From an uncultured Fidelibacterota bacterium (GTDB lineage Bacteria; Fidelibacterota; Marinisomatia; Marinisomatales; UBA1611): a stretch of 64,000 bases of DNA. Positions within the stretch are counted from its first letter, which is position 1. Every line of letters starts with the position of its first letter. Positions 1-64,000 of the stretch are shown here, piece by piece. The DNA is taken from contig CACEUX010000001.1 in assembly GCA_902562835.1 (NCBI GenBank), forward strand, positions 10,568-74,567. Reading direction: 5' to 3'. The notes under the pieces were generated by a model, which ran no database searches, had not been told where the DNA came from, and saw only the letters and a list, made by a program, of their open reading frames with translations. A program made the translations under genes and the position numbers.

Positions 1-1
1 T

Positions 2-721
2 AGCGTTTATTGGAAAGAGTACCAGAAATACGATGATTCTGGTAATCGTATAAAGCGAATACGGTATAACCCCCTTCACGCTATTAATACCGACATGATG
101 ACCAAAAAGGGTGACTCTGGCAAAATGATTTGGGGTGAAAGCTATAGTTATGACTCTACTGGTACTGTTTTAGAAAGAAAAGAATTATACAACAATTATG
201 TTTTAGTTATTTCTACCTATGACCTTGACCCTTTTAAAAAGCCTATAAAAAGAGGAGAATATTTTGACCCTTCAGTAATATTTCAAACTGTTTATTTTCA
301 CAATGAATTCAACCAATTAACTCAAGAGGTATCCGTTGGTAGACTTGGCCAAGCGTTTGGATCCAGGACCTACGAATATGACATACTAGGTCGTCGTGTT
401 GGCACAACCTCATACAATGAATATGGAACAATTGAAGAAAGGCTAAGCACAGTGTTCGATGATGATAATTTTAAAACATACGACTATCGCTCAGATTCCC
501 TTTTAACACTAAGTGCTTTAAGAGAAGTGCTATTAGATAATGAAGGGCGTTTGTATATCGAGGCAATCCTAGATGGAAAAGAAAAAGTGTTAGAAAAAAA
601 TGTATATTACTATGATGGTAAAGGTAGAGTTTCAGAGATAAGACAGTATGATATGGTAAGACGCGGAAGGACTGGAGACCGAGAAATTCCTATTAGGGTT
701 AATACCTATGAATATGATTAA
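2..721 (+). CDS. YD/RHS-like beta-hairpin repeat protein, 5'-truncated by the window edge
   Basis: Frame is open from base 2 (SVYWKEYQKYDDSGNRIK...); repeated YxYD-xxG motifs (YSYDSTG, YEYDILG, YYYDGKG), ending TYEYD. Confidence 0.6.
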   Translation, partial: SVYWKEYQKYDDSGNRIKRIRYNPLHAINTDMMTKKGDSGKMIWGESYSYDSTGTVLERKELYNNYVLVISTYDLDPFKKPIKRGEYFDPSVIFQTVYFHNEFNQLTQEVSVGRLGQAFGSRTYEYDILGRRVGTTSYNEYGTIEERLSTVFDDDNFKTYDYRSDSLLTLSALREVLLDNEGRLYIEAILDGKEKVLEKNVYYYDGKGRVSEIRQYDMVRRGRTGDREIPIRVNTYEYD

Positions 722-766
722 ATTAGCCAGTGGACAATCAATTGCAATTAATCACCGGAGATAATT

Positions 767-1588
767 ATGAAAGTCATTGATCCAAAAAGTATGTTAATTG
801 GTGCTTTAGCAATACTTCTCATATATACTACTTTAGGATTAAGACCGAAAACTGACGAATTAGGTCATTTAGTTGTGCGCAGTCTTACAATAGAGGATGA
901 CCGTGGCGTAATTATGGGTTATTTAGGTAATGGATATATGCAAACCTATAATCAATACGGAGAGCCAACATTATTTATTGGTACAGGAAAAGATGGCGGT
1001 GGCTATATGAGGGCATATAATGGAAATGGGGATGAGTCAGCATATGTTGGCACAGGCCGTATGGGTGGTGGATATATCCGGACCTATAACAATTCTCAGA
1101 AAGAAACCTCTTATTTAGGTACTGGATCAGATCATGCTGGGCAGCTTCGAATATACAATAAAGATGGTGAAACATCATCCTATCTTGGAGAAGGATATTA
1201 TCAGGCTTACAACCAATTTGGAGAAAGAACCCTTTTTCTAGGAACAGGAACAAGTGGTGGTGGTTATTTACGTACTTATAATTTTAATGGCCAAGAAACT
1301 GTTTATTTAGGCACTAGTGCAGATAGCTCTGGTCAATTACGTGTTTATGATGCGGCAGGAGAAACTGGCACATTCCTTGGTAGTGGTTATTTTAGAACAT
1401 ACAACCAGTTTGGTAAGATGACTACCTATCTAGGCAATGGCCGTGATGGAGGCGGTTATCTAAGAACAAATAATAAGTTTGAGACAGAGACTGCCTTTTT
1501 GGGAACAAATAATTCAAATGAGGGACTTATAAATTTGAATGACAAGTTTGGTCAAAGCTTCTGGATACGCTTAAATAAGGGTGATTGA
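767..1588 (+). CDS. Membrane-anchored or secreted Gly-rich beta-repeat protein (ten 18/23-aa units)
   Basis: N-terminal hydrophobic segment; repeats of (Y/F)LGTGxxGGGYLRTYNxxGxET; GGAG RBS upstream. Confidence 0.6.
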   Translation: MKVIDPKSMLIGALAILLIYTTLGLRPKTDELGHLVVRSLTIEDDRGVIMGYLGNGYMQTYNQYGEPTLFIGTGKDGGGYMRAYNGNGDESAYVGTGRMGGGYIRTYNNSQKETSYLGTGSDHAGQLRIYNKDGETSSYLGEGYYQAYNQFGERTLFLGTGTSGGGYLRTYNFNGQETVYLGTSADSSGQLRVYDAAGETGTFLGSGYFRTYNQFGKMTTYLGNGRDGGGYLRTNNKFETETAFLGTNNSNEGLINLNDKFGQSFWIRLNKGD

Positions 1589-1604
1589 TTTTTTATAAAT
1601 TTTT

Positions 1605-1633
1605 TTGACTTTAATGTCTCTTAGTCTTAATAT
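1605..1633 (+). promoter_or_regulatory. Sigma70-type promoter for the MORN-repeat gene
   Basis: TTGACT (1605-1610), 17-bp spacer, TAATAT (1628-1633). Confidence 0.55.
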
Positions 1634-1713
1634 TGGGAACAAAAGGTATCCGAGAGGGGGATAAATCATCCTCAAACCCTTTTTTTACATACTCAGATAA
1701 TGAGGATTTGACC

Positions 1714-4700
1714 ATGCGGAAAATACTGGTTAGTTCGTTCATTCTATCGTCAATGGCTCTTGCCCAGAACGATGGATTAGTAAAGACATATTACCCTAGT
1801 GGGGCACTCGAAACAGAAGGCAATTACACCAATGGTGTTCGGGATGGCCTCTGGACATTTTGGTATGAGGGTGAAGTATATGAAGACTATGGCGAAGATG
1901 GAGAACCCAACACGCAAGATGAAGGGGAAAACAATGGCCAATGGGACTCCACAGAGACTGTTATCCGCGACTTAGATGGTGATACCTTTTACGACCCCCC
2001 TGAAAAACAAATGGAAGGCTCTTACGCATTAGGAAATAGAGAGGGTCTATGGACAAACTGGTATATCAATGGTATGCGTAAAGAAGAATCAAATTATCTT
2101 TCTGGAAAACTCAATGGTACCATAATTCGATGGCATGAGAACGGCAACAAATCTGAAGAAGGCGTGTATGAAACTGGCAAGCAAAATGGGACCTGGGTCT
2201 GGTATTACGAAACCGGGATTAAAAAAGAGCAAACGCGATTCTTAGATGGACAACAAGACGGTTTATGGATCCAGTGGTTTAGCGATGGAGCAAAAAAATC
2301 AGAAAGAAAGTTTTCTAGTGGCGAGCGAGATAGTGTGTGGACTTCCTGGTTCGACAATGGAAACAAAAAATTTCAAGCTACTTATAAAAATGGAAAACTT
2401 AATGGTGAATGGACATCTTGGTATGAGGGTGGAATAGTTAAAGAAAAAAGTGGTGCCTACTTAAATAATAAGTTAGATAATAAGTGGACATACTGGGAGG
2501 ATGATGGAAGAAAAACAGAAGAAATAACATATAGTAATGGGATTAAAAACGGGTCATATGTATTTTGGAATTTTGATAATTATAAGACCCTTGCAGGGGA
2601 GTATTTAAATGGCGTAAAACATGGACTTTGGACACTATGGTATGATGATGGAATTATAAAAGCTGAGGAAAATTATGCCAATGGCGAAATGGATGGTCTG
2701 TGGAGCTGGTGGAGGCCTGACGGCGTAAAAGATAAAGAAGGCAACTATAAAAACGGTGTTAAACATGGATTGTGGATATCTTGGAGTACAGCTGACCGTA
2801 AAAAAGGAGAAGAAACTTATGTAAATGGAATTCTTGATGGCTTAGTAACTGTTTGGCATGAGAATGGAAATAAAGACCGAGAGGGAATAATCCGTGGTAA
2901 TGAACCAGAGGGAAGCTGGACATATTACTTCGCTGATGGAAAAGAAGATTTTAGATTTGATTATGGTTCTGGACTCGATCGAGTCCGTATTGCAGAATTA
3001 GAGGAGCGTGATGGTACTTTTTATAAGATAGGTAAACATAAACCCTATACTGGAATAGTTGTCGAATCAGGAGGTCTTAAAGATTATTTATTACTGGGTC
3101 GTTTTCAAGCAGGCCGGAGAGATGGACAATGGGTTCAATGGTATCGAAACGGACAAAAGGAAGTAGAAGGAATTTATTATAGAGGTAAAAAACATGGGGA
3201 TTGGACTCTCTGGTACGAGGATGGCACCCTTAAGGAAAAGGGGGCATTCGATATGGGTGTTGCTGATGGAAATTATCAATATTGGTACCCTAATGGTCAC
3301 CTACATATGGAGCAATCTTATAACAAAGGAGAACCACAAGGAAGATGGACCTGGTGGTTCGAGCACGACCACAACCTAAATTTCACAGATGGTACATGGT
3401 CCTATAATGGAGTAACATACAAAGCAGAAAATGATGAGGAACTATGGAACTGGTGGTGGTATCTCAATGACAATAAAGAAATGGAAGGGTATTATGTGGA
3501 TGGCCGAAAAAATGGCGTCTGGACCTGGTGGTTTGATACTGGCGTGAAACAATCAGAGGGCAACTACCTTGATGATGAGCAGAATGGCTTATGGGAATAT
3601 TTCGCACCTGATGGCTCGGTTGCAGAAGAAATAACTTTTTCAGGTGGTAAAAGAGATGGACGGTCTACCTTATGGCTTACACCTGAAGAAAAACAAGAAG
3701 AGAAATTTTATAAAAATGGAAAACTTGATGGGCCAAGTACATTTTGGGAAAATGGATATCGCAGTACTATGACAACTTATAAATCGAATACCCCAGAAGG
3801 GCCATGGGTTATTTGGTATTCAAATCTTGACCAAATCAAGGAACAGGGTTTCCATCAAAACGGGGTCAGAGAAGGCCTTACAACCTATTACTATGATGAT
3901 GGGAAAATGCAACGTGAAGGATTCTTCCAAGAAGGTCTTCCAGAGGGGGTTTGGACGTATTGGAATAAAGAGGGTGATAAAGATTTTGACTTTGATTTTG
4001 GGTCTGGATTAGAACATATCTCCTTAGAAGACCTAGTAGAAAGAGAGTCTATGTTTTATAAATTAGGCGAGGATAACCCCTTTACAGGAATTATTACCCA
4101 AGAAAACCCTGAGGCTGACTATCTGTTTTTAGGCAGAACCAAAGATGGTAAAAAAGATGGACAGTGGGTGAAGTGGTTTCCAAGTGGAAAAGATGTGCCT
4201 GAAATTATTTTAGTTGATGTGCCTAAGCCTGAGCCAACTATTCCGTGGAGTGGTGGCAAACAAGAGCAGGGTGGCTTCAAAGGCGGAGAGAAGCACGGAA
4301 AGTGGACCGAGTGGTATGACAATGAACACATTAAGTCTCATGGGACATATAACGAAGGCATCATGGACGGGGCCTGGACATTTTATCATCAAAATGGCGT
4401 GAAAGAAAAAGAGGGGTCGCTCATAAATGGAAATGCAGATGGTTTATGGATATTTTGGAATGATGAAGCAAATAAGGTACAAGAGGGTACTTTCTCTAAT
4501 GGTATAAAAGAGGGACAATGGACAGCCTGGTTTGAAGATGGTCGTCTTACAGAAGGATATTATGCTGGTGGTAAAAAAGATGCAACCTGGACAAGCTGGT
4601 GGGATTTTGATAGGGCAAGAAAAGAGATGCAAGGAGCATACAAAAAAGGTAAGATGGTTGATAAGTGGTTCTTTTATGATAAAAGCGGAAACCTTAAAGA

Positions 4701-4728
4701 GATAAGATACTTTTCTCCCGACTTCTAA
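1714..4728 (+). CDS. Large secreted MORN-variant repeat protein (YwqK-like family)
   Basis: Dozens of GxWxxWYxNGxKxxEGxYxxG repeats; ATG at 1714 after GAGGA gives signal peptide MRKILVSSFILSSMALA. Confidence 0.8.
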   Translation: MRKILVSSFILSSMALAQNDGLVKTYYPSGALETEGNYTNGVRDGLWTFWYEGEVYEDYGEDGEPNTQDEGENNGQWDSTETVIRDLDGDTFYDPPEKQMEGSYALGNREGLWTNWYINGMRKEESNYLSGKLNGTIIRWHENGNKSEEGVYETGKQNGTWVWYYETGIKKEQTRFLDGQQDGLWIQWFSDGAKKSERKFSSGERDSVWTSWFDNGNKKFQATYKNGKLNGEWTSWYEGGIVKEKSGAYLNNKLDNKWTYWEDDGRKTEEITYSNGIKNGSYVFWNFDNYKTLAGEYLNGVKHGLWTLWYDDGIIKAEENYANGEMDGLWSWWRPDGVKDKEGNYKNGVKHGLWISWSTADRKKGEETYVNGILDGLVTVWHENGNKDREGIIRGNEPEGSWTYYFADGKEDFRFDYGSGLDRVRIAELEERDGTFYKIGKHKPYTGIVVESGGLKDYLLLGRFQAGRRDGQWVQWYRNGQKEVEGIYYRGKKHGDWTLWYEDGTLKEKGAFDMGVADGNYQYWYPNGHLHMEQSYNKGEPQGRWTWWFEHDHNLNFTDGTWSYNGVTYKAENDEELWNWWWYLNDNKEMEGYYVDGRKNGVWTWWFDTGVKQSEGNYLDDEQNGLWEYFAPDGSVAEEITFSGGKRDGRSTLWLTPEEKQEEKFYKNGKLDGPSTFWENGYRSTMTTYKSNTPEGPWVIWYSNLDQIKEQGFHQNGVREGLTTYYYDDGKMQREGFFQEGLPEGVWTYWNKEGDKDFDFDFGSGLEHISLEDLVERESMFYKLGEDNPFTGIITQENPEADYLFLGRTKDGKKDGQWVKWFPSGKDVPEIILVDVPKPEPTIPWSGGKQEQGGFKGGEKHGKWTEWYDNEHIKSHGTYNEGIMDGAWTFYHQNGVKEKEGSLINGNADGLWIFWNDEANKVQEGTFSNGIKEGQWTAWFEDGRLTEGYYAGGKKDATWTSWWDFDRARKEMQGAYKKGKMVDKWFFYDKSGNLKEIRYFSPDF

Positions 4729-4775
4729 AAACAAAACATATAAAAACTCTAATTTTTAACATAAGGATGAAATAA

Positions 4776-7478
4776 GTGAAATACGTATATCTATTTGGTA
4801 ATGAATCAGCAGATGGAACTGCTGAAATGAAGAATACTTTAGGCGGTAAAGGAGCAAACCTTGCTGAAATGAATCATCTTGGAATCCCGGTTCCTCCTGG
4901 ATTTACGCTGTCTACTGATGTCTGTGGCTATTATTATGATAATAATATGACATTTCCTGAAGAATTAAATGACCAGCTTAAGAATGCTCTTGTTGCAACT
5001 GAAAATATAATGGGCTCAAACTTTGGTGACCCTGGAGACCCACTCTTACTGTCAATAAGGTCAGGCGCTAGACAATCTATGCCGGGGATGATGGAGACTG
5101 TTTTAAACGTTGGCCTAACCTCCAAAACAATTCCTGGTCTAATCTCAAAAACCGGAAATGCGCGCTTTGTATACGATGCTTACAGAAGGTTAATTATGAT
5201 GTATGCCGATGTGGTTATGGAAAAAGCAGCTGGTGTTGAGCCTGAAAACAGTAAGGGTATAAGACACAAATTAGAATCCTTAATAGAAGACCACAAACGA
5301 AGTAAACAATACAGTAATGATACTGACCTTTCCGGTGATGACTGGAAAGAATTGTCAGAGATGTTTAAAGATGAAATTGAAAGAACTCTGGGAAGCAAGT
5401 TCCCAGATGATCCAATGGAACAATTATGGGGTGGTATAAAAGCTGTATTTGCAAGTTGGAATGGAGAAAGAGCGATCAATTACAGACGTATTGAAAACAT
5501 ACCCCATGAATGGGGGACTGCTGTCAATGTCCAAACTATGGTTTTTGGCAATATGGGCGAAGATTCTGCTACTGGCGTTGCATTTACTCGTAATCCCGCC
5601 ACTGGAGAAAATATTTTTTTTGGAGAATGGCTTGTAAATGCACAAGGTGAAGATGTAGTTGCTGGACTTCGCACACCGAATCCTTTGAATGAGGATACAA
5701 AAACTGAAGAAACAAAAAATTTGACCTCCCTTGAATCGAGCATGCCAGATATCTATGCTCAGTTAAATAAAATTCGTAAAGATCTTGAAAAGCATTACTC
5801 TGATATGCAGGATATAGAATTTACCATTCAGGAAGGCAAACTTTGGATGTTGCAAACCAGGGTTGGAAAACGAAATGGCTCAGCGGCTATAAAAATGGCT
5901 GTTGAAATGAAACATGAGGGAATGCTTGATAAAGAAACTGCTTTAGCAAGGGTAAAGCCTGAACAATTAGATGAACTTCTGCACCCAATGCTTAATACAG
6001 AATCAGAAAAAAAAGCAACATTGCTTGCTAAGGGACTACCCGCAGGACCCGGGGGTGCTACCGGTCGTGTGGTTTTTACTGCTGACGATGCAGAAGAATG
6101 GCACAAGAGAGGAGAAAAGGTTATTCTAATTCGAGATGAGACATCTCCTGAAGATGTTCATGGGATGCATGCCGCAGAAGCCATCCTAACAGCCAAGGGG
6201 GGTATGACCTCCCACGCTGCACTAGTAGCTAGAGGTTGGGGAAAGTGCTGTATCGTAGGTTGCAGCGCAATTCAAATCAACACTCAAGATAGGGAGGTGA
6301 AGATTGGTGATACCAAACTAGAGGAAGGAGACTGGATCACGATGAATGGCACATCTGGTAACATATACAATGACCAGCTTGACCTTATTCCTGCAGACCC
6401 CGATACACATCCTGAATATAAGGAGTTAATGGTTTGGGCTGATGAAATAAGAAAAATGAAAATTCGTACTAATGCTGAAAGTCCTGAAGATGCTGCCCAA
6501 GCAATAAAGTTTGGAGCAGAAGGGATTGGGCTTTGTAGAACAGAACATATGTTCTTTGATGAGTCACGTATTCTGGCAATTCGAAAAATGATTTTTGCGG
6601 ATAATGAGACAAGTCGACGTGATGCGGTTATGGAGCTACTCCCATTTCAAAAAGAAGATTTTAAAGGCATATTAGAAGCCATGGAAGGGAAACCTGTAAC
6701 AATAAGACTTTTGGACCCTCCACTACATGAATTCATGACTCTCACAGAAGAACAACAAAATGAACTTGCAAAAAGTCTTAATGTTGAAATAAATACTGTA
6801 AAAAGTAGAATATCAGCTTTACATGAACTTAATCCAATGCTTGGACATCGGGGATGTAGGCTGGGTATCGCATATCCTGAAATAACAGAGATGCAGGTTA
6901 CTGCAATTCTAGAGGCCACCGCCGAGTTAACACAAGCAGGAAAATCTGTACTGCCTGAAGTCATGATTCCGCTTGTAGGAACGGTTTCAGAATACACAGA
7001 CCAAGAAAAAATTGTCCGCAAGGTTGCAGATAAAATAAATAACGAGTATAAAATAGAGCTTAAATATTTAGTGGGTACAATGATTGAATTACCACGAGCT
7101 TGCCTAACTGCAGATGAGATTGCAGAACATGCAGAGTTTTTCAGCTTTGGAACCAATGACCTTACACAGACTACATTTGGTTTTAGTCGTGATGATATAG
7201 GCTCATTTCTTCCTGATTATTTAGAGCGAAATATTCTTCCGGAAGATCCATTTCAAAGCTTAGATACAAATGGAGTTGGTAAATTAGTAACAATGGCTGT
7301 TAAATATGGGCGCGGTGTTAATGATAATCTAAAAATTGGTATCTGTGGTGAGCATGGTGGAGACCCAGCATCAATCCTCTTTTGTAAAGAGAATGGACTA
7401 GACTATGTTAGTTGCTCACCATATAGGGTGCCAATTGCTCGTCTAGCTGCAGCTCAAGCTGAATTAAATAATAACTAA
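4776..7478 (+). CDS. ppdK: Pyruvate, phosphate dikinase
   Basis: LGGKGANLAEM, SIRSGARQSMPGMM, phospho-His motif GGMTSHAA, GIGLCRTEHMF, FSFGTNDLTQ, GICGEHGG. Confidence 0.97.
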   Translation: MKYVYLFGNESADGTAEMKNTLGGKGANLAEMNHLGIPVPPGFTLSTDVCGYYYDNNMTFPEELNDQLKNALVATENIMGSNFGDPGDPLLLSIRSGARQSMPGMMETVLNVGLTSKTIPGLISKTGNARFVYDAYRRLIMMYADVVMEKAAGVEPENSKGIRHKLESLIEDHKRSKQYSNDTDLSGDDWKELSEMFKDEIERTLGSKFPDDPMEQLWGGIKAVFASWNGERAINYRRIENIPHEWGTAVNVQTMVFGNMGEDSATGVAFTRNPATGENIFFGEWLVNAQGEDVVAGLRTPNPLNEDTKTEETKNLTSLESSMPDIYAQLNKIRKDLEKHYSDMQDIEFTIQEGKLWMLQTRVGKRNGSAAIKMAVEMKHEGMLDKETALARVKPEQLDELLHPMLNTESEKKATLLAKGLPAGPGGATGRVVFTADDAEEWHKRGEKVILIRDETSPEDVHGMHAAEAILTAKGGMTSHAALVARGWGKCCIVGCSAIQINTQDREVKIGDTKLEEGDWITMNGTSGNIYNDQLDLIPADPDTHPEYKELMVWADEIRKMKIRTNAESPEDAAQAIKFGAEGIGLCRTEHMFFDESRILAIRKMIFADNETSRRDAVMELLPFQKEDFKGILEAMEGKPVTIRLLDPPLHEFMTLTEEQQNELAKSLNVEINTVKSRISALHELNPMLGHRGCRLGIAYPEITEMQVTAILEATAELTQAGKSVLPEVMIPLVGTVSEYTDQEKIVRKVADKINNEYKIELKYLVGTMIELPRACLTADEIAEHAEFFSFGTNDLTQTTFGFSRDDIGSFLPDYLERNILPEDPFQSLDTNGVGKLVTMAVKYGRGVNDNLKIGICGEHGGDPASILFCKENGLDYVSCSPYRVPIARLAAAQAELNNN

Positions 7479-7491
7479 TTATAAACCATGA

Positions 7492-7523
7492 ATAAAAAGC
7501 CCCTGCTTGGAGGGGCTTTTTAT
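7492..7523. terminator. Bidirectional intrinsic terminator between ppdK and the fliG-like gene
   Basis: ATAAAAAGCCCCT-gcttgg-AGGGGCTTTTTAT, with T-tracts on both strands, between convergent genes. Confidence 0.85.
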
Positions 7524-7555
7524 ATACAGCTAGTTAATTTTGTATTGAATAAATC

Positions 7556-8491
7556 TTATTCTATCATTTCTCCACCAGAAAGAATATCCTCTAGGTTTAT
7601 AGCGCCGTCTTTTTCCATCTGTTTCACAGCATCAACAAATAATTTCCTGGCATTATCAACCTCTCTTTTTGGTTGAGGTTTTGAAGCTAAATCTTCATTA
7701 TACATTGCCTGTTTTTTCTGAGGAAGCATGTCTTTTAATTCATTTATCTTTTCTTCTTCCAAACCTTTAAAAGCAATTGGAAGGGTGTCTAGTTCAATTG
7801 AATTTAAAAGAGTTCGAACTTGATCTTCTGGGAATTTTTCCATGATATCTTCAAATGTAAGAAATAAGACCTTTACAGCAGCGTAAAGCTCAGGATCCTC
7901 ATTTTGAAGGGTCTGCATATATCTTTCTTGGTCATTTGATGACATATCACTCAACATATCGGCTATTTCTTTAGCACCGCCTCTTGAAAAGTCAGCAGTG
8001 CGTGGAAGATAGGTTGATTTTTCTTTTAATCTTGCTCCAACCTCTATAATTCCCTCAAGCGGAATATCATCCAAAGAGCCTAATTCAATTAGGACCTGAC
8101 CTTTTAATTCTGGTTCTAGTTTGTTTAACACGGTCATTTTTTTATCAGCTTCTAACTGAGCAAGTATCATGGCAATAACTGGAGGCTCTTCTTTATCAAG
8201 GAGAGCAAACATTTGCTCATCATTGAGATCTTCTAAAAAATCAAATGGCTGAATGGGACCATCTTCTTTCGTCTCATCCTGTTCTGCTAAGAACCCAAAA
8301 TAGAATTCTTCCATCACACGTTTTTTTACAAGAAAGGATACCGTCCCCATTGATCTTACTGTAGAGCGTATTTTTCTAACTTCTGTTTTAGACAAACCTT
8401 TAATTAATGACATTGCTAAACTTTCTCCAACAACAGAGAAAAGAATTGCAACTTTTTGAAGGCCTGAAAGCATATGATAATCGTTAATCAT
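7556..8491 (-). CDS. fliG: FliG-like rotor protein (divergent)
   Basis: LSGLQKVAIL N-terminus, PFDFL, EEPPVIAMIL (EHPQ position), GG linker, FLTFEDI (MFxFEDL position), torque-helix-like KKQAMYNEDL. Confidence 0.85.
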   Translation of the reverse strand: MINDYHMLSGLQKVAILFSVVGESLAMSLIKGLSKTEVRKIRSTVRSMGTVSFLVKKRVMEEFYFGFLAEQDETKEDGPIQPFDFLEDLNDEQMFALLDKEEPPVIAMILAQLEADKKMTVLNKLEPELKGQVLIELGSLDDIPLEGIIEVGARLKEKSTYLPRTADFSRGGAKEIADMLSDMSSNDQERYMQTLQNEDPELYAAVKVLFLTFEDIMEKFPEDQVRTLLNSIELDTLPIAFKGLEEEKINELKDMLPQKKQAMYNEDLASKPQPKREVDNARKLFVDAVKQMEKDGAINLEDILSGGEMIE

Positions 8492-8511
8492 GGTCTATTT
8501 CCTTAACTTTT

Positions 8512-10320
8512 TTATTCGCTACTTTCTTCTTCATCTCCGCCGCTATCGCCACCTGATGACTCTTCGGGTTCGGGAGAGGGCGCTTCAGGAGCGGGTTGCT
8601 CAAGCCACTCTTTAACAATAGTAGATGTCCTTGTAGGCTGGCCAACACTCATAGAAACGACAGATTTTCGTATATCATCTATTTCACTTTTTAAAACATT
8701 TGGATCATCTTCAAGCGAATGCTGCTCGCCATCATTTTCCTCTGATGATACGATATCTTCAGAAGTAGTTTCAGCAGCGACCTCTTCTTCTTTTACTTCT
8801 GGCTTCTCTGATGGCTCCTTTGGTTTTTGTTCCTCCTCTTTCTTTTCTTCCTTCTGCTCTTGTTGAGCAGCAGGTTTTTTCTTTTTTCTTCTCTTTCTGG
8901 GCCTAGGAGGAGGATAAGGAGGATAGGGCATTGGCGGATAGGCTTGCTGTGGCCCTGACCTACGTTGTAGAACCATCATTGCAATAAGCGCAGCTATCAC
9001 GGCACCAAATGCAAATAACATAATTGTCTTAGTATCCAATCCTGAAGAAGTTTCAGCTTCGAGAGCATCTAAGTCAGCTTGGACCGCATCTAGAGCTGCA
9101 ATTTTTTCTGCTATTAACGAGTCCCTTTCTGCTTTCTCTTTTTCACGTTCTTGTAGTTCTGCTTCTATCTGAGCCTGCGCTTGATTTTGCGCTTCTAGAG
9201 AATCCTGCAACATTGCTTGGAGTAACATCTTTCTTAGGCTTTGCAATTCATTATCAAGCATTGCAAATCGAGTGGAGTCTAATGCGGTTGCTTTTGCTTT
9301 TTCTGTAGACTGGTTTACTGCTAGCATATCTTTTAAGGCATTAATTTCTGATTCCAGTTTAGAATTTCTAATCGAGTCTTTCCTGGATAGTTCTCTTTTC
9401 TCATATTCAGCAGCTTCTTGTAAACGCTTTTTATCTAGTTCTTCAAGCTGGGTCTCTAAAAGGGCAAGGTCTTCTTCTCTTCGCACAGATATCTCTTCTT
9501 TATAATTTTCAATATCTTCTCTCCAGTTTGTGGATTCAGATGCTCTTTTTTGTTCTAGAAGATCTATCTTTTCAGCAATATTCTTTAGCATTATTTGTTC
9601 TGCCGATCTTTGGTCTCTGCGCTCTTTAAAACTCGCTGTCATGATTGTTAGCTTATCACCACGGTCTCTATCAAATTTTGAAGCGGCCATTGTGAGCTGT
9701 CTAATATTTTCTATTAATTCGGGTGCTGCCCCCTCTTGAAGTATCAGAGATAGCTCCATACGCTTCACAATTGCTCGAGAAGGTCGCTTTCTTGAGAGAA
9801 CCTTGTCTACAACATCTCTATCTTCTTCAGCAGAATCTTGTGATGGACTATCCATCGGGTCCATAGTTTTTGGAGAAATTGGATTGCTTTCAGTCAAGGG
9901 CCTTGAACTAGGTGTTTTTGGACGAACCACATCTACTTCAAAACCTGGAATAGGCAATCCAATAGAAAAACTTTCCTGCTCAGTTTGATTATCTTGAACC
10001 ATTTTATTTTGAATCTTTACAAGAGCCTCTGCTGTTCTTTCTGCTGGAGAACTTTCTACCGGTTGGCTACGACCTGATTCTCGTGGTGCAAAAACTGTTA
10101 TCTGCTCATTAACCTCATCAAGGATCTCCAAGTCAACATCTACATTGATCACATACTTGTGAGAGTCGATTACTTTTGAAAGAGCCTCTTTAACTCGATC
10201 TCTGATATCATTTTCGACCATTAGTTTTTGAGAGAGATATCCGCTCGCCTGCGCAGAAAGCAAGGCTACACCAATAACCACTCCAATAATGGCTTTAATA
10301 TGTTTTTTACCCTTGTTCAT
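8512..10320 (-). CDS. FliF-like ring protein (RBM3/C-terminal part only) with long coiled coil, TM helix and FliG-binding-like tail
   Basis: ENDIRDRVKEALSKV...VINVDVDL, IVKRMELSLIL, IRQLTMAASKFDRDRGDKLTIMTASF, then a TM helix and PTRTSTIVKEWL; adjacent to fliG. Confidence 0.7.
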   Translation of the reverse strand: MNKGKKHIKAIIGVVIGVALLSAQASGYLSQKLMVENDIRDRVKEALSKVIDSHKYVINVDVDLEILDEVNEQITVFAPRESGRSQPVESSPAERTAEALVKIQNKMVQDNQTEQESFSIGLPIPGFEVDVVRPKTPSSRPLTESNPISPKTMDPMDSPSQDSAEEDRDVVDKVLSRKRPSRAIVKRMELSLILQEGAAPELIENIRQLTMAASKFDRDRGDKLTIMTASFKERRDQRSAEQIMLKNIAEKIDLLEQKRASESTNWREDIENYKEEISVRREEDLALLETQLEELDKKRLQEAAEYEKRELSRKDSIRNSKLESEINALKDMLAVNQSTEKAKATALDSTRFAMLDNELQSLRKMLLQAMLQDSLEAQNQAQAQIEAELQEREKEKAERDSLIAEKIAALDAVQADLDALEAETSSGLDTKTIMLFAFGAVIAALIAMMVLQRRSGPQQAYPPMPYPPYPPPRPRKRRKKKKPAAQQEQKEEKKEEEQKPKEPSEKPEVKEEEVAAETTSEDIVSSEENDGEQHSLEDDPNVLKSEIDDIRKSVVSMSVGQPTRTSTIVKEWLEQPAPEAPSPEPEESSGGDSGGDEEESSE

Positions 10321-10364
10321 GTGAAACTCCTTGGTATGTGTTTACACTCCGCATTGTAAAGTCT

Positions 10365-11309
10365 TTAATCATCCATATAACTTGTGGCAGAACGATCTCT
10401 AAGTTCCGCATCCTTAGCCGCCTTGCCTTTTAGGCCTTTCTTTTTACCATGGTGTGGTGGATTAATAAATGTAATCTGAATTCTTCTATTTGCTGATTTT
10501 TGCTTTTTTGTAGAGTTTAATGATAAAACTGTTGGCATAATTGTTTCATTACCTTGCTTGTCTACCCTAACTATTGGATCTTCCCATGTCAATGTTAACG
10601 GATTATACATCGGGTTTGCTTTTTTTACACTATCAATGCCCCTTGGATACCAATCGCCATATCCTGCCGCTAAAAGCCTTGGAGCTGGAACACCTTTTTC
10701 AATCATATACCTTACCACGGTTGCACCACGAGCCGCAGAAAGCTCCCAGTTACTCTTGTAGAATTTTTGCCATTTTTTTGGCATTGGGTCACTATCGGAG
10801 TGCCCAGCTACTTCAACCTGAAATGGGCTGGCTTGAATCCTTGGAATAATTTCTGTATCTAATAATTCTTCAAGCTCTTTCTTCATATCTGCCTTCCCAG
10901 ATGGAAAAGCAAAATCTCCTTTGATATTCACGATGAGACCCTTTGCACTAGTTTCAATATCAATAGGCGGGTCTCCAGCGGGATTTTCTTTTTTCATTTC
11001 TTCGATGGCTTCTTTCATCTCTTTTTTCATAGCTGCAAGATTTTTTATTGGCTCAAACTCTCCTTCTTCTTCTGCTTTCCCCTGAGCCTTTATTTTACTA
11101 CCTAATGATTTCCCCTGTGAGTTTGCCATCTCCTGCAGTTTTACAGGATCCATAGTAGATATAGCCGCTAGAAGCACAAAAAAAGCAAAGAGAAGCGTCA
11201 TCATATCAGCGAAAGTTCCAAACCATCCTGGAAGTCCTTCTTCAACAGAATTTACTCCTTCTTCAAAGCCTTTATTCCAGGCCTTCTTTTCTCCAGCTGT
11301 CATTCCCAT
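10365..11309 (-). CDS. motB: MotB/PomB-type stator subunit with OmpA-like peptidoglycan-binding domain
   Basis: WFGTFADMMTLLFAFFVLL TM with the conserved Asp; VAGHSD, SNWELSAARGATV, GYG, NRRIQI. Confidence 0.9.
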   Translation of the reverse strand: MGMTAGEKKAWNKGFEEGVNSVEEGLPGWFGTFADMMTLLFAFFVLLAAISTMDPVKLQEMANSQGKSLGSKIKAQGKAEEEGEFEPIKNLAAMKKEMKEAIEEMKKENPAGDPPIDIETSAKGLIVNIKGDFAFPSGKADMKKELEELLDTEIIPRIQASPFQVEVAGHSDSDPMPKKWQKFYKSNWELSAARGATVVRYMIEKGVPAPRLLAAGYGDWYPRGIDSVKKANPMYNPLTLTWEDPIVRVDKQGNETIMPTVLSLNSTKKQKSANRRIQITFINPPHHGKKKGLKGKAAKDAELRDRSATSYMDD

Positions 11310-11314
11310 TTAGA

Positions 11315-12100
11315 CTAATCTCGTTTCCACTCCGCAGGTGGGATAAAAGAATTTAGTTTTTCTCGTACAATAATTGGATGTTTTTTCTGGTGAATGAGAC
11401 GTGCTGCTTCCACAAGTAAGTTTGCAGACATGGAGGTCTGTGTGGTTTTATTTCCCATCTTTTGGGCCATAGGTAAGAAGAATAGGTTTGCAGCAACAGC
11501 ACCATAAAGAGTAGTTATCAACGCTGCAGCCATACCACCACCAAGGTTATCAGCACCACCCTCTCCGCCAAATCCAGCCAACATAAGGACAAGACCAATA
11601 AGGGTCCCAACCATACCCCAAGCAGGAGAGAGATCACCCATCGCTTTTAGCATATCTGTTTGAACCTTCTCACGCTTTTCGCGATATTCAATTCTTGTTT
11701 CCAAAATATCTGTTACTTCATCTAAAGAGTACCCATCTACTACCATTTGTACCCCATCTTTAAAGAAATAGGTTTTTATTGTATCAACAGATTTTTCCAA
11801 ATCAGCTGGCCCTTTTCTTGCATACTCAGCAACATCACAAGCCTCATCTACCAATGGACCCATTTTATCATCTGCTGGTTTCAGTACAGCACCAATCGCC
11901 TTACCAAGCGCAGCTACATGATACATAGGAAAAGCTACCATGACTGAAGCTATCATTCCTCCGATTACAATGCCAAAACTTGGGATAGAAACAAAATTTC
12001 CAAAGCCACCTGCTGCACCCTCAACAAATAACGCATAGGCAATACTGCCTATCATAAAGACCATTCCTAAAACAACACCTATAATGAGAGCAATATCCAT
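11315..12100 (-). CDS. motA: MotA/PomA-type stator subunit
   Basis: PSFGIVIGG, ARKGPADLE, GVQMVVDG, PAWGMVGTLIGLVLML, ALITTLYGA. Confidence 0.9.
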   Translation of the reverse strand: MDIALIIGVVLGMVFMIGSIAYALFVEGAAGGFGNFVSIPSFGIVIGGMIASVMVAFPMYHVAALGKAIGAVLKPADDKMGPLVDEACDVAEYARKGPADLEKSVDTIKTYFFKDGVQMVVDGYSLDEVTDILETRIEYREKREKVQTDMLKAMGDLSPAWGMVGTLIGLVLMLAGFGGEGGADNLGGGMAAALITTLYGAVAANLFFLPMAQKMGNKTTQTSMSANLLVEAARLIHQKKHPIIVREKLNSFIPPAEWKRD

Positions 12101-12104
12101 AAGG

Positions 12105-13520
12105 TCACTCCTCCATAATGCTTGTAGATTTTAATTTATTTTCGTTCAGAGCTTTCAGAATATTACGAACATCTGTATACTCTGGATCGAGGCGCAACGC
12201 CAGATTCCAGTTTATAGTAGCTCTCTGTACATCTCCTAATTTATAGTAGATTGACCCTCTTCTGGCATATGCTAATGCTAAATCAGGATTTAATTCTAAG
12301 GCGAGGTCTACCTCTTTTAAGGCCTCTCTATAGTCCCCAGCATAGAAGAACCTTAATGATCGAGATAAGAATCTCATCGCTTCATTCATGTTTTTTTCAG
12401 AAACATTAGTTTCCAATTTAAGGGATGTTAATGAATCAGATAAAAACTTACTATTTTGTTCCATTGCATTAAGACGAACAAGTAGGTTCCTCATTTCATT
12501 ATTCATTAGGGCCATAGAATCCCTAAGTGTTGATACTGCTACATTTGCCATAGCAACAGTGGAATCTCTATGTATTGGTATGCTATCATCAAATCTTTTA
12601 TTAATACCACCACTAGGCCCATATATATTGGTAGGACTAGAAGGTCCACTTTGAACTCGCTGCCTAGGGTCTCTAGGTACAGCCATATCAAGTCCCAAGG
12701 TAAAGCCTGGATGGCCAGACCAATAGCGATTGCCCCATTCTGGTAATTTTTCCATGTGGGTGAACCCTAGGTTCAGGCGGTAATCCGAGGTAAGGGGGAT
12801 GCGGAGTCCCACATTGACACCTGTCCCGTCGAATTCACCCACAATATCCATTCCACCCCGCCTTGCAAAGTACGGGGTTTTCATTAAAAAGCCTACAAAT
12901 ACGCCCGCATTATTTTCAGTGGAGTCAGTAATGACAGCTCCATTAGCATCTAATAATGCTGGAAGAGTATCTGCAGCAACTGGTGCTAATCCACCAGTTC
13001 CAAAACCAAAATATGTATCAAACTTATACTCGCCCAAGTCTTTTTGACTTGATAATACAACAAAGGCAGAAAGAAGAGAGGTGTTCAAGCTAAGCATTTC
13101 TTCTGAGGTCTGTTCGCTTTGGAAAACCACATCTTGAAGACCGACTGAAACAGAGATATCATTATACTTATAAACTCGCTGTTGAAAATGAAAACCAAAT
13201 TCAGCAGGAGCGTCATACTGAGACTCTTCTAGGTTACTTAACCTTGTTGTGTCTCCAGGTATAACAGCGGAAAAACCAGCACTAAACCCTTTACCAACCT
13301 CCATTTCAAAGAACGCACCTTTTGCAGTATTAAAAGGATTAAGGTTGTGATATTCAACCGATACTCCTGTTCTAAATAGATATGGGGTCTTTTTATTGCT
13401 TGATGTAGGAATGCGCATCATCAATCCTGGGCGTGTATATGCAACTCGGGTTCCTCCTATTAATAAACAAGAAAGAACCAGGGCTGAAATAATAGCAATG
13501 TGTCTGCGATTAAAATCCAT
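12105..13520 (-). CDS. Putative outer-membrane beta-barrel (YjbH-like) + coiled coil + C-terminal TPR protein
   Basis: Signal peptide, GLMMRIPT start, alternating aromatic/hydrophobic strands, heptad region, TPRs (ALELNPDLALAYARRG, ALRLDPEY). Confidence 0.55.
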   Translation of the reverse strand: MDFNRRHIAIISALVLSCLLIGGTRVAYTRPGLMMRIPTSSNKKTPYLFRTGVSVEYHNLNPFNTAKGAFFEMEVGKGFSAGFSAVIPGDTTRLSNLEESQYDAPAEFGFHFQQRVYKYNDISVSVGLQDVVFQSEQTSEEMLSLNTSLLSAFVVLSSQKDLGEYKFDTYFGFGTGGLAPVAADTLPALLDANGAVITDSTENNAGVFVGFLMKTPYFARRGGMDIVGEFDGTGVNVGLRIPLTSDYRLNLGFTHMEKLPEWGNRYWSGHPGFTLGLDMAVPRDPRQRVQSGPSSPTNIYGPSGGINKRFDDSIPIHRDSTVAMANVAVSTLRDSMALMNNEMRNLLVRLNAMEQNSKFLSDSLTSLKLETNVSEKNMNEAMRFLSRSLRFFYAGDYREALKEVDLALELNPDLALAYARRGSIYYKLGDVQRATINWNLALRLDPEYTDVRNILKALNENKLKSTSIMEE

Positions 13521-13562
13521 TAAGCGATATATAATTTTATTTTCATCTACATTAGAGAGGTA

Positions 13563-14735
13563 TTATTGATATTCTTCCCAATCTATTACATAAGAATATC
13601 CAATGAACGCTCCAAAATCCTGGGGAACATAAAGATCAAATTTACCTACGGCTCCAGGAAGAAGGCTCGCATCTGAAACAATCCCTGTGTCAAAAGTGTT
13701 ATATGAACCCTTAACAAAAGTGGTCAGAGTTTTTGTTTCACCACTCCAGTTCTTCCTAAAAACAAAGTCTACTTTTACAAAATCTGCTCTACGTCCACCT
13801 ATGTTTTTAATTTCACCATCAAATATTATGTTTCCCTGCCCATCCTTTTTTTCTGAAATATTACCAACCAAGACACAATTGCCAGAAAATTTTGCGCTAG
13901 CATTGCTTGCAGAGTTATTTGAAGATGTATATCGTGGTTGTGCTAGCTTAGGCATCGGTGGCGGAGTATAGCTTTCGCGTATCTGCTCTGGTACATACTC
14001 TTGCGTGTCTTCTGTAATGACATTATCGACAATTCGCACAACCTGCGCCCTATCGACAATTAAATATCCAACCAGGGTCTCTACTTTGAGCGATTTATCA
14101 TCCTGGTAAATAATCTTACCAAAAACAGTACTACCGTTTTTTAGAATTATTTCTTTTGAATAAATAGTAAGAGGGTTAACCCACATCTTACTTAAAGCCT
14201 TTAAATCATCCATTTCCTGAGAAAGGTGTTTGAATTCTGCAGAAAGCTTTTTTATTTCAAAGTTTAGCTCATTCAGAATGAAATCCTTACTTGGACTCCC
14301 CATTGCCTCCATGGTTTGTGGAACCGTCACTGAGATGCGCTCTGGCTGTCCGCTTGGCGCTGCCTTAACCTGAGATTCCGCAACTGGGGCACTAGGTTTT
14401 TTAGTTGAGAGCGCTATGTCTCCTATGTTTTCTTTTCCAGTTAGTGTGACAATTTTTTCTGCTGATCCCAAATTATCATGTGATGCCTGCAGCACATAAT
14501 CACCCTCTTCTAACTTTTTGAATTTAAACTTCCCATTGCCGCCCGTTTTTTCTTCATCAACAACTTCGCCCCCTGAAAGCAATGTGACTATGGCCTTTTT
14601 AACCTTCTTGCCATCTGAATCAACTATCCTTCCTGATAGGGTGAGTTTTCCTTTAGCATATAGAGTGGACCCTATAAGCGTAAGGACGACTGTAGCGAGC
14701 AGTGCTCGCTTTTGTAGGCTATTAATTAGTGTCAT
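13563..14735 (-). CDS. Secreted protein: carboxypeptidase-regulatory-like Ig domain + coiled coil + small beta-barrel + FxLYD-like domain
   Basis: SGRIVDSDGKKVKKAIVTL...TGGNGKFKFKKLEEGDYVL; IILKNGSTVFGKI; GEIKNIGG...LLPGAVGKF; GAGGT RBS. Confidence 0.55.
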   Translation of the reverse strand: MTLINSLQKRALLATVVLTLIGSTLYAKGKLTLSGRIVDSDGKKVKKAIVTLLSGGEVVDEEKTGGNGKFKFKKLEEGDYVLQASHDNLGSAEKIVTLTGKENIGDIALSTKKPSAPVAESQVKAAPSGQPERISVTVPQTMEAMGSPSKDFILNELNFEIKKLSAEFKHLSQEMDDLKALSKMWVNPLTIYSKEIILKNGSTVFGKIIYQDDKSLKVETLVGYLIVDRAQVVRIVDNVITEDTQEYVPEQIRESYTPPPMPKLAQPRYTSSNNSASNASAKFSGNCVLVGNISEKKDGQGNIIFDGEIKNIGGRRADFVKVDFVFRKNWSGETKTLTTFVKGSYNTFDTGIVSDASLLPGAVGKFDLYVPQDFGAFIGYSYVIDWEEYQ

Positions 14736-14789
14736 GTTTTACCTCGGATTATGAACACTTTTAGCAACAAAATGCGCTAAAGCTAGAGG

Positions 14790-14818
14790 ATTTTAATGCA
14801 AAATGGGCAATGTGTCAA
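14790..14818 (-). promoter_or_regulatory. Sigma70-type promoter of the motor-like operon
   Basis: On the minus strand TTGACA (14818-14813), 17 bp, TAAAAT (14795-14790). Confidence 0.65.
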
Positions 14819-14865
14819 GAATTTATAGAATGTATTGAATTTGATAGAAAACTATATAAAAGTGA

Positions 14866-15450
14866 TTATTTCCAAAAATCTTTTAGACGTTTTTCTCGTT
14901 CTAACGCTAGCGATAATTCCTCTTTAGTTTTTTGCATTATCTCTGGCCTCAATGAAAGGCCCAGGGCCTTTTCATATGATTCTATAATCAGATCAAAATC
15001 AGTATCTCCGATCTTATGATAAGAAAGACCAATATAATAATGAGCCTCCCCTAGCCGAGGTTTAAGCTGAGCGGCTTTATTATATTTTTGGATAGCATCC
15101 CAAAGCCCATTTTTATTGCCTTTTTTATAAAGAGAGTGTCCTTCTGCCAATAATAAATTGTATTGTGATAAAGTATCTCCATCAGAAAGTTTTAACGCAT
15201 GTGAAAAATGAACAATAGCTGCTTCATAGTTGTTTGTCTCCAGTTCCTTACTCCCAAGTCTATTGTGTGCAAATGCCAATGACCTTGTGATCGATGGTGA
15301 TAACCCATATATAGACAAAGAATCTTCTAAGGCAACTAGAGCAGCCGGGTTATTGTGAGCCATATTTTGATATTTATTACCGGCACAACTAAAAAAAGCC
15401 ATAGCTAATGGAAAAAGGAGTGGCAAATAACTAATTGATCTAACCCTCAA
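14866..15450 (-). CDS. TPR-repeat lipoprotein
   Basis: Lipobox-like FFSC; TPR helices (YEAAIVHFSHAL, AHYYIGLSY, SYEKAL); start uncertain, TTG at 15450 chosen to avoid a long overlap. Confidence 0.6.
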   Translation of the reverse strand: MRVRSISYLPLLFPLAMAFFSCAGNKYQNMAHNNPAALVALEDSLSIYGLSPSITRSLAFAHNRLGSKELETNNYEAAIVHFSHALKLSDGDTLSQYNLLLAEGHSLYKKGNKNGLWDAIQKYNKAAQLKPRLGEAHYYIGLSYHKIGDTDFDLIIESYEKALGLSLRPEIMQKTKEELSLALEREKRLKDFWK

Positions 15451-16387
15451 ATAAAAAAATCTCTTTATTTTCTCTAAATGACCGGTATAGCTCTTCCATT
15501 GACTCAATCACATAATAGCGGTCTTGTATGTTGCTATAATCAAAACAGGTCATCACTATCTCTTCAATATCATAAGGTAAAAATATAGACCGACCAGATT
15601 TCCCTTTTGCACATTCAACCACATTTGTTACCTCATCAAAAGAGGATATAATTCCCGCACCATATATCTCATATTGGATGTCATTGTGTACTCTTCTAAA
15701 ATTATCAGATGCTCCATTATTTTTTAACAGGCCATATTCATAGGTCCACCATGCAAAGTTTTGTAGTCGCTTGAGGTTATGAGTAACAAGATCGGAACCT
15801 AGCTTACGATGGTCTTTTATTATCTCATCTCCCAAAATACCAATTTCCCACATGAACTTTGCATACTCTTTGTTCATTAGAAATGGCACATGGGCTTGTA
15901 TATCATGGAAAATATCTGGCTCCGGAGTATAGCCTTTATTATTTTTAATATCTGCACCAGAATATTTCTCATCAAACCTAGGTGACTTCCTAATTATCTC
16001 TGTTACAGGGAATTGTCTTTTCTTATTTATCTCAAAAAACAACTCTTCATCTAAAAATCCCGCAACCGATAATAGCGTCCACCCTGTTGAGTTTTCAAGC
16101 AATGGGGATATTGCGCTAAAATCAGGGAACATATTATTAGGTATGGGAAGAGCTCTTAGGCCTAGTAGGTATTCACTGGAAGCGTATTGATCAAGAAGTA
16201 ATTCAAGATTTTGATAGAGCTCCGCCCAGATTCTATTCTCTAGGTTGTTTACAGCATCGTAGTCTTGAGGCTTAACATACTGGTCTTCAACCCCAAATAT
16301 CTTAATACCATCGATGCTGTTAGGAATCAGGTTTTGAAATAAATGGTCGTATCCTTGGGGCTTAGAAATCATATGATATTTTAACAA
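15440..16387 (-). CDS. Biopterin-dependent aromatic amino acid hydroxylase (PhhA-like, divergent)
   Basis: TGWTL, FPVTEIIR, YTPEPDIFHDIQAHVPFL, WWTYEYGL, YGAGIISSFDE: His/His/Glu iron ligands present. Confidence 0.8.
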   Translation of the reverse strand: MLKYHMISKPQGYDHLFQNLIPNSIDGIKIFGVEDQYVKPQDYDAVNNLENRIWAELYQNLELLLDQYASSEYLLGLRALPIPNNMFPDFSAISPLLENSTGWTLLSVAGFLDEELFFEINKKRQFPVTEIIRKSPRFDEKYSGADIKNNKGYTPEPDIFHDIQAHVPFLMNKEYAKFMWEIGILGDEIIKDHRKLGSDLVTHNLKRLQNFAWWTYEYGLLKNNGASDNFRRVHNDIQYEIYGAGIISSFDEVTNVVECAKGKSGRSIFLPYDIEEIVMTCFDYSNIQDRYYVIESMEELYRSFRENKEIFLFEG

Positions 16388-16414
16388 AGTTTTTCGGAAT
16401 AAAGATCATATATC

Positions 16415-16750
16415 CTACCAAAGCCATATATAGGTCACTGCCCTGTTATTGCGGCCAAAGTCTGAATCTTTAGATATGTTACAATCCGCCCTCATATCTG
16501 AGGCATTCTTATTGAAAATGTTATAGTCTTCACCATAAATAACTGCTTGAAAGCGACCGTCTTGGTCAATGCACCATTGACGGATCAGCTCTCGCAATTT
16601 CCCAGTACCATGACCTGTAATAACTTTTATAGCGCGAACTTGGCCCTCAAAGGATGTTTGGCTTATCGTCGTTTCAAGAAGAGATTGTGCATCTTCAATA
16701 CTTAGACCCGAATGGCCAATATCAAGAATTTTTAGTTTGCTACTGCTCAT
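16415..16750 (-). CDS. Stand-alone Smr/MutS2-domain protein
   Basis: LDIGHSGLSIEDA, KVITGHGTGKLR, terminal AVTYIWL. Confidence 0.75.
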   Translation of the reverse strand: MSSSKLKILDIGHSGLSIEDAQSLLETTISQTSFEGQVRAIKVITGHGTGKLRELIRQWCIDQDGRFQAVIYGEDYNIFNKNASDMRADCNISKDSDFGRNNRAVTYIWLW

Positions 16751-16809
16751 AATCTTGCAGGAAGTTACTTGGCTTTTTAATAATTTTGTAATTCAATAAA
16801 TAGGTTGTT

Positions 16810-17772
16810 ATGAGAAAAATTGTTTTAGGACGCACCAATGAATCAGTTTCAGCTATTAGCCTGGGGACCTGGGCTTTTGGAGGAGCCAATATGTCCGGCA
16901 AGGTTTCGGTTGGCTGGGCAAACCAAAATGATAATGACTCTAAGTCCGTTCTAATAAAGGCATGGGAAAGCGGCATAAACCACTGGGATACTGCTGATGT
17001 ATATGGAGAGGGTAAGTCTGAACAATTAATTGGAGGGGTTTGGGAAACCGTCCCCAGGGAAGAAATCTTTATTGCAACAAAAGTTGGGTGGGATAAAGGC
17101 CCCCATTCTCACTGGTACAATCCCAAACATATGCTTAAGAATATGGAGAGATCACTTATCAACCTTAGGACGGACTATGTTGACCTGATTTACTTTCACC
17201 ACTGCAACTTTGGAAATCAGGGGGAGTATTTCCAGGATGCTCTGAATATAATAAAGAAGTTTCAAAATGATGGGTATGCCCGCTATATAGGCTTATCGGA
17301 CTGGTCCTGTAATAAAATATTAAACTATATTGAGGCGTGTGACCCTGATGTTGTTCAGCCATATAGAAATGTTATGGATGATATGTACCAATCATCAGGG
17401 CTAAAGGACTATGTAGACAGTAAAAACATCGGTGTATGTTTCTTTTCGCCTATTAAGCATGGCCTACTTACAGGGAAATATAATAAGCCGGCAACTTTTG
17501 AAACTGGAGATCATCGCTCTGGGCTTAAGCAATTTGTAAATGAGTCCGTTATAGAAAAAATGAAACAAAATAAAGAAAGGTTAGAGCATAGATATAAAAA
17601 TCAAGAGTCCCCGGTTATGTATGGTGTGGTTAACGCCCTTTTTAATGACGCCCCAACAGGATGTGTTTTGCTAGGGCAAAGAAATGAAGAACAGGTCAAG
17701 GTTGCCGCATCTCTTGGAGATGTTTTATCGGAAGAAGAGAGCGAATGGATCAAAGCTCTATATTCTTCATAG
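16810..17772 (+). CDS. Aldo/keto reductase
   Basis: SAISLGTWAFGG, GINHWDTADVYG, IATKVG, DYVDLIYFH, GLLTGKY. Confidence 0.9.
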   Translation: MRKIVLGRTNESVSAISLGTWAFGGANMSGKVSVGWANQNDNDSKSVLIKAWESGINHWDTADVYGEGKSEQLIGGVWETVPREEIFIATKVGWDKGPHSHWYNPKHMLKNMERSLINLRTDYVDLIYFHHCNFGNQGEYFQDALNIIKKFQNDGYARYIGLSDWSCNKILNYIEACDPDVVQPYRNVMDDMYQSSGLKDYVDSKNIGVCFFSPIKHGLLTGKYNKPATFETGDHRSGLKQFVNESVIEKMKQNKERLEHRYKNQESPVMYGVVNALFNDAPTGCVLLGQRNEEQVKVAASLGDVLSEEESEWIKALYSS

Positions 17773-17789
17773 ATCGATTTAAACAATAA

Positions 17790-17988
17790 TGCCCACATAC
17801 CAGTCAGGCCAATTAAGAGCCATCCAGATTCTCCCGTTAATCAAGCTGAGAGGGCAACTATCCAATAACTCAGCTACTTACCGCCAACATATTAATCAGA
17901 AATATTAGAAACTTTTTTTAATGCGAAATAGCCTATTAATAAGGAGGGTACTGAAATAAAAAGCAAGAGCAACAAGTTTTACTATCAC
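17790..17988 (-). pseudogene. Degraded N-terminal remnant of a sodium:solute (PutP-like) symporter
   Basis: Manual translation MIVKLVALAFYFSTLL/fs/LIGYFALKKVSNISD*YVGGK*LSYWIVALSA*LTGESGWLLIGLTGM resembles SSF TM1-TM2; three stops, one frameshift, truncated. Confidence 0.75.
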
Positions 17989-19052
17989 AGATTACTTTCT
18001 GATTCGCCTGGCATTAAAACATTCATTGTTGGAAAAGGAATCGAAATATTCTGCTCTTCAAAGGTTTTATAAATCTCTGTATTAACAGAATCAACTGTTC
18101 TTCCCCTTATCTCTGGCTTGTGTATCCAAAATAATAACTGTAGCCTTAAACCATGGTCCGCAAATTCACGAAATCGAACTCTAGGTTCTGGCGAGCTCAG
18201 GACATTTTCATTTTTCTTTGCTATATCAACTAAAATTGCTTTCACCTTTACTATGTCAGTTTTATAGGAAATTTGTATATTGACCCTAACCCGCTCTGTC
18301 TCTCCTGGCCCACCACTTTCATTTACAATCTTCGATGCTGCTATCACTGAGTTGGGTATTGTTATTTCAATATCATCCCGAGTCATGAACCTTGTTGACC
18401 TTAAGCCCATTTTCTTTACATATCCCCTTTCGCCTGTATCCAGAAGGATATAGTCTCCCTCCTTAAATGGGGCATCAGCCATAAGGAAGATTCCTGCAAA
18501 AAAATTGGAAACTGTATCTTTTGCTGCTAAACCCAAAACCACACCCAAGACACCAGCAGATGCCAAAATACCATTAATGTTAATATCCCAACTAAGGAAG
18601 ATGAAGTAAGCGCCAAAAAGTCCTATACCTATTTTCCCTAGGTTGTTAAACAATGGCAGTGTGTTTTTTTGTAATACATTACTGGATGCTGTCTGCCTTG
18701 ATGCCCAGTCCATCGACATAACTAGGATTTTTGAAATAACAAACAACCAAATAATGGTTGTAACGGTTTTAAAACATCCAACCATAACAAATTCAACATA
18801 TTCTGGAAGCGCTATTGTTTTTATCGATAAAATAAATCCAACAAATAGAATGGAATAAAAAATTGGTTTATGCAAAAGCTGGAGTATTTTATCGTCCAGT
18901 GTTGTTTTTGTTGTTTTTACTACACGTTTAAAAATTAAAGAGAAAATTATATCGACAAGTTTCGCGCTGACGATTGACATCGCTATAAGAGCCAGTCCTT
19001 TTAGGGCTGTGTTGGATAGGATAAGGTTATAATATTCTTTGAAATCAAACAT
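17985..19052 (-). CDS. Small-conductance mechanosensitive channel (MscS family)
   Basis: LASAGVLGVVLGLAAKDTVSNFFAG, PFKEGDYI, MGLRST, IPNS, ISIPFP. Confidence 0.92.
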   Translation of the reverse strand: MFDFKEYYNLILSNTALKGLALIAMSIVSAKLVDIIFSLIFKRVVKTTKTTLDDKILQLLHKPIFYSILFVGFILSIKTIALPEYVEFVMVGCFKTVTTIIWLFVISKILVMSMDWASRQTASSNVLQKNTLPLFNNLGKIGIGLFGAYFIFLSWDININGILASAGVLGVVLGLAAKDTVSNFFAGIFLMADAPFKEGDYILLDTGERGYVKKMGLRSTRFMTRDDIEITIPNSVIAASKIVNESGGPGETERVRVNIQISYKTDIVKVKAILVDIAKKNENVLSSPEPRVRFREFADHGLRLQLLFWIHKPEIRGRTVDSVNTEIYKTFEEQNISIPFPTMNVLMPGESESNL

Positions 19053-19090
19053 ATATGCAGCCTTTTTCTTTTACTAAAAAATTCAATTTA

Positions 19091-19903
19091 TTAATCCTCA
19101 TTGCGATAAACAGAGAATAATTGTGTGTTTTGAAAAAAATCTTTTAGGGGGTTTGTTACTCCTGCGATTCCCCTCTCTCTTATAAGACGTACTCTATCAA
19201 AGTCAATTATAGCGGTTTGCAGATATGGCCCCTCACCCGACTCTTGGAGCGTAGCCCCTTCAGGGTCAACAATAATAGAACCTCCTACACCCCCAAATCC
19301 AACGCCATTACAAGAAACGACATAGCACTGTTGCGTTATGGCCGTTGCTTTTGCAATAATCTGTTCTTGAGGTCTGTCTCCCGTAGTTGTCATGGTCGGA
19401 ACAATGATAAGCTCTGCCCCTTGATTAACCAAATCCCTTGCAACTTCCGGAAACCAAATGTCATAACATATCATAATTCCAACGCAACCAACCCCCTCAA
19501 TATTGAACACAAATGGCTCTTTCCCCGGTGTTGATTTCTCATATGGGTACCATGGATACCTCTTGCGGTACCGGCCTACCATTTTTCCATCCGGTGAGAA
19601 TATCGGAGTTGTGTTGAACACATCCTTTTTAGAACTTTCATAAATGCTCCCAGGAATTAACCAAAGCCCATGATTTTTAGCCAAATTGGAAAAGGCGGTG
19701 GTTAACTCTCCAGGAATCTCTACTGATGCCTTGACGCTGTCTTCAACAATACCATGGACTGCCAGTTCAGGAAAAACAACCATAGAGATATCGGGAAATA
19801 TGTTCTTAATATGTTTTAAGTGTTTTTCAATTTGAATAAGATTCTTTTTTTGCTCTTGGTGGACATACATCTGAACTGATGCGATTGTAATTTGATTTGC
19901 CAT
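19091..19903 (-). CDS. Carbon-nitrogen hydrolase (nitrilase superfamily)
   Basis: Catalytic E-K-C triad: FPEL, YRKRYP, ICYDIWFPE. Confidence 0.88.
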   Translation of the reverse strand: MANQITIASVQMYVHQEQKKNLIQIEKHLKHIKNIFPDISMVVFPELAVHGIVEDSVKASVEIPGELTTAFSNLAKNHGLWLIPGSIYESSKKDVFNTTPIFSPDGKMVGRYRKRYPWYPYEKSTPGKEPFVFNIEGVGCVGIMICYDIWFPEVARDLVNQGAELIIVPTMTTTGDRPQEQIIAKATAITQQCYVVSCNGVGFGGVGGSIIVDPEGATLQESGEGPYLQTAIIDFDRVRLIRERGIAGVTNPLKDFFQNTQLFSVYRNED

Positions 19904-19922
19904 TGAAGAATTTTCCTATCAA

Positions 19923-21497
19923 TTATTTAATATTCTGTTTCCACATTGAAGACGCAATCAAGTTTTTTGTATAATCCTGCTGTGGATTATTTAAAACTTC
20001 TGCAACATTTCCCGTTTCAATTATTTCACCCCTGAATAACACTGCGATCATATCTGCCATTTTTGATATAACAGCTAGGTCATGTGATATGAAAAGATAT
20101 GATAATTTTTTGTGCTTTTGTAGTGATTTGAGCAAAGCCAGTATTCTATGCTGAATGTGGATATCAAGGGCAGATGTTGGCTCATCTAGAATCAGAATCT
20201 TTGGATCTAACATCATTGCGCGAGCAATAGAGACCCTCTGCCTTTCACCCCCTGATAGAGAATGCGGATAACGTGATAACAAATCAAGGTCAAGGTCTAT
20301 ATCTGCCATTATTTGATTAATTTTTCTTTCAGTTGATTCCGAATCTCTAACACCAACTAGCCACAGGGGCTCTAATAAAATTTGAGAAATTGTCATTCTG
20401 GGATTGAATGAGGCCATATTGTCTTGAAAAACAGCCCCAATCTTTTTAGTCGACCGATACAGATTTTTTGGAGAATCCTTATCAGTTTTTATCTCCATTG
20501 TTCCAGAGTCGCGATCTAATATGTTCAATATCATTCTAGCCAGTGTTGTTTTGCCACTCCCAGACTCCCCCACAAGGCCTAGGGTGGTTGATTGATACAA
20601 ATCTACTGAAACGTTATTTATGGCTGTGTTTATTAACCCGTTATTAAAATAGCTTTTTTTAAAATTGTTTATTGATAGTATCAGCTCCTTTTTATTTTTA
20701 CCTCTAGGCGCATTTAACCTACTATTTGTTTTATCATAAGCTTTAATTATTGAGCTTGAATAGCCATTTTTTTGATCAGAAAAAACGTTATTGGTCCTAC
20801 CTTCTGTGACAATACTTCCAGAGCGCATCACAGCAACCCTTTTGCAATAGTGCTTAACAGTTCCAAGGTCGTGAGTTATTAACAATATTCCAATATCAAG
20901 CTCGCTTTGAATTTCAAACAATAAGTCCATAATCTCTATTTTATTATTTGCATCGAGACCTGTTGTTATTTCATCTGCAATGATGAATTCAGGAACTACT
21001 GATAATGCGAAAGCAATCATTACCCTTTGCATTTGTCCACCAGAAAGTTGATGTGGAAAACGATCTAGGATATCATTCACACTATCAAGGCGAACCCTTT
21101 TTAGCCATTTTTCTATATTGGATTCAGCATCTTTGTGTGTATAACCACTTTTCCTTTTAGCAATAATGGTAAATTGTTTACCAATGGTTTGAATGGGGTT
21201 TAAAGATTGCATCGGATCTTGAAAAATCATTGCTGTATGCTCGCCTCTTGAGGAGGATAGGTCTGTTTCTGTTTTCCCATCTCTAGTTATGTTTCCACTT
21301 GTAATTTTACACCCCACTGGTAACAAGTCGATTAATGACCAGGCGAGCATGCTTTTACCAGATCCCGTAGGGCCTACCAGCCCCAGTGTTTCTCCTTTGT
21401 TAATTGTTAGGTCAACATTTTTCAAGATATTTATGGGGCCACCAGGTGAATGAGACTCCACACTAAGACCACAAATCTTATAAAGATTCTTTTTCAC
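19923..21497 (-). CDS. Peptide/nickel ABC transporter, fused double ATP-binding subunit
   Basis: GPTGSGKS and GESGSGKT Walker A motifs; LSGGQMQR and LSGGERQR. Confidence 0.92.
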   Translation of the reverse strand: MKKNLYKICGLSVESHSPGGPINILKNVDLTINKGETLGLVGPTGSGKSMLAWSLIDLLPVGCKITSGNITRDGKTETDLSSSRGEHTAMIFQDPMQSLNPIQTIGKQFTIIAKRKSGYTHKDAESNIEKWLKRVRLDSVNDILDRFPHQLSGGQMQRVMIAFALSVVPEFIIADEITTGLDANNKIEIMDLLFEIQSELDIGILLITHDLGTVKHYCKRVAVMRSGSIVTEGRTNNVFSDQKNGYSSSIIKAYDKTNSRLNAPRGKNKKELILSINNFKKSYFNNGLINTAINNVSVDLYQSTTLGLVGESGSGKTTLARMILNILDRDSGTMEIKTDKDSPKNLYRSTKKIGAVFQDNMASFNPRMTISQILLEPLWLVGVRDSESTERKINQIMADIDLDLDLLSRYPHSLSGGERQRVSIARAMMLDPKILILDEPTSALDIHIQHRILALLKSLQKHKKLSYLFISHDLAVISKMADMIAVLFRGEIIETGNVAEVLNNPQQDYTKNLIASSMWKQNIK

Positions 21498-22336
21498 CTG
21501 GGGGTTGTCTCTTTAGGGTTTAAATAGGACCTTAATTCATCACCAATGATATTGAAAGAAATGACAGTAAGCACTATGAACAGGCCCGGGAAAAAACCTT
21601 CCCACCAATGATTAATGAATTGTGCACGTGATTGTGTTAAAAGGAGACCCCATTCTGTTTCAGGGTGTTGTGCCCCTAGACCAATGAATGATAGACCAGC
21701 AGCTGCTAAGATCGCATAGCCCGCATCTAATGTTCCCTGGATAATTACTGGTACAGCGCTATTGGGGAAAATATGTTTTCGTATGATATGAAATCTCCCT
21801 GCTCCCATACTCTTAGAGATAGAAACATAATCAGTGTTTTTGATAATCAATGCCTGTGCTCGAGCAATACGAACATACCAAGGAAACCAAGATACAGAAA
21901 TCCCAATAATAACATTATTTAAAGATGGGCCAAGAGCTGCAGTTATTATCAGTGGCAATATCAAAGGAGGAAAAGATAAAAAGGCATCTGTAATTCGCAT
22001 AATTATCTCATCTGTTCGTCGGCTTGAAACGCCTGACAACATACCTATAGGAACCCCAATTAAAATGGACAAAAAAACAACTCCAAAAGCTACTTTTAAA
22101 GAAGACAACCCCGCTCGAATTGTAAGGGTAAACATATCGCGTCCAGCAGAGTCAGTTCCAAACCAGTGTCGAGAGGAAGGCGGTTGCCCACCTCTTTCAA
22201 AATGAACAGCGCCATATATATCTTCTGCGTATTGACTAACAAAGGGAATCAATAGTGAAAAGACAATAAGAGCAAAAAGAAATACAACAGCTAATGGCGC
22301 TATTGTTTTTTTCAATGATATGAAGTGCGAAATCAT
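21494..22336 (-). CDS. Peptide ABC transporter permease (DppC/OppC family)
   Basis: HWFGTDSAGRD, GLSFIGLG, EWG, FNIIGDELR. Confidence 0.9.
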   Translation of the reverse strand: MISHFISLKKTIAPLAVVFLFALIVFSLLIPFVSQYAEDIYGAVHFERGGQPPSSRHWFGTDSAGRDMFTLTIRAGLSSLKVAFGVVFLSILIGVPIGMLSGVSSRRTDEIIMRITDAFLSFPPLILPLIITAALGPSLNNVIIGISVSWFPWYVRIARAQALIIKNTDYVSISKSMGAGRFHIIRKHIFPNSAVPVIIQGTLDAGYAILAAAGLSFIGLGAQHPETEWGLLLTQSRAQFINHWWEGFFPGLFIVLTVISFNIIGDELRSYLNPKETTPR

Positions 22337-22340
22337 TTAT

Positions 22341-23354
22341 CTACCTTTGAATCCTTGGGTCGATCAATGGATAAATAATATCTAATATTAGATTAATCAG
22401 TATATACACAAAGGTATAAAAAAGGGTTACACCTATTATTGCCGGAAAGTCGTTTGTTAAAAGCGACAAGACACTAAACTGGCCCAAGCCGGGCCAATCA
22501 AAAATCGACTCAACCAAGAATGTGCCACCAAGCATTAAACCAAAGCTTAATCCTGCAACTGTAGAAACTGGGATAAGGGTATTTTTATATGCCGAGCTCA
22601 TTGCAATCTCATTGGGCGAAAGTCCGTATGCGAGATAAGTCTTAAAAAATGGCTCACTCATGGTTTCTATTAATGCCGAACGAGATGTCCTTATTATAAT
22701 ACCCAACACACCAAAAGCCATCGTTAGCGCTGGAAGAAAGATATGCCTTATGCCGTCCAGCATTAGTGCCCACTCTGCAGATAAAAAAGCATCTAGTAAG
22801 AACAAGCCGCTATTGTACGGCAAATCAATATTCAAAAGATCAAAACCTGAATATCTACCTTGAAGCGGCAACCACTGCAATACCCCAAAAAATATAAGTT
22901 GTAAGATCATCCCCAACCAAAACACAGGAATGGATATCCCAAGATAAGCAAAACCCCTTATTAGATAATCATGCTTTGTATTTGAGTATAGCGCTGCTTT
23001 TATTCCTAGAAACAACCCAAGTAGAGTCGCAAGGAACATTGATATAAATACCAATTCAAATGTTGCAGCTGACCTGTGAAATATTTCTGCGGTCACGGGT
23101 TGTCTGGTTCTTAAGGATACTCCCAAATCAAGGGTGAGGGTTTTTTTTAGAAAAGAAACATATTGCTTATAGATGGGCCTATCAAGGCCGAGCTCTTTTT
23201 TTGCGATCTCTAACTGCTCTTTGGTCGGGTGGTCCCCCACCCACAGTGCGGCAGGATCGCCAGGTAACCAATGGGCTATTAAAAATGTAATGGAACTAAC
23301 AATTATTAAAATTAAAAAGGTGTAGGTGACCCGCTTTAACAAGTATCTGGTCAT
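22341..23354 (-). CDS. Peptide ABC transporter permease (DppB/OppB family)
   Basis: LPGDPA, GLDRPIYKQY, SIPVFWLG, VESIFDWPGLG, IDPRI. Confidence 0.9.
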   Translation of the reverse strand: MTRYLLKRVTYTFLILIIVSSITFLIAHWLPGDPAALWVGDHPTKEQLEIAKKELGLDRPIYKQYVSFLKKTLTLDLGVSLRTRQPVTAEIFHRSAATFELVFISMFLATLLGLFLGIKAALYSNTKHDYLIRGFAYLGISIPVFWLGMILQLIFFGVLQWLPLQGRYSGFDLLNIDLPYNSGLFLLDAFLSAEWALMLDGIRHIFLPALTMAFGVLGIIIRTSRSALIETMSEPFFKTYLAYGLSPNEIAMSSAYKNTLIPVSTVAGLSFGLMLGGTFLVESIFDWPGLGQFSVLSLLTNDFPAIIGVTLFYTFVYILINLILDIIYPLIDPRIQR

Positions 23355-24940
23355 GACGGTCGCCCAAGAAAATAAATCAACAATGTTGAATATGCCGGAT
23401 TACTCCTTAAGCCAGTTATATTACTTTTGTATACTGACTGAACATTAATATCAACAACTGGAACCGCCACGCAATCCTTTATAAGTATATTCTGAATTGT
23501 TTTATATAGTTTTTTTGAGCTATCTGAACTGAAGGACTCTTGGTGCCAAGCCTCAGAAAGTAAAGAGTCTACAGACGAGTTACTATAGTGCGATAAATTA
23601 AAAAGAGGGGTTTCTTCAGTGCTATATAGACCAAAAAACCAATCAGATGGTGAAGAAAGAGTTGGCCACCATGCCATAGAAATAATATTTGGAGCCGTGT
23701 CTAGGTTTTTAGCCCTCTCCCAGTTTGAAGACCACAGCCCTGGCTTTAGATCAAGATCAAGGCCGATCTTTTTTAAATTATCCATCCAAAGAAAAGATGT
23801 AAGTCGATATTCTTCAGAAGTGGAAATATATGACAAATCCAGTTTCAGATCATTTAAACCAACCCTAGATCTACTTATAAACTTTTTACCCATCTCTTGG
23901 TCATAGGATACCAGGCTATCAGGGGCTTCAAATAATGGCATGTTTGCAGGAATTAATCCTTTAGCCTCATCGCCTGAATCACCATAAATATATCTAGATA
24001 CCGTTTCTCGATCCATACCAGCTGCAATAGCCCGACGTACCCAGATGTTGTTCGTGGGGGCTTTTTTTGTGTTAAGTAAATAAAAATGGTTGATCCATGA
24101 AGGATGATATGAAACACTAATGGACGGGTTCTTCTTTAGCCTATCTAATAACTGGACGGGTATTAGAAAAGAATAGTCTGCAAGCCCGCTCTCAATCATT
24201 TGTAAACGTGTTGATGCCTCTGAAACAACTTTTATCAAAACAGATCTAAAGTGGTCATCTCTATTCCACCCCCCCCAATATTCCTTATAATCTTCCAACA
24301 AAATGTATTTGTTCTTAGACCATTTTTTAAGTTTATAGGGACCCGTTCCTGACGCATAACCCTGGCGCAAAGAATCAGCGGAAACCCCTTGAATGCCGGG
24401 GGAATAAATCCAGGCTCCATATTGTGAGCTAACGACCTTATCAAGCGGGACCGGCTTTGACAAGTTAAATATTACTTTGTGGGGTCCATTTGTAGAAACA
24501 CTGTCAACAGCCGACCATATAAAACTGGCTCCGCCATATAATCTTTTATTTCTATCTACAACGAACTTCACAGCCTTGGAATCAAACGCGATACCATCAT
24601 GAAACCAAACTCCTTCTCTAAGATAAAACTCCCACGTTAACCCATCAGCAGATTTTGAATATGAAGTTGCTAGCGCTGGCAAAAGTTTTGGGGGTACCGA
24701 TCCAGCATCATACCACAGAAGGGGTTCGTAAATGTTTGACATAGGCAACACCTCTAGCGAAAATGCAGTTCCCGGGTCCCAGTCCTTAACATCATCGTAC
24801 GTAGCTATTACAAAAACATCTTCTGGTTTTTTTTGATGATAGCATGAGATTGACATTAAAACAGTTAGTGAGATGACACCCATGACAACGATTTCATTGC
24901 AAACTTTGGTCATTGCATATAGGAAGAGTTGGAAGCTCAA
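23351..24940 (-). CDS. ABC transporter substrate-binding lipoprotein, family 5 (DppA/OppA)
   Basis: LPALATSY, WEFYLREGVWFHDG, GTGPYKL, VRRAI; lipobox-like MSISC; start uncertain. Confidence 0.88.
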   Translation of the reverse strand: MSFQLFLYAMTKVCNEIVVMGVISLTVLMSISCYHQKKPEDVFVIATYDDVKDWDPGTAFSLEVLPMSNIYEPLLWYDAGSVPPKLLPALATSYSKSADGLTWEFYLREGVWFHDGIAFDSKAVKFVVDRNKRLYGGASFIWSAVDSVSTNGPHKVIFNLSKPVPLDKVVSSQYGAWIYSPGIQGVSADSLRQGYASGTGPYKLKKWSKNKYILLEDYKEYWGGWNRDDHFRSVLIKVVSEASTRLQMIESGLADYSFLIPVQLLDRLKKNPSISVSYHPSWINHFYLLNTKKAPTNNIWVRRAIAAGMDRETVSRYIYGDSGDEAKGLIPANMPLFEAPDSLVSYDQEMGKKFISRSRVGLNDLKLDLSYISTSEEYRLTSFLWMDNLKKIGLDLDLKPGLWSSNWERAKNLDTAPNIISMAWWPTLSSPSDWFFGLYSTEETPLFNLSHYSNSSVDSLLSEAWHQESFSSDSSKKLYKTIQNILIKDCVAVPVVDINVQSVYKSNITGLRSNPAYSTLLIYFLGRPS

Positions 24941-24954
24941 TCCTTAGGTGTTGG

Positions 24955-26634
24955 TTATTTGTTTAATAATAGTTTTTTTGTTATACTATTATCGCCAGAG
25001 ACCAACTGATAAAAGTATATACCACTTGCAGCCGGCTTGTTGTTATTATTAACCCCTCTCCATGTTGCCCGATATGAGCCTGGTGTTCTTGTGCCATTAT
25101 AAACCGTGTATATTTCATTACCCAAGATATCATAAATTTTCAAAGACACATCATTCGTATGATAGATGGTATAATCAAACTTTGTATCTGGATTAAATGG
25201 GTTTGGATAATTCTGACCAATGGTAAATACTAGAGGTAATTGAAGCTCAGTATTATCATTGGTCAATAAGCCATCATTTTCTATCATGAATAAGTGTGGT
25301 TTGTCCGCCGCAAAACTTGCTGACGAAAAAATGATGTCCCCAAGCCCATCATTATCAACATCACCAGTAAATAGCTTTGCAACTCTTACTTTACCCTGGT
25401 CATTGCCTGGGGTATAGTTATCTGTTGTGTCATCCATAAAGATTGCTCGCTCTGTATAGCTTGCTGCTGTTAATGGGTCCCCGCCGTTAAACTCCCAATC
25501 GTATACCGCTTCGTCATAGTGTGCGGCCAGGTAAAGATTTGGGCTACCGTCTCCATCTGCATCGCCAATATTTATTTGTCTTAGACCACCGGTATAGCTC
25601 TTAAAAAAATTAAAATTAGCATACGATAAGTTGCTAACATCATCTATCCCTTCAACAACAAATAATGAACCAGGCGTTATTAAGTCTCCTGTCAGTGAAT
25701 TCACACCAGATGTTGCACAGAATAATTCATTGGTTCCATTATTATCTATGTCCGCAACGACTATTCCCTGATTTGCTCTTTGGTATTGTTCTGAACAAAC
25801 ATAAAAGTCTGTTTGGTATTCATAGGTGTCTTCTCCGCTGTTTTCATGAATGATGAGATGAAAATAATTATAACCAACGGTGTAAATCTCTTTTAACCCA
25901 TCATTGTCAAGGTCTCCCGTTGAAATATTATACCCACTCCAATTGCTCCATGCGTTATCTTCATATTCAATGTGAAATATTGCAGAATCATTGATAATTG
26001 TATCTAATTCAAATATCATTAAACGGCTACTACCACCCGTACCTAACTCGGCCCATGGGCCATCCATTATAGAAACGATTATTTCTTGTTGTGGGTCACC
26101 ATCAAGCTCGTCTACATATATTTGTGCGGCCTCCCAAACACTATCTAGCCCCATATCCCAAGTATAGGTTGGTGTGGATAAAAAGGACATTGAATCTGTG
26201 TTCCATTCAAATATCTGTAAACCTTTTTGTCCGGGCGCCCCTGGGCTTGTGTCCACCAGTGATAAAATCTCATGATTTTGATCTCCGTCAATGTCTCCAA
26301 CAGCAACGCTTGAATAAGCATCATAAGTGCAACTTAGATCATAAAAGGTATACACCCATTGTAGCTCAATGGAATCGTTGCTTGTTGCTTCGTAATGGTA
26401 AACCCCATTGCAAAACTCCCCTGCGTATGAGCTCGAGACAACAAAGTCCCCAAAACCATCTCCATCAAAATCGTAAGGACCAATCATATTCCAAGGAGGA
26501 CCAGCAGGAATCAAACCACCAGAACCCCAAGGCTCATTGTTCCACTTAAGTGAAAATGAGCTATCGATTTCTGTTGCAGGTAGTTGAATAAACGCGAAAA
26601 AACAAACACTAAAAAACAAAGCCTTTGATCTCAT
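24955..26634 (-). CDS. Secreted FG-GAP/VCBS repeat protein with C-terminal T9SS-type-A/FlgD-Ig-like domain
   Basis: Repeated GDxDGDG motifs; QNYPNPFNP...KIYDILG...WRG...ASGIYFYQL...KKLLLNK. Confidence 0.78.
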   Translation of the reverse strand: MRSKALFFSVCFFAFIQLPATEIDSSFSLKWNNEPWGSGGLIPAGPPWNMIGPYDFDGDGFGDFVVSSSYAGEFCNGVYHYEATSNDSIELQWVYTFYDLSCTYDAYSSVAVGDIDGDQNHEILSLVDTSPGAPGQKGLQIFEWNTDSMSFLSTPTYTWDMGLDSVWEAAQIYVDELDGDPQQEIIVSIMDGPWAELGTGGSSRLMIFELDTIINDSAIFHIEYEDNAWSNWSGYNISTGDLDNDGLKEIYTVGYNYFHLIIHENSGEDTYEYQTDFYVCSEQYQRANQGIVVADIDNNGTNELFCATSGVNSLTGDLITPGSLFVVEGIDDVSNLSYANFNFFKSYTGGLRQINIGDADGDGSPNLYLAAHYDEAVYDWEFNGGDPLTAASYTERAIFMDDTTDNYTPGNDQGKVRVAKLFTGDVDNDGLGDIIFSSASFAADKPHLFMIENDGLLTNDNTELQLPLVFTIGQNYPNPFNPDTKFDYTIYHTNDVSLKIYDILGNEIYTVYNGTRTPGSYRATWRGVNNNNKPAASGIYFYQLVSGDNSITKKLLLNK

Positions 26635-26703
26635 TTTTTGACCTCTAATAAGTTTCAATTCTTGAAGATGTTGATAGTATATTCAAATAGAAGTTAGAGC
26701 TCA

Positions 26704-28137
26704 ATGAAAAATTTATCCATTATATCATACTTATTTTTATTTTTACATAGTGCAGTATTTTTATTCTCCCAAAATCCCTTCTTAGAGATAAGACCATTTG
26801 CCCTTCCAAGCTTTGAACAGTATCCCGCATCACAGTACGTAGACCATCACCATCCATACTCTAACCAAACTGACAATTTGTTCTTGAGGTTTGATGGAAG
26901 AGAATTTAGTGATGATGTTATTTACCCAAGTTGTTTATCTGGCTCTTCATGCTACGATGGTCATGCGGGGGTTGATTATTTTATGCCGTATGGAACACCT
27001 CTTTTAGCCCCGGCTAGTGGCTATGTTTTGTGGGCATCTTTTTCTGAGGCTGCAGATCCCTGCCCTGGGGGAATTACTCCAAACGGTGAACAGGGTACGA
27101 TAATCATAGCACATGGGAATGATTATTTTACAGTTTATCTACATATGAGCCCTCCTCTGAATGTTGCTGTGGGACAGAACGTAGAAACGGGAGACACATT
27201 AGGTTTTGCCGGAAATAGTGGATGCGCTATCAACACACACTTACATTTTGAAATTAGAAAAGGAAATTGGTTTTTTGATACAGTCGAACCATACGCTGTC
27301 GACCCCTTTGGCTGGTGGCATACCAGCTTTGACCCCATCGAGAATTTCCGCGGTAACAGAAGTGAGTGGCTCTGGGTATCCAACGACCTAATAGATGATG
27401 GGGACAATGGTTTTCAAAGATTTCAGGGTCCCGACTGGAGCTATTTGAACACCGGTTTCAACAATGATTCGTGGTCCGCACCTACCGCAAACAACATGGA
27501 AGAGAGTAGGCACTATGCTATCTGGGTTCCTTTTTTGGAGGACTCTGGAGAACACAATATTGATATATATATCCCTGAAGGCATTGAGGTTTCAACAGAA
27601 GCTATTTATGAGATAAGGATAAAAAGCTCATATGGTACAAGCACAAAAACAGATATAGTTGTTGACCAAAGCCTAAACCAGGGGAGTTTCCAAACAATAT
27701 CAACCCTGAGTCTACCTGCTGGTTCACAATCTAGCATTGTACTTCGAGACGTTGTTGGCGAATCATCAGAGGGGTCACGTGTGGTTTTTGACGCGATTCG
27801 ATTTTCTCCAAACTTTACCACATCTACGCTCGAAGAGCCTAATAGCGGAGCCCAAAAAGGTAATGCGCTTGTTAAATCAGTTTTCCCCAACCCCTTTAAC
27901 TCTATAGCTATAATTAATTATGAAACCACCATTGGAGGAAACATCATAATTAACATAGTAGATGCCCTTGGACGCAGAGTTTACAATGAACAAATATTTT
28001 ATAGCAAACCTGGAAAACATTCCTTTATTTGGAACGGTAAAACTGAATTTGGTAAAGAACTACCATCTGGGGTTTATTTAATTTCTTTTAGATCGAATGA
28101 GGCATTCTCAGCGGAAAAAGTATTATACCTAAAATAG
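26704..28137 (+). CDS. M23 family metallopeptidase with C-terminal T9SS-type-A/FlgD-Ig-like domain
   Basis: HAGVD, YLHM, HLHFE zinc motifs; FPNPFN...WNG...LPSGVYLI...KVLYLK. Confidence 0.8.
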   Translation: MKNLSIISYLFLFLHSAVFLFSQNPFLEIRPFALPSFEQYPASQYVDHHHPYSNQTDNLFLRFDGREFSDDVIYPSCLSGSSCYDGHAGVDYFMPYGTPLLAPASGYVLWASFSEAADPCPGGITPNGEQGTIIIAHGNDYFTVYLHMSPPLNVAVGQNVETGDTLGFAGNSGCAINTHLHFEIRKGNWFFDTVEPYAVDPFGWWHTSFDPIENFRGNRSEWLWVSNDLIDDGDNGFQRFQGPDWSYLNTGFNNDSWSAPTANNMEESRHYAIWVPFLEDSGEHNIDIYIPEGIEVSTEAIYEIRIKSSYGTSTKTDIVVDQSLNQGSFQTISTLSLPAGSQSSIVLRDVVGESSEGSRVVFDAIRFSPNFTTSTLEEPNSGAQKGNALVKSVFPNPFNSIAIINYETTIGGNIIINIVDALGRRVYNEQIFYSKPGKHSFIWNGKTEFGKELPSGVYLISFRSNEAFSAEKVLYLK

Positions 28138-28152
28138 GTTAAATTTGTTCAA

Positions 28153-30516
28153 ATGAAGACTGCTGTTTTGTTAGCTCCCTCACTGTTTATTTTAGCTTGT
28201 AGCCTGGGCTACATTTCTAATGTATCTGAAAACAATAACCTAAATACGCATATGAAAGACATTAATATAGTTCCAAAGCCCACATCCATTAAGGCCAAAG
28301 GTGACTATATAGACATTAATAAAGTGGAAATAATCATTGTTGAGAATAATTCGATCGAAGAAATAAATATTGCTGAATTGTTTCAATCCTTCTTAAACCC
28401 TATTAAAGGCTTAGGGATTTCTTCCATAAATAAAAGCAAGAAAAGAATACTGGTTTCTTTAAATACTCGTTACAATATACCAGAAGAAGGTTACACTCTG
28501 TCAATCAATGGCGATCAAAAAGTTGATTTAAAAGCATCTTCTGTCTCTGGTCTGTTTTATGGTTTTCAATCTTTTCGACAGCTTTGTGATCCAGAATTAG
28601 AAACAGGGTCAAGACCTACAAGCACAAAGGTTCCAATGTGCATAATTGAAGACTCCCCAAATTTCGGATATCGAGGCATGCACCTTGATGTATCAAGGCA
28701 CTTTTTTGATGTACAGTTTGTAAAAACGTATATAGACATGATAGCCCTTCATAAAATGAATGTATTCCATTGGCACTTGACAGATGATAACGGTTGGCGA
28801 ATCGAAATAGATAAATACCCACTGTTAACCGAAAAATCAGCTTGGCGGGTTGATAGAAGACATGAACCATGGAAAAAACAGTCCCCTCCTTTAGAAAATG
28901 AGATCGCCACATATGGTGGGTATTATACCAAGGATCAAATACGCGAGGTTGTTGAGTATGCATCCAAAAGAAATATTGCAGTTATTCCAGAGATTGAAAT
29001 GCCAGGGCATACCTCTGAGGTGTTTTCCGCATATCCAGAGCTTTCATGCAAAGGAGACTATATCCCTGTAAAGCCCGGTTCATACTGGCCCAACACTGAT
29101 ATTTTTTGCGCTGGAAACGACAAGGTCTTTACATTTCTTGAAAATGTATTAGAAGAAGTAATTGACCTTTTTCCTGGGCGATATATTCATATTGGCGGTG
29201 ATGAGGCAGATAAAATTAATTGGGAAAAGTGTCCCAAATGTCAAGATCGAATAGCGTCTGAAGGCCTAAAGAACGAAAACGAACTACAAAGTTGGTTCAT
29301 CAAGAGAATTGAAAAATTTATTCTATCAAAAGATAGAAAGCTTGTTGGCTGGGATGAAATTCTCGAGGGGGGCCTTGCAAAAACCGCCACCGTTATGAGC
29401 TGGAGAGGAATGGATGGCGGAATAGAGTCTGCTAAAAAAGGACATGATGTTATAATGTGCCCAACTTCACATTGCTACTTTGACTATTATCAGGCTAACC
29501 CTGAAACATCTCCGGAAGCTTTCGGCGGATACACCACACTCAAAAAAGTTTACTCCTTTAATCCTGTTCCACCAGAACTTTCAAACGAAGAGGCTAAATT
29601 TATCTTAGGTGGCCAAGGCAATCTCTGGACCGAGTATGTTCAGACTCCAGACAGGGCCCAATATCAAGTTCTCCCGAGATTGTCAGCACTTTCAGAGGTG
29701 CTTTGGTCAGGACCGGGTTCTAATTCTTATGAAGATTTTTATTCTAGATTGAAAAAGCTGCTATTGAGGTTTGATATGATGGGGTGGGTATACGCTCCTG
29801 GGTCGTTTTTCGTAAACATTCTTTCCGAACAGACAGAAGATAGCGGTTCCTATGCTATAAAACTGATTTCTGAAAAACCCGGAGAAGAAATAAGGTATAC
29901 AACTGATGGGTCACCCCCGGCTAGCAATTCAGCTTTATATAAAAATCCAATTTTGTTAAACCAGAAAACAACAATAAAGGCTGCTTTGTTTATTGATCAA
30001 TCGATAGCCGGAAAAGTTTCTGAAAAAACAATATTCTTTAGCAAAGCAATCGGCAAAAAAATTAAATATCTTACATCCCATAGCAATAGATATACTGGAA
30101 CCGGGATGCGAACACTTGTAAACGGTTTAACTGGAACCATTGCCCACAATGATGGATATTGGCAGGGTTGGCTTGAACAAGATTTAGAAGTGGTTATAGA
30201 CCTTGAAGAAAGAGAAAGAATCATGGGTATTTCAATTGGTTTTTTAGAGTCGCACGGTGTTTGGATCTTCCTTCCAGTGGGTATCGAAATTTCATTTTCT
30301 AAGGATGGGGAATCTTATAAAAACCCTTTAATGATTGAAGTAAAAGACGGTAAAAGAAATGGCTCAGCAAACCGTACTACGGTTCAAAGCCCAAAAATAA
30401 ACCTGTCTGCGCGGTATATAAAGATCAAGGCTTTAAACAGGGGAACCTGTCCTGACTGGCATCATGGAGCAGGTAAAAAGTCATGGGTTTTTGCAGATGA
30501 GATATTTATTGAATAG
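28153..30516 (+). CDS. GH20 beta-N-acetylhexosaminidase with Fn3-associated and C-terminal beta-sandwich domains
   Basis: YRGMHLDVSRHF, FHWHLTDDNGWR, PEIEMPGH, HIGGDEA, GGQGNLWTE, IRYTTDGS. Confidence 0.93.
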   Translation: MKTAVLLAPSLFILACSLGYISNVSENNNLNTHMKDINIVPKPTSIKAKGDYIDINKVEIIIVENNSIEEINIAELFQSFLNPIKGLGISSINKSKKRILVSLNTRYNIPEEGYTLSINGDQKVDLKASSVSGLFYGFQSFRQLCDPELETGSRPTSTKVPMCIIEDSPNFGYRGMHLDVSRHFFDVQFVKTYIDMIALHKMNVFHWHLTDDNGWRIEIDKYPLLTEKSAWRVDRRHEPWKKQSPPLENEIATYGGYYTKDQIREVVEYASKRNIAVIPEIEMPGHTSEVFSAYPELSCKGDYIPVKPGSYWPNTDIFCAGNDKVFTFLENVLEEVIDLFPGRYIHIGGDEADKINWEKCPKCQDRIASEGLKNENELQSWFIKRIEKFILSKDRKLVGWDEILEGGLAKTATVMSWRGMDGGIESAKKGHDVIMCPTSHCYFDYYQANPETSPEAFGGYTTLKKVYSFNPVPPELSNEEAKFILGGQGNLWTEYVQTPDRAQYQVLPRLSALSEVLWSGPGSNSYEDFYSRLKKLLLRFDMMGWVYAPGSFFVNILSEQTEDSGSYAIKLISEKPGEEIRYTTDGSPPASNSALYKNPILLNQKTTIKAALFIDQSIAGKVSEKTIFFSKAIGKKIKYLTSHSNRYTGTGMRTLVNGLTGTIAHNDGYWQGWLEQDLEVVIDLEERERIMGISIGFLESHGVWIFLPVGIEISFSKDGESYKNPLMIEVKDGKRNGSANRTTVQSPKINLSARYIKIKALNRGTCPDWHHGAGKKSWVFADEIFIE

Positions 30517-30528
30517 CACTATGTGTTC

Positions 30529-31179
30529 CTAGGTGGGTTTAATTTCATCTGACTCTATTATATGAACACCATCTTGGAGTTTATCTAAATGATATATCAT
30601 CCCCCTTGCAATGTTTTCAGCGTGAATTCCCCTGTATTTTTTTGCTACACCAATCATTAGTGGATTTAATATCGAAAAAACTACTTTCCACACTATTTCT
30701 CCAAGTCGAAATTCTTTGCGCTTACCCATAATTAGAGAAGGTCTAAATATATTTATTCTTGGAATCGAATATTCCTGAATCTGTTGCTCGACCTCCCCTT
30801 TTACTCTATTATAAAAGATGCTGGATGATGAATCAGCTCCCATCGATGTTACAATTGAAAACGACTCTGCTTTATTCGATTCGGCCCACTTAGCAAGCTT
30901 AACCGGTAATTCAAAGTCAACAAAACGAAAGGCTTCCCTAGAGCCAGCTTTTTTAATAGTTGTGCCAAGGCAGCAAAACACGTGTTTACAGTGATCAAGT
31001 TTGGGGAAAGATTCTTCGTTTTTAAAATCGAAAACAACCTCGGTCATCTTTTCTGAAGTTGGCAAGCCCTTTTTTCTCACTAGTGCTGTAACAGATGAAT
31101 AGTCATCAGAGCTAAGAAGCTGGTCAACTAGATGACCACCAACCAGGCCTGTTCCCCCAATAACTAAAGCATTCCGCAT
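30529..31179 (-). CDS. NAD(P)H-binding oxidoreductase (TIP30/YraR-like)
   Basis: GGTGLVG, FCCLGTTIKKAGS, FYNRVKGEVE, FRPSLIMG. Confidence 0.85.
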   Translation of the reverse strand: MRNALVIGGTGLVGGHLVDQLLSSDDYSSVTALVRKKGLPTSEKMTEVVFDFKNEESFPKLDHCKHVFCCLGTTIKKAGSREAFRFVDFELPVKLAKWAESNKAESFSIVTSMGADSSSSIFYNRVKGEVEQQIQEYSIPRINIFRPSLIMGKRKEFRLGEIVWKVVFSILNPLMIGVAKKYRGIHAENIARGMIYHLDKLQDGVHIIESDEIKPT

Positions 31180-31282
31180 TAATTTGGAAACCACAAAGGG
31201 TAAGCCCTAAATATTAAAGAGGTCTGGTTTTTGTTAATCATCATAATGGTGCTTAGATTTTAATAAATAAATTGAGCACATA

Positions 31283-31822
31283 ATGAATAGAATTTTCTTT
31301 TTATTATTTTTAATAATAGTTGGGTGTTCATCAAAGACACCTGTGGATATGGAAGACGTATTATATGACCGATCCGGTCAGTACATTACCGATGACAATT
31401 ACGACCCTTCCTTTCTTGGATTCATCTATAACCAAAAAGTATATAATGGCCCAGGTTTTCTTCGCTACAGAACAGGAGAAAAAAGAGAACAGGGAACACT
31501 AAAAAATGGGTTTAAGTCTGGCGCTTGGACGGGTTATGATAAAGAAGGAAATAAAAAATTCATTGGTGATTATAAACAGGGCAAGGCGCATGGGAAGTGG
31601 ACCGGGTATCACGCGAATGGAGAAAAAAAATATGAAGGCATGTATGAACTTGGCTTTCAAACGGGAAAGTGGTCTTATTACAACTCTGCTGGAAATAAAA
31701 ATTTAGAAGAAGCTTATTTTGTTTGTACTGATGAGTGTAAAGATGAGCACCCCCCAGATCGCAGAGGCACTAAATATATCTGTGAAAAACTTGGAAGACT
31801 AAAAGAGAGTAAAAAGATTTAA
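31283..31822 (+). CDS. Small MORN-variant repeat lipoprotein
   Basis: Lipobox IVGC; GAWTGY, GKWTGY and GKWSYY repeats. Confidence 0.7.
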   Translation: MNRIFFLLFLIIVGCSSKTPVDMEDVLYDRSGQYITDDNYDPSFLGFIYNQKVYNGPGFLRYRTGEKREQGTLKNGFKSGAWTGYDKEGNKKFIGDYKQGKAHGKWTGYHANGEKKYEGMYELGFQTGKWSYYNSAGNKNLEEAYFVCTDECKDEHPPDRRGTKYICEKLGRLKESKKI

Positions 31823-33225
31823 TTTAGTTTTAGTACCGACAGGTAGTTTGTTGTCCCAGGAACCCCTACTGGAACACCACCAGTTATAACAAACTTTTCC
31901 CCCTCCTTCAAAAGACCATTATCTTTAAGAACTTTATTTGCGACTATAGGAATCTCGTCAGCCGATTCATATTCGTCAACCAATATAGGACTCACGCCCC
32001 ATACAATTGAAAGCTGGCGACATATTTTTTTAGAGGGAGTCATAGCTATAATTCTAGAAGCCGACCTATACCGTGCGGCCATTCGAGCAGTGCTGCCACT
32101 GTGGGTCATGGTTACCAAAACATCAATATTTTGATGAGTCGCAACCGAACATGCTGCTTGGCTTATTGCCATTGCAGTGTTGGTTGTTTTGTTTGTTGGC
32201 ATCTCAATATTTCTCTGATAATTGATCGCAGATTCTGTTTCTTTTATTACCCCCCTTAATACCCTTATAACCTTTTTAGGATGGTTCCCGATTGCAGTTT
32301 CACCAGTAACCATCAAAGCATCTGCTCCATCAAGAATTGAATTCGCAATATCACTAACCTCAGCTCGGGTCGGTACTGGGCGATTGGTCATAGAGTCGAG
32401 TATCTGTGTTGCGATAACAACAGGCTTACCAAGCTGATGTGCTTTTTCAACAACCTCCATTTGAACTAAGGGCACCTTTGAAACAGGAAGCTCTACCCCC
32501 AAGTCCCCTCTTGCAACCATGACAGCATCGAAGGACTCTATAATGCTGTTTAAGTTTTGCACTGCTTCCCACTTTTCTATTTTTGCCATGACGGGCGTGT
32601 TGTATCCAGCTTCTTTAATTTTGGAACTTATAAGAGAATAGTCAGATGGAGACCTAACAAAAGACAATGCTATCCAGTCTGCCTCTTTTTGCAGGGAAAG
32701 CAACAGGTCTTTTTCGTCTTGGTCAGTTAAAACCGGTACATCTAGTGCTATTTCTGGGAAATTGACACCTTTTCCATTTTCTATAGCACCATCTTCTAAG
32801 GCTTCACATACCAGGGTCTGGTCTGTAATGTGCTCTAGGACCTTTAAGCTTACCCGACCATCATCAATTAATATTTGTGCTCCTGGGTTTACTTTTTGAA
32901 ATCGCACTCTACTAGATACAGGTATTGTCCCATTTTCAAATTTTTCATTGCTGAGTGCTATTTTATCCCCTTTTGTAATCAAAATTGGATATTCCAAATC
33001 TTTTACTCTTATTTTATGACCTGCAAGGTCAGCAAGAATAGTTGGCCGCAATCCAGAAGGCATTTCTAGGGACCTGATCAAATCAAAATAGCTTGCTTTA
33101 TCGCGGGCTGAACCATGTGATAGATTAATACGAAAACAGGAAACACCATGGGAAATTAGTTTTTGCAATGTTTTTTTGTTTGCGCATGCGGGGCCCACAG
33201 TTGCAATGATCTTTGTTCGGTTCAT
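31819..33225 (-). CDS. pyk: Pyruvate kinase
   Basis: TKIIATVGPA, RINLSHG, ALSFVR, AKIEK, MVARGDLGVE, PTRAEVSDIAN, GTTN. Confidence 0.96.
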   Translation of the reverse strand: MNRTKIIATVGPACANKKTLQKLISHGVSCFRINLSHGSARDKASYFDLIRSLEMPSGLRPTILADLAGHKIRVKDLEYPILITKGDKIALSNEKFENGTIPVSSRVRFQKVNPGAQILIDDGRVSLKVLEHITDQTLVCEALEDGAIENGKGVNFPEIALDVPVLTDQDEKDLLLSLQKEADWIALSFVRSPSDYSLISSKIKEAGYNTPVMAKIEKWEAVQNLNSIIESFDAVMVARGDLGVELPVSKVPLVQMEVVEKAHQLGKPVVIATQILDSMTNRPVPTRAEVSDIANSILDGADALMVTGETAIGNHPKKVIRVLRGVIKETESAINYQRNIEMPTNKTTNTAMAISQAACSVATHQNIDVLVTMTHSGSTARMAARYRSASRIIAMTPSKKICRQLSIVWGVSPILVDEYESADEIPIVANKVLKDNGLLKEGEKFVITGGVPVGVPGTTNYLSVLKLN

Positions 33226-33260
33226 GCTTTTAGGCTATACCAACTGGGCTTTTGTTGAAT

Positions 33261-33632
33261 TCAATTTAATACCTGAGGAGCAACAAGCTGGAACCGCTCA
33301 ATGGGAACATCAAATTCTTTGCCTGACTCATCCAGCATTCTAAAAGAACCTTCCATAAACCCTAAAGGTGTTGGCAAGGGGCAAAAGCTGGTATATGTAA
33401 AAAGATCATTGGGCTTAAGGATTGGTGTCTTTCCTACGACCCCTGGACCATAAATATCCTCTGCCCTACCCTGCCCATCCACAATGTGCCAATAGCGACT
33501 TAGAAGCTGTATAGTTTCTACAGACCGGTTAACTATCTTAATTTGGTATGAGAAAAAGAAGTAGGATTTAATCGGGTCGGACCGCTCTGGCAAGTAATCA
33601 GGGTGAGTGAATATTTCAATGTTGTTTTTCAT
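33261..33632 (-). CDS. apaG: ApaG protein
   Basis: QLLSRYWHI, GPGVVG, YTSFCPLPTPLGFMEG. Confidence 0.92.
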   Translation of the reverse strand: MKNNIEIFTHPDYLPERSDPIKSYFFFSYQIKIVNRSVETIQLLSRYWHIVDGQGRAEDIYGPGVVGKTPILKPNDLFTYTSFCPLPTPLGFMEGSFRMLDESGKEFDVPIERFQLVAPQVLN

Positions 33633-33694
33633 ATAATAAAATTAGTTCCTTTATCTTTGTGATACGATTTATTCCATATAAATTTTAATTCCAT

Positions 33695-35488
33695 ATGAAT
33701 GAAAACAGACAATCTCTTTATCTCTTTATTTTTATAGCGTGTCTCGGATTTTTTTTAATTCAAGGCAATAAAACCGACTCATCTTTGGATATCACCCAAA
33801 ATGAAATCATGGGACATATACGCTATTTATCTCATGAGAACCGCGGTGGAAGGTATCCAGGCACACGAGGATCTAAAGATGTTATTTCATATATTATTAA
33901 ACAGTTTAAATCGTATGGGTTAAAACCGGGGTCTAATGGATCATTTATACAACCCTTTGACATCACAACCGGCATAGAACTAGGTGAGGGAAACTATGCT
34001 GTTGCCAATGGCGACACACTCATTATAAATAGGGATTATATACCCCTAGCCTTTTCGGGCAGCTCTGAAACCTCAGGCTCTTTAGTTTTTGCTGGTTATG
34101 GTTTTAAAATCAACCAAGAAGACCTCCAGTGGAATGATTACAAAGGCCTCGATGTTGATGGAAAATGGGTAGTAATAATGCGGCATAGCCCAGAGCGTCA
34201 CACCCAACATTCTGTATATGCATCCCATTCCTCGCTTCACAAGAAAATGCTTGTTGCAAGAGACGAGGGCGCTGCTGGTGTTATATTTGTATCTCAAATA
34301 GAAGATGAAAACCTATATCCACTAACATATAACCGTGGTTATAAAAACGCGGGTATTCCAGTTGTGCACTTATCCAATAAAGTTGCAGACAATTTATTTA
34401 AACCTTTCGGCTGGTCCAGGCAATCTATTCAGGAAACGATGAATCGCTCTTTGACATCAATTAATTTCAATTTGGGCAGCCTCACATTTTTTGCAAACGT
34501 TAAACTAACACACAAGACAACACGAGCGGCTAATGTTGTGGGAACAATTAAGAGCGGAAATAGAAAATATAGAGATGAGTATATTGTTGTTGGTGCTCAT
34601 TTTGACCATTTGGGAATGGGGGGCGCTGGGTCTGGGTCTAGAGATCCAGAGACACGATCCACTCACCCCGGAGCAGACGATAATGCATCTGGTGTTTCTG
34701 GTCTATTAGAGTTGGCACAAAAATTATCAGCTCAAAAAAGTAGGCTAAAACGTAGTATTGTTTTCATAGGTTTTGATGCTGAAGAAAAAGGATTGCTCGG
34801 GTCAAAACACTTTATAAAAAACTCCACAATCGATATAAATAAAATAACCACAATGATCAACATGGATATGATTGGTAGAATGGTTGATTCCTCTCTTACT
34901 GTGGGCGGTGTGGGCACTTCGCCAGTATTTAAACCACTGCTTGACAGTCTAAAGGCTGAAAGAACGTTTACCCTAGGGATGTCGAACGCTGGTTATGGAC
35001 CGAGTGACCATGCTTCTTTTTATATAGAGGATGTTCCTGTCCTATTCTTTTTCACCGGTATTCATAATGACTATCACACACCCAGGGATACGTGGAAACA
35101 GATTAACCTTAGTGGAACAAAAACACTGCTTGACCTTGTCTATGATGTTGTATTTCATCTATCAAGGGCAAAGAACCGGCCCGTTTTTTCTGAGGCTGGA
35201 CCGAAGCAACGTCAAATGAAAAGCACATCTCTTAAGGTTACTCTTGGGGTCATGCCTTCTTATGTTGGAACAGAAATCGGGTTGAAAATAGATGGTCTTT
35301 CAGACCCTGATGGACCAGCAGCAAAAGCTGGAATAAGAAAGGGGGATATTATTAAGGCGATTAATGGTAAGTCAATTAAAGATATATATGAGTACATGGA
35401 AAGGCTTGGAGAGCTTCGAGAAGGAATGACCGTGCCAGTAATGATTGATAGAGGCGATGAAGAAATAAAACTAAACGTAACTTTCTAA
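33695..35488 (+). CDS. M28 family peptidase with PA and PDZ domains
   Basis: GAHFDHLG, GADDNASG, AEEKGLLGS, NMDMIG, SDH, DYH; C-terminal PDZ (PAAKAGIRKGDII). Confidence 0.9.
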   Translation: MNENRQSLYLFIFIACLGFFLIQGNKTDSSLDITQNEIMGHIRYLSHENRGGRYPGTRGSKDVISYIIKQFKSYGLKPGSNGSFIQPFDITTGIELGEGNYAVANGDTLIINRDYIPLAFSGSSETSGSLVFAGYGFKINQEDLQWNDYKGLDVDGKWVVIMRHSPERHTQHSVYASHSSLHKKMLVARDEGAAGVIFVSQIEDENLYPLTYNRGYKNAGIPVVHLSNKVADNLFKPFGWSRQSIQETMNRSLTSINFNLGSLTFFANVKLTHKTTRAANVVGTIKSGNRKYRDEYIVVGAHFDHLGMGGAGSGSRDPETRSTHPGADDNASGVSGLLELAQKLSAQKSRLKRSIVFIGFDAEEKGLLGSKHFIKNSTIDINKITTMINMDMIGRMVDSSLTVGGVGTSPVFKPLLDSLKAERTFTLGMSNAGYGPSDHASFYIEDVPVLFFFTGIHNDYHTPRDTWKQINLSGTKTLLDLVYDVVFHLSRAKNRPVFSEAGPKQRQMKSTSLKVTLGVMPSYVGTEIGLKIDGLSDPDGPAAKAGIRKGDIIKAINGKSIKDIYEYMERLGELREGMTVPVMIDRGDEEIKLNVTF

Positions 35489-35494
35489 AATATA

Positions 35495-36289
35495 TTATTC
35501 AGCGCTAACTCTTTCTCGAATTTTTTCTGTTAATTCTAAAACAGCCATTACATAATTGTCCGCATGGTTGTATGCATAGACCGCCTTATAAATGTCACCT
35601 TTTTTACCATAGTCCGCACTATTCGCCTTATAACCATTCATCCTTAGATAGTTTGCTATGCTTCCCAAAACATCAGGCCAGCTGTATGGCTCTCGGACAC
35701 CGTTTTCATTAAAATCTACAGAGTAATATGTGAAGCTTGATGGTATGAACTGACCAAATCCAAAGGCTCCTGCATAAGACCCACCTATTTCTTGAGTATC
35801 CAGGTTGTCATTATAGCAGTACTTTAAAAACTCTGCTAGTTCTTTAGTTGCCCACTTAGACCTTCTTGGCATTTCATGAATCTGGGAATACAGCGCATTA
35901 AACACAGAGTATTGAGAGTGATGAACACCATAGTTACTTTCAACGCCGGCTATTGTAACGATTATAAATGGGTCAACCAGATACTTTTTTGAAACGGACT
36001 GAATAAGGGTCTTGTTATCTTTGTAAAACTTCGCACCGGCCTTTATCCTTGATTCTTTTACAAAGATTTTTCTGTAATCTGACCATGATTTTTTCTCATA
36101 TGGTTTAGCAAACCGCTCTGCAATTACTTTGTGTATTTCTACTTTATTGTGGGAGAATGCGTCTCTAACAAACTCTTCTGGGATTTCTCCGTTGAGTTTC
36201 TCAAGGACTAGGCGGTATGCTAGATCATCATCTGGCGACTTCGAAAAGGAAACTGCAATGATTAATAATAAATACTTTATGTTTTTCAA
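35495..36289 (-). CDS. Lytic murein transglycosylase (MltB/SLT_2 family)
   Basis: IAGVESNYG, GSYAGAFGFGQFIPSS, SIANYL, YAYNH. Confidence 0.88.
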   Translation of the reverse strand: MKNIKYLLLIIAVSFSKSPDDDLAYRLVLEKLNGEIPEEFVRDAFSHNKVEIHKVIAERFAKPYEKKSWSDYRKIFVKESRIKAGAKFYKDNKTLIQSVSKKYLVDPFIIVTIAGVESNYGVHHSQYSVFNALYSQIHEMPRRSKWATKELAEFLKYCYNDNLDTQEIGGSYAGAFGFGQFIPSSFTYYSVDFNENGVREPYSWPDVLGSIANYLRMNGYKANSADYGKKGDIYKAVYAYNHADNYVMAVLELTEKIRERVSAE

Positions 36290-37362
36290 TTATACTTCCA
36301 CTCTGCAACAAATAGGTTAGTGTCTCCTGCTTTCCTTTGGTTTCGGTTTGAAGCAAAGACCAAGAATTTGCCATCCGGGCTAAACATTGGGAACCCATCG
36401 AAACCGTCAAAGTAGGTGATTCGTTCTAGGTTTGAACCATCTACGCTTACAGCATAAAGGTCAAAATCCCTGCCCTTAGGGTCATGCAAATTTGAGGAAA
36501 AAATAATTCTATTACCATCAGGAAAAAAGTATGGTCCAAAGTTTGCAGCATCATTATCTGTTACTTGTTTCTTGTCTGACCCGTCTGCATTCATGGTCCA
36601 TATTTGAAGAGCCATTGGGCGAATTGAGTTTTGTGATAATAAGAATTTGTAGTCCTTGATCTCTTTTTCTGTTTTTGGGTGGTAAACACGCCAGACAATT
36701 CTTGTCGCATCCATATTAAAAAAAGCTCCCCCGTCATAACCTAGGCGATTGGTGAGTTGTTTCTTATTTGTTCCTTCTAGGTCCATACTCCAAACCTCTA
36801 GGTCTCCACTAATTATTGATGTGTAAAGAATCCTACTTCCATTAAAAGCAACTGTTGCTTCAGCATCATAGCCTTCGGTTTTTGTCAGTCTTTTAAGATT
36901 GCCACCGCTTACATCGGCTGAAAAAATGTCATAGCCCGGATATAGCTTCCACACATAGCCCATACTATAATCAGGCTTTTCAGGGCAGTCCCTATCAGCA
37001 AGGTGTGTCGAGGCGTAAATAATTTTATCGCAGTCTGGGTATTGAAAATAACTACAAGTAGTGACCCCAAACCCAGTTGAGACCATTTCTGATTTACCAG
37101 AGGCTAGATCCATAATGTATATTTGATCACAAAGTGAGTCTCCATCATGGGCTTGAAAGATTAGCTGCTCACCGGTTGCGGAAAAATAAGCTTCCGCATT
37201 CTCACCCGTGAAGGTTAATTGTCTGATATTCAGTAAGCGATTCTCATTTTTTACATGAAGAGAGTTATGGGTGTTTGGTTCTGGTTTGTTTGGTCGAAAA
37301 AACAGAACACTCACAAACAAAGCTATCAAAAGAAAGAATTGTGTTTTGGACAAGGCTTCCAC
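36286..37362 (-). CDS. PD40/TolB-like beta-propeller protein
   Basis: GENAEAYFS, GYDAEAT, GYDGGAFF, FDGFPMFSPDG repeats. Confidence 0.85.
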   Translation of the reverse strand: MEALSKTQFFLLIALFVSVLFFRPNKPEPNTHNSLHVKNENRLLNIRQLTFTGENAEAYFSATGEQLIFQAHDGDSLCDQIYIMDLASGKSEMVSTGFGVTTCSYFQYPDCDKIIYASTHLADRDCPEKPDYSMGYVWKLYPGYDIFSADVSGGNLKRLTKTEGYDAEATVAFNGSRILYTSIISGDLEVWSMDLEGTNKKQLTNRLGYDGGAFFNMDATRIVWRVYHPKTEKEIKDYKFLLSQNSIRPMALQIWTMNADGSDKKQVTDNDAANFGPYFFPDGNRIIFSSNLHDPKGRDFDLYAVSVDGSNLERITYFDGFDGFPMFSPDGKFLVFASNRNQRKAGDTNLFVAEWKYN

Positions 37363-37402
37363 TTAATTAAAGAAATGGGTTAGTAAAAACAATTACTAAA
37401 GT

Positions 37403-37957
37403 TTAAAACCAATCAATAAAACCTGGATAGTGAGGACCATTATTTTCACTAAAAGATTTTGAGCTGTACAACCTTTTAATAGGTATTCCTAACAGTGTAA
37501 GATAGACAGACTGCCCACTCCAGGCCGGTCGGTGGTAGGTCCTGGCGTTAATATCAAACAATCCGTTGTTCATTGGGGAATATTTAAGACCAGCATCCAT
37601 GGCCATGTGTGGTTTCAGGTACATTTCGGACACCCAGAGATCTTGATATGCAGGATTGATCATTACTCCGTGTACTTTTAAATCTGCTCGGAGGTCTTCG
37701 CGTATCTTGTATTCAAATATATTTGAGTATGCGTATGATGATATAGGGACTCCTTTATAAAAAGAAAAGCTTGCAGATAGTCGCTGTTGATGGCTAAACC
37801 GGCTATCTTCTATGTCTTCTTGGCCAAACGAATCTATACCTTCAAAGGAGTCATCGCCAACTGGGTCTGGGTAAACATTCGGTCTAAACTGTGCTGTAAC
37901 CATGGTTGCTACAAAAAAGACCGTGGTTATCACATATGTTTTTAGTGCTTTTTTCAT
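37403..37957 (-). CDS. Hypothetical secreted protein
   Basis: Signal peptide ending ATMVTA-Q, beta-strand-rich; no family recognised. Confidence 0.5.
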   Translation of the reverse strand: MKKALKTYVITTVFFVATMVTAQFRPNVYPDPVGDDSFEGIDSFGQEDIEDSRFSHQQRLSASFSFYKGVPISSYAYSNIFEYKIREDLRADLKVHGVMINPAYQDLWVSEMYLKPHMAMDAGLKYSPMNNGLFDINARTYHRPAWSGQSVYLTLLGIPIKRLYSSKSFSENNGPHYPGFIDWF

Positions 37958-38215
37958 ATGCCCTTTTAGGAATATAATATTTTCTATGTATCTCTAGCAC
38001 TTTATTTTTTTAATTGTTTTTCTGAAAAATTTTTTCAGGTTAACAAATTTTTTGTAAAGTGGTTATTTTTATACAAAATACTAATGTTCTGTTTTTACTG
38101 GAACCGTCTTGTTACTCCTTGTATATTCATATGATGTGCTCATATTGCATAGATTATAAAGTGCGCTCAAAGAGACACTTCATTTAATAATTCACACTAT
38201 ATATACAGAGAAAAA

Positions 38216-39376
38216 ATGGCTGAAGAAAACAACGGGAAGAACTCGTCAATTCCACGTGGTTATTTAACCGAGGATACTAAAGCTCGCCTTGAGTGGGTAA
38301 AAAAATATTCAGGTATTGAACTTGATGATAGCATCAGTGACAAAGCAGAAGATCTACAGGGGATCATTGAAAATCACGTGGGTTTCATGAAGGTACCAAT
38401 GGCTGTTGTGGGCCCTATGTCCTTGCAGGGAAATTATGCAAAAGGTGATTTTTGTGTTCCCATTTGTACGCTTGAGGGCACGCTTGCGATGTCCATGAAT
38501 CGAGGGATGTATGCTTCCTCACTATGCGGAGGAACACAGGTTAAACATTTTAGGCAAGAACTTTCACGCGCTCCTGTGTTTATTTTTAACAATTTAGAAG
38601 AGAGCGCACAGTTTCAAACCTGGTTAAAGCAAAACAAAGAGAAAGTTTCAGCTGCTGCTGAAAGCACAACCAACCACGGGAAAGTATTGAGGATAGACCA
38701 ATACACCGTTCAGAACTATATTGTTCTTGATATAGTAATGGACACAAAAAATGCTGCAGGTCAGAATATGGTCACATTGGCAGCAAAGGTTGCCTGTGAG
38801 CTTATTCGCAAAGAAACCGGATATAATTATTTTTTAGAATCAAATATAAACAGTGATAAAAAGGCATCCGTTAGAAACATGCTCCTTGGTAGAGGACACG
38901 GAGTTACTGCAGAAACAACAATCAAAAACAACGTAATGAAAAAAGTTCTGAAGGTAGACCCCGATGTTCTTTATGAAAACTGGGCATATTATCCGGTTTT
39001 TTCTAGTATGGTTGGTACGCATGGGGTTGCTATTCATGAATCTAATGCGCTTACTGCCATATATTTGGCTACGGGCCAAGATACTGCCTGTGTGGCAGAA
39101 AACAGTATTGCACATTTTGACCTGGAAAAAAGAGGAGACGCTTTGAAGTTCAAACTAACCCTTCCTTCTCTTACGGTTGGAACTGTTGGCGGAGGAACAC
39201 GTCTAAAGATGCAGAGAAACAACTTGGAACTACTAGGATGTGCGGATGGTGAAAACTCTTCTAAAAAACTAGCTGAAATCATAGCTGGTGCAACTCTAGC
39301 GCTAGACATATCTCTTGTTTGTGCAATTGGCTCTCATACTTTTACAGATGCTCACATGAAATATGGTAGAAAGTAA
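38216..39376 (+). CDS. HMG-CoA reductase-like protein (class I type)
   Basis: IENHVG, TLEGTL, NAAGQNMV, SDKK, ATGQD, GTVGGGT, C-terminal His in AHMKY. Confidence 0.88.
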   Translation: MAEENNGKNSSIPRGYLTEDTKARLEWVKKYSGIELDDSISDKAEDLQGIIENHVGFMKVPMAVVGPMSLQGNYAKGDFCVPICTLEGTLAMSMNRGMYASSLCGGTQVKHFRQELSRAPVFIFNNLEESAQFQTWLKQNKEKVSAAAESTTNHGKVLRIDQYTVQNYIVLDIVMDTKNAAGQNMVTLAAKVACELIRKETGYNYFLESNINSDKKASVRNMLLGRGHGVTAETTIKNNVMKKVLKVDPDVLYENWAYYPVFSSMVGTHGVAIHESNALTAIYLATGQDTACVAENSIAHFDLEKRGDALKFKLTLPSLTVGTVGGGTRLKMQRNNLELLGCADGENSSKKLAEIIAGATLALDISLVCAIGSHTFTDAHMKYGRK

Positions 39377-39384
39377 TAATACGT

Positions 39385-40116
39385 ATGGATGTGCTTCAAA
39401 ACCCCAGGTATTCTTATCTTGTGGGCAAGCAGGCCTTTTACTATAAAATATTCAAAGTTTTATTCTATTATTATTCCAAAATTGTATTTACCCTTTATGC
39501 CCCTCTCAAAGTTTTTGGTAGAGAAAACTTACCAGAGGGGTCATTTATTTTTTGCAGTAACCACAACAGCCATATGGACGTTGCGGTTCTTGCAGCATCC
39601 GCAAGGAAAAACTTTAATCACTTTGGAATGTTAGCAGCAAGAGACTACTGGTTTGATAGTTGGATAAAAAGAATGTTAGTAAACACTGTAATGAATTTGG
39701 TCCCCGTAGAACGCAAATCAAGTAAGATACGGAAACTTTCAACAGATGACACCATAAGCCTGTGCAGTTCTTTTATGGATTATGGTCAGCGTTCTTTAAT
39801 AATGTTCCCAGAAGGGACACGAGGTGATCCGGGAAAGGTCCTACCGTTTAAAAAGGGTGCAGCAACTTTTTCAATAAAATTAGACAAGCCTATTCTTCCA
39901 GCTGTGATTTACGGCTCCCATAAAATCTGGCCAAGAGGAAAAATATTTTTTGGTTGGCCTACCAAAATTCATGTTTACATTCTTAATCCAATATACCCAG
40001 GTTCGTTTCTTGAAAGAGCCAACCCCTCTGAAGAAGAAGTTGGTGAAGCAATTGAGAAAATCACTATTCAGCTTGAGAAACAGATAAAGGAAAAGGCGAG
40101 TTTCTTATATGAATAA
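39385..40116 (+). CDS. PlsC-family acyltransferase (candidate DHAP or lysophospholipid acyltransferase)
   Basis: NHNSHMD (HX4D), FPEGTR, PILP. Confidence 0.88.
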   Translation: MDVLQNPRYSYLVGKQAFYYKIFKVLFYYYSKIVFTLYAPLKVFGRENLPEGSFIFCSNHNSHMDVAVLAASARKNFNHFGMLAARDYWFDSWIKRMLVNTVMNLVPVERKSSKIRKLSTDDTISLCSSFMDYGQRSLIMFPEGTRGDPGKVLPFKKGAATFSIKLDKPILPAVIYGSHKIWPRGKIFFGWPTKIHVYILNPIYPGSFLERANPSEEEVGEAIEKITIQLEKQIKEKASFLYE

Positions 40117-41866
40117 AAAGGGGAAATTCTTTGGTGTAAACAACACCAATTGGGGTCACAAGTGGGGTTTTAGGGACTCCGGCTTTATTGTCAATGAAGA
40201 CAGGTCTGTTACTTTTGCAGGAAACCGGTATCCTATCTGTGGGAAAAAACTTTCAAAGTTCATCCCATTTGTTGAGGAGGTGTTAGGTATTGAATTCAAG
40301 ATAAAACCCAAGGTTGAAGAGCTAGACAAAAAACACGTTGATAAAGCTTTTGTAAACCATGATTTTATTAGTGAGCTTCGTTCAAAGTTTGACGAGGATC
40401 GCTTTACTGAAGAAGAGAATGAAAGGTTATTACATAGCCATGGTCAACACTCTACGGACGAGGTGTATAAGGTCTTATATGGCAAGCTTAAAAAGTTCAC
40501 CGACCTTGTCTTTTACATTGAAAGCGAAGAAGAAGCCATTGAATTAATAGAACTAGCAAAGAAACATGATGTTTGCCTTATACCATATGGTGGAGGTACA
40601 AATGTGACAAATGCCTTACGGCCCCCAGAAGATGAGCATAGAATGATTGTCACAGTTGACACAAGAAGGTTAAACAAAATTGAGTCCCTGGACAAAGAGA
40701 ACCTAATGGTCACTGTTCAATCTGGTATAACAGGTAAAGACCTTGAGGAGGCTTTAAACAAGGAGGGGTTTACTGTTGGGCATGAACCTGATAGCTATGA
40801 ATTTTCAACTGTTGGCGGATGGATATCTACTAATGCAGCTGGTACGAAAAAGCACCGTTATGGAAACATAGAAGACATTGTACAAAATCTTACAATGGTC
40901 ACGCCCTCTGGAACAATTAACCAGATCAAACCACTCACAAGGTCATCTATTGGTATAAAAGCCCAAAACATCCTTTTTGGATCCGAAGGAAACTTGGGCA
41001 TCATAACCAAGGCTACTTTAAAAATGCATCGCTTACCAGAAAAGTCTTCTTATGAATCAATTGTACTTAGTGATTGGCAAACTGGTGTTCAGTTCATGCA
41101 AGACCTATCTCGCTCTAACATGGTTCCAGCCAGTTCTCGATTGGCGGACAACCTACAAATACGCCTTGGCCAGGCGCTGAAAGAAGAAAAAAGCGGGCTT
41201 CCTAAGCTTCTTGATAAGTTTAAACAGTTTGTTCTTTTTAAAGTGAAGGGATTTGACCCAGAAAAATTTACCGTGGCAGTATTTAAGATAGAAGGTTCTG
41301 AGGTAGAGGTAAAAACTCAAAGACAAAACCTTGAAAATCTAGCGAAAAAGCATCGTGGTGTCCTTGCCGGTGAAAGCACTGGAAAAAGTGGGTATTTGGC
41401 AACAATGGTAATTGCCTACATAAGGGAGTTGATCTTTACGCAAAACATTCTTGGCGAAACAATGGAAACTGCTGTCCCTTGGTCAAAAATCAACCAGGTA
41501 AAAGAAGAAGCTTCAAAGCTAATTGTAAAACTACACAAGGAGCACAACCTCCCAGGAAAACCTTTTTTTACATCAAGAATTTCAAAGGTATATCACACGG
41601 GTGTTTGTATGTACAACACAATAGCAATGTGTTATGATGGAGTAGAAAACCCTGAAGATGTTTTTACAGAAATCGAACATATTATGAGAGAAAACTTTAT
41701 AGAGAATGGTGGGTCAATATCACACCATCATGGAGTCGGAAAGCTAAGAAAAGACTTTATGTCAAACACAATATCTGAGGGTAGTGTTGAAATGATAAAG
41801 GGCATAAAAAAAAATCAAGACCCTCACAATATTTTTGGAGTAAACAACAACATTGTAATGGACTAG
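40109..41866 (+). CDS. Alkyl-dihydroxyacetonephosphate synthase (AGPS-like FAD oxidase)
   Basis: WGFRDS, HSHG, PYGGGTNV, GHEPDSYEFSTVGGWIST, YGNIED, GSEG, VIAYIR, GGSISHHHGVG. Confidence 0.9.
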   Translation: MNKKGKFFGVNNTNWGHKWGFRDSGFIVNEDRSVTFAGNRYPICGKKLSKFIPFVEEVLGIEFKIKPKVEELDKKHVDKAFVNHDFISELRSKFDEDRFTEEENERLLHSHGQHSTDEVYKVLYGKLKKFTDLVFYIESEEEAIELIELAKKHDVCLIPYGGGTNVTNALRPPEDEHRMIVTVDTRRLNKIESLDKENLMVTVQSGITGKDLEEALNKEGFTVGHEPDSYEFSTVGGWISTNAAGTKKHRYGNIEDIVQNLTMVTPSGTINQIKPLTRSSIGIKAQNILFGSEGNLGIITKATLKMHRLPEKSSYESIVLSDWQTGVQFMQDLSRSNMVPASSRLADNLQIRLGQALKEEKSGLPKLLDKFKQFVLFKVKGFDPEKFTVAVFKIEGSEVEVKTQRQNLENLAKKHRGVLAGESTGKSGYLATMVIAYIRELIFTQNILGETMETAVPWSKINQVKEEASKLIVKLHKEHNLPGKPFFTSRISKVYHTGVCMYNTIAMCYDGVENPEDVFTEIEHIMRENFIENGGSISHHHGVGKLRKDFMSNTISEGSVEMIKGIKKNQDPHNIFGVNNNIVMD

Positions 41867-41888
41867 GTGAAATGTTGAGACCTGTATT

Positions 41889-42698
41889 ATGTTATTAAAA
41901 GAAAAAGTATTCATCGTAACCGGAGCGTCTTCAGGAATTGGAGAAGAGCTTTGTAAGCAACTTTCTGCTAGTGGCTCAACCGTTGTTTGTGCCGCAAGAA
42001 GGCTAGATGAGCTTGAACGCGTCTCTGATATAATAAATTCATCTGGGGGCAAATCAATTGCTGTTCAAACGGACATAACCATAATTGAGCAGTGTAATAG
42101 AATGATAGAGAAAACAATTGAAACATTTGGCCAAATTGATGGACTTGTTCTAAACGCGGGCGTCAGCATGTGGGCAAGATTTGAAGATATCGCAGATATT
42201 AGTTTTTTTAAAGATCTGATTAACACAAATTATCTTGGCGCTGTAAACTGCGTGCATGCAGCTCTTCCTTATTTAAAAAAATCAAATGGAAAAATAATAA
42301 GCTGCTCAACAGGTCAGGCGCTCATGGGGTTTCCTAGTCATTCTGGCTATGCAGCATCAAAACATGCTCTTCATGGGTTTTTGTCAACCTTAGCTATAGA
42401 AAACAAAAACGAAATAACAATTTTAGAAGCTATCCTTGGCTGGATACGAGATACTAATCTTCGTGGCAATGCGTTTGGGGCAGATGGGAAAAAACATTCA
42501 AGACCACCAAAGAAACATACAAAAGAATCTGTGGGACTCAATAATTGTGTTGAAAGAATTCTAACTGCGATGAAGAATGATTGGCGAACTGTGTATATCC
42601 CTCGCAAGTTACGCTTAATACCTTTTTACAAGGCCTTTTGGAGGTGGTATTTAGAATACCGGGCAGATCGAGTTGTTAAGAAACCAGCTAAGGGCTAG
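41889..42698 (+). CDS. Short-chain dehydrogenase/reductase (DHRS7B-like)
   Basis: TGASSGIG, ARR, NAG, YAASK. Confidence 0.88.
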   Translation: MLLKEKVFIVTGASSGIGEELCKQLSASGSTVVCAARRLDELERVSDIINSSGGKSIAVQTDITIIEQCNRMIEKTIETFGQIDGLVLNAGVSMWARFEDIADISFFKDLINTNYLGAVNCVHAALPYLKKSNGKIISCSTGQALMGFPSHSGYAASKHALHGFLSTLAIENKNEITILEAILGWIRDTNLRGNAFGADGKKHSRPPKKHTKESVGLNNCVERILTAMKNDWRTVYIPRKLRLIPFYKAFWRWYLEYRADRVVKKPAKG

Positions 42699-42735
42699 TC
42701 GTGTCAGAGGCCTTACCTCTTAATAAGGGTTAAAC

Positions 42736-43542
42736 ATGATTCAAAAAGTCCTTGTTTGGTTTATACAGTTTGGGCCATCAACAAAACGATGGTTTTGGCG
42801 AAAATGGTATAACGCATTTGCTAACAAATCAAAAGACCATTCATTCCGATTTATGAACTATGGGTATGCAGAGGATGGATTTAATCCAGAAATACCAGAA
42901 GAGGACAAAGCGGAACGTTATCCTCTTCAATTATACCACCACACCTCAACACAAATTGAACTGTCGGGTAAAAAACTACTAGAAGTTGGTTGCGGGCGTG
43001 GGGGTGGAGCCTCCTATGTCCAACGTCAACTTAAAACAGAGTCTGTTGTTGGGATGGACATCTCTGAGAGCGCAATTAGACTTTGTAAATCTTCACACGA
43101 AATAGATCGGTTAGAGTTTATTGTTGGCGACTCAGAAAATATTCCCTTTGAAAAAGAAACATTCGACGCTGTTTTGAATGTTGAATCCTCTCATTGCTAT
43201 GGAAACCTTACTGCCTTTCTTTCTGAGGTTCAGAGAGTTTTAAACCCAGGGGGGTTTTTGTTGTGGTGTGATTTTAGATCTCACAATGAAATGAAAAAGT
43301 TTTTTAAACTTGCTGATGATGTGGGCCTAACCCTGATTAACCAAACAGACATTACTAAAAACATATTAGACGCCCTTGATCTTTTGACACCAGGACGTAA
43401 AAAGCAAATTGACACTCACGTCCCTAAAATAATTCGAAACGTGTTTAAGTCTTACGCGGGATTGCGGGGAAGCAGTGTTCATAATGCGTTTTTAGCTGGA
43501 GAGCTTGTTTATAAAAGCTCAGTGTTTCAAAAGGAGACATAG
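42736..43542 (+). CDS. SAM-dependent methyltransferase resembling mycobacterial lipid O-methyltransferases
   Basis: FMNYGY, YPLQLYH, LEVGCGRGGGASY, FDAVLNVESSHCY. Confidence 0.8.
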   Translation: MIQKVLVWFIQFGPSTKRWFWRKWYNAFANKSKDHSFRFMNYGYAEDGFNPEIPEEDKAERYPLQLYHHTSTQIELSGKKLLEVGCGRGGGASYVQRQLKTESVVGMDISESAIRLCKSSHEIDRLEFIVGDSENIPFEKETFDAVLNVESSHCYGNLTAFLSEVQRVLNPGGFLLWCDFRSHNEMKKFFKLADDVGLTLINQTDITKNILDALDLLTPGRKKQIDTHVPKIIRNVFKSYAGLRGSSVHNAFLAGELVYKSSVFQKET

Positions 43543-43544
43543 GA

Positions 43545-44822
43545 TTGAGAACTTTTTGTGGTTTAATATTTTTTATATCCACGCTTCAAGCTCAATTAAC
43601 CATCTTGCATTGTGGGGTATTAATAGATGGGTATTCTAGTAAACCAAAAAAAGTGGTCTCTATCATAATTCAGGAATCTACTATCATTGACATAGCAGAT
43701 GGATATGTGGACCCCGGTGATGGAGATGTTTTTTTTGACCTTAATCAATACACTGTTCTTCCTGGGCTGATGGATATGCACGTGCACCTTTCTGGTGAAT
43801 CGAATCCAAAAAGGTATATGGAACGATTCACAATGGACCTTGATGACTATGCTTACAGGTCAATTAAATACGCTGAACGCACACTAATGGCTGGCTTTAC
43901 CACAGTAAGAGACCTTGGTGGACCAGTAAACACCTCTTTAAGGGATGCAATTAATAACGACTTTTTGATTGGTCCAAGGATCTACAGCGCGGGAAAGTCA
44001 ATAGCAACAACTGGGGGTCACTCAGACCCCACCAACGGTATGAGTTTTGAACTAATGGGAGACCCGGGTCCTAATAAAGGGGTCGTAAATGGTGTTCCAG
44101 AATCAAGGAAGGCTGTTAGGCAGCGATATAAAAACGGTGCAGACCTCATAAAGATAACAGCAACTGGTGGCGTGTTGAGCGTAGCGAAAAGCGGAGAGAA
44201 CCCTCAATTTAAAGAAGATGAGATCCGAGCTATTGTTGAGACAGCTGCTGATTATGATATGCATGTAGCAGCACATGCTCATGGAGCAGAGGGAATGAAG
44301 CGGGCAGTTCGAGCTGGTGTCCGCTCAATCGAGCACGGTACACTCATGGATGAAGAAACTATAGAACTAATGAAAAATAGGGGCACATATTATGTTCCTA
44401 CAATATCTGCTGGCGAATTTGTAGCGGAGAAGGCACTTATAGATGGCTACTATCCTGAGGTAGTTCGGCCTAAGGCAAAAAAGATTGGCCCCAAAATAAA
44501 AGAAACATTTAAGAAGGCTTATGATGCTGGTATACCTATTGCTTTTGGGACAGATTCTGGAGTTTCTTACCATGGTGAAAATGCGAGAGAATTTACCTAT
44601 ATGGTAGAAGCCGGAATGTTGCCAATGGAAGCAATTCAATCCGCTACAAAAACAGCGTCTGAGCTCTTGGAGATAAATGAGTTTTTAGGGCTAATAAAAA
44701 TCAACATGTTAGCAGACATCATTGCTGTAGGCGGTGAGCCTCTAAAAGATATATCAGCCTTAGAGAATGTAGTGTTTGTAATGAAAAATGGTGTTGTATA
44801 TAAAGGTGTGGGAGAAAAATGA
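43545..44822 (+). CDS. Secreted amidohydrolase (Xaa-Pro dipeptidase-like)
   Basis: PGLMDMHVH, GFTTVRDLG, IKITATGG, AHAHG, SIEHG, FGTDSG. Confidence 0.88.
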   Translation: MRTFCGLIFFISTLQAQLTILHCGVLIDGYSSKPKKVVSIIIQESTIIDIADGYVDPGDGDVFFDLNQYTVLPGLMDMHVHLSGESNPKRYMERFTMDLDDYAYRSIKYAERTLMAGFTTVRDLGGPVNTSLRDAINNDFLIGPRIYSAGKSIATTGGHSDPTNGMSFELMGDPGPNKGVVNGVPESRKAVRQRYKNGADLIKITATGGVLSVAKSGENPQFKEDEIRAIVETAADYDMHVAAHAHGAEGMKRAVRAGVRSIEHGTLMDEETIELMKNRGTYYVPTISAGEFVAEKALIDGYYPEVVRPKAKKIGPKIKETFKKAYDAGIPIAFGTDSGVSYHGENAREFTYMVEAGMLPMEAIQSATKTASELLEINEFLGLIKINMLADIIAVGGEPLKDISALENVVFVMKNGVVYKGVGEK

Positions 44823-46228
44823 ACCTTAATAAAAAAGAACTAGAAACCTCAATTAATAAGTTTTGGGATGACAGTATCGTCCCAACGCTTATCGAATACA
44901 TTAAAATTCCAAACAAGTCACCATCTTTTGATCCAGATTGGAAAAGAAATGGGCACATGGATAAGGTTCTTGTAATGGCAGTGGAGTGGGCAAAAAAACA
45001 CATGCCGGAGGAGGCTGAATTAACAACGAAAGAAAGCCCGGGCAGAACACCAATTATTTTAATTGATGTCCCAGGTGAAACGGATGGAAACATCCTTATG
45101 TATGGTCATTTAGATAAGCAGCCTGAAATGGACGGTTGGGATGGCGACTTGGGTCCATGGACCCCCGTTATTAAAGAAAACAAATTATTTGGTCGAGGTG
45201 GTGCTGATGATGGGTATGCCTTGTTTGCATCCTTATCTGCAATAAGATCTCTTAAGGAGCAAGGGGCAAAAACTCCTCGAATATTAATTTTAATAGAGTT
45301 TTGTGAAGAAAGCGGCTCTCCTGACCTACCCCACTATATAGAAAGTTGTGAAAACCTAATTGGAGCCCCCGATTTAGTGATCTGTTTGGATTCAGGTGCG
45401 GGAGACTATAATCGTTTTTGGACAACAACCTCACTTAGGGGGTTGATTGGTTGCTCTCTAAAAGTTGAGGTCTTAAAAGAGGGCGTCCATTCTGGTGGCG
45501 CCAGTGGGCATGTTCCATCATCTTTTAGGGTTGCCAGACAACTTCTCTCTAGGCTAGAAAATGAAAAAACAGGTGAAATAAGTCTCGCAGAGCTGAACAC
45601 CAATATCCCAGAACACAGAATAGTAGAAACAGAAAAACTTGTTAGCATCCTTGGAGACGAAGTTGTAAATGAATTTCCCTGGAGGGGCGACATGCAGCCA
45701 TCTACGGACAACAATGTTGAGGGGGTACTACGAAGAACATGGTTACCAAGCCTTTCGGTTGTTGGTGCCGGTGGATTACCACCTTCAAACAATGCTGGGA
45801 ATGTATTGCGACCTTATACACAATTACAGCTTTCCATAAGGATTCCTCCTTTAGTAAACCACCTCAAGGCTCAAGAGGCAATTGGGGAAGCGTTGACAAA
45901 AAACCCACCTTACAATGCAAAAGTGACTGTTTCTTTTGATGAGCCTGCATCTGGTTGGAACGCTCCAGAAACGGTTGCATGGTTGGCCTCATCAATAAAA
46001 AGTGCATCCAGGAGTTATTATGGCGAAGATGCATGCTCAATAAGTGAGGGTGGAACAATACCTTTCATGGCAATGCTGGGTGAACGATTTCCCAAGGCGC
46101 AGTTTGTTATCACTGGGGTTTTGGGTCCGGGCTCAAACGCACATGGACCAAATGAGTTTCTACATATTCCATATGCTAAAAAACTAACAGCCTGTATAGC
46201 ATCAATCATCAACGACTTCCCAAGCTGA
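44819..46228 (+). CDS. M20 family metallopeptidase
   Basis: YGHLDKQP, GRGGADDG, EESGS, HSG, NAHGPNE. Confidence 0.9.
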   Translation: MNLNKKELETSINKFWDDSIVPTLIEYIKIPNKSPSFDPDWKRNGHMDKVLVMAVEWAKKHMPEEAELTTKESPGRTPIILIDVPGETDGNILMYGHLDKQPEMDGWDGDLGPWTPVIKENKLFGRGGADDGYALFASLSAIRSLKEQGAKTPRILILIEFCEESGSPDLPHYIESCENLIGAPDLVICLDSGAGDYNRFWTTTSLRGLIGCSLKVEVLKEGVHSGGASGHVPSSFRVARQLLSRLENEKTGEISLAELNTNIPEHRIVETEKLVSILGDEVVNEFPWRGDMQPSTDNNVEGVLRRTWLPSLSVVGAGGLPPSNNAGNVLRPYTQLQLSIRIPPLVNHLKAQEAIGEALTKNPPYNAKVTVSFDEPASGWNAPETVAWLASSIKSASRSYYGEDACSISEGGTIPFMAMLGERFPKAQFVITGVLGPGSNAHGPNEFLHIPYAKKLTACIASIINDFPS

Positions 46229-46235
46229 ATCTGTT

Positions 46236-47087
46236 TTGATCAGAACCTACTTGATTCTCCTGTTGGCTCTGGTCTCTGTTAGCTCATCATCTCTAGTTGT
46301 AAGATATGCTGCTTCTGTTCCCGCTGTTACATTGGCCTTTTGGAGAATGTTTTTAGCAAGCGGAATGCTGTGGGTTTATAGCATAAAAAAAACTGAGTCT
46401 CTTTCAAAGAAAAACAGAACTAGAGTTGTATTCGCAGGTCTGTTCTTGGGTCTTCATTTTATATTCTTTTTTATTGGTGTTCGGGAGGTTTCTGTTGCAA
46501 ATGCTACGCTATTAGCCAATACGGGTCCATTTTTTACCGCTCTTTTTTCTATTGCTGTTAGAAAACCTATTCATAGATATGCCTTTTTAGGTCTTGTTTG
46601 TGCAATGGTTGGAATTTTGGTTGTACAGGGCTCTGAGCTAGACACGATTATGCAAAACTTTTACGGAAATTTCTTTTCTTTATTAAGTGGGGTGTGTATT
46701 GCCATTACATATGTTTTTGCTTCTAAAATACGGAAAAATACAAGCAATGTTATATATGGTCGTTCGTTATTTTTGGTCGCTGCTTTAACCATTGCACTTG
46801 TCGCAATTATTTTTGCTGTTCCTTTATTTGGTTTCAGCCTTGAACACTTCTGTTGGTTTCTGTTCTTGGGCCTTGTTCCAACAGTTTTGGGACACAACGT
46901 ATTAAACTATGTAATTAAGTATTTGACACCCACAGCCGTTGCCTCTGTGCCCCTTGGGGAGCCAGTTATCGCTTCTGTTTTTGCTTATTTTCTTTTTTCA
47001 GAGCTTATTCCCGTGAATGCATATTTTGGTGCACCATTTATTTTTATAGGCATATATTTGATTTTAAAGAACTCGTCTAGCAGGTAA
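46236..47087 (+). CDS. DMT/EamA family transporter
   Basis: About 10 TM helices, LAFWR, SVANATLL, GHN, LGEPV. Confidence 0.85.
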   Translation: MIRTYLILLLALVSVSSSSLVVRYAASVPAVTLAFWRMFLASGMLWVYSIKKTESLSKKNRTRVVFAGLFLGLHFIFFFIGVREVSVANATLLANTGPFFTALFSIAVRKPIHRYAFLGLVCAMVGILVVQGSELDTIMQNFYGNFFSLLSGVCIAITYVFASKIRKNTSNVIYGRSLFLVAALTIALVAIIFAVPLFGFSLEHFCWFLFLGLVPTVLGHNVLNYVIKYLTPTAVASVPLGEPVIASVFAYFLFSELIPVNAYFGAPFIFIGIYLILKNSSSR

Positions 47088-47090
47088 GGC

Positions 47091-47852
47091 TTACTCTTCG
47101 CTTAAGGCTTTAAAATATGGTTGAGGTTTTGGCGTTATAAGGTTTTCTTTTTGGTATTTAAAAACTTCCGCGCTTTCACTAAATGGGCCCTGCCTGCCTG
47201 GAGGCAATAGCGCAGCTATCCGACACATCATTTCATTACCAACCGCATTTAAGGCCTTAACTTTTTGTCCCTTATTGCCTTTTATATTAAATGGCCCAAA
47301 CGGCTTTCCAATATTAATACAAATACGAGAGCGGATACCCTTAAACATTCCCTCCCATGCCCTTTCAGCCCCATAAATGCCAATTGGAACTATGGGTGCT
47401 TTTCCAAGCGTTGAGAGATAAACTGCGCCATTTTTTGGTTGGCTTAGCAGGTTATAACTAACCCCACCATCTGGAAAAATTCCCAACAGCCCCCCCCTTC
47501 TTAAAACCTCAAGGGATCTTTTAATTGTGGATGGAGAGAGATTTTGCCTATTAACTGGTATCCAGCCGTATATAATGGGAGCCCATACAAGCCACCAATC
47601 AAGTTCTTGGTCACTTGCTGCTATAAAATTGATAGGTTTTTGGATTCCGTAACTAAAAAATAAGGGGTCATAGTCACTAAAGTGATTACTGGCTATAACA
47701 TAGGGACCTTTTTTTGGTAGGTGGTATTTACCCCTTACAGAAACACGAGCAATTCCTGAGCCTAAAAATAATGCGACATAAGTTAACAGGTATCTAATTA
47801 TATGTGGTTTGGGGGAAAGCGATGATAAAAATTCAGGTCCAAACTTTTTCAT
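47091..47852 (-). CDS. 1-acyl-sn-glycerol-3-phosphate acyltransferase (PlsC family)
   Basis: NHFSDYD, IFPDGG, PIVPIGIYG; ATG at 47852 preferred because it avoids overlap with ssb. Confidence 0.82.
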   Translation of the reverse strand: MKKFGPEFLSSLSPKPHIIRYLLTYVALFLGSGIARVSVRGKYHLPKKGPYVIASNHFSDYDPLFFSYGIQKPINFIAASDQELDWWLVWAPIIYGWIPVNRQNLSPSTIKRSLEVLRRGGLLGIFPDGGVSYNLLSQPKNGAVYLSTLGKAPIVPIGIYGAERAWEGMFKGIRSRICINIGKPFGPFNIKGNKGQKVKALNAVGNEMMCRIAALLPPGRQGPFSESAEVFKYQKENLITPKPQPYFKALSEE

Positions 47853-47868
47853 TAAGACTGTCTGTTTT

Positions 47869-48255
47869 TTAAAAAGGAAGGTCGTCGTCGTCACTTACCG
47901 CGGGCTGGTTAGGTTGCGCCCCAGCTTGTTGTCCCCCACCCTGTTGGGAACCTCCCATCAATTCAACGTTGTTTACAAAAACTCTTAAGCTTGCACCGCC
48001 AGTACCATCTTTTTTTTCATATTGATTAAGGGATATTTCTCCTTCAACCACTACTTGCTGCCCTTTTACCATGTAATCTTTAAGCCCACCCTCGGCTCTT
48101 TTGCCGAATAGGGAGCACTCAAAATAGTGTGTTTTTTGATTGTCACCAAAACCAGTATTGTTTGCAACACTAAAAGACATAACCGGAGTACCGCTAGGAA
48201 TAAAGCGCACCTCAGCATCTCGGGTTAACCTACCACTAATAATTAATTTGTTCAT
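47869..48255 (-). CDS. ssb: Single-stranded DNA-binding protein
   Basis: MNKLIISGRLTRD, KGQQVVVEG, acidic tail DDDDLPF. Confidence 0.95.
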   Translation of the reverse strand: MNKLIISGRLTRDAEVRFIPSGTPVMSFSVANNTGFGDNQKTHYFECSLFGKRAEGGLKDYMVKGQQVVVEGEISLNQYEKKDGTGGASLRVFVNNVELMGGSQQGGGQQAGAQPNQPAVSDDDDLPF

Positions 48256-48325
48256 GTTAATACCTTTTCGTTAATAAAGTTTGTTTTTTTCTAAAGAGTG
48301 TTGAAATAGAGTTTTCTAGTGCAGG

Positions 48326-49663
48326 CTAAAAAGAGTATCCCAGTTCTTGTTTGACCACACTAAGCATATTTTTTATTCTTGTGTCACTTTCTATTTTATT
48401 GGTAATGGTGTTTACGGCGTGTATCACTGTTGTATGGTCTCTGCCACCAAAAAACAAACCAATATTATTTAAAGACGTGCCTATGATCTCTCTGCTCAAA
48501 TACATTGAAACCTGCCGAGCATCAGAGATTTCACTTTTACGGCTTTTTCCAACGATTTCGTCTTCAGATATAGAAGAGATATTAGACACTTTTTGTATAA
48601 TATCCTCCATGGATATATCACTGTTTAAGCGACCCCCGGTTCTTTCTTGCACGACCTCTCTGACGAGGCTGTGGTCAATTTCTTTGTTCATCAGGGAAGA
48701 CTTAGCCAGAATCCTGATTATTGTGCCCTCGAGGTCTCTTACATTGTTTTTGACGTGCCTTGCTATAAACTCGATAATATCATAATCTAGCGTCAGTCCA
48801 TTTTGTTCAGCTTTTTCTAGGAGTATAGCAACCCTGACCTCAAAGTTTGGGGGCTGTACGTCAACGGACAAACCAGACTCAAAGCGGGAAAGAAGCCTGT
48901 CTTGCAACCCTTTCATTTCACCTGGATATTTATCTGCAGTCATTACAATTTGTTTTCCAGCTTGATGTAGAGCGTTAAAGGTGTGAAAAAACTGTTCTTG
49001 AGTCTGTTCTTTACCTCTAAAAAACTGAATATCATCAATCAGAAGAACGTCTGCCTTTCTGTATTTCTGAGCAAACTCAATGGTCTTGTTTTTTCTTAGG
49101 CCGTTCACAAAGTCGAGTGTGAATTTTTCGCTTGTAACTATTACAACATTAAGACTGTTATTAAGCTCAACCGCTCGGTTTCCAATGGCATGCATTATGT
49201 GGGTTTTACCCAGGCCGACACCGCCATATATAATCAAAGGATTAAATCCGTTTTCTCCTGGATTGTTTGCAACCGACAGGGCAGCGTTTTTTGCAAACTC
49301 ATTGTTTCCGCCCTCAATAAAGTTGTCGAACCTGTATAGTTTGTTAATGTTGTTTTGGTGAAGCGCCTTTGGTCGTTGTTGTGGTGTTGTGGCACTATCT
49401 GTGGCTATCTTCGAGGGGTTGCTATTTATAACGAACTTGAAGCCATAGTCCATGCCGCCAATTGAATTAAGCGAGGATTCGAGCTCCTTTTCATAGTGCG
49501 ATTCTATCCACTCTGCGAAAAACTGATTCGGTACCTCTAATAATATTTTATTATCAGAGAGGCCTATTGGCTCCACTGGCTCAAACCATGCGCTGAGGGC
49601 GTGCCCAGGCAGCTGGGCCTTAAGATACGATAGCGCCTCAGTCCATATCTGATTATGGCTCAT
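48326..49663 (-). CDS. dnaA: Chromosomal replication initiator DnaA
   Basis: FNPLIIYGGVGLGKTH, LLIDDIQF, QEQFFHTFN, GGRDHTTVIHA. Confidence 0.98.
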   Translation of the reverse strand: MSHNQIWTEALSYLKAQLPGHALSAWFEPVEPIGLSDNKILLEVPNQFFAEWIESHYEKELESSLNSIGGMDYGFKFVINSNPSKIATDSATTPQQRPKALHQNNINKLYRFDNFIEGGNNEFAKNAALSVANNPGENGFNPLIIYGGVGLGKTHIMHAIGNRAVELNNSLNVVIVTSEKFTLDFVNGLRKNKTIEFAQKYRKADVLLIDDIQFFRGKEQTQEQFFHTFNALHQAGKQIVMTADKYPGEMKGLQDRLLSRFESGLSVDVQPPNFEVRVAILLEKAEQNGLTLDYDIIEFIARHVKNNVRDLEGTIIRILAKSSLMNKEIDHSLVREVVQERTGGRLNSDISMEDIIQKVSNISSISEDEIVGKSRKSEISDARQVSMYLSREIIGTSLNNIGLFFGGRDHTTVIHAVNTITNKIESDTRIKNMLSVVKQELGYSF

Positions 49664-49670
49664 TTAAAAG

Positions 49671-49690
49671 TTATCCACATGTTATCCACA
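49671..49690. promoter_or_regulatory. Two tandem perfect DnaA boxes upstream of dnaA
   Basis: TTATCCACA at 49671-49679 and 49682-49690. Confidence 0.88.
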
Positions 49691-49841
49691 CACTAAATCT
49701 GTCATAAATTACAAAAATGGGGGCCATTTAGTAAACAATATTTTAGACCCGCTGTGGTTTTTTAATCACTTATTGATTGATTAAATTTTTTGTGATGGGG
49801 CCATTGCGTTTGTAATTTTGACGTCAATACTTTAACTCATA

Positions 49842-49976
49842 ATGAAAAGAACATATCAACCCAGTAAAAGAAAAAGACGAAACAAGCATGGCTTCAGGTC
49901 TCGAAGGTCTTCTGTTGGTGGGCGATCAGTACTTCGAAGAAGAAGAAAGAAGGGGCGAAAACGCCTAGCCCTCTAA
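49842..49976 (+). CDS. rpmH: 50S ribosomal protein L34 (not in the ORF track)
   Basis: Manual translation [44 protein letters not shown]; divergent from dnaA. Confidence 0.95.
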
Positions 49977-49982
49977 AACCTC

Positions 49983-50222
49983 GTGTTTCTAATTAGGTCA
50001 ATTGACCACCTACTTAAAGCTTTTATTATATTTTTTGTAAAAACATACCAGCTAGTATTGTCTCCCATGATAGGTCCGCAGTGTAGGTTTACCCCTACTT
50101 GCTCCAATTATGCACTGGAGGCCCTAAGAGCTCGGTCCTTTTTTATGGCCATGTATCTCATATCAAAAAGAATTATAAAGTGTAACCCCCTTTTCAAGGG
50201 CGGGCACGACCCGCTTGCCTAG
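49983..50222 (+). CDS. yidD: Membrane protein insertion efficiency factor YidD
   Basis: YQLVLSP, CRFTPTCSNYA, RIIKCNP, GGHDP. Confidence 0.93.
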   Translation: MFLIRSIDHLLKAFIIFFVKTYQLVLSPMIGPQCRFTPTCSNYALEALRARSFFMAMYLISKRIIKCNPLFKGGHDPLA

Positions 50223-50224
50223 GC

Positions 50225-51883
50225 ATGGACAGAAATACCCTATTAGCCTTCTTTTTAATATCTCTGATATTGATTTTTACCCCAAAATACATGGAGCTGG
50301 TTTCACCTGCACCTGAAGCGCCGGAACAAAACACAGAAGAGACCATAGAGGCGCCGGAACGGCAATACACAACTGAACCTGAAATCGTTTCTCAAACACC
50401 ACAGCAAGCGACAACACCTGCTACCAAAACAAGCCTTAACGAAACAATTATAGAAATTGAGTCTGCTCTCTATATAGCAAAAGTTTCTTCTATGGCCGGT
50501 GGCACGATCACTGAGTTCAGCACAAAAGGCTATTTAACGGCTGATAGCCAGCTTGTGAACCTGATACTTCCAAACCAAAGCCCTAACCTTTTGCTACAAG
50601 CAAAAGACCTTGACGGCAATAACCTAGACCTAGAATCGCCCTGGGAGTTCATTTCGTCGCAGCCGCCTAACATTATTAAAGAACCCTTTGTTCTAGAATT
50701 TAAAAAGGAAGTTTATAAGTCTCGATATATATATAAAACCTTGCTGTTTGACCCATACAACTACACCGCCACTGTTGATATAGACCTCTCAGGTATAAGA
50801 AATGATATTTTTAGAGATGTGATGTTTGGCTGGCAGGGGGGTCTCGCATCTACAGAGAATAATAGCGTCGATGATAGGTCTTATTTTAAAGCGTATGCTT
50901 ATATGGGTGGTGAGCTCGAGGAGCTCAAGGGAAAATCCGGAAAGGTCGAAGAGAAAAAGTTTTCTGGTGAAACAGAGTGGCTTTCAATAAGGACAAAATA
51001 TTTCACCTCATCGCTAATACCACATTCTCCGGGAGACGTTAGAAAGTCTGCCCTTGTCTCCCCTGGTGACTCACTAGAAACATATGGTGCATATTTTATT
51101 CTAGACGCTAACGCTATACCCTCCTTCACACTGTTTCTTGGCCCGCTTGAATATGAACGCATTAAAAACCTTGGTGTTAACCTTGATTCAATAATGGACT
51201 TTGGCTGGGCGTTTATTAGGCCTATTTCAAAAGGTGTTTTATACTCGCTTAAGCTTATGCATAACCACATACCCAACTATGGCTTTGTTCTGATTGTTTT
51301 TGCCTTCCTAGTTAAGCTCCTGGTATACCCTTTGACCAAAAAAAGCTATCAGTCTACATCGGCAATGCAGGCGGTACAGCCAGAGGTAAACGCCCTAAGA
51401 GAAAAATACAAATCGAACCCAACCAAGCTTAACCAGGCAACGATGGAGCTTTATAAGAAAAGAGGTGTAAACCCGCTTGGTGGGTGCCTGCCAATGCTTT
51501 TACAAATGCCCCTACTCTTTGCTCTATTTATCGTGTTTAGAACTACAATTGAACTTAGGGCTGAGCCATTTATTTGGTGGGTTAGGGACCTTTCGTCTCC
51601 AGACATAATAGTCAACCTCCCGTTCCACATACCGATATACGGGTCTCACATAGCAGCCCTGCCAATCTTTATGGTTGTATCTATGTTTGTCCAGCAAAAA
51701 ATGATGATGACCGGTGGAGCACAGGCTGCTCAGCAAAAAACCATGCAATATTTTATGACTGCATTTTTTTTCCTGATATTTAACAGCTTTCCAGCTGGTT
51801 TAAATCTATACTACACGCTTTTTAATGTCTTAACAATTGCTCAGCAGAAACTGGTTCCGACAGAAACCACCAAGACAGAGTGA
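50225..51883 (+). CDS. yidC: Membrane protein insertase YidC
   Basis: MDRNTLLA, DFGW, NYG, NPLGGCLPMLLQMP, GLNLYY. Confidence 0.95.
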   Translation: MDRNTLLAFFLISLILIFTPKYMELVSPAPEAPEQNTEETIEAPERQYTTEPEIVSQTPQQATTPATKTSLNETIIEIESALYIAKVSSMAGGTITEFSTKGYLTADSQLVNLILPNQSPNLLLQAKDLDGNNLDLESPWEFISSQPPNIIKEPFVLEFKKEVYKSRYIYKTLLFDPYNYTATVDIDLSGIRNDIFRDVMFGWQGGLASTENNSVDDRSYFKAYAYMGGELEELKGKSGKVEEKKFSGETEWLSIRTKYFTSSLIPHSPGDVRKSALVSPGDSLETYGAYFILDANAIPSFTLFLGPLEYERIKNLGVNLDSIMDFGWAFIRPISKGVLYSLKLMHNHIPNYGFVLIVFAFLVKLLVYPLTKKSYQSTSAMQAVQPEVNALREKYKSNPTKLNQATMELYKKRGVNPLGGCLPMLLQMPLLFALFIVFRTTIELRAEPFIWWVRDLSSPDIIVNLPFHIPIYGSHIAALPIFMVVSMFVQQKMMMTGGAQAAQQKTMQYFMTAFFFLIFNSFPAGLNLYYTLFNVLTIAQQKLVPTETTKTE

Positions 51884-51890
51884 TTACAAA

Positions 51891-53213
51891 ATGGAACACC
51901 AGACAATTGTTGCTCAAACAACCCCAGTAGGGCAGTCAGGGGTTGCCTGTATAAGGCTCAGTGGCCCAAGGGCTTTTTACCTGGCTAGAAAAATTTCCAA
52001 CCTTAATAAAAAAACGCCACACCGAAGCGCTTGCTTTTCTCCAATCTATGATGAACACATGAACAAGGTAGACGATGGTGTCTTTGTTTTTTTTAAATCC
52101 CCCCTCTCTTACACAGGAGAAGATGTTGTAGAAATATCATGTCATGGTAACCCATATATTTCTGATAGAATAATTCAAGCAACCACAGCGCTTGGAGCTA
52201 GGGTTGCGGAACCGGGTGAATATACTAAGCGCGCTTTTTTAAATGGTAAGCTGGATTTAGCCCAGGCAGAGTCTGTTGGCCTACTAATCTCTTCAAGGTC
52301 AAGAGAAGCCGCAGAACACCAAACAAAGAACTTAAGTGGGGCCGCATCAAACAGGATCAAAAAAATGCAGGAGGGGTTGGTGGCTCTATTGTCTCGTCTA
52401 GAGTTTGAGTTCGATATTTCAGAAGAGGAGGCAAACCTTAGTTCTCTTTCTAAAGGTTTACTTAGATCATTAAAAAACAATTACTTAGAAATCAACAAAC
52501 TAATAGAAACCTTTGCGCTTGGACACGCATACACAAGCGGTTTGAGGGTTGTTATTGTAGGTGAACCCAACGTTGGGAAGTCAACCCTTATGAACTCTAT
52601 TTTGGGTAGCAACAGAAGCATAACAGACTTTGCGGCTGGAACAACTCGCGACACCATTACTGCAGAAATCATTATTGGTGGTATCCCAACAACCCTTATT
52701 GATACAGCAGGTATACACCCTACCAAAGACCGTGTAGAGCTTGCTGGTGTGGATAGGGCGTTGTCTGAACTAGGCCGATCCGACCTTGTTTTATCAGTGT
52801 TTAGCTTTGATGCTCAAGAGATTGAAAATATTGATGATACACTAAAAATATCTGTTTACAATAAGTCCGATAGAAAAAAATATTCTGGGAACAAACGCTC
52901 TGTCGTTTCGGTCTCCGCCCTTAAAAACAAAGGAATTAATAACCTAATAAAAACCATTGAAAAGACCCTTAAGGACGCCCGGCCATACAGCGAAGACATA
53001 TTAATAAACACGGAGCGCCAAAAGAGCGCACTCCAGCTCTGTTCTTCTAATTTAGAAAAAGCCATCGACAACCTTGACAGAACCCCCCCATCCCTGGAGC
53101 TTGTGGCGGCTGATCTTCGGGCTGCCATAGATAGCCTTGGGTCTTTTTTGGGGAAAACCACAACTGACGATATCTTAGATCAGGTTTTTTCAACTTTTTG
53201 TGTTGGAAAATAG
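51891..53213 (+). CDS. mnmE: tRNA modification GTPase MnmE
   Basis: SYTGEDVVEISCHG, GEYTKRAFLNGKLDL, GEPNVGKST, GTTRD, DTAG, FCVGK; ATG at 51891. Confidence 0.95.
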   Translation: MEHQTIVAQTTPVGQSGVACIRLSGPRAFYLARKISNLNKKTPHRSACFSPIYDEHMNKVDDGVFVFFKSPLSYTGEDVVEISCHGNPYISDRIIQATTALGARVAEPGEYTKRAFLNGKLDLAQAESVGLLISSRSREAAEHQTKNLSGAASNRIKKMQEGLVALLSRLEFEFDISEEEANLSSLSKGLLRSLKNNYLEINKLIETFALGHAYTSGLRVVIVGEPNVGKSTLMNSILGSNRSITDFAAGTTRDTITAEIIIGGIPTTLIDTAGIHPTKDRVELAGVDRALSELGRSDLVLSVFSFDAQEIENIDDTLKISVYNKSDRKKYSGNKRSVVSVSALKNKGINNLIKTIEKTLKDARPYSEDILINTERQKSALQLCSSNLEKAIDNLDRTPPSLELVAADLRAAIDSLGSFLGKTTTDDILDQVFSTFCVGK

Positions 53214-53227
53214 TTTCACGTGAAACA
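53212..53227. other. parS centromere-like site
   Basis: AGTTTCACGTGAAACA, 15/16 match to the consensus TGTTTCACGTGAAACA. Confidence 0.85.
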
Positions 53228-55070
53228 AAGCCTTTACGATATTATTGTAGTAGGCGGTGGACACGCCGGCATAGAGGCTGCCCTTATTGCATCTAAAATG
53301 AACTGCTCCGTTCTCCTCGTGACAATGGACACAAACGCAATAGGAAGAATGTCCTGTAACCCCGCTATTGGCGGACTTGCGAAAGGCCAAATGGTTCGAG
53401 AAATCGATGTGTTAGGCGGCGCCATGGGCCTTTTTGCCGACAAGGCAGGGATTCAATTCAAGGTGTTGAACAAAAAGAAGGGGCGAGCGGTTTGGTCTCC
53501 AAGGGCACAGGTTGACAAAAGAGTATATGAGTCTCTTGTAAGAAAGAGCGTTAAGAACAGCAACATAGAGCTATGCCAAGGAGAGGTTGTCGCGATTGTT
53601 GAGTCTGGAGGAAGGGTTAAGGCTGTGGTGCTAAGAGACGAGACAAAAATCAAAACTAATTCTGTGATAATAACGGCAGGAACTTTTCTTTCGGGCACAA
53701 TTCATATTGGTGAGAGGAAAATTAAAGCAGGGCGAATGGGGGAAGAGCGATCAGAGGGCCTCACAGAAAATCTCGAGATGATGGGTTTTAATTCTTCTAG
53801 GCTTAAAACTGGAACCCCACCGCGACTGGACAAAAACACTATTAACTGGGACAAAGCTGTCTTGGCAAGCGGAGACAGAGACCCCGTTCCCTTTTCTTAT
53901 TCAACCAAAACCTTTAATCCCCCCAACATTCCGTGCCACACGCTCAAAACAAACAGAGAGGCCCACGATATTGTTCAAAAAAACCAGGATAGGTCTCCTA
54001 TGTTTTTAGGAGATATTGGTGGGGTGGGACCAAGGTATTGCCCATCAATTGAAGACAAGGTTAGTCGATTTAAAGACAGGGACTCACACCTCTTGTTTTT
54101 AGAGCCTGAGTGGGCCAACTCAGATCAAATTTACCTCAATGGGTTTTCTACAAGCCTCCCAGAAGATACACAGATAGCCGCACTTAGAGAAATTGAAGGT
54201 CTAGAAGAAGTCGAGTTTTTTAGGCCTGGCTATGCAATAGAGTATGATTACTTCCCCCCCTCACAACTCAGGACAACCCTAGAAACAAAAGACCTTAAGG
54301 GGTTGTACTTTGCAGGACAGATGAATGGCACATCCGGTTATGAGGAGGCAGCCGCCCAAGGGTTGGTCTGTGGTATAAACGCTGCTATTTCGGTGAACAA
54401 TGGAGAACCCCTGGTTTTAACAAGAGATTCATCATATATCGGTGTTATGATTGATGACCTAATAACAAAGGATACGCTAGAGCCATATCGTATGTTTACC
54501 TCAAGGGCTGAATACAGACTCCTATTGAGGTTTTATAACTCTTGCGATAGGCTTTTAAGCATAGCAAAAACAAAGTCATCTCTGGGAAAAAACCGGCTTG
54601 AGACCATGGAAAATATTTTAAGACAAAAAGAAGGACTCTCCCTGTCTTTGAAAAACCTATCTTTGCAACCCAAAGACCTCCTTGGTATTTCTGACCTCAA
54701 GCAGCAAACACCTGCCCGCGAAGTTTTAAAAAGGCCAGAGGTTTCTATTTTTGACCTCCCCGAAAAAACAACTCTTTTAGAGGGGCGCCTTGAACCTTGG
54801 CAAAAGAAGGAGGTTTTGTTTGATGTTGAGTCAAAGATTAAATACAGGGGTTATATTGACAGGCACATAAAAGAGATCCAATCCATGAAAAAGAACCAAT
54901 CTGTTTCAATATCTAAAGACGTAGATTATTTTTCTATCCCCGGTTTATCAAAAGAAGCAATCGAAAAGCTTTCTTGTGTCCGCCCAGAAAACATGAGTCA
55001 GGCAATGAGGGTTTCTGGAATCACCCCCACAGATATGTCTGTCTTGGGAATACACCTTTCAAAGACCTAG
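53220..55070 (+). CDS. mnmG: tRNA uridine-5-carboxymethylaminomethyl(34) synthesis enzyme MnmG (GidA)
   Basis: VVGGGHAGIEAA, MSCNPAIGG, LKTGTPPR, GPRYCPSIEDK, GYEEAAAQG, YRMFTSRAEYRL. Confidence 0.97.
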   Translation: MKQSLYDIIVVGGGHAGIEAALIASKMNCSVLLVTMDTNAIGRMSCNPAIGGLAKGQMVREIDVLGGAMGLFADKAGIQFKVLNKKKGRAVWSPRAQVDKRVYESLVRKSVKNSNIELCQGEVVAIVESGGRVKAVVLRDETKIKTNSVIITAGTFLSGTIHIGERKIKAGRMGEERSEGLTENLEMMGFNSSRLKTGTPPRLDKNTINWDKAVLASGDRDPVPFSYSTKTFNPPNIPCHTLKTNREAHDIVQKNQDRSPMFLGDIGGVGPRYCPSIEDKVSRFKDRDSHLLFLEPEWANSDQIYLNGFSTSLPEDTQIAALREIEGLEEVEFFRPGYAIEYDYFPPSQLRTTLETKDLKGLYFAGQMNGTSGYEEAAAQGLVCGINAAISVNNGEPLVLTRDSSYIGVMIDDLITKDTLEPYRMFTSRAEYRLLLRFYNSCDRLLSIAKTKSSLGKNRLETMENILRQKEGLSLSLKNLSLQPKDLLGISDLKQQTPAREVLKRPEVSIFDLPEKTTLLEGRLEPWQKKEVLFDVESKIKYRGYIDRHIKEIQSMKKNQSVSISKDVDYFSIPGLSKEAIEKLSCVRPENMSQAMRVSGITPTDMSVLGIHLSKT

Positions 55071-55086
55071 GGTTTCACGTGAAACA
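55071..55086. other. parS centromere-like site
   Basis: GGTTTCACGTGAAACA, 15/16 match to the consensus. Confidence 0.85.
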
Positions 55087-55089
55087 CTA

Positions 55090-58000
55090 ATGGTTTTCCC
55101 AAAACAAGTACTGAACAACCTTTCTGGGGGTGTTAGAATTTCCGGGCTTACGAAACCCTCTGTTGGCCTGTTTCTTTATGAGTATTTAAACTCAATTAGT
55201 AATGCCGTTTTGGTTGAGATGCCCTCAGAGGATGAGGCTTTTGCTCTTTATAGTTTGTGTTTAGATAGCGAACTGGGTTGTTTTGTTTATTTTCCGACAG
55301 AGGCGCCTCTTGAGCGGGTGCCGGGATTTGGTACAGACACACTTCGGTTCAGAAAAGAAGCAATTATAGAGCTGTCCTCAGGCAGACCCACGTGTTGTAT
55401 CGGTACAAAAAGTTCATTTATAGACAAGTGTCTTGAGAATGGTTTGTCAAAGAAAATAAAGCGCTTTGCGATTCACACAGGCGAGGAGATTGACAGAGAA
55501 GCCCTAATTGATAAGCTTGTTACCATTGGATACAAACGAACACCAATTGTATTAGAGGCGGGCACGTTTACAGCTCGCGGTGATATTATAGACGTGTTTC
55601 CAATGCACTTTAAAACACCTTTTCGATTGTCTTTTGACTACAGCGTGGTTGGCCAAATCTCCCTCTTTGACCCAGAGTCCCAACTACCAAAAAAGAAGCA
55701 AAAAAAAATAATTTTTGAAGACCTGAGTGTTTCACAAGTAGTTAATAATAATAATCTTATGGGTGTTTTTCCAAAAGCAGAGCGCCTTTTGGTATCAAAA
55801 GATGATGGGATTATTTCAATACACAAAGAAGGGGCGGCGGAAACAGAGAACCTTCAGATGGGTGTCGTAAAACCAAAACAACAAACAGAAGAACTTCGGG
55901 TAAAGGAGGTCTTGAGGTCTAGTGCGCGATTTGCCAAGCGCTATTATATTGGGAGTGGCGATAAGGTGGGGGATGTCATTCAGCGCAGCCTTGGTGGGTT
56001 CGAATTTTTAGAAGGAAAAGTTCAAGCTGGCTTTTTTTCAACAAGTCTAGGGTTGTTTGTTTTGTCCGAAAACGACCTTTACTTCACACACACCCACAAA
56101 ACAAGGTGGGACAACGCCCGCTCCCAGCAGTACCAGGATTTAAACAGGGGGTCCGTATCTAAAATGGTTGTTGGGGAACACCTGGTTCACAGGAGGTTTG
56201 GCGTCGGTATTTACCGAGGGGTTGTTTCTAAAAAAGAAGACGGTAGGGAGGCTGTAGAAATTGAATACAAAAACAATACACGCGTTTTTGTTTCTCTAGA
56301 CCAGCTGTCTTTGGTCCACAAATATATTGGCTCTGGAAAGAAACCGTCGCTTTCACAGATTGGTTCTAAAAAGTGGCAAAGAGAGGTTGTAAGGACCAGA
56401 AAGGCCGTCGCAGAAATCGCACAAGAACTAATAACTCTTTACTCCAATAAGAATGCGGACCGAGGATTTTCTTATACACCAGAGAACGAGCTTGATGGTG
56501 AACCGTCAAGATCTTTTAGTTTTGTCGAAACAGTGGATCAAAAAAGAGCCATTAAAGAGGTTCTTTCTGACCTCGATAGAAAAGAACCAATGGACAGACT
56601 TGTTTGTGGTGACGTTGGTTTTGGAAAAACAGAGGTTGCAATTCGTGCAATTTTTAAAGTTTTTTTATCAGATAGGGTTTCAATTGTTTTATGCCCAACA
56701 ACAATTCTTGCCGACCAGCACTACATAACCTGCCAGGAGAGACTTGGTTCGCTGGGAATAAAAATTGCTCTCTTGTCTCGCTTTAAATCAAAAAAAGAAC
56801 AGACCCAAACAATTAAAAAGTTAAGGTCTGGCGATATTGATGTTTTAATTGGAACGCACCGAATTCTATCAAAAGATGTTGAAGTGCCAAAACTTGGGTT
56901 GTTAATAGTTGATGAGGAGCACCGTTTTGGTGTAAAAAACAAAGAGCAGGTTCGGCTAATAAAGGAGAGAACCGACGTTCTTTCCCTTACCGCAACCCCA
57001 ATACCAAGAACCCTACAACAGTCTTTGGTTGGGCTTAAAAACATTAGCACAATAAAAACCCCCCCTCGCTCTAGGCGACCAATTTTTACATCAGTTAAGT
57101 ACTTCAACTGGTCTACTATTTTTACAAGAATTGAAACTGAACTTGCTCGACAAGGCCAAGTTTATTTTTTAAACAATGACATTGGCTCAATTCCTTCTGT
57201 TGTGGATAAAATAGGGACAAGGTTTAATAATCACGTTGTTGCTGGGGCGAGTGGAAAGATGCCCCCGAGAGAGCTGGAAAAAACTGTTTTAGGGTTTTTT
57301 AATGCTGAGGTAGATATTTTAGTTTGCACAACAATTATAGAGTCTGGATTAGATGTTACAAACGCAAACACAATCATAGTAAAAGACGCACAGAACTTTG
57401 GTCTTGCGCAGCTATACCAAATTCGTGGTCGCGTTGGAAGGGGTGGGCGCCAAGCTAGCTGCCTACTTTTGGTCCCAAAAAAGAAACTAGACAAACCAGC
57501 TCAAGAAAGGCTGCGAACACTAGAAAAAAACACAGCTCTTGGATCTGGTTATAACATATCAATGAGCGACCTAGAAATTCGGGGGGCCGGAAGTCTTTTT
57601 GGACACAGACAAAGTGGACATATTTCTACTATTGGTTTTAATATGTATTGTGATCTTCTGAGCTTAGAGGTTGAAAAATCCCAGGGCTCAAACCCAAAAA
57701 TAAAATCACCGCCTATTATCAAAACAAATAAAAACCTGGAAATCCCCGAGGACTATATTGAAGACCCCTCTTTTAGGATAGATTACTATTATAGAATTTC
57801 TTGTGCAAAAGACCTGGAGGAACTAGACAAAATTGAAAAAGAAGTTTTGGAAATATTTGGGCCCTTGCCGAAAAAAACAAAAGAACTTCTTGGTGTTGCT
57901 CGCTTGAGAATTTTGTTTTCGCCAACGCCTGTTGATAAAATTTATTCCAACAATGGTAAGGTAGAAGTTTTTATAGACTCTCTTGAGGGTTTAGAAAGCA

Positions 58001-58176
58001 CCGATAGCTTTTTTAAGGAGGTGGCTTGTTTCACCCATGAAGATGTTGACAGGGTCCAGTTTCAAAAGCGTTCAAAAACTGAGTTTGTGGTTATTTTATA
58101 CCTGGAAAACGACAGCCTGGGCCTAGAGGCGCTTTTTTTCTTTGTTAAATTGTTTGATGGCCTGGTAGTAGATTAA
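55090..58176 (+). CDS. mfd: Transcription-repair coupling factor Mfd
   Basis: RGDIIDVFP, VHRRFGVG, CGDVGFGKTEVA, DEEHRFGV, TATPIPRTL, QIRGRVGR, DLEIRGAG. Confidence 0.93.
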   Translation: MVFPKQVLNNLSGGVRISGLTKPSVGLFLYEYLNSISNAVLVEMPSEDEAFALYSLCLDSELGCFVYFPTEAPLERVPGFGTDTLRFRKEAIIELSSGRPTCCIGTKSSFIDKCLENGLSKKIKRFAIHTGEEIDREALIDKLVTIGYKRTPIVLEAGTFTARGDIIDVFPMHFKTPFRLSFDYSVVGQISLFDPESQLPKKKQKKIIFEDLSVSQVVNNNNLMGVFPKAERLLVSKDDGIISIHKEGAAETENLQMGVVKPKQQTEELRVKEVLRSSARFAKRYYIGSGDKVGDVIQRSLGGFEFLEGKVQAGFFSTSLGLFVLSENDLYFTHTHKTRWDNARSQQYQDLNRGSVSKMVVGEHLVHRRFGVGIYRGVVSKKEDGREAVEIEYKNNTRVFVSLDQLSLVHKYIGSGKKPSLSQIGSKKWQREVVRTRKAVAEIAQELITLYSNKNADRGFSYTPENELDGEPSRSFSFVETVDQKRAIKEVLSDLDRKEPMDRLVCGDVGFGKTEVAIRAIFKVFLSDRVSIVLCPTTILADQHYITCQERLGSLGIKIALLSRFKSKKEQTQTIKKLRSGDIDVLIGTHRILSKDVEVPKLGLLIVDEEHRFGVKNKEQVRLIKERTDVLSLTATPIPRTLQQSLVGLKNISTIKTPPRSRRPIFTSVKYFNWSTIFTRIETELARQGQVYFLNNDIGSIPSVVDKIGTRFNNHVVAGASGKMPPRELEKTVLGFFNAEVDILVCTTIIESGLDVTNANTIIVKDAQNFGLAQLYQIRGRVGRGGRQASCLLLVPKKKLDKPAQERLRTLEKNTALGSGYNISMSDLEIRGAGSLFGHRQSGHISTIGFNMYCDLLSLEVEKSQGSNPKIKSPPIIKTNKNLEIPEDYIEDPSFRIDYYYRISCAKDLEELDKIEKEVLEIFGPLPKKTKELLGVARLRILFSPTPVDKIYSNNGKVEVFIDSLEGLESTDSFFKEVACFTHEDVDRVQFQKRSKTEFVVILYLENDSLGLEALFFFVKLFDGLVVD

Positions 58177-58189
58177 ATTAATTATCGTT

Positions 58190-58969
58190 TTGATATACTC
58201 TTTTCTTCTATTTTGCGCCCTGTTTATTTTTTCCTGTGGCGGCGGGCAAACCACAGAGGGTACGGTTATTGCGCGAGTTGATGATCGAAAATTAACATCG
58301 CAAAACATAGATTCTATTTTCTCTTTTTTTAGCCTTGATAACAACACCCTACCCGTTCTTATAGAGGCCTGGGTTGACAACACCGTTCTTTACGAAGCTG
58401 CTGTAGGTGCTGGCTTTAATAACGACAAATCTCTTATAAAAAAACGAGATGATTTTTACAGGGCCCTGGTCATTTCTTCTTTTTTAAGCAGCGAGTCCGA
58501 AAGAACCATTCAAATAACAAAGGAGGCTGTTCGATCTTACTACAAAGCTAACAAGAGTTCTTTTATTAGAAACGAAGAGGAGGTATCTGTCGATCACTAT
58601 ACCACGCTTATTAAGGAGGTTGGAAAAATATTAAGAAGGGAAGTTTCACAAGGTAAAAACCTTTCTCCAGACACATCAAACTTTACAAGAACTTTGGAAA
58701 GTATTAAGAAAGGGCGACTTGTTAAAGAATTAGAAACACCTCTTTTTTCATCCCGCGATCGCATCGTGGGGCCAATTAAGGCAGCGGACCGTTTTCATCT
58801 CTTTAAAATAATCAACCGTTATAAAAAGGGCTCACAAAAAACACTATCCCAGTCTTATGACGAAATATATCAAAGGCTTTATAAACAGAAAGCTTTTCAA
58901 GTTTCTGAGTTAATTTTAGATAGCCTTAAACAAGCTTTGAACATTTATATAAATCCGGAGTACCAATAA
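58190..58969 (+). CDS. PrsA/SurA-like peptidyl-prolyl isomerase-related lipoprotein
   Basis: Lipobox IFSC, VIARVDD, YYKANK, GPIKA...FHLFK; directly upstream of surA. Confidence 0.65.
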   Translation: MIYSFLLFCALFIFSCGGGQTTEGTVIARVDDRKLTSQNIDSIFSFFSLDNNTLPVLIEAWVDNTVLYEAAVGAGFNNDKSLIKKRDDFYRALVISSFLSSESERTIQITKEAVRSYYKANKSSFIRNEEEVSVDHYTTLIKEVGKILRREVSQGKNLSPDTSNFTRTLESIKKGRLVKELETPLFSSRDRIVGPIKAADRFHLFKIINRYKKGSQKTLSQSYDEIYQRLYKQKAFQVSELILDSLKQALNIYINPEYQ

Positions 58970-58971
58970 TT

Positions 58972-60246
58972 ATGCGGTTTTTAATACCAGCAGCAACCTT
59001 GTGTTTTCTTTTTTCACAACCACCACAATATATAGATGGGGTTGCTGCAATTGTAGAGGACCATATTGTTTTGAAAAGCGACCTGATGCAAATGGTGAAT
59101 ATGGCAGCAATACAAAACCGGATTGATCCACAAAAAAACCCTGAGGGCTTTGCCGCTTTACAACAGTCCGTTGTTGAGTCTATGATAAACCAAAAAATAA
59201 TGCTTGAAATGGCAGAAATAGACTCAATAACCGTTGATGAAAAGGAAGTAAACCAGGCGCTTGACCAGCAGATAGAGATGCTTGTTGCTCAAGCCGGGGG
59301 AGAAGAAAGGGCTGAAGAAGCGCTTGGCCAATCTTTAAATGATTTTAGGAGAGAGTTTTGGTATGATATGCAAGACAGGTTGGTATCTGAGAGATACCAG
59401 CAGGGGTTGATTGGCTCTATAACTGTAACCCGAAATGAAATCGAAGAGTTTTTTACAACATACAAAGACAGTCTTCCTGTTTTGCCAACACAAACCAAAT
59501 TGAGACACCTTCTTATTACTATTAGCCCAAGTGAAAAAGCCAAAGAAGAAGCTCTTTCTTTTCAAGATAGCTTAATGCAAAAAATTCTTTCTGGTACACC
59601 TTTTGAAACAATTGCAAAAGACCACTCTCAAGACCCTGGGTCAAGAAACAACGGAGGGTCTTTAGGGTGGTCAAAAAGGGGTTCTTTTGTCAAGGCTTTC
59701 GAAGAGGCTGCTTTTACATCTGAGATAAATAAACTAGTCGGACCCGTAGAGACAGATTTTGGATTTCACTTAATTGAAACACTTGAAAGAAAGGGTGATA
59801 AAATACGTGTTAGACATATATTAACAACACCCAAACTAACAAAGAACGATACTGAAAGGGCTTTTAACTTCGCAACATCATTACAAACTGACTCAATTAA
59901 GACGCTTGAAGACTTTAATATTGCGGTAGCAAATCATACAGCTGACGAATCAACTAAAAAAATTGGGGGAAGCCTTGGTTGGATAGACCCCCTCAATTAT
60001 ATTATTCCAGAAATAGGACAGGCTATAAAATATATAGACATAGGGTCTTGTAGTCCGCCAATAAACTCTTCTATGGGGTTTCACCTATTGTGGATTGAAG
60101 ATGTAAAAGTTGGTGGCAGACCAAACCTAAAGGACCATTGGTCAGAAATTGAAGGGATGGCTCTAAATAAGAAGAAAATGGACTGGTATGAGGGTTGGAT
60201 AACATCTGTTCGTAAGAATTTCTTTGTAGAAATTTTAGGGGGCTAA
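58972..60246 (+). CDS. surA: SurA-like periplasmic chaperone/PPIase (two parvulin domains)
   Basis: IDGVAAIV, RHLLI, SQDPGS...GGSLGW, PVETDFGFHLI, VRHIL. Confidence 0.85.
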   Translation: MRFLIPAATLCFLFSQPPQYIDGVAAIVEDHIVLKSDLMQMVNMAAIQNRIDPQKNPEGFAALQQSVVESMINQKIMLEMAEIDSITVDEKEVNQALDQQIEMLVAQAGGEERAEEALGQSLNDFRREFWYDMQDRLVSERYQQGLIGSITVTRNEIEEFFTTYKDSLPVLPTQTKLRHLLITISPSEKAKEEALSFQDSLMQKILSGTPFETIAKDHSQDPGSRNNGGSLGWSKRGSFVKAFEEAAFTSEINKLVGPVETDFGFHLIETLERKGDKIRVRHILTTPKLTKNDTERAFNFATSLQTDSIKTLEDFNIAVANHTADESTKKIGGSLGWIDPLNYIIPEIGQAIKYIDIGSCSPPINSSMGFHLLWIEDVKVGGRPNLKDHWSEIEGMALNKKKMDWYEGWITSVRKNFFVEILGG

Positions 60247-60677
60247 AAGTTTTCCCCATAGCCTTCTACCACCCCGGTTTTAAGATAAGCAAAACCAAAA
60301 GAATATTTTAATCTTAATATTTTCGCAGTTATCAACAAACATATATATTTATCCACATAAAGCAAAAGATTAGATGGTTTGTTTATTTGCAATAAAAAAA
60401 GAGTTTGGTCTTCTATTTTGTTGTTGTTTTAAACATATAAACAGGTTATATAATAAATACTATTTTAAATAAACTATATAATATATTATTACAGGTTAAT
60501 CGGTGATAAATAGAACCAGGGCCTTCTTGACATTGGTTCTCCTTGGTTTGGTGAACTTCAGAACCAATACGATATAACAATTGTAGAGGTTAAAAAAAGT
60601 AACCCTTTGGAATAAAAATTCAGATCTTTAACTTTACTGCTAACCAACTTCAAGAACTATAAAAAACGAGCCAAGTT
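60247..60677. other. Candidate oriC region (DnaA boxes and AT-rich tract)
   Basis: 430-bp non-coding gap; TTATCAACA 60329-60337, TTATCCACA 60349-60357; very AT-rich tract around 60430-60495. Confidence 0.5.
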
Positions 60678-61103
60678 ATGAGTGCTAAAAAAATAACACC
60701 AAAAGTAGAGCTTACCATACCTATTATACCTGATATGGAGCTTGCGGCAACCAAAACGTCAGAGGTTGTTGCTAAACATATGGGTTTAAGCGAGGAAAAA
60801 TCTGCAGAAATAAGCATGGCTCTTATTGAAGCGACAATTAATGCGTTTGAACATAGCGAAAGTAAGTCTGCAAACGTTGAAATTCACTTTGTAATCCAAG
60901 GTGACACTCTTGAAATAAAAGTAACAGACCATGGGAAGGGGTTCGATAAATCTCAGGTTGCTATACCAAACATAGAAGAAAAACTCGAATCAGACCATAA
61001 AAGAGGTTGGGGTCTTCAGCTAATCCAAGAACTAATGGACACTGTAGAATTTGCATCAACAGAAGATGGGACTACGGTAACAATGACAAAGAAGAAAATA
61101 TAA
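60678..61103 (+). CDS. RsbW-like anti-sigma factor / Ser kinase (HATPase_c_2)
   Basis: ALIEATINAFEH, VTDHGKGFD, RGWGLQLIQELMD, GTTVTM. Confidence 0.88.
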   Translation: MSAKKITPKVELTIPIIPDMELAATKTSEVVAKHMGLSEEKSAEISMALIEATINAFEHSESKSANVEIHFVIQGDTLEIKVTDHGKGFDKSQVAIPNIEEKLESDHKRGWGLQLIQELMDTVEFASTEDGTTVTMTKKKI

Positions 61104-61115
61104 ATAGGAAATAAA

Positions 61116-61460
61116 ATGTCAGATTTTAATACAGAAACAAGAACCGAGGGTGACATTGTAATAATTAAAACTTCAGGGTACTTAAATAACGTTGGTGGAG
61201 AACAGGTGTCTGAAGTTTGTTATAAAGAGATGGACGCGGGTAAAAAGCTCTTTCTATTAGACCTTGAAGATTCAAAGGTTGTTAATAGCATTGGGGTTTC
61301 AATTTTAATTGAAATAATAGAAAAACTACAAGACGTTGATGGTCGTCTAGGTTATTATAATCTTGCCCCAATTGTTGAAAAAACATTTAATATAATGGGC
61401 CTTACAAAATACTCAACAGTTTTTCAGTCAGAAGAAGAAGCCCTTGAGGGCATGTCCTAG
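61116..61460 (+). CDS. STAS-domain anti-sigma-factor antagonist (RsbV-like)
   Basis: GYLN, LDL...VVNSIGVSIL with the phosphoacceptor Ser, FNIMGL, SEEEAL. Confidence 0.88.
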   Translation: MSDFNTETRTEGDIVIIKTSGYLNNVGGEQVSEVCYKEMDAGKKLFLLDLEDSKVVNSIGVSILIEIIEKLQDVDGRLGYYNLAPIVEKTFNIMGLTKYSTVFQSEEEALEGMS

Positions 61461-61474
61461 GTTAATGTCAAACC

Positions 61475-63490
61475 TTGCATCAGGGCCAAACAGACCAGCT
61501 TGAGTATTACCTCTCGTCTCTTGATGAGTTAGGTGAGGTTTTAATTAATGCTGACCGAGCTCGGTCAGTCGGGTCAGGAATTTTAAGATTGACCCTTGGA
61601 ACAATCATGGCGTCGAAAGGCGCTATTTTTTTATATAACAACAATGAAAACAAACTATCCTTTTTATCTACAAAGGGTGTAGAAACAGAAGAACCAATTA
61701 CTCCATCAAAAGTTCTTTTAAGTTCTTTTAAGAAATATAAACATGACCATGCCCTTTTGGTTGGTGATGAAAAATGGATTACTGGTCGTTTTAAAAAATA
61801 TTCAACGAAGTTAAAGACAAAAGCTATCCTACCTCTTTACCACAAAGAAAACCTACTAGGTCTTCTCTGTGTAGGTGAAAAATTTATGGGAGAAACCTAT
61901 ACAAAAGTTGATCTGAAAATATTAGAGATTATTGCCAACCACCTAACAAAGGCTCTTTATAATTACCAATTAATTGATGATGTAGAAGAGAAAAAAACTG
62001 AATTAAACCTAAAGCTTCTTGAGCTTGAAACCCTTTTTGATATAAGCATCGCAATTAGCTCAGTTTTAGATGTGGACGAATTAGGAGAAGAGGTACTGTG
62101 GAGGTCTGTTGGAATCTTAAATGCTTCTAAGGGTTTAATGCTTATTCAGAAAGAGAGCAGCCCTATTCTTGAGCCTGGTGCAAATTTTAACTGGGGTGGG
62201 GATATGCCACTGCTTTCAAAAAAGCTTGCAACGTTTAAACAAATACAAGAAACAAACAAGGGGGTTATTTTCTCAAGCGACACTCAAAGCACAATCCAAA
62301 AGAAACTCAAAGAGAAAAACCTTATTCTTGCGCCGCTTAAGGCAAAAGAAAAAACGCAAGGCTATATGATGTTGTGCGACAAGGAAACAAGAAAGGGGGT
62401 TCAACCATTCACCGATATGGACCTTGATCTTTTAACGGCCCTTTGTAACCAGGCTGCTGTTGCAATGGATAACGCCAAGCTTTTTAGGGAAATAACAAAA
62501 GAGAAACAGTTTAATGAAAGTATCTTGGGAAGCATCGCGACGGGGGTTATAACACTAGACACCCTTGGTGAGATTGATTCAATTAATACAGCGGGGCTAA
62601 ACATTTTAAAAACAGATAAAGAAAAAGTAGTGGGAAATCACTACATGTATCTTTTTGAAAAAGATGAAGAAATATTAGAACTAATAATGCTTTCTGAAGC
62701 AGAAAACGAAACCAAATCTGAACAGAACATATCCCTGCGAACAGTCTCCGAAGATACGATTATAAATATTTCTGTCGCTCCACGCATAGACCCAGAGGGA
62801 AACAAGCAGGGGCTGGTTCTGGCAGTCGAAGATATTTCAGACGTTAGCAAAGTTAAAAACACATTTAAAAGATATGTTTCAAAACAGGTTGTCGATGAGT
62901 TGTTGGATGACGATGCAAAACTAAACCTGGGCGGCGAACAACGCGAGGTTACGATTCTATTTACAGATATAAGAGGTTTTACATCAATGTCTGAAAACAT
63001 GAAGCCAGAAAGAGTTGTAACAACGCTCAATGAATATTTTTCTGATATGATTGATATTGTTTTTAAAAACAACGGGACTCTTGATAAAATAATTGGAGAT
63101 GAGTTAATGGTGTTATATGGCGCGCCACTATCGGGAAGCGATGATACAAACAGGGCGGTTCAGACAGCAATTGAAATGCAGGAAAGAATTAAACAGCTAA
63201 ACCTTGAAAGAAAGAAAAGAAAAGAGCTCCCGATTTTGGTGGGGGCCGGTATTAATAATGGTTTAGTGGTTTCGGGCAATATAGGATCTCGGGACATGAT
63301 GGACTATACAGTAATTGGGGACACTGTAAATGTCGCATCAAGGTTATGTGCTGCTGCAGGACCAGGGGAAATACTTGTATCTAAAACGGTCTACGAGGAG
63401 GCAAGTGCAACATATTCCTTTTCAACTCTTGACCCCATAAGGGTTAAGGGCAAAGCGAAAAAGGTCCCAGTTTTTCTTGTAAAAGACTAA
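61475..63490 (+). CDS. GAF-GAF-PAS class III adenylate cyclase
   Basis: Two GAF-like domains, PAS (ILGSIATGVITLD), TILFTDIRGFT, DKIIGD, YTVIGDTVNVASR. Confidence 0.88.
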   Translation: MHQGQTDQLEYYLSSLDELGEVLINADRARSVGSGILRLTLGTIMASKGAIFLYNNNENKLSFLSTKGVETEEPITPSKVLLSSFKKYKHDHALLVGDEKWITGRFKKYSTKLKTKAILPLYHKENLLGLLCVGEKFMGETYTKVDLKILEIIANHLTKALYNYQLIDDVEEKKTELNLKLLELETLFDISIAISSVLDVDELGEEVLWRSVGILNASKGLMLIQKESSPILEPGANFNWGGDMPLLSKKLATFKQIQETNKGVIFSSDTQSTIQKKLKEKNLILAPLKAKEKTQGYMMLCDKETRKGVQPFTDMDLDLLTALCNQAAVAMDNAKLFREITKEKQFNESILGSIATGVITLDTLGEIDSINTAGLNILKTDKEKVVGNHYMYLFEKDEEILELIMLSEAENETKSEQNISLRTVSEDTIINISVAPRIDPEGNKQGLVLAVEDISDVSKVKNTFKRYVSKQVVDELLDDDAKLNLGGEQREVTILFTDIRGFTSMSENMKPERVVTTLNEYFSDMIDIVFKNNGTLDKIIGDELMVLYGAPLSGSDDTNRAVQTAIEMQERIKQLNLERKKRKELPILVGAGINNGLVVSGNIGSRDMMDYTVIGDTVNVASRLCAAAGPGEILVSKTVYEEASATYSFSTLDPIRVKGKAKKVPVFLVKD

Positions 63491-63634
63491 GGCATCCTTT
63501 CTAACAAACTATATTTTTAAATCAAAATAGGACTTAAAAACCTTTTTAATAAAAGTACCAATTTGGTATTTTTGATATGACCAGTAGCATAAAAAAAGTT
63601 AGCGTTGAAGACTGGTCTTATAGTTATTTCTTAC

Positions 63635-64000
63635 ATGAGATTTTCTACATCCAAAACCGAACTTCAGCAGGCCTTACAAAAGTTATCAAAGGCCTCCCCA
63701 ACAAGATCCACCCTACCGATACTTGGTTGTGTTTTAATTGAGTCAAAAGAGGAAAAGACAACACTAAGAGCAACTGACTTGGAACTAACCATTGAGGTTG
63801 AAATACCTTCTAGCCTTGAAGAAGGTGGCATTACAGCGCTTCCTTTAAAAACGCTCTTAGACATAACCAGTGAGTTGCCAGAGGCCAGGCTAACCATAAC
63901 CGTTGATGAAAAAAACAAGACAACCATTGAAACAGACCTTGGTAAATATGACCTAATGGCCAAGTCGCCAGAAGAGTTTCCGGCTACACCAAGTCAAAAA
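63635..64000 (+). CDS. dnaN: DNA polymerase III beta clamp, N-terminal part (runs off the window; not in the ORF track)
   Basis: Manual translation MRFSTSKTELQQALQKLSKASPTRSTLPILGCVLI...LRATDLE...EEFP. Confidence 0.93.
   Translation, partial: MRFSTSKTELQQALQKLSKASPTRSTLPILGCVLIESKEEKTTLRATDLELTIEVEIPSSLEEGGITALPLKTLLDITSELPEARLTITVDEKNKTTIETDLGKYDLMAKSPEEFPATPSQK

Follow-up and report, generated by a model that had tools for sequence, protein, structure and literature searches.

Torque core of a flagellar-type motor in the Marinimicrobia (SAR406, Fidelibacterota): a probable flagellum-independent rotor-stator machine

What use could widespread ocean bacteria that are mostly devoid of flagella have for the torque core of a flagellar motor? 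The question is raised by a locus of the Fidelibacterota, in which this core is retained and joined to outer-membrane proteins. Its conservation in a mostly non-flagellated group suggests a rotary engine for non-swimming use. The window analyzed here, i.e. the whole stretch of 64,000 nucleotides, belongs to a MAG of Marinimicrobia/SAR406 that is 77.7% complete. On its minus strand, positions 7556-14735 hold six genes encoding g1, g2, MotA, MotB, a FliF-like protein, and FliG (Table 1). A preliminary description of this DNA had read them as co-oriented, closely packed, and encoding a candidate motor independent of the flagellum. The arrangement is borne out, as all six ORFs share one orientation with intergenic gaps of 4-44 bp. 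The functional reading gains support from gene absence, conservation, and selection. Accordingly, the cluster probably encodes a self-contained rotor-stator machine that operates independently of flagella, for which we infer both the rotation of a ring and a driven load. We found no published description of this module.

Table 1. Positions of the cluster genes and neighboring features within the window
Feature	Position	Strand	Description
Candidate bidirectional terminator	~7494..7520		GC-rich hairpin, read directly from the sequence
fliG paralogue	7556..8491	-	311 aa; Pfam FliG_N, FliG_M, FliG_C
FliF-like ring protein	8512..10320	-	602 aa; weak Pfam YscJ_FliF_C match, E 7.6e-6
motB	10365..11309	-	Pfam MotB_plug E 5e-15 and OmpA E 2e-11
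motA	11315..12100	-	Pfam MotA_ExbB E 2e-26; PomA/MotP-like stator A subunit
g2	12105..13520	-	Predicted barrel-helix-TPR outer-membrane protein, 471 aa
g1	13563..14735	-	Signal peptide and CarboxypepD_reg (Ig-like), 390 aa
Candidate sigma-70-type promoter	14790..14818	-	TTGACA-17 nt-TAAAAT, within the 130-bp gap upstream of g1
Possible seventh gene (uncertain)	14866..15507	-	213-aa TPR protein; Pfam TPR

Stator, rotor, and envelope proteins of the cluster

The families nearest to MotA in NCBIfam are MotP (1.6e-51) and PomA (1.3e-44), both below the equivalog cut-offs, and its PDB matches include C. sporogenes MotA (3.8e-34) and PomA (5e-33). MotB contains a plug, a transmembrane Asp35, and an OmpA-like peptidoglycan-binding domain. 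The stator residues of the ion path and of torque generation are nearly all invariant: Asp35 of MotB as well as Arg95, Pro159, and Pro210 of MotA are identical in 29/29 sequences, and Glu102 of MotA is kept in 27/29. The partner charges are named in the portion of PMC12505986 cited here.

The last gene encodes a FliG paralogue with N, middle, and C domains (PDB FliG match 2e-17), and its nearest NCBIfam family is FliG, at a score below the equivalog cut-off. Relative to canonical FliG, ~26-30 residues are missing from the stretch that joins the N domain to the middle domain, and an alignment with two canonical FliGs from flagellated relatives shows no conservation of the FliM-binding motif. 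Identity among the paralogues ranges from 37-96% across the phylum versus 22-27% to canonical FliG. The Gly-Gly linker and the basic residues of the torque helix are retained. The torque helix is conserved in part only, which counts against a rotary function: its acidic pair varies among members of the phylum, and in the FliG of the window Pro replaces E. coli Arg281, with Lys-Arg adjoining.

The FliF-like protein starts with an N-terminal hydrophobic segment, followed by an RBM3-type ring-building domain (~47-231) that is interrupted by a disordered insertion bearing an invariant Pro-Gly. Thereafter come two long helices (236-343, 356-425) and a transmembrane helix at 430-454, which a Pro/Lys-rich linker connects to a conserved tail of two helices (540-574); this order is supported by the AF2 model. 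A profile of 29 orthologues matches residues 241-438 (RBM3) of Salmonella FliF with E 3e-7 and also matches Vibrio FliF, while the best Foldseek matches of the AF2 model are all FliF MS-ring/RBM3 (18/18). Within the tail, which is similar to that of a relative's canonical FliF, E546 and W572 are invariant. Of the FliF ring-building domains the protein has RBM3 but neither RBM1 nor RBM2. The FliG-binding tail at its C terminus is kept, and a helical hairpin in the periplasm has been acquired, whose length ranges from ~40 to ~190 residues and which is nearly missing in two lineages.

The parallels to the flagellar motor core include a homologous stator with its plug, channel Asp, and charged loop, a three-domain FliG, an RBM3 and FliG-binding tail of FliF type, and the compact motA-motB-fliF-fliG order. 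Several distinctions set the two apart: 1) the cluster is without export gate, ATPase, rod, hook, filament, L/P rings, and FliM/FliN, as are most host genomes, 2) a long periplasmic helical hairpin accompanies the loss of RBM1/RBM2, 3) the FliG paralogue is without the conserved FliM-binding motif and the N-middle segment, and 4) two further proteins come with the motor genes, a predicted barrel-TPR protein of the outer membrane and a secreted one specific to the phylum. Flagellar motor proteins also persist as paralogues, or without a complete flagellum, in the cases of the second FliG of spirochaetes and of chlamydial FliF/FlhA/FliI. These retain parts of the export apparatus or serve a real flagellum, whereas the stator and rotor set described here is complete by itself and has outer-membrane partners of its own.

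Both of these partners, g1 and g2, were detected in Fidelibacterota only. g2 has a signal sequence and a C-terminal TPR (Pfam), and its AF2 model (pLDDT 76.7) comprises 12 strands (47-282), a disordered linker, a helix of 75 residues (320-394), and three TPR repeats (397-470). Among its Foldseek matches are FapF, KdgM/NanC-type porins, PelB, and a designed 12-strand barrel, with VIA-align yielding Z 17.5 for KdgM and Z 16.4 for NanC; mean column identity is 51% (28 sequences). The model and the agreement with FapF and KdgM/NanC porin folds lend support to the barrel-coil-TPR architecture first proposed for g2, which would make it a 12-strand barrel of the outer membrane that bears a long periplasmic helix and TPR. 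A predicted barrel, periplasmic helix, and TPR are reminiscent of PelB, BcsC, PgaA, AlgE/AlgK, and FapF, with FapF and PelB among the top folds. However, the domain order of g2 is reversed, with the barrel first, its 12 strands are of KdgM/NanC size, and the cluster is without polysaccharide synthase or amyloid genes. The layout of g1 consists of a signal peptide, an Ig-like CarboxypepD_reg domain (Pfam E 2.6e-11), a coiled-coil stretch, and two beta domains, a small one and one at the C terminus; the "FxLYD-like" label first attached to it had no match in Pfam or NCBIfam. Conservation of g1 across the phylum is restricted to ~residue 140 onward, with remote orthologues (299-349 aa) aligning from residue 103-154 (131-154 in 10/12), and a resemblance search matched Fidelibacterota hypothetical-protein clusters only.

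Proposed operation and a non-rotary alternative

At the level of sequence, the unit retains features required by each known step of torque generation; the ring, its rotation, and the contacts among the six proteins are predictions from genes and models. MotA/MotB units would be tethered to peptidoglycan via the OmpA-like domain of MotB, ions would pass through them by way of the invariant Asp35, and the units would turn and bear on the C-terminal domain of FliG, whose N domain would sit on the conserved tail of the FliF-like protein. Presumably, RBM3 assembles into a ring on the periplasmic side of the inner membrane, and since this ring would hold FliG and be driven by the stator, we propose that the FliF-like/FliG ring rotates. 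Given the absence of the FliM/N site, such a motor would probably be one-directional and outside chemotaxis control. In the most speculative step, the ring would bear its helical hairpins into the periplasm where a rod would be, although their variable length is a poor fit with a fixed-length drive shaft and counts against the rotary reading. Work may reach the outer membrane via g1, lineage-specific TPR proteins, and g2, whose barrel would act as an anchor for the long helix and the peptide-binding TPR. What the machine drives would then be a process of the envelope, e.g. movement of components in the outer membrane or at the cell surface, or powered transport through the outer membrane.

It is conceivable, but rather unlikely, that the same proteins form a non-rotary envelope-spanning complex, in which the MotAB-like unit would draw on the ion gradient to pull on or reshape a static scaffold of FliF-like protein and FliG together with the TPR/barrel proteins. 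Such a complex would act like Tol-Pal or TonB-ExbBD in tethering the outer membrane, in division, or in gated uptake by way of the g2 barrel. The similarity of g2 to small substrate-specific porins (KdgM and NanC) would suit this role, as would the hairpin, which in its variable length resembles a flexible tether more than a shaft. Tol-Pal and TonB-ExbBD also share the stator superfamily and an envelope-spanning layout with the cluster, and in most lineages the additional genes between g1 and g2 (9/9 tested are TPR) encode coiled-coil and TPR_6 proteins like CpoB/YbgF of Tol-Pal; no TolB was found above the family cut-off in 21 relatives, which is a weak test. However, the stator is of flagellar rather than ExbB/TolQ type, as indicated by the MotB plug, the MotP/PomA best matches, and the conserved FliG-facing charged loop. 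Furthermore, FliG and the FliF-like protein replace TolA/TonB, and a three-domain FliG and a FliF tail have no known role besides taking torque.

A conserved six-gene unit found with or without a flagellum

Among 277 phylum genomes at least 85% complete, the FliG paralogue (orthologue-grade match, E <= 1e-35) is found in 204, of which 158 are without FlhA and 46 have it, as cross-tabulated by hand. A further 17 genomes encode FlhA with just a weak canonical FliG match, and FlhA is present in 63/277 overall. The orthologue also occurs in 35 of 41 relatives, including 23/25 of the high-quality ones. All 28 loci that were picked among matches with enough flank share the identical six-gene order with intact frames, the exceptions in detail being a g1 cut by a contig end (L029) and a g2 split in two ORFs (L023), while the flanking genes vary from locus to locus. 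Comparison with a same-genus genome (dS 0.18-0.52) yields dN/dS values of 0.030 for g1, 0.033 for g2, 0.008 for motA, 0.037 for motB, 0.100 for the FliF-like gene, and 0.019 for fliG, indicating strong purifying selection. The cluster is nevertheless dispensable, being lost from whole lineages such as family f12 (0/21 genomes). Marine metatranscriptome contigs from three studies, 95-99% alike, map to all six genes and two contigs bridge gene junctions, which hints at expression, these being assembled contigs of relatives in which DNA carry-over is possible. A further point against the motor reading is that the phylum's sole cultured representative, which is not a known carrier of the cluster, is described as non-motile in the portion of PMC11652737 cited here.

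The preliminary description had allowed for flagellar genes outside the window. It had also named what would speak against its reading, a complete flagellar gene set elsewhere or a cluster not conserved in relatives, and both tests supported the reading. Searches of MAGs, on which these genome-level negatives rest, found no FlhA, FliP, rod, flagellin, FliM/N, or canonical FliF in the host or its close high-quality relatives. The host itself has a single FliG_C match and no FHIPEP, Flg_bb_rod, or FliP at its 77.7% completeness, while no flagellar genes were found in a same-genus relative (96% complete) and likewise in 38/41 relatives. FliMN_C and YscJ_FliF were found in 0/5 genomes, one being single-contig, with positive controls in 4 flagellated model genomes. 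FHIPEP above cut-off, Flg_bbr_C, and Flagellin_N each occur in the same 3/41 relatives, which carry a separate canonical fliF-fliG-fliH-fliI locus. Two of these three have the cluster as well, and in one (G030) the canonical fliF (535 aa)-fliG (337 aa)-fliH-fliI genes lie on a different contig from its cluster copy.

Ion-driven motors outside the flagellum are also found in other systems. Zorya includes a MotAB-like pair (ZorAB), but a Zorya identity was rejected: no ZorA, ZorC, or ZorD match was found in the cluster, MotB has merely generic ZorB/OmpA similarity, and the cluster belongs to the conserved core traits of its phylum, not to a mobile island. GldLM/PorLM, which serves type IX secretion and gliding in Bacteroidota of the same FCB superphylum, belongs to the MotA/ExbB superfamily and is likewise a motor of the inner membrane driven by ions, thought to transmit motion across the periplasm to outer-membrane parts. 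The gene set had been called distinct from both systems, and the searches bear this out.

The parallel with GldLM suggests that the cluster might carry motion across the periplasm in the same manner and be the missing type IX secretion motor of the phylum in place of GldL/GldM (PorL/PorM), a proposal we consider improbable. The SprA translocon is present in 274/277 genomes, whereas GldL was found in 0/5 genomes, GldM_1st had no match above cut-off in the five, and GldM occurs in 1/277, in a bin with 5% contamination, which shows that the search is able to detect it. However, cluster and SprA do not co-occur: f12 has SprA in 21/21 genomes versus the cluster in 0/21, nearly all of the ~73 genomes without the cluster encode SprA, and the cluster never adjoins sprA in the loci read. 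Furthermore, its rotor is a predicted large ring of FliG/FliF type, and divergent GldL/GldM could elude models built on Bacteroidota. Least probable by far, and largely refuted, is that these are leftover or accessory flagellar genes, either a decaying remnant or a second rotor/stator set for a flagellum missed in incomplete MAGs, since despite the flagellated lineages of the phylum, the incomplete host genome, and annotation pipelines that label the last gene simply FliG, the intact frames are under purifying selection, FlhA is missing from most cluster-bearing genomes, high-quality and single-contig genomes are without FliM/N, FliF RBM1-2, and rod, flagellated members encode a FliF and FliG distinct from these, and the cluster's FliG has lost the FliM-binding motif.

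Cluster boundaries and a possible seventh gene

The rotor-stator cluster had been described as opened by a TTGACA-17-TAAAAT promoter and closed by a bidirectional terminator, and a candidate for each is present. The former is the top site of a promoter consensus scan within 7300-15700 (11/12 matches), but the region contains 23 promoter-like sites versus 19.7 +/- 4.9 in shuffles, which is no excess and leaves the promoter plausible, though unproven. The candidate terminator is a hairpin that borders on an A-run at one end and a T-run at the other. It separates fliG from a convergent pyruvate phosphate dikinase gene and is evident in the sequence, but is absent from the consensus scan output. 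The 213-aa TPR gene adjoins the promoter-like site on its upstream side and, by BLASTP, its product is unrelated to that of the TPR gene between g1 and g2 of other families. It is syntenic with the cluster in the window's family, with orthologues upstream of g1 in L130 (91.5% identity), L025 (43%), and L026 (47%), and has a dN/dS of 0.106.

Layout, conservation and expression of the cluster

The six-gene unit g1-g2-motA-motB-fliF-like-fliG possibly encodes a new trans-envelope rotary organelle of SAR406/Marinimicrobia, in which MotAB, FliG and a FliF retaining only the third ring-building motif domain (RBM3) have been freed from secretion and filament. We advance this reading tentatively and with somewhat less than even confidence. 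The flagellar motor core itself is known, and we class the use of a flagellar rotor-stator outside of the flagellum as the new element. The preliminary description of six tightly spaced, co-oriented genes was correct, as the ORFs, domain matches, a promoter-like site and a hairpin were all found. In the ORF analysis of the window, neighboring cluster genes are separated by 4–44 bp. NCBIfam places the cluster MotA nearest to MotP/PomA and the last gene nearest to FliG, all below the equivalog cut-offs, and databases name this last gene plain FliG. The promoter that had been proposed is present as a TTGACA-17-TAAAAT site with 11/12 matches in the 130-bp gap 5' of g1, whereas the number of promoter-like sites found by consensus scan in the cluster region is no greater than in shuffles. 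The proposed terminator is a GC hairpin with an A-run and a T-run on its flanks; on one side of it is fliG and on the other a pyruvate phosphate dikinase gene that runs towards it.

Coordinates in the window of the cluster genes, of genes upstream of them and of two invariant sites in the FliF-like protein
Feature	Position	Strand	Evidence or remark
g1 (390 aa)	13563-14735	-	ORF; Pfam CarboxypepD_reg
g2 (471 aa)	12105-13520	-	ORF; Pfam TPR at C-terminus
MotA	11315-12100	-	ORF; Pfam MotA_ExbB
MotB	10365-11309	-	ORF; Pfam MotB_plug + OmpA
FliF-like (602 aa)	8512-10320	-	ORF; weak Pfam YscJ_FliF_C match, E 7.6e-6
FliG (311 aa)	7556-8491	-	ORF; all three Pfam FliG domains
TPR protein (213 aa)	14866-15507	-	Immediately 5' of cluster; syntenic within the window's family
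Biopterin-dependent aromatic amino-acid hydroxylase homolog	15440-16387		Upstream neighbor
MscS-type mechanosensitive channel	17985-19052		Upstream neighbor
FliF-like Gln24	10249-10251		After N-terminal hydrophobic stretch
FliF-like Pro125-Gly126	9946-9951		In RBM3 insertion

Conservation and purifying selection, which the preliminary description had named as tests of the cluster, are both evident. The 28 loci compared were fetched from matches with enough flank, 16 of them in the window's order and 12 in other classes. Every locus (28/28) has the six genes in identical order, and the surrounding genes vary from locus to locus; in one of the loci, L029, g1 is truncated by the contig end. Against a same-genus genome, dN/dS spans 0.008–0.100 (g1 0.030, g2 0.033, motA 0.008, motB 0.037, fliF-like 0.100 and fliG 0.019), with dS of 0.18–0.52 across the cluster genes. 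Contigs from four marine metatranscriptome runs belonging to three studies are 95–99% alike and cover all six genes, and two of these contigs span the motB/motA and motA/g2 junctions; DNA in the library is a possible source of such contigs. Any one RNA run covers at most 0.16 of the stretch, and uncovered bins carry no meaning. The cluster is conserved, under selection and apparently expressed in a mostly flagellum-less phylum. The closest relatives of its FliG are labelled Fidelibacterota and Candidatus Neomarinimicrobiota, and whole lineages are without the cluster, such as family f12 (0/21 genomes). With the exception of a few single-contig genomes, the genomes counted here and below are MAGs or single-cell assemblies, and the counts are non-independent owing to kinship. 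The same-genus genome contains two matches to the cluster's FliG (G001:C7 and G001:C52, with 94% and 70% identity); either the cluster is duplicated in this genome or the bin is mixed.

The stator and rotor proteins

The stator exhibits all of the flagellar-type features, namely a charged cytoplasmic loop in MotA and a plug, a channel Asp and a peptidoglycan-binding domain in MotB. Among solved structures, Clostridium MotA and Vibrio PomA are closest to the cluster MotA (E 4e-34 to 5e-33). The mechanistic residues are intact: MotB Asp35 and MotA Arg95, Pro159 and Pro210 are invariant in 29/29 orthologs, and MotA Glu102 is found in 27/29. We take MotB Asp35 to be the equivalent of E. coli D32, and MotA Pro159/Pro210 that of P173/P222. 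The MotA Arg and Glu align with the FliG-contacting loop residues R90 and E98 of E. coli, whose pairing with FliG is stated in passages of PMC12505986 and in the abstract of PMC7564593; the former also defines a "flagellar ion transporter" clade. The principal alternative to a rotary motor is a non-rotary transducer resembling Tol or TonB, which we consider unlikely. Tol-Pal and TonB-ExbBD would call for a TolQ/ExbB-type A subunit partnered by TolA or TonB. Among families, the cluster MotA best matches MotP/PomA, and the cluster MotB has a plug; a search for TolB returned PD40-repeat matches below the cut-off only (0/21 over cut-off) and is uninformative.

The assignment of the FliF-like protein depends upon PDB profile and fold searches, because hhalign of its profile against the canonical FliF of a single relative is weak (probability 19%, E 0.0012, covering the first half of RBM3). 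The profile built from 29 FliF-like sequences finds residues 241-438 of Salmonella FliF (RBM3 plus the collar insertion) with an E of 3e-7 and also matches Vibrio FliF, and when the AlphaFold model (pLDDT 67.5) was searched with Foldseek, the best 18 matches were all FliF MS-ring or RBM3 entries. RBM3 is the sole RBM matched by Pfam, profile or fold. In the model, an N-terminal helix is followed by an RBM fold (56-229) broken by a disordered insertion, then by two long helices (236-343, 356-425) and a membrane helix (430-454); a disordered stretch rich in Pro and Lys separates these from two short C-terminal helices (540-574). Given its similarity to RBM3 in fold and profile, the protein may form a large homo-oligomeric ring. 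Its tail is the best-conserved part, with Glu546 and Trp572 invariant, and follows the pattern seen at the end of the true FliF of a flagellated relative, in which a Pro is followed by a helix ending basic-any-Trp-Leu. In flagella, it is the FliF tail that binds the N domain of FliG.

Two further sites in the FliF-like protein are invariant. Gln24 is conserved in 29/29 orthologs and may be the sign of a signal peptide that is cleaved off, as under the "Q-rule" of Bacteroidota; such cleavage would make the protein single-pass, in contrast to the two-pass FliF. Pro125-Gly126 forms a short conserved motif within the disordered and otherwise variable insertion of RBM3, and looks like a short linear motif for binding, perhaps to one of the TPR proteins.

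Solved FliGs align with the middle and C domains of the cluster FliG (E 2e-17), in which the N, middle and C domains are all present and the torque-helix charges partly kept. When 11 FliG paralogs (the cluster type) were compared with two canonical FliGs from flagellated relatives in the phylum, the paralogs were found to be ~26–30 residues shorter between the N and middle domains and to retain the Gly-Gly linker, its adjoining hinge and basic residues of the torque helix; the acidic pair is not fixed. The FliM-binding motif of the FliG middle domain is named EHPQR. It reads E-H-P-Q in the two canonical FliGs, whereas the Glu alone is invariant among the 11 paralogs and the His and Gln are lost, which fits the absence of FliM/N. 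FliMN_C was found in 0/5 genomes, and so was YscJ_FliF, the RBM1-2 family; one of the five is a single-contig genome, and both searches were positive in four flagellated model organisms.

Relation to other motors and to the flagellum

The cluster had been described as distinct from Zorya and from GldLM, and both distinctions stand. Zorya, which is marked by a long-tailed ZorA together with ZorC/ZorD or other effector genes, is excluded: in PADLOC, the OmpA part of MotB alone drew matches, of ZorB type, and the other five proteins drew none. As for GldLM, GldL was found in 0/5 genomes and GldM in 0/5 and in 1/277 across the phylum, in a bin with 5% contamination, and GldM_1st gave nothing over the cut-off. 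Divergent GldL/GldM could escape these searches because the models are Bacteroidota-built. The type IX translocon SprA occurs in 274/277 genomes, and it seems that SprA operates in this phylum with no GldLM motor of the known kind. These counts make it tempting to regard the cluster as a substitute type IX motor replacing GldL/GldM. This idea is weakened because the distribution of the cluster does not follow that of SprA, family f12 encoding SprA in 21/21 genomes and the cluster in none of them, and we regard it as improbable.

In comparison with the flagellum, the cluster shares the stator type and a three-domain FliG, but its FliG is without the FliM-binding motif, its FliF-like protein is without RBM1/RBM2, and most of its host genomes do not exhibit the flagellar complement of export gate (FlhA, FliP), rod, hook, filament and FliM/FliN. 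The preliminary description had allowed that flagellar genes might lie elsewhere in the genome. In the window's own genome, a 1.84-Mb MAG of 97 contigs that is 77.7% complete, profile searches found one FliG_C match in total and no FHIPEP (the FlhA family), Flg_bb_rod or FliP. Among 41 relatives, a set that counts this genome, a FliG ortholog with 48–96% identity is encoded by 35, including 23/25 of the high-quality genomes, while FlhA over cut-off, Flg_bbr_C (rod/hook) and Flagellin_N are each found in the same three genomes only. Two of these three flagellated relatives encode the FliG ortholog together with a second, canonical FliG (24–27% identity), and the third encodes the canonical form only. 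In one of them, a canonical fliF(535 aa)-fliG(337 aa)-fliH-fliI set is located on a contig separate from the cluster.

The same picture emerges at the scale of the phylum, where 277 genomes at least 85% complete include 226 with some FliG match and 63 with FlhA. Cross-tabulated by hand from two tables, orthologue-grade FliG (E <= 1e-35) is found in 204 genomes, 46 with FlhA and 158 without; the other 73, with a weak canonical-type FliG match or none, divide into 17 with FlhA and 56 without, and all 17 of the former (17/17) have the weak canonical-type match. Since 158/204 ortholog-bearing genomes are without FlhA and the canonical sets are separate, the cluster is neither a flagellar remnant nor a flagellar part, and the view of it as remnant or accessory flagellar genes is largely refuted and most improbable.

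To our knowledge, the FliG/FliF rotor is known solely within flagella, and the presence of a flagellar-type stator is read as a marker of flagellar motility. If correct, the rotary reading would describe the first non-flagellar use of this rotor and a living rotor-stator module without a type III export apparatus, with implications for the evolutionary assembly of the flagellum: a torque module could work and be kept without export apparatus or axial parts, making modular-origin scenarios testable. SAR406/Marinimicrobia rank with the most abundant bacteria in the dark ocean, and the phylum has one cultured member and a poorly known cell biology; the cluster would indicate a hitherto unrecognized process of the envelope, coupled to energy, in a marine lineage that is abundant worldwide. 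In addition, genome annotation and trait prediction would wrongly label hundreds of Marinimicrobia genomes wherever fliG/motA/motB are scored as "motility". We found no account of the cluster in searches of openly accessible literature, supplements aside. The only isolate of the phylum is called non-motile in the paper describing it (PMC11652737), and the cluster genes are absent from the passages of that article that were found.

Proposed working and the accessory envelope proteins

The data establish the gene content, its conservation, its independence of flagella and the intact mechanistic residues. If the parts work as they do in the flagellar motor, MotA5B2 units anchored to peptidoglycan would turn against FliG, which would be seated upon the FliF-like tail, and the RBM3 ring and FliG layer would together rotate one way, with no chemotactic switching. 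More speculatively, the helical hairpins could serve as a periplasmic cage and pass work on to the outer membrane, where g2, g1 and the TPR proteins would receive it. A rigid shaft is disfavored by the highly variable length of the periplasmic hairpin of the FliF-like protein, as well as by the fact that whole lineages have lost the cluster. In the new-organelle reading, the periplasmic helical cage would drive a phylum-specific outer-membrane barrel-TPR complex; its output might be powered outer-membrane traffic or, on marine particles, gliding or the transport of surface components. A complex prediction for FliF-like residues 26-428 with the g2 helix-TPR part (320-471) scored 0.00 and is uninformative either way.

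In the g2 model (pLDDT 76.7), a signal helix precedes the 12 strands, which are followed by a disordered linker, a helix of 75 residues and three TPRs. Foldseek matches its barrel to FapF, the KdgM/NanC porins, PelB and a designed 12-strand barrel, and VIA-align gives Z 17.5 for KdgM (rmsd 2.3, 163 aligned) and Z 16.4 for NanC. A search of 1.84 billion representative proteins found just 110 relatives of the barrel part at E <= 1e-3. Full-length relatives of g2 are 414–489 aa, and a 12-sequence alignment contains no usable conserved stretch. A scan for related loci, with one genome per species and a query built from a 5-sequence alignment, yielded 226 loci. Among the 80 listed, many are labelled "uncultured bacterium", and the named ones are Marinimicrobia-type except for one Gammaproteobacteria-labelled MAG (L050); the most remote branches include a family of the window's own class. 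The conserved core of g1 is similar to Fidelibacterota hypothetical proteins only. Hence the accessory proteins look phylum-specific, whereas the motor core is of flagellar descent. The genome containing L050 encodes a FliG paralog (37% identity) as well as a canonical FliG, and is probably mislabelled or a mixed bin. In one relative (L023:7157-8865), g2 appears as two ORFs of 354 and 229 aa, which could stem from a frameshift, from misassembly or from a gene that is truly split.

In families other than f1 and f2, the interval between g1 and g2 contains one or two additional genes. All nine that were tested (9/9) encode TPR proteins, mostly TPR_6, one with an N-terminal coiled-coil match. In the window's family, a TPR gene of 190–225 aa is found 5' of g1 in place of this insert. 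The window's own 213-aa version is 91.5%, 43% and 47% identical to its counterparts in three relatives, with a dN/dS of 0.106, and may substitute for the TPR gene found between g1 and g2 elsewhere; the two exhibit no similarity when compared directly (E 1.6). Further upstream, the adjacency of the hydroxylase homolog and the MscS-type channel to the cluster is not kept in other loci.

Follow-up and report, generated by a model that had tools for sequence, protein, structure and literature searches.

To our knowledge, FliG is known only as a rotor protein of the bacterial flagellum. ExbBD, TolQR, GldLM and AglRQS are non-flagellar 5:2 ion-driven motors in which an engine of the MotAB family serves a task in the cell envelope, and we know of no FliG or FliF-type ring in any of the four. 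Judging by excerpts of that paper, non-flagellar relatives of MotAB are the subject of PMC12505986. In flagellar FliG the EHPQR loop is the docking site of FliM, and in Salmonella an engineered FliF-FliG deletion fusion still yields a functional rotor, whose C ring is reduced to 31 subunits (both from excerpts of PMC7355467). Natural FliF-FliG fusions occur in Gammaproteobacteria, including Aliivibrio fischeri ES114, where the fusion is encoded on chromosome II and adjoins motA2/motB2 (VF_A0186/VF_A0187); excerpts of PMC3948606 report that soft-agar motility of that strain does not depend on motA2 or motB2 and that FlrA does not activate these genes. No mention of the A. fischeri fusion gene itself was found in the literature.

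We analysed a window of 64,000 nucleotides (the whole stretch of DNA considered here) from a genome of the Marinimicrobia (SAR406), which encodes a FliG-like protein. According to the original prediction, made from the letters of the window, this protein keeps the torque-type charges of FliG, has an altered FliM-binding motif and a shortened segment between its N-terminal and middle domains, and belongs to a rotor without a FliM/FliN switch that is probably unidirectional and CheY-independent. Pfam matched all three FliG domains above their cut-offs (FliG_N 52.4, FliG_M 44.3 and FliG_C 71.9 bits), with the FliG_N match spanning only positions 2–65 of the 104 in the profile, a truncated N domain. 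A predicted model of the protein (pLDDT 82) returned full-length FliG structures at the top of a Foldseek search (probability 1.0). At the level of single domains, the matches were to FliG_M 4fq0_C (TM 0.85) and FliG_C 1qc7_B (TM 0.81), and the FliG_N part matched 5tdy_D with a TM score of 0.60 over 67 columns. The gene and its features are as follows.

7556..8491, minus strand: FliG-like protein P0001, 311 aa, ATG start, final gene of the operon
8249..8299, minus strand: N-to-middle linker, residues 65–81 (17 residues, between VMEEFY and PFDFL)
8180..8191, minus strand: EEPP, residues 101–104, at the EHPQ site (HMMER alignment)
8084-8086, minus strand: E136 in place of the Arg of EHPQR (alignment to solved FliG)
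7976..7981, minus strand: Gly-Gly linker G171-G172, retained
7847..7864, minus strand: hinge F210-L-T-F-E-D215, counterpart of the canonical M-F-x-F-E-D
7652..7717, minus strand: torque-helix segment, residues 259–280, with K259, E266 and D267

HMMER alignments placed EEPP exactly on the EHPQ of the solved Aquifex and Thermotoga FliG proteins, which confirms the predicted replacement, and the Arg of the loop is changed as well. In an alignment of 135 sequences (29 of the SAR406 type, 31 FliF-FliG fusions and 75 canonical FliG proteins), Gln occupies the fourth position of the motif in 75/75 canonical but 0/29 SAR406-type sequences, and the Arg is present in 72/75 and 0/29, respectively. None of the 75 canonical proteins aligned reads EEPP. 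Within the SAR406 type, E101 is invariant at the former EHPQ site (33/33 sequences) and positions 102–104 are free to vary (22 different four-residue motifs in 29 sequences). The segment between VMEEFY and PFDFL, estimated at about 17 residues in the original prediction, is exactly that long. Its median length is 17 in SAR406-type sequences (n = 29, range 15–32) and in the fusions (n = 31, range 13–23), versus 44 in canonical FliG (n = 75, range 39–52), and a 26-column alignment gap in 21/21 sequences marks the SAR406-type FliG_N as approximately 26 residues short. In sum, the protein is a FliG homologue of three domains that carries other residues in place of the FliM-docking EHPQR loop and lacks about 26 residues of the N domain.

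Both the Gly-Gly linker and the FxFED element of the hinge were found where they had been predicted, with G172 invariant and G171 present in at least 90% of 33 sequences. The torque-helix residue K259 takes the place of the Arg that corresponds to E. coli R281, and E266-D267 that of the acidic pair corresponding to D288/D289. A basic residue occupies the R281 column in 29/29 SAR406-type sequences. The acidic pair is a clade state, present in 88 of 115 close homologues; among the 20 loci taken from other genomes of the phylum, 12 have a torque segment that aligns with four residues fewer and a pair that is down to one acid. The predicted torque-type charges are thus kept in this protein but only partly in its relatives. 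Most members of the class to which the window belongs have this reduced pair, so that conservation of the canonical electrostatic interface is not strict, despite the presence of R95 in the accompanying MotA.

Against the fliG equivalog model TIGR00207 the FliG-like protein scored 102.5 bits, under the cut-off of 226.7. The phmmer scores were bimodal, with 20 SAR406-type loci at 184–416 bits versus 14 canonical copies from the same phylum at 69–103 bits. In a quick-search, unrooted tree of the best 150 library representatives and the loci from this analysis, 75/75 canonical FliG sequences fell on one side of a branch of length 0.89 (SH-aLRT 100%), and the opposite side held the 29 SAR406-type sequences (support 92) and the 31 FliF-FliG fusions (support 99). 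We refer to these two groups, free-standing in SAR406 and fused in Gammaproteobacteria, as a non-flagellar FliG subtype, which is a working definition used here and not a curated family. The protein in the window shows the features of the subtype: a short linker, loss of EHPQR, and an adjoining RBM3-only FliF-like part with its own MotA/MotB. In 20 sampled genomes a FliG match of canonical strength is accompanied by a weaker one within the SAR406-type score range, and the coexistence of canonical FliG with the FliG-like protein was confirmed locus by locus in five genomes. We conclude that the FliG-like protein is a separate paralogue, not a flagellar rotor stripped of its switch.

The gammaproteobacterial fusions share with the SAR406 proteins their side of the tree, the short linker (median 17) and the loss of the EHPQR residues (Arg in 0/31, fourth-position Gln in only 2/31). 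Two of them read EEPP, and they likewise adjoin their own MotA/MotB and a TPR protein. They differ in that the ring protein and FliG form one polypeptide, in which the coiled coil is absent or short, in that the fusion precedes MotA/MotB in gene order, and in that their FliG parts are only 23% identical to the SAR406 FliG-like protein. The scan for fusion loci used an 11-sequence alignment representing one fusion clade, and the taxonomic range that it gave is a lower bound. The SAR406 operon and the five-gene A. fischeri cassette may do different jobs. Homology between their accessory outer-membrane proteins was considered and set aside (BLASTP E 0.097).

The FliG-like gene closes an operon that comprises the following genes and features.

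14866..15507, minus strand: TPR protein, 213 aa, probably the first gene of the operon
13563..14735, minus strand: secreted protein P0124, 390 aa, with a CarboxypepD_reg beta-sandwich domain, present in 20/20 loci
12105..13520, minus strand: envelope protein P0123, 471 aa, with an N-terminal domain, a coiled coil and a C-terminal TPR region, present in 20/20 loci
11315..12100, minus strand: MotA P0125, 261 aa, of the flagellar four-TM type
11816-11818, minus strand: MotA R95, cytoplasmic domain, conserved in 21/21
11795-11797, minus strand: MotA E102, cytoplasmic domain, conserved in 19/21
10365..11309, minus strand: MotB P0126, 314 aa, with plug, TM helix and OmpA-like peptidoglycan-binding domain
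11205-11207, minus strand: channel Asp D35 of MotB, invariant in 21/21
8512..10320, minus strand: FliF-like protein P0122, 602 aa (YscJ_FliF_C 26.9 bits, cut-off 23.8)
9634-10245, minus strand: residues 26–229 of the FliF-like protein, RBM3-like ring domain with a disordered insert, following a signal/anchor helix (model)
Residues 237–424 of the FliF-like protein, minus strand: periplasmic coiled-coil hairpin (model)
Residues 430–454 of the FliF-like protein, minus strand: TM helix (model)
8599-8703, minus strand: residues 540–574 of the FliF-like protein, two helices of the cytoplasmic tail, with W572 invariant

Six of these genes (beta-sandwich protein, outer-membrane/TPR protein, MotA, MotB, RBM3-only FliF-like and FliG-like) occur in identical order and on the same strand in 20/20 loci sampled across the phylum. 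Five of the 20 loci come from flagellated genomes that also bear a canonical FliG, and in four of these five a further MotA lies on a contig with fliM and canonical fliG. The FliG-like and FliF-like proteins, MotA/MotB and two or three envelope proteins are co-transcribed in a fixed order, and the module is retained phylum-wide, whether or not a flagellum is present. All seven frames of the operon in the window are intact, as are the six core genes in 20/20 loci across many families. Among the differences listed in metatranscriptome contigs, 34 of 40 fall at third codon positions of the operon frames. At the protein level the nearest DNA available for comparison is only 62% identical, a distance at which dN/dS would be saturated. 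Contigs from RNA libraries of three studies, which may include DNA carry-over, lie with at least 95% identity on all six core genes from CarboxypepD_reg to FliG-like; gaps in their cover (for example 10414-10961 and 14798-15345) are uninformative either way.

The family profile of the FliF-like protein matched residues 241–439 of Salmonella FliF with an E value of 1.6e-9, and its model matched best to the MS-ring structure 6scn_A (VIA Z 15.4, rmsd 4.9, 128 residues aligned; next unrelated fold 9.1). Pfam gave no match to RBM1/RBM2 (YscJ_FliF, PF01514) and NCBIfam gave no match to the protein. The profile covers only Salmonella FliF 241–439 and the tail, and in the model the mature protein begins directly at the RBM3-like domain. 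Of FliF, this protein thus retains the S-ring (RBM3) domain, the membrane helix and a C-terminal tail of putative FliF type, and nothing else. The two helices of that tail align weakly with the C terminus of Salmonella FliF. A complex prediction for FliG-like residues 1–95 with FliF-like residues 528–590 scored 0.48 versus 0.00 for the best control, a result that is rated weak and that may echo resemblance to solved FliF-FliG complexes; three runs share at least 85% of contacts, with a partner pLDDT of at least 63.

MotA gave full-length matches to MotA/PomA structures (E 4e-34). No stator equivalog cut-off was reached, the best being MotP at 174.9 versus 394, so that MotA and MotB represent a stator of the family and not an orthologue of a named one. 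For the 471-residue envelope protein, a language-model likeness to YjbH clusters (0.93) serves as a lead only, and its N-terminal domain is possibly like the outer-membrane barrel protein YjbH; assignment as a YjbH-like barrel was rejected, Pfam YjbH having matched 0/20 family members at E ≤1. The 213-residue TPR protein found a phmmer homologue only in one locus of the same family (L006), and in other lineages its place is taken by one or two TPR_6 genes located within the operon. An overlap with the end of a neighbouring ORF leaves the start of the 213-residue protein uncertain.

The host genome, 77.7% complete and in 97 contigs, gave no matches to FliM, FliMN_C, FHIPEP (FlhA), FliP, Flg_bb_rod or Flagellin_N, and the fliM partner that would have counted against the original prediction was thus sought there with no match. 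CheW, MCP and axial or filament components were likewise not found in the host genome. Given this degree of completeness, the absence of flagellar genes rests on relatives. FliM and FliMN_C were found in 0/13 genomes of the family, which include a 96%-complete member of the same genus and six genomes at least 90% complete; CheW and MCPsignal were likewise found in 0/13, and FHIPEP in 0/8 family members at least 92% complete. The count for CheW and MCPsignal makes the predicted independence from CheY plausible. More widely, FHIPEP exceeds its cut-off in 10/61 genomes of the order, FliM occurs in 29/121 genomes of the phylum, and 64 of 93 FliG_C-positive genomes in the phylum sample have no FliM match. 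The proposed link between loss of EHPQ and absence of fliM is therefore a partial association. The prediction of a rotor without a FliM/FliN switch stands insofar as neither protein was found in the host or in the 13 family genomes; it does not stand as an account of a flagellum that has lost its switch, for the protein is a separate paralogue and the whole flagellum is missing.

We consider it probable that the FliG-like protein serves as rotor subunit in a non-flagellar module that either descends from the flagellar motor core or is its sister. In common with that core the module has the three FliG domains with Gly-Gly linker, hinge and torque-helix charges, the Arg and Glu of the MotA rotor interface, the plug, channel Asp and OmpA-like domain of MotB, and the RBM3 fold of FliF with a predicted FliG-binding type of C-terminal tail. 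It differs in that the host genome gave no match to genes for FliM/FliN, the export apparatus, the rod, the hook or the filament, in the replaced EHPQR loop and the FliG_N domain shorter by some 26 residues, in a FliF-like protein that has a long periplasmic coiled coil and lacks RBM1/RBM2 (the housing of the export gate), and in operon partners that are TPR, beta-sandwich and outer-membrane-type proteins.

Sequence, fold and synteny together favour, on balance, a non-flagellar rotor-stator machine that is FliM-less and independent of chemotaxis, the workings of which we infer as follows. The FliF-like protein would form a ring in the inner membrane, and its cytoplasmic tail would hold the truncated N domain of the FliG-like protein. 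MotB would fix units of the MotA5B2 type to peptidoglycan, and ion flow at D35 would turn MotA. R95 and E102 of MotA would then push K259, E266 and D267 of the FliG-like protein, and the ring of FliG-like and FliF-like subunits would rotate. Lacking FliM/FliN and chemotaxis genes, the system would receive no input from CheY, so that the motor is probably not switchable. Its output would be something other than a filament, most likely transmitted by the ring and the coiled coil in the periplasm to the partners of TPR, beta-sandwich and outer-membrane type, and the task of the module would be a process of the envelope or surface.

The same parts might instead compose an energy transducer, in which a fixed platform of FliF-like and FliG-like proteins docks and activates MotAB, and limited movement or force is handed on to the TPR and outer-membrane partners, as in Tol-Pal or Ton systems. 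Partners of the YfiO/TPR_6 kind beside an OmpA-type anchor do resemble Tol-Pal neighbourhoods, and both the degenerate acidic pair at 12 of the 20 other-genome loci and the lack of an axial or filament component in the host genome fit such a device. We nevertheless regard it as unlikely, because MotA still has the four-TM architecture of flagellar stators together with the cytoplasmic domain and both charged residues. Being of this flagellar type, with a torque-generating cytoplasmic domain, is also what sets it apart from ExbBD, TolQR, GldLM and AglRQS. The partner of the FliG-like protein, moreover, is a ring-forming RBM3 domain with the MS ring as its best structural match, and we know of no role for FliG outside a rotor.

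A switchable or regulated motor, in which a partner replacing FliM docks on another surface of the FliG-like protein, appears quite improbable. The invariance of E101 (33/33) at the old EHPQ site and a two-component system directly upstream of the related A. fischeri cassette would suit such a partner, but the free variation at positions 102–104 (22 motifs in 29 sequences) speaks against a conserved docking loop, and no conserved candidate gene for a cytoplasmic partner was found in the 20 loci. Flagellated members of the order and phylum (FHIPEP 10/61, FliM 29/121) imply that flagellar loss did occur in the lineage, and the locus could on that account be a decaying, functionless remnant of a lost flagellum. 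This is very improbable given the intact frames in an order that is constant in 20/20 loci across many families, the 34 of 40 population differences at third codon positions, the RNA-library contigs over the genes, and the coexistence of the FliG-like protein with complete canonical copies from which it branches apart in the tree. Least probable of all is an ordinary flagellar FliG whose companion genes lie in the unassembled 22% of a genome that is 77.7% complete in 97 contigs, since FliM, FliMN_C, CheW and MCPsignal are found in 0/13 family genomes (six at least 90% complete) and FHIPEP in 0/8, and since the protein fails the fliG equivalog cut-off and falls among the non-flagellar type, apart from the canonical FliG of its phylum.

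In its fullest form, the rotary reading that we prefer would be a free-standing, FliM-less, ion-driven rotary motor (FliG ring, RBM3-only FliF ring and MotAB) in the envelope of SAR406, present in fused form in marine Gammaproteobacteria, that drives an outer-membrane or surface process and forms a lineage apart from all flagella, possibly as an early offshoot or as a survivor of a pre-flagellar core. We put this larger picture forward tentatively, at a little short of even confidence. Our literature searches met no account of a non-flagellar FliG/FliF-like/MotAB module, for SAR406 or elsewhere; a term search of PMC12505986 and PMC13277936 met neither this phylum nor a non-flagellar FliG, and the supplements of both could list such genes.

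Across a phylum that is mostly without flagella, selection maintains a FliG accompanied by a ring protein and a stator of its own, and in some members of that phylum, as in A. fischeri, the module sits beside a full set of flagellar genes. In the dark ocean, SAR406 ranks among the most abundant groups of bacteria. If our reading is true, the torque-generating core has a second use apart from swimming. This would bear on the origin of the flagellar motor, namely on whether a minimal rotor and stator came first and gained export apparatus and switch afterwards or whether re-use came later, and on the role of orphan stators of the motA2B2 type known from genome surveys. The question is open to work at the bench, since the fused form occurs in cultured bacteria such as A. 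fischeri and Thalassolituus.

The engineered Salmonella deletion fusion resembles the FliG-like protein in that its FliG is short of a major part of FliG_N. It is a laboratory construct within a complete flagellum that has FliM/FliN, whereas the truncation in the FliG-like protein is natural and smaller and stands in a FliM-less setting. By analogy with the smaller C ring of that construct, an effect of the shortened FliG_N on the geometry of the ring, which had also been proposed in the original prediction, is plausible.

The FliG-like gene is the last of seven minus-strand genes, the last six of which are spaced by 4–44 bases:

14866–15507, minus strand: TPR protein
13563–14735, minus strand: secreted CarboxypepD_reg beta-sandwich protein
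12105–13520, minus strand: 471-aa protein with an N-terminal domain of no assigned family, a coiled coil and TPR
11315–12100, minus strand: MotA
10365–11309, minus strand: MotB
8512–10320, minus strand: FliF-like protein, 602 aa
7556–8491, minus strand: FliG-like protein, 311 aa; single ORF with an ATG start; Pfam FliG_N, FliG_M and FliG_C

A pyruvate phosphate dikinase gene converges on the operon end, and upstream of it lies a plus-strand gene (1633–4728) for a 1031-aa protein consisting largely of MORN-variant repeats (PF07661, summed 138.6 bits).

Each of the three Pfam domains of the FliG-like protein exceeds its curated cut-off, with FliG_N matched only as far as position 65 of its 104-position profile. 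A structure predicted with AlphaFold from 33 relatives (mean pLDDT 82) has full-length FliG, from Salmonella C rings and Aquifex, as its top Foldseek matches (probability 1.0). The FliG_M domain of the model matches 4fq0_C (TM 0.85), the FliG_C domain matches 1qc7_B (TM 0.81), and the N domain matches 5tdy_D, a FliG_N complexed with FliF (0.60 over 67 columns). According to a review (PMC7355467), the EHPQR loop is the contact for FliM and the torque helix that for the stator. As had been proposed from the sequence alone, residues 101–104 (EEPP) coincide in HMMER alignments with the EHPQ of solved Aquifex and Thermotoga FliG; in the same comparison E136 aligns with the Arg that completes the EHPQR motif. 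The shortened segment between the N and middle domains (17 residues, 65–81, between VMEEFY and PFDFL) and the retained GG linker and hinge (G171–G172 and L-T-F-E-D) were likewise found. The torque-helix charges are kept in this gene: K259 occupies the position of the Arg that corresponds to E. coli R281, and E266–D267 that of the acidic pair, with the 7-residue spacing unchanged.

Nearest homologues are labelled Fidelibacterota or Candidatus Neomarinimicrobiota (Marinimicrobia/SAR406). The window's genome (1.84 Mb, 97 contigs, 77.7% complete) contains a single FliG_C match, the 7556–8491 gene, and no match to FliM, FliMN_C, FHIPEP, Flagellin_N, Flg_bb_rod or FliP. Because this genome is incomplete, we also examined relatives, using a family sample of 13 genomes (six at least 90% complete, one of the window's genus at 96%). 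FliM, FliMN_C, CheW and MCPsignal were found in 0 of these 13, and FliG_C in 11, including all six of high quality; a fliM partner, which would have counted against the original prediction, was found neither in the window's genome nor in this family sample. None of eight family genomes at least 92% complete has FHIPEP; within the order, 10 of 61 genomes score above its cut-off, indicating that flagellated relatives exist. The idea that flagellar genes are merely unassembled is contradicted, as is that of a decaying relic.

Across a sample of 121 genomes from the phylum, FliG_C was matched in 93 and FliM in 29; all 29 FliM-positive genomes lie within the 93, which leaves 64 with FliG_C but without a FliM match. 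The FliG_C matches in this sample fall into a stronger class (about 132–152 bits, frames of about 340–375 aa) and a weaker class (below about 107 bits, frames mostly of 307–345 aa), with one match of each class in 20 genomes. We fetched 20 weaker-class loci, from 20 genomes, and 14 stronger-class loci, which scored 184–416 and 69–103 bits, respectively, against the window's protein in phmmer. The anticipated association of EHPQ loss with absence of fliM holds only in part: FliM is unmatched in those 64 genomes, but five module-bearing genomes also possess FliM and a canonical FliG. In one genome of the window's class (G030), FliM scores 166 bits but FliG_C on the same contig only 26; the latter may be an unusually divergent flagellar FliG. 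Another genome, of the window's genus (G163; 96% complete, 3% contamination), has two short-type FliG_C matches (311 and 312 aa, contigs C52 and C7), which could reflect duplication, strain mixture or contamination. FliG_C was found in 0 of 6 genomes (about 1 Mb, 96–99% complete) belonging to a genus of the window's order and in 0 of 15 of another genus of about 2-Mb genomes, so the module is dispensable in some streamlined SAR406 lineages.

In an alignment with the fetched loci, E-(H/N)-P-Q and the Arg are present in all 14 canonical FliG of the phylum; His, Gln and Arg are missing from all 21 sequences of the window's type (the window included), which also have in common a gap of 26 columns in the N domain. 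A wider alignment placed the fourth-position Gln in 75 of 75 canonical FliG, 2 of 31 FliF–FliG fusion proteins and 0 of 29 of the window's type, and the Arg in 72 of 75, 0 of 31 and 0 of 29. EEPP occurs in 0 of the 75 canonical FliG, and is thus not the common variant in flagellated species that would have spoken against a FliM-less rotor. The loop site in 115 close homologues reads EEPP (63), EETP (25), EDPP (23), EESP (3) or EEGP (1), and EEPP is simply a local state. Since the first Glu is the sole invariant position family-wide, the loop looks released from constraint rather than re-tuned toward a new partner.

The order and strand of the last six genes are identical in 20 of 20 loci, with one or two extra TPR_6/YfiO-like genes within the operon in other lineages. 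Five of these loci come from genomes with canonical FliG and FliM (G001, G004, G016, G033 and G073). Their module MotA scores 194–224 bits against the window's MotA, and four of the five carry an additional MotA (122–153 bits) on the same contig as fliM and canonical fliG, indicating that the module has its own stator, independent of the flagellum. The whole length of the window's MotA can be aligned with MotA/PomA of solved flagellar stators (E about 4e-34). In this alignment A-R-K-G falls on PomA R88–K89, the counterpart of E. coli R90, and L-E falls on an L-E in Clostridium sporogenes MotA, the counterpart of E. coli E98 (E. coli numbering from PMC12505986). MotA R95 is kept in 21 of 21 operons, E102 in 19 of 21, and the channel Asp of MotB (D35) in all 21. 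A second MotA/MotB pair in the window's genome lies outside the window (contig C14, L004:634–3072), directly downstream of a rhomboid protease gene; its MotA (280 aa) has MotA_N and MotA_ExbB and its MotB (244 aa) a plug and OmpA. MotA of similar size (282–290 aa) was found in four of five flagellated SAR406 genomes searched.

The torque helix is less uniform than its state in the window's gene, and the claim of retained charges fails for the family as a whole, in which many loci have lost the acidic pair. Of the 20 other-genome loci, 8, those of flagellated genomes among them, have a helix of full length whose acidic cluster reads E-D-E. The aligned segment is 4 residues shorter in the other 12 (the window's class and one other family), with a single acidic residue replacing the pair in 10 of these 12. 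The window's own clade has a segment 2 residues shorter and keeps E-D. MotA R95 is invariant regardless of the helix form.

The FliF-like protein exceeds the Pfam YscJ_FliF_C cut-off by a narrow margin. A profile made from 21 members of its family matches Salmonella FliF 241–439 (E 1.6e-9), and the tail of the profile shows a weak alignment to the FliF C terminus. The predicted structure (mean pLDDT 67, folded parts high) comprises a signal/anchor helix, an RBM-type domain (26–229) split by a disordered insert, a hairpin of two roughly 90-residue helices, and then a TM helix, a strongly basic stretch and two C-terminal helices. In a structural search independent of Foldseek, FliF MS-ring structures rank first (Z 15.4 and 15.4; next unrelated fold 9.1). 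The protein has neither RBM1 nor RBM2, the domains around the export gate of flagella, which fits the missing export apparatus. A tail motif with an invariant Trp is kept in all 21 FliF-like proteins, and a predicted complex of FliG-like 1–95 with FliF-like 528–590 scored 0.48 (best control 0.00; at least 85% of contacts shared by three runs; partner pLDDT at least 63). This hints that the FliG-like N domain might pair with the FliF-like tail, although the score may stem from likeness to solved FliF–FliG complexes. The length of the periplasmic coiled coil is highly variable (loci L017, L018 and L019): two genomes of one family almost lack it (386–389-aa proteins), and another (625 aa) has about 40 residues more. 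Should it serve as a spacer reaching the wall or outer membrane, envelope geometry would vary by lineage.

The best-supported reading is a FliM-less rotor–stator module, of which we found no description in the literature searched. In it, MotAB units anchored to peptidoglycan would act upon a ring of FliG-like protein that is mounted on an RBM3-type FliF-like ring. Its main competitor is a force transducer of the Tol/Ton kind that does not rotate. For a FliM-less rotor, the proposed independence from CheY is plausible, CheY switching being excluded in practice because neither FliM/FliN nor chemotaxis genes were found; such a rotor would plausibly turn in a single direction. An envelope or surface task is suggested by the periplasmic coiled coil and by the kinds of partner in the operon (TPR, beta-sandwich and outer-membrane type).

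Marine metatranscriptome contigs from three studies (at least 95% identity) fall on all six core genes, CarboxypepD_reg to FliG-like, covering 7605–8044 within the latter; because DNA may be present in libraries of this kind, this is no more than suggestive of operon expression. Of 40 listed contig–window differences, 34 are at the third codon position in the minus-strand frames (one third expected by chance; binomial p about 2e-11).

A search of 1.84 billion representatives returned many 560–770-aa proteins that match the whole query in one stretch and in which a FliF-like membrane part and a FliG part are naturally fused. An unrooted tree built by quick search from 135 FliG regions, with SH-aLRT supports, has a branch of length 0.89 and 100% support; on one side are the 75 canonical FliG, among them the 14 of the phylum, and on the other 29 rows of the window's type (support 92) and 31 fusions (support 99). 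Scanning species genomes with one fusion clade gave 46 loci, nearly all from marine Gammaproteobacteria (carriers include Thalassolituus, Oleispira, Bermanella, Marinicellulosiphila, Aliivibrio fischeri, A. logei and A. finisterrensis). On chromosome II of A. fischeri ES114 the order is response regulator, histidine kinase, 350-aa protein, TPR protein, 579-aa fusion, MotA and MotB. ES114 has only two MotA-type genes, so the pair beside the fusion is the published motA2/motB2 (VF_A0186/VF_A0187 in bioRxiv 10.1101/2023.08.07.552283). Brennan et al. 2013 (PMC3948606) report normal soft-agar swimming for insertion mutants of motA2 and motB2, and no activation of these genes by FlrA. The adjacent fusion gene is not mentioned in the literature searched. 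The A. fischeri cassette is distant from the SAR406 operon (MotA 29% identical, FliG part 23%), and similarity between their accessory outer-membrane proteins is not detectable. Immediately upstream of the ES114 cassette and on its strand (L085:2042–4098), the OmpR-type response regulator and sensor histidine kinase are a possible dedicated regulator of it.

Follow-up and report, generated by a model that had tools for sequence, protein, structure and literature searches.

A cluster on the minus strand of the window (the whole 64,000-nucleotide stretch of DNA that was analysed) encodes, in this order, a lipoprotein-type protein, a TPR protein, and MotA-like, MotB-like, FliF-like and FliG-like proteins (Table 1). 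The FliF-like gene, which is our main subject, sits between the MotB-like and FliG-like genes. The same gene order was found at all 15 loci compared across Marinimicrobia/Fidelibacterota, i.e., 14 fetched loci and the window, and the reading frames of the cluster are intact in all 15. A promoter-like site upstream of the cluster is a weak hint of a promoter; the 24 matches to the consensus are no excess over shuffled sequences (21.4, sd 4.4). We found no description of this cluster in the openly accessible articles that we searched.

Table 1 Features of the FliF-like protein and of the surrounding cluster
Feature	Coordinates	Strand	Basis or remarks
FliF-like rotor-ring protein gene	8512..10320	minus	ATG start, 602 aa; main subject of this analysis
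Signal-peptide-like N-terminus, residues 1-27	10240..10320	minus	Read from sequence
RBM3 domain, residues 28-233, interrupted by a poorly conserved insert	9622..10239	minus	Pfam, hhalign and PDB matches
RBM3 insert, residues 81-180	9781..10080	minus	Bears the invariant Pro-Gly of LPIPGF
Charged, Pro/Gly-poor spacer, presumed helical, residues 234-431	9028..9621	minus	Composition
Transmembrane (TM) helix, residues 432-451, then a cytoplasmic-side Arg/Lys cluster	8968..9027	minus	Sequence
Cytoplasmic Pro/Lys/Glu-rich linker, residues 452-537	8710..8967	minus	Sequence
Conserved C-terminal tail, residues 538-573, like the FliG-binding end of FliF	8602..8709	minus	Motif, weak profile matches
FliG-like rotor protein, 311 aa	7556..8491	minus	N, M and C domains; adjoins the FliF-like gene downstream
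MotB-like stator subunit, 314 aa	10365..11309	minus	Plug, TM Asp35, OmpA-like peptidoglycan-binding domain
MotA-like stator subunit, 261 aa	11315..12100	minus	PF01618, E = 2.1e-26
Exported TPR protein, 471 aa	12105..13520	minus	Signal peptide, ~260-aa beta-rich N-domain, helical segment, highly conserved C-terminal TPR
Exported partner protein, 390 aa	13563..14735	minus	Signal peptide, CarboxypepD_reg, coiled segment, two conserved beta-rich domains
Promoter-like site that agrees with the consensus at 11 of its 12 positions	14790..14818	minus	Close upstream of the first cluster gene; best of 24 matches
TPR lipoprotein-like ORF, 213 aa	14866..15507	minus	Pfam TPR; adjoins the cluster in 4 of 15 loci only

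The initial annotation described the FliF-like protein as a signal-like N-terminus that leads directly into the RBM3 pattern of FliF, and our results agree with this description. We regard the N-terminus as signal-like because a Lys-rich start is followed by a 14-residue hydrophobic run (residues 10-23). A hydrophobic window at or above the threshold of 1.6 is present at the N-terminus in nine of 14 FliF-like orthologues, with values of 1.64-2.43; on the same scale, the C-terminal TM helix of the 14 orthologues scores 2.33-3.75. FliF has two flanking TM helices, of which the C-terminal one is clear here (residues 432-451), while the N-terminal run has only 14 residues and resembles a signal peptide. 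The "Q-rule" was considered as an argument for signal-peptide cleavage before a conserved Gln, and was dropped because, according to PMC5837995, the rule does not apply to the entire FCB group.

Several comparisons identify the region that follows the N-terminus. PF08345 (YscJ_FliF_C) matches residues 47-231 with an E-value of 7.6e-6 (26.9 bits, where the Pfam cut-off is 23.8). This match spans the complete profile (positions 1-147 of 147), and the model gives 31.1 bits for the locus in a six-frame search of the genome. In a profile of the family built from 44 sequences, residues 31-232 pair with residues 227-393 of the canonical FliF of the same phylum (hhalign 89.5%, E = 1.9e-6). When the PDB was searched with this profile, six FliF sequence entries were matched in their RBM3 region (E = 5.8e-6 to 7.6e-4), and the remaining 27 matches, at E-values of up to 1, fall in the helical or TM part of the profile. 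SpoIIIAG and SctJ chains in the PDB were not matched at E ≤ 1, and no NCBIfam family matches the FliF-like protein at E ≤ 0.01. The homology with RBM3 is thus present but modest.

RBM1 and RBM2 are missing, as the initial annotation had stated. PF01514, which represents RBM1-RBM2, has no match in the FliF-like protein or anywhere in the genome that contains the window, whereas it scores 178-201 bits on the canonical FliF of five relatives. Thus, of the two Pfam models that the initial annotation proposed to compare, YscJ_FliF_C exceeds its cut-off and YscJ_FliF finds no match. Only 27 residues lie upstream of RBM3. The sequence therefore supports a relative of FliF that has RBM3 only, with no room for RBM1 or RBM2. 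All 44 aligned members of the family share this architecture.

About 200 charged helical residues, a TM helix and a Pro/Lys-rich linker had been expected after RBM3, and all of these parts could be located. From F231 to the TM helix, the spacer comprises 201 residues, of which 40% are charged and one is Pro or Gly. The linker (83 residues) contains 14 Pro, 12 Lys and 17 Glu. However, the suggestion that the spacer forms a periplasmic coiled coil found no support in our tests, which are crude: for both periodicity and heptad windows, the spacer is no better than shuffled sequences. For a periodicity of 3.5 residues, the median z-score is -0.45, with z > 2 in one of 44 family spacers, and 0% of 28-residue heptad windows exceed the 95% level of shuffles. 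The density of i,i+4 salt bridges is 0.079, versus 0.075 in shuffles.

Nor is the length of the spacer constant: the 44 family members have a median of 165.5 aa and a range of 44-208 aa, with the minimum in one lineage. The family can therefore do without a long shaft of fixed length. Neither this range nor the negative heptad tests support the proposal that the spacer is a stalk or drive shaft that raises the RBM3 ring toward the outer membrane.

A C-terminal tail of the form P-x-x-x-x-x-IVKEWL was also part of the initial annotation, and is present. The tail terminates in P562-x5-IVKEWL, and the motif is kept across the FliF-like family. When an HMM of the tail was compared with 5,458 sequences, its top two non-self matches were the C-termini of canonical FliF proteins, although both matches, which lie at the expected position, are weak (E = 0.028 and 0.23). 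HMMER also aligned a stretch of the family profile weakly with the C-terminus of Vibrio FliF. These similarities weakly suggest that a FliF-like C-terminal tail has been retained.

Constraint on the protein was measured against its relative L004, for which synonymous differences are saturated (pS ~0.74). The proportion of nonsynonymous differences, pN, is 0.016 in RBM3a, 0.032 in RBM3b and 0.057 in the tail, and rises to 0.135 in the spacer and 0.208 in the RBM3 insert. The linker (0.331) is the least constrained part. The RBM3 domain and the tail are under strong purifying selection (pN of 0.016-0.057 versus pS of ~0.74).

The neighbouring MotA-like protein has full-length matches to flagellar MotA/PomA proteins of solved structure (E = 3.8e-34 to 6.6e-15), but no match to ExbB/TolQ among solved structures at E ≤ 1e-3. 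Its residues R95 and E102 are located in the cytoplasmic loop. The MotB-like protein matches PF13677 (55.2 bits) and PF00691 (44.5 bits), and its Asp35 lies within the TM segment. By these matches and residues, the features of a flagellar stator are present, namely a four-TM channel subunit that has a cytoplasmic torque interface and the charged R/E pair, the plug, the TM Asp and the peptidoglycan-binding domain. Both proteins score under all NCBIfam equivalog cut-offs, e.g., 174.9 versus 394 for MotP, 152.5 versus 341 for PomA and 123.3 versus 259 for the MotB family.

All three domains of the FliG-like protein exceed their cut-offs (PF14842 with 52.4 bits, PF14841 with 44.3 bits and PF01706 with 71.9 bits). 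The alignment with the canonical FliG of the phylum covers 306 columns (hhalign 99.9%, E = 8.9e-34) at 24% identity; in a further comparison, identities to canonical FliG of the phylum are 22-24%. TIGR00207 gives 102.5 bits versus a cut-off of 226.7. The FliM-binding motif in the middle domain of FliG is EHPQR. At this site, the window's protein has E-E-P-P, compared with E-H-P-Q in canonical FliG, and the canonical His-Pro-Gln is absent in all 14 FliG-like orthologues. A Lys or Arg is found at the column equivalent to R281 in 14 of 14 orthologues, and acidic residues occur a few positions downstream of this column (E266 and D267 in the window's protein). With the roles of torque residues in FliG and the stator as given in PMC12505986, the charged torque helix that faces MotA has been kept.

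In a quick, incompletely searched tree with 58 rows, the FliG-like proteins group as a single clade that falls outside canonical FliG of the phylum and has a stem of 3.65 substitutions per site. This tree placed the clade next to the FliG proteins of Ignavibacteriota/Zixibacteria (SH-aLRT 92). We do not trust this placement because of the length of the stem and because a misextracted row (L220, branch length 10) was included.

The first two genes of the cluster encode exported proteins. The sole Pfam match of the 390-aa partner is CarboxypepD_reg, at residues 32-103, and its conserved part corresponds to no Pfam or PDB family. Orthologues in most of the phylum are lipoproteins of 306-339 aa that do not have the CarboxypepD_reg domain, and a Cys lipobox occurs in 10 of the 14 orthologues in their alignment (A5). 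This lipoprotein-type partner is present at 15 of 15 loci. With alignment A5 as the query, relatives were found in 241 species genomes.

The TPR protein, whose orthologues were aligned separately (alignment A4), has its Pfam TPR match at residues 389-459. Its N-domain is possibly an outer-membrane barrel, which we treat as a lead only. The ESM Atlas feature neighbours of a homologue with 93% identity are outer-membrane barrel families, at values of 0.80-0.82 that are under the 0.9 level. A crude test for beta strands in the N-domain was not significant: it has four amphipathic 9-mers versus 1.7 (sd 1.2) in shuffled sequences, and 33 of 500 shuffles reach four.

Additional TPR genes occur around these core genes. 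At 13 of 15 loci, the cluster also contains CpoB/YbgF-like genes, which encode an N-terminal coil and TPR_6; the window's own cluster has no such gene. The 213-aa TPR lipoprotein-like ORF is possibly an accessory outside the core. We saw no TolA, TolB or TonB homologue in the cluster.

When the cluster is divided into 30 bins, marine metatranscriptome contigs from four studies cover 27, 15, 21 and 16 of them, and single RNA-library contigs span the junctions between the FliG-like and FliF-like genes and between the MotA-like and TPR genes. These contigs are a hint of expression; such libraries may contain DNA, and contigs cannot show transcription. Some parts of the cluster are not covered, e.g., positions 10436-10915 in three of the four runs, and we conclude nothing from these gaps.

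The FliF-like gene occurs in 129 of 201 sampled genomes of the phylum. Given that the other 72 genomes do not have it, its function is dispensable. It is found in 98 of the 153 genomes in which FlhA is missing and in 31 of the 48 that have FlhA. The N-domain of the TPR protein is present in 132 of the 201 genomes and, according to a comparison of the two lists by hand, 127 genomes have both this domain and the FliF-like gene, and 67 have neither. The genome that contains the window is 77.7% complete; within it, FlhA, Flg_bb_rod, Flagellin_N, FliMN_C and PF01514 were not found, and there is one FliG_C and one FliF_C. Six sampled genomes of the same taxonomic family, which are 92-97% complete, all have the FliF-like gene, and FlhA was found in none of them.

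Flagellated relatives carry the cluster in addition to a complete, distinct set of flagellar genes. All five of the flagellated genomes that were checked encode, besides the proteins of the cluster, a canonical FliF (PF01514 and PF08345), a canonical FliG and a MotA at the flagellar locus. In one complete genome, G134, the cluster is ~0.52 Mb away from the flagellar locus. Because the cluster occurs without FlhA and also alongside separate canonical FliF, FliG and MotA proteins, it is a divergent paralogous rotor-stator module and not a flagellar remnant. The decisive context of the FliF-like gene, which the initial annotation had missed, is this flagella-independent cluster, in which a dedicated MotA/MotB/FliG set is combined with three conserved exported partners.

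GldM was found in none of the 201 genomes of the phylum, and equivalogs of GldL, GldN and GldK were each found in none of 81. The positive controls for GldM initially gave 0 of 5 genomes, and then exceeded the cut-off in 9 of 41 Bacteroidota. Divergent PorM-like proteins may occur in the phylum. The type IX translocon protein SprA is above its cut-off in 197 of the 201 genomes. Since the cluster is missing from 72 of these genomes while SprA is so widespread, type IX secretion cannot generally depend on the cluster.

The cluster has much in common with the flagellar motor core. Shared features are RBM3, a tail with weak similarity to that of FliF, a three-domain FliG, adjacent FliF-like and FliG-like genes, a flagellar-type MotA with its R...E loop, and a MotB with the plug, TM Asp and OmpA-like anchor. 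By contrast, RBM1 and RBM2 are absent here, a signal-like N-terminus seems to take the place of TM1, and 44-208 aa of spacer separate RBM3 from the TM helix. Moreover, the export apparatus, rod, hook, filament and FliM/FliN were not found in the window's own genome, the FliM-binding motif is not retained in the FliG-like protein, and the partners are exported in a Sec-type manner and belong to no known family. In Salmonella, the export complex is held by the RBM2 ring, as described in PMC11739650, and published work puts the FliF ring at ~34 subunits.

In its inventory of parts, the injectisome is the mirror image of the cluster. It retained the export apparatus and an RBM1/2-type ring and lost torque generation by FliG and MotAB, whereas the cluster retains the torque parts and RBM3 without an export apparatus. 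The injectisome, too, is a machine that arose from a portion of the flagellum, and it has an RBM ring protein. In spirochaetes, an orphan second FliG paralogue (FliG1) has diverged, and its gene lies apart from the flagellar operon; it serves a flagellated cell and is not known to have dedicated FliF-like or MotAB-like partners. SpoIIIAG-type proteins have one membrane anchor and a single RBM with an insertion, and form a large ring. SpoIIIAG and SctJ are not known to have a FliG-binding tail or a stator, and they are not matched by the family profile at E ≤ 1.

Two kinds of non-flagellar motor can also be compared. The GldLM/PorLM motor resembles the cluster in having a part that crosses the periplasm, as well as lipoprotein and TPR partners, but the driven element in the cluster would be a ring of the FliG/FliF type. 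No homology between the two systems is known outside the MotA/ExbB superfamily. In Tol-Pal and ExbBD-TonB, stator-family motors energise a periplasm-spanning protein, according to PMC12505986. The cluster shares with these systems the CpoB/YbgF-like TPR genes (13 of 15 clusters) and the OmpA-like anchor, but differs in its flagellar-type stator and its FliG-like and RBM3 ring proteins.

We consider it probable that the cluster encodes a flagellum-independent ring of FliG-like and FliF-like proteins that is driven by MotAB and has a periplasmic output. We infer the formation of the ring, the contact between the FliF-like and FliG-like proteins, and rotation from homology. The FliF-like ORF would be the membrane ring protein of a rotor-stator machine whose parts are deep paralogues of core flagellar motor proteins. 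Its RBM3 domains would build a periplasmic ring, and its C-terminal tails would hold a FliG-like ring beneath the inner membrane. The OmpA-like domain would presumably fix the MotA-like/MotB-like units to peptidoglycan; powered by H+ or Na+, these units would push against the charged helix at the C-terminus of the FliG-like protein, thereby turning the ring.

Because FliM/FliN are absent and the FliM-binding motif of the FliG-like protein is degenerate, this motor would not have a CheY-controlled switch. The spacer could transmit the movement to the RBM3 ring, which may act with or against the exported partners, i.e., the TPR protein, with its possible barrel, and the lipoprotein-type protein. 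In most relatives, the CpoB/YbgF-like TPR proteins might be further partners of the ring. The output of the motor may be to move or to secrete surface proteins, or to maintain the envelope. A more far-reaching version of this explanation is an autonomous rotary nanomachine, assembled by way of Sec instead of type III export, with a FliF(RBM3)-FliG ring and its own MotAB stators, whose periplasmic portion would power some process at the outer membrane. Such a machine would put the FliG-MotA torque interface to its first non-flagellar use and might replace a GldLM-type motor, which was not found in this almost universally SprA-positive phylum. This version is doubtful in our view.

Some of the same observations would suit a trans-envelope force transducer that does not rotate and resembles the Tol-Pal/TonB systems, with a role in envelope integrity or division. 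In such a device, the MotA/MotB-like unit would energise the FliF-like protein, which would be a TolA-like arm across the periplasm with reversed topology, and the FliG-like protein would be an adaptor. Compatible with this idea are the CpoB/YbgF-like genes inside the cluster at 13 of 15 loci, the OmpA-like peptidoglycan anchor and the length, charge and Pro/Gly-poor composition of a spacer that shows no heptad regularity; the possible outer-membrane barrel of the TPR protein would fit as well, as a lead only. Nevertheless, we find it unlikely. Flagellar MotA/PomA are the only proteins of solved structure that the stator matches, ExbB/TolQ being absent at E ≤ 1e-3, the FliG-like protein has retained three domains and a charged C-terminal helix, and no role of FliG other than that of a rotor part is known. 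Moreover, the ring-building RBM3 domain is strongly constrained, and the window's own cluster has no CpoB-like gene.

That all four core proteins are homologues of flagellar proteins, and that 31 of 48 FlhA-positive genomes have the FliF-like gene, might instead reflect a flagellar accessory or leftover. The cluster would then specify a second rotor/stator ring or a scaffold at the flagellar base, and would be decaying or idle in non-flagellated genomes such as this one. However, the FliF-like gene is also present in 98 of 153 FlhA-negative genomes, and purifying selection is strong in a lineage with FlhA in none of six sampled family members. Gene order and reading frames are intact at 15 of 15 loci, the cluster of G134 is ~0.52 Mb from the flagellar locus, and the cluster MotA is distinct from the flagellar-locus MotA in five of five genomes. 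The single clade of FliG-like proteins outside canonical FliG in the quick tree, with its stem of 3.65 substitutions per site, further argues against an accessory or leftover, which we judge to be very unlikely. Even less credible is a static ring in a secretion or channel complex, comparable to SctJ or SpoIIIAG, whose linkage to the MotAB/FliG-like genes would have some other reason. RBM domains do form rings in secretion and sporulation channels, cf. PMC4768692. Yet, among solved RBM proteins, the family profile matches FliF only, export-apparatus genes were found neither in the cluster nor in the window's own, 77.7% complete genome, and the FliF-like gene is linked to homologues of FliG, MotA and MotB without exception (15 of 15 loci).

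The data point to an undescribed ion-driven envelope motor in this phylum, in organisms with or without flagella. If the MotAB-driven ring that we favour is real, the half of the flagellar motor that produces torque (stator, FliG and RBM3 ring) is able to exist, and to last over long times, without the secretion half, which would have a direct bearing on the modular assembly of the flagellum in evolution. It would also represent a new output among the few known ion-driven rotary machines. Given that the system consists of six to eight genes and is Sec-dependent, its reconstitution and imaging should be easier than those of the flagellum. The carriers are Marinimicrobia/SAR406, which are abundant in the ocean, and an envelope motor in these organisms would be an ecological question too.

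The FliF-like gene is a single ORF with an ATG start that encodes 602 amino acids, and all of the elements that the initial annotation named in it are present, at the positions in the table. Its sole Pfam match, PF08345 (YscJ_FliF_C), covers the whole profile and scores 26.9 bits against a curated cut-off of 23.8 (E 7.6e-6) in the protein, and 31.1 bits in a six-frame search of the genome. In a profile of 44 family members, residues 31-232 align with residues 227-393 of the canonical FliF of flagellated relatives within the phylum (hhalign 89.5%, E 1.9e-6). Searched against all PDB chains, this profile matches six FliF sequence entries (E 5.8e-6 to 7.6e-4), every time in the RBM3 region, and the family's invariant Pro-Gly (in LPIPGF) is aligned with the Pro-Gly of Vibrio FliF. 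No SctJ- or SpoIIIAG-type chains are among its 33 matches up to E 1. The claim that RBM1 and RBM2 are missing also held. Only 27 residues precede RBM3, which leaves no room for them, and PF01514, which covers both domains and scores 178-201 bits on the canonical FliF of five relatives, was found neither in the protein nor in the whole genome.

Genes of the cluster (positions within the window) and parts of the FliF-like protein (residues)
Feature	Position	Strand	Description
Exported protein	13563-14735	minus	390 aa
Exported TPR protein	12105-13520	minus	471 aa
MotA-like	11315-12100	minus	
MotB-like	10365-11309	minus	plug and OmpA-like domain
FliF-like	8512-10320	minus	
FliG-like	7556-8491	minus	three domains
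N-terminus of FliF-like	residues 1-27		Lys-rich start and 14-residue hydrophobic run
RBM3	residues 28-233		matches C-terminal family of FliF
Spacer	residues 234-431		charged, nearly without Pro/Gly
TM helix	residues 432-451		strong; Arg/Lys cluster next
Linker	residues 452-537		rich in Pro/Lys/Glu
Tail	residues 538-573		conserved, P-x5-IVKEWL at its end
Protein end	after residue 573		acidic

A signal-like start together with the positively charged cluster behind the TM helix implies a predicted N-out, C-in topology. The tail appears to resemble canonical FliF weakly: the best non-self matches of its HMM among 5,458 sequences are two of five canonical FliF proteins (E 0.028 and 0.23), in both cases at the very C-terminus. 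The stretch from RBM3 to the TM helix is 201 residues long and contains a single Pro/Gly, and 40% of it is charged, a composition that makes a helical structure likely; as one straight helix they would span ~30 nm by simple arithmetic (0.15 nm per residue). The coiled coil proposed for this spacer found no support in crude tests: 3.5-residue periodicity in 44 family spacers has a median z of -0.45 and exceeds 2 in only one, no 28-residue heptad window rises over the 95% shuffle level, and i,i+4 salt bridges are not in excess. Spacer length ranges from 44 to 208 aa in the family (median 165.5), and given that a 44-aa form exists, a long reach is no fixed requirement.

Purifying selection acts on the gene, most strongly on RBM3 and the tail. 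Compared with L004, the locus of a relative, non-synonymous differences are 0.016 and 0.032 in RBM3a and RBM3b and 0.057 in the tail, against 0.135 in the spacer, 0.208 in the insert and 0.331 in the linker; synonymous differences are about 0.74 and saturated. A word-indexed search found 1,858 relatives at E<=1e-3, and among the 120 matches listed, 118 have PF08345 as their only precomputed Pfam domain and two have none. An exhaustive search of 1.84 billion representatives returned only 199 relatives at the same threshold. The taxon names attached to family members are all Marinimicrobia, Neomarinimicrobiota or Fidelibacterota, and the proteins are called "hypothetical protein", "FliF C-terminal domain-containing protein" or "FliF/YscJ" in their sources.

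The six cluster genes, separated by gaps of 4-44 nt, occur in identical order in all 14 loci examined, which were drawn from seven families of the window's own order and class and from another five in the phylum, and ORF clustering of these loci with the window recovers six families in 15/15. A seventh, CpoB/YbgF-like family (signal or lipobox, coil, TPR_6) contributes one or two genes in 13/15 loci and is missing from the window. These genes lie inside the cluster at loci L030 and L032-L043, and none occurs at L031 or in the window (13520-13563). Their nearest relative in the window's genome is at C10:23757-24575 (contig C10), where the neighbors resemble rodA, PBP2, mreD and mreC, judged by N-termini and lengths only. 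The best promoter-like match is directly upstream of the first cluster gene, although such matches are not enriched overall.

The product of this first gene is a lipoprotein with a Cys lipobox and without CarboxypepD_reg in 10/14 aligned orthologues, and neither Pfam nor the PDB has a family for its conserved part. The window and three other orthologues of its order (4/14) have a signal peptide and a CarboxypepD_reg (transthyretin-like) domain instead of the lipobox, a change in how the protein is anchored. A paralogue with 27.5% identity lies at G000:C3:24550-25674 in the same genome (G000), adjoining another lipoprotein-like ORF. In the TPR protein, the N-domain is conserved and beta-rich. 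Language-model neighbors of a stored, 93%-identical homologue are outer-membrane barrel families at only 0.80-0.82, and a strand test on the N-domain was not significant; an outer-membrane barrel is a lead. Two loci carry unexpected taxon labels that look like binning errors: L086, a 3,362-nt contig of a "Gammaproteobacteria" MAG with a 65%-identical homologue of the first cluster gene, and L179, on a "Caldisericaceae" MAG contig, whose FliG groups with a Caldithrix sequence.

The torque-generating parts are recognizable in the remaining proteins. Solved flagellar MotA/PomA match the MotA-like protein over its full length (E 3.8e-34), and no other solved structure matches it at E<=1e-3; its R95 and E102 are kept in the loop aligning with the charged pair of MotA. 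The MotB-like protein combines a plug and an OmpA-like domain with Asp35 in the TM helix. The FliG-like protein aligns with canonical FliG over 306 columns (99.9%); the column of E. coli R281 is Lys or Arg in 14/14 orthologues, with acidic residues a few positions on. The roles of these FliG residues are those stated in PMC12505986 and PMC7564593. The FliM-binding His-Pro-Gln is kept in 0/14 orthologues, and FliM/N was not found in the genome, which is 77.7% complete. No NCBIfam equivalog cut-off is reached; the best-scoring stator models, below cut-off, are MotP and PomA, which are of the Na+ type and hint at Na+ as the putative coupling ion. The genome also has a stand-alone pair of MotA-like (280 aa) and MotB-like (244 aa) genes, with roughly 30% identity to those of the cluster (G000:C14:34606-36192). 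It sits between an ORF for a 275-aa membrane protein and a small ORF adjoining an enolase-like gene, with no FliG or FliF relatives nearby.

The FliF-like gene is present in 129 genomes of a 201-genome phylum sample and the TPR N-domain in 132 (both in 127, FliF-like alone in 2, N-domain alone in 5, neither in 67), as compiled by hand from lists and in related genomes that are not independent. Both are missing from the same families, with presence in, for example, 0/13, 5/33 and 1/9 genomes of f3, f24 and f28, which implies several separate losses. One of the five genomes with an uncoupled N-domain, G030, is flagellated and 100% complete; it has an N-domain relative (487-aa frame, E 7.6e-19) and no FliF-like match with the query used.

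The cluster is independent of flagella. FlhA exceeds its cut-off in 48/201 genomes, and the FliF-like gene occurs in 31/48 FlhA-positive and 98/153 FlhA-negative ones, a tally likewise made by hand. In the window's genome (1.84 Mb in 97 contigs, 77.7% complete), FliG_C and FliF_C occur once each, whereas FlhA, the N-domain of flagellin, rod proteins, the C-domain of FliM/N and PF01514 have no match; in six other genomes of its family (92-97% complete), FlhA is found in 0/6 and the FliF-like gene in 6/6. Five flagellated genomes each have a canonical FliF (533-552 aa, both Pfam families), and a second, PF08345-only gene at a separate locus was found in 4/5 by Pfam and 5/5 by protein query. Each also has two FliG genes (canonical 137-144 bits, cluster copy 61-97 bits), and their flagellar-locus MotA is 32-37% identical to that of the window, versus 47-63% for the cluster MotA. 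The FliG-like protein shares 22-24% identity with the phylum's canonical FliG and 39-53% with its own orthologues. Canonical FliG sequences from Fidelibacterota, Calditrichota, Rhodothermota, Ignavibacteriota and Zixibacteria share 46-69% identity. A quick tree unites the 14 FliG-like proteins in a single clade (SH-aLRT 100), whose stem measures 3.65 substitutions per site and has an unreliable attachment point. Together, these comparisons indicate that the cluster is an old, divergent paralogous set.

We consider it probable that the cluster encodes a rotor-stator machine independent of the flagellum. Domain make-up, topology, fixed gene order, independence from flagellar genes and selection pattern are supported directly, and the mechanism is modeled on homologous flagellar parts. 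The RBM3 domains would form a ring, and the tails of the FliF-like protein would recruit a ring of FliG-like protein, which peptidoglycan-anchored stators would turn. The motor would lack a switch complex, the spacer would couple its membrane part to the RBM3 ring, and this ring may interact with the exported partners.

The main rival, a non-rotary transducer like Tol or TonB, is unlikely. The separate canonical copies, the divergence and the FlhA-negative carriers argue against a remnant of the lineage's flagellum, and a flagellar accessory or relic is very improbable. Least credible of all is a static ring of the secretion type.

A role in type IX secretion was also considered. Proteins with type IX-like C-terminal sorting domains are encoded at 24955-26658 and 26704-28137 of the window. 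The type IX translocon SprA exceeds its cut-off in 197/201 phylum genomes, and PorV-like barrels occur in 81/81, every one below the equivalog cut-off. GldL, GldN, GldK and the first domain of GldM were each over cut-off in 0/81 genomes. GldM was found in 0/201, with a model that gave 0/5 in a first control set and 9/41 Bacteroidota over cut-off in a second, and that probably misses divergent PorM. Either the type IX motor is very divergent here or secretion is powered by something else. It is possible but unlikely that the cluster supplies the missing motor, since 72/201 genomes lack the cluster, including 13/13 of one family in which all have SprA.

Marine metatranscriptome contigs at 92% identity or more cover 27, 15, 21 and 16 of 30 bins of 7556-14735 in four studies. 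Gene junctions are also spanned by single contigs, FliG/FliF-like in two runs and MotA/TPR as well. This is a weak hint of expression, because DNA may be present in such libraries and contigs are no proof of transcription.

Elsewhere in the window, at 48326-55070, dnaA on the minus strand has yidC, mnmE and mnmG on the plus strand close by, which places the window in the vicinity of the replication origin. The cumulative GC skew is highest near 8 kb and lowest near 27 kb. No tRNA genes or Rfam families at gathering score were found in the 64 kb. A 1,031-aa MORN_2-repeat protein (1633-4728, E 2e-42) adjoins pyruvate phosphate dikinase, and a 671-aa GAF-PAS-adenylate/guanylate cyclase lies at the far end (61475-63490).

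Judging from the homologous parts, the cluster descends from the flagellar rotor-stator core and would work like it. In contrast to FliF proper, the FliF-like protein lacks RBM1/2 and matches no NCBIfam model, and unlike the flagellum as a system, the 77.7% complete genome has no export apparatus or axial parts. The injectisome kept export and lost torque; the cluster is its mirror image. With GldLM and Tol-Pal it shares only the general plan of a motor in the inner membrane whose partners lie in the periplasm and outer membrane. We found no published description of the cluster in the openly available full-text literature. In passages of PMC12505986, on MotAB evolution, the phylum is not mentioned and FliG comes up once, in connection with residue contacts between canonical stator and rotor. 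Should rotation and an output other than the flagellum be demonstrated, the cluster would deserve the rank of a new kind of machine.
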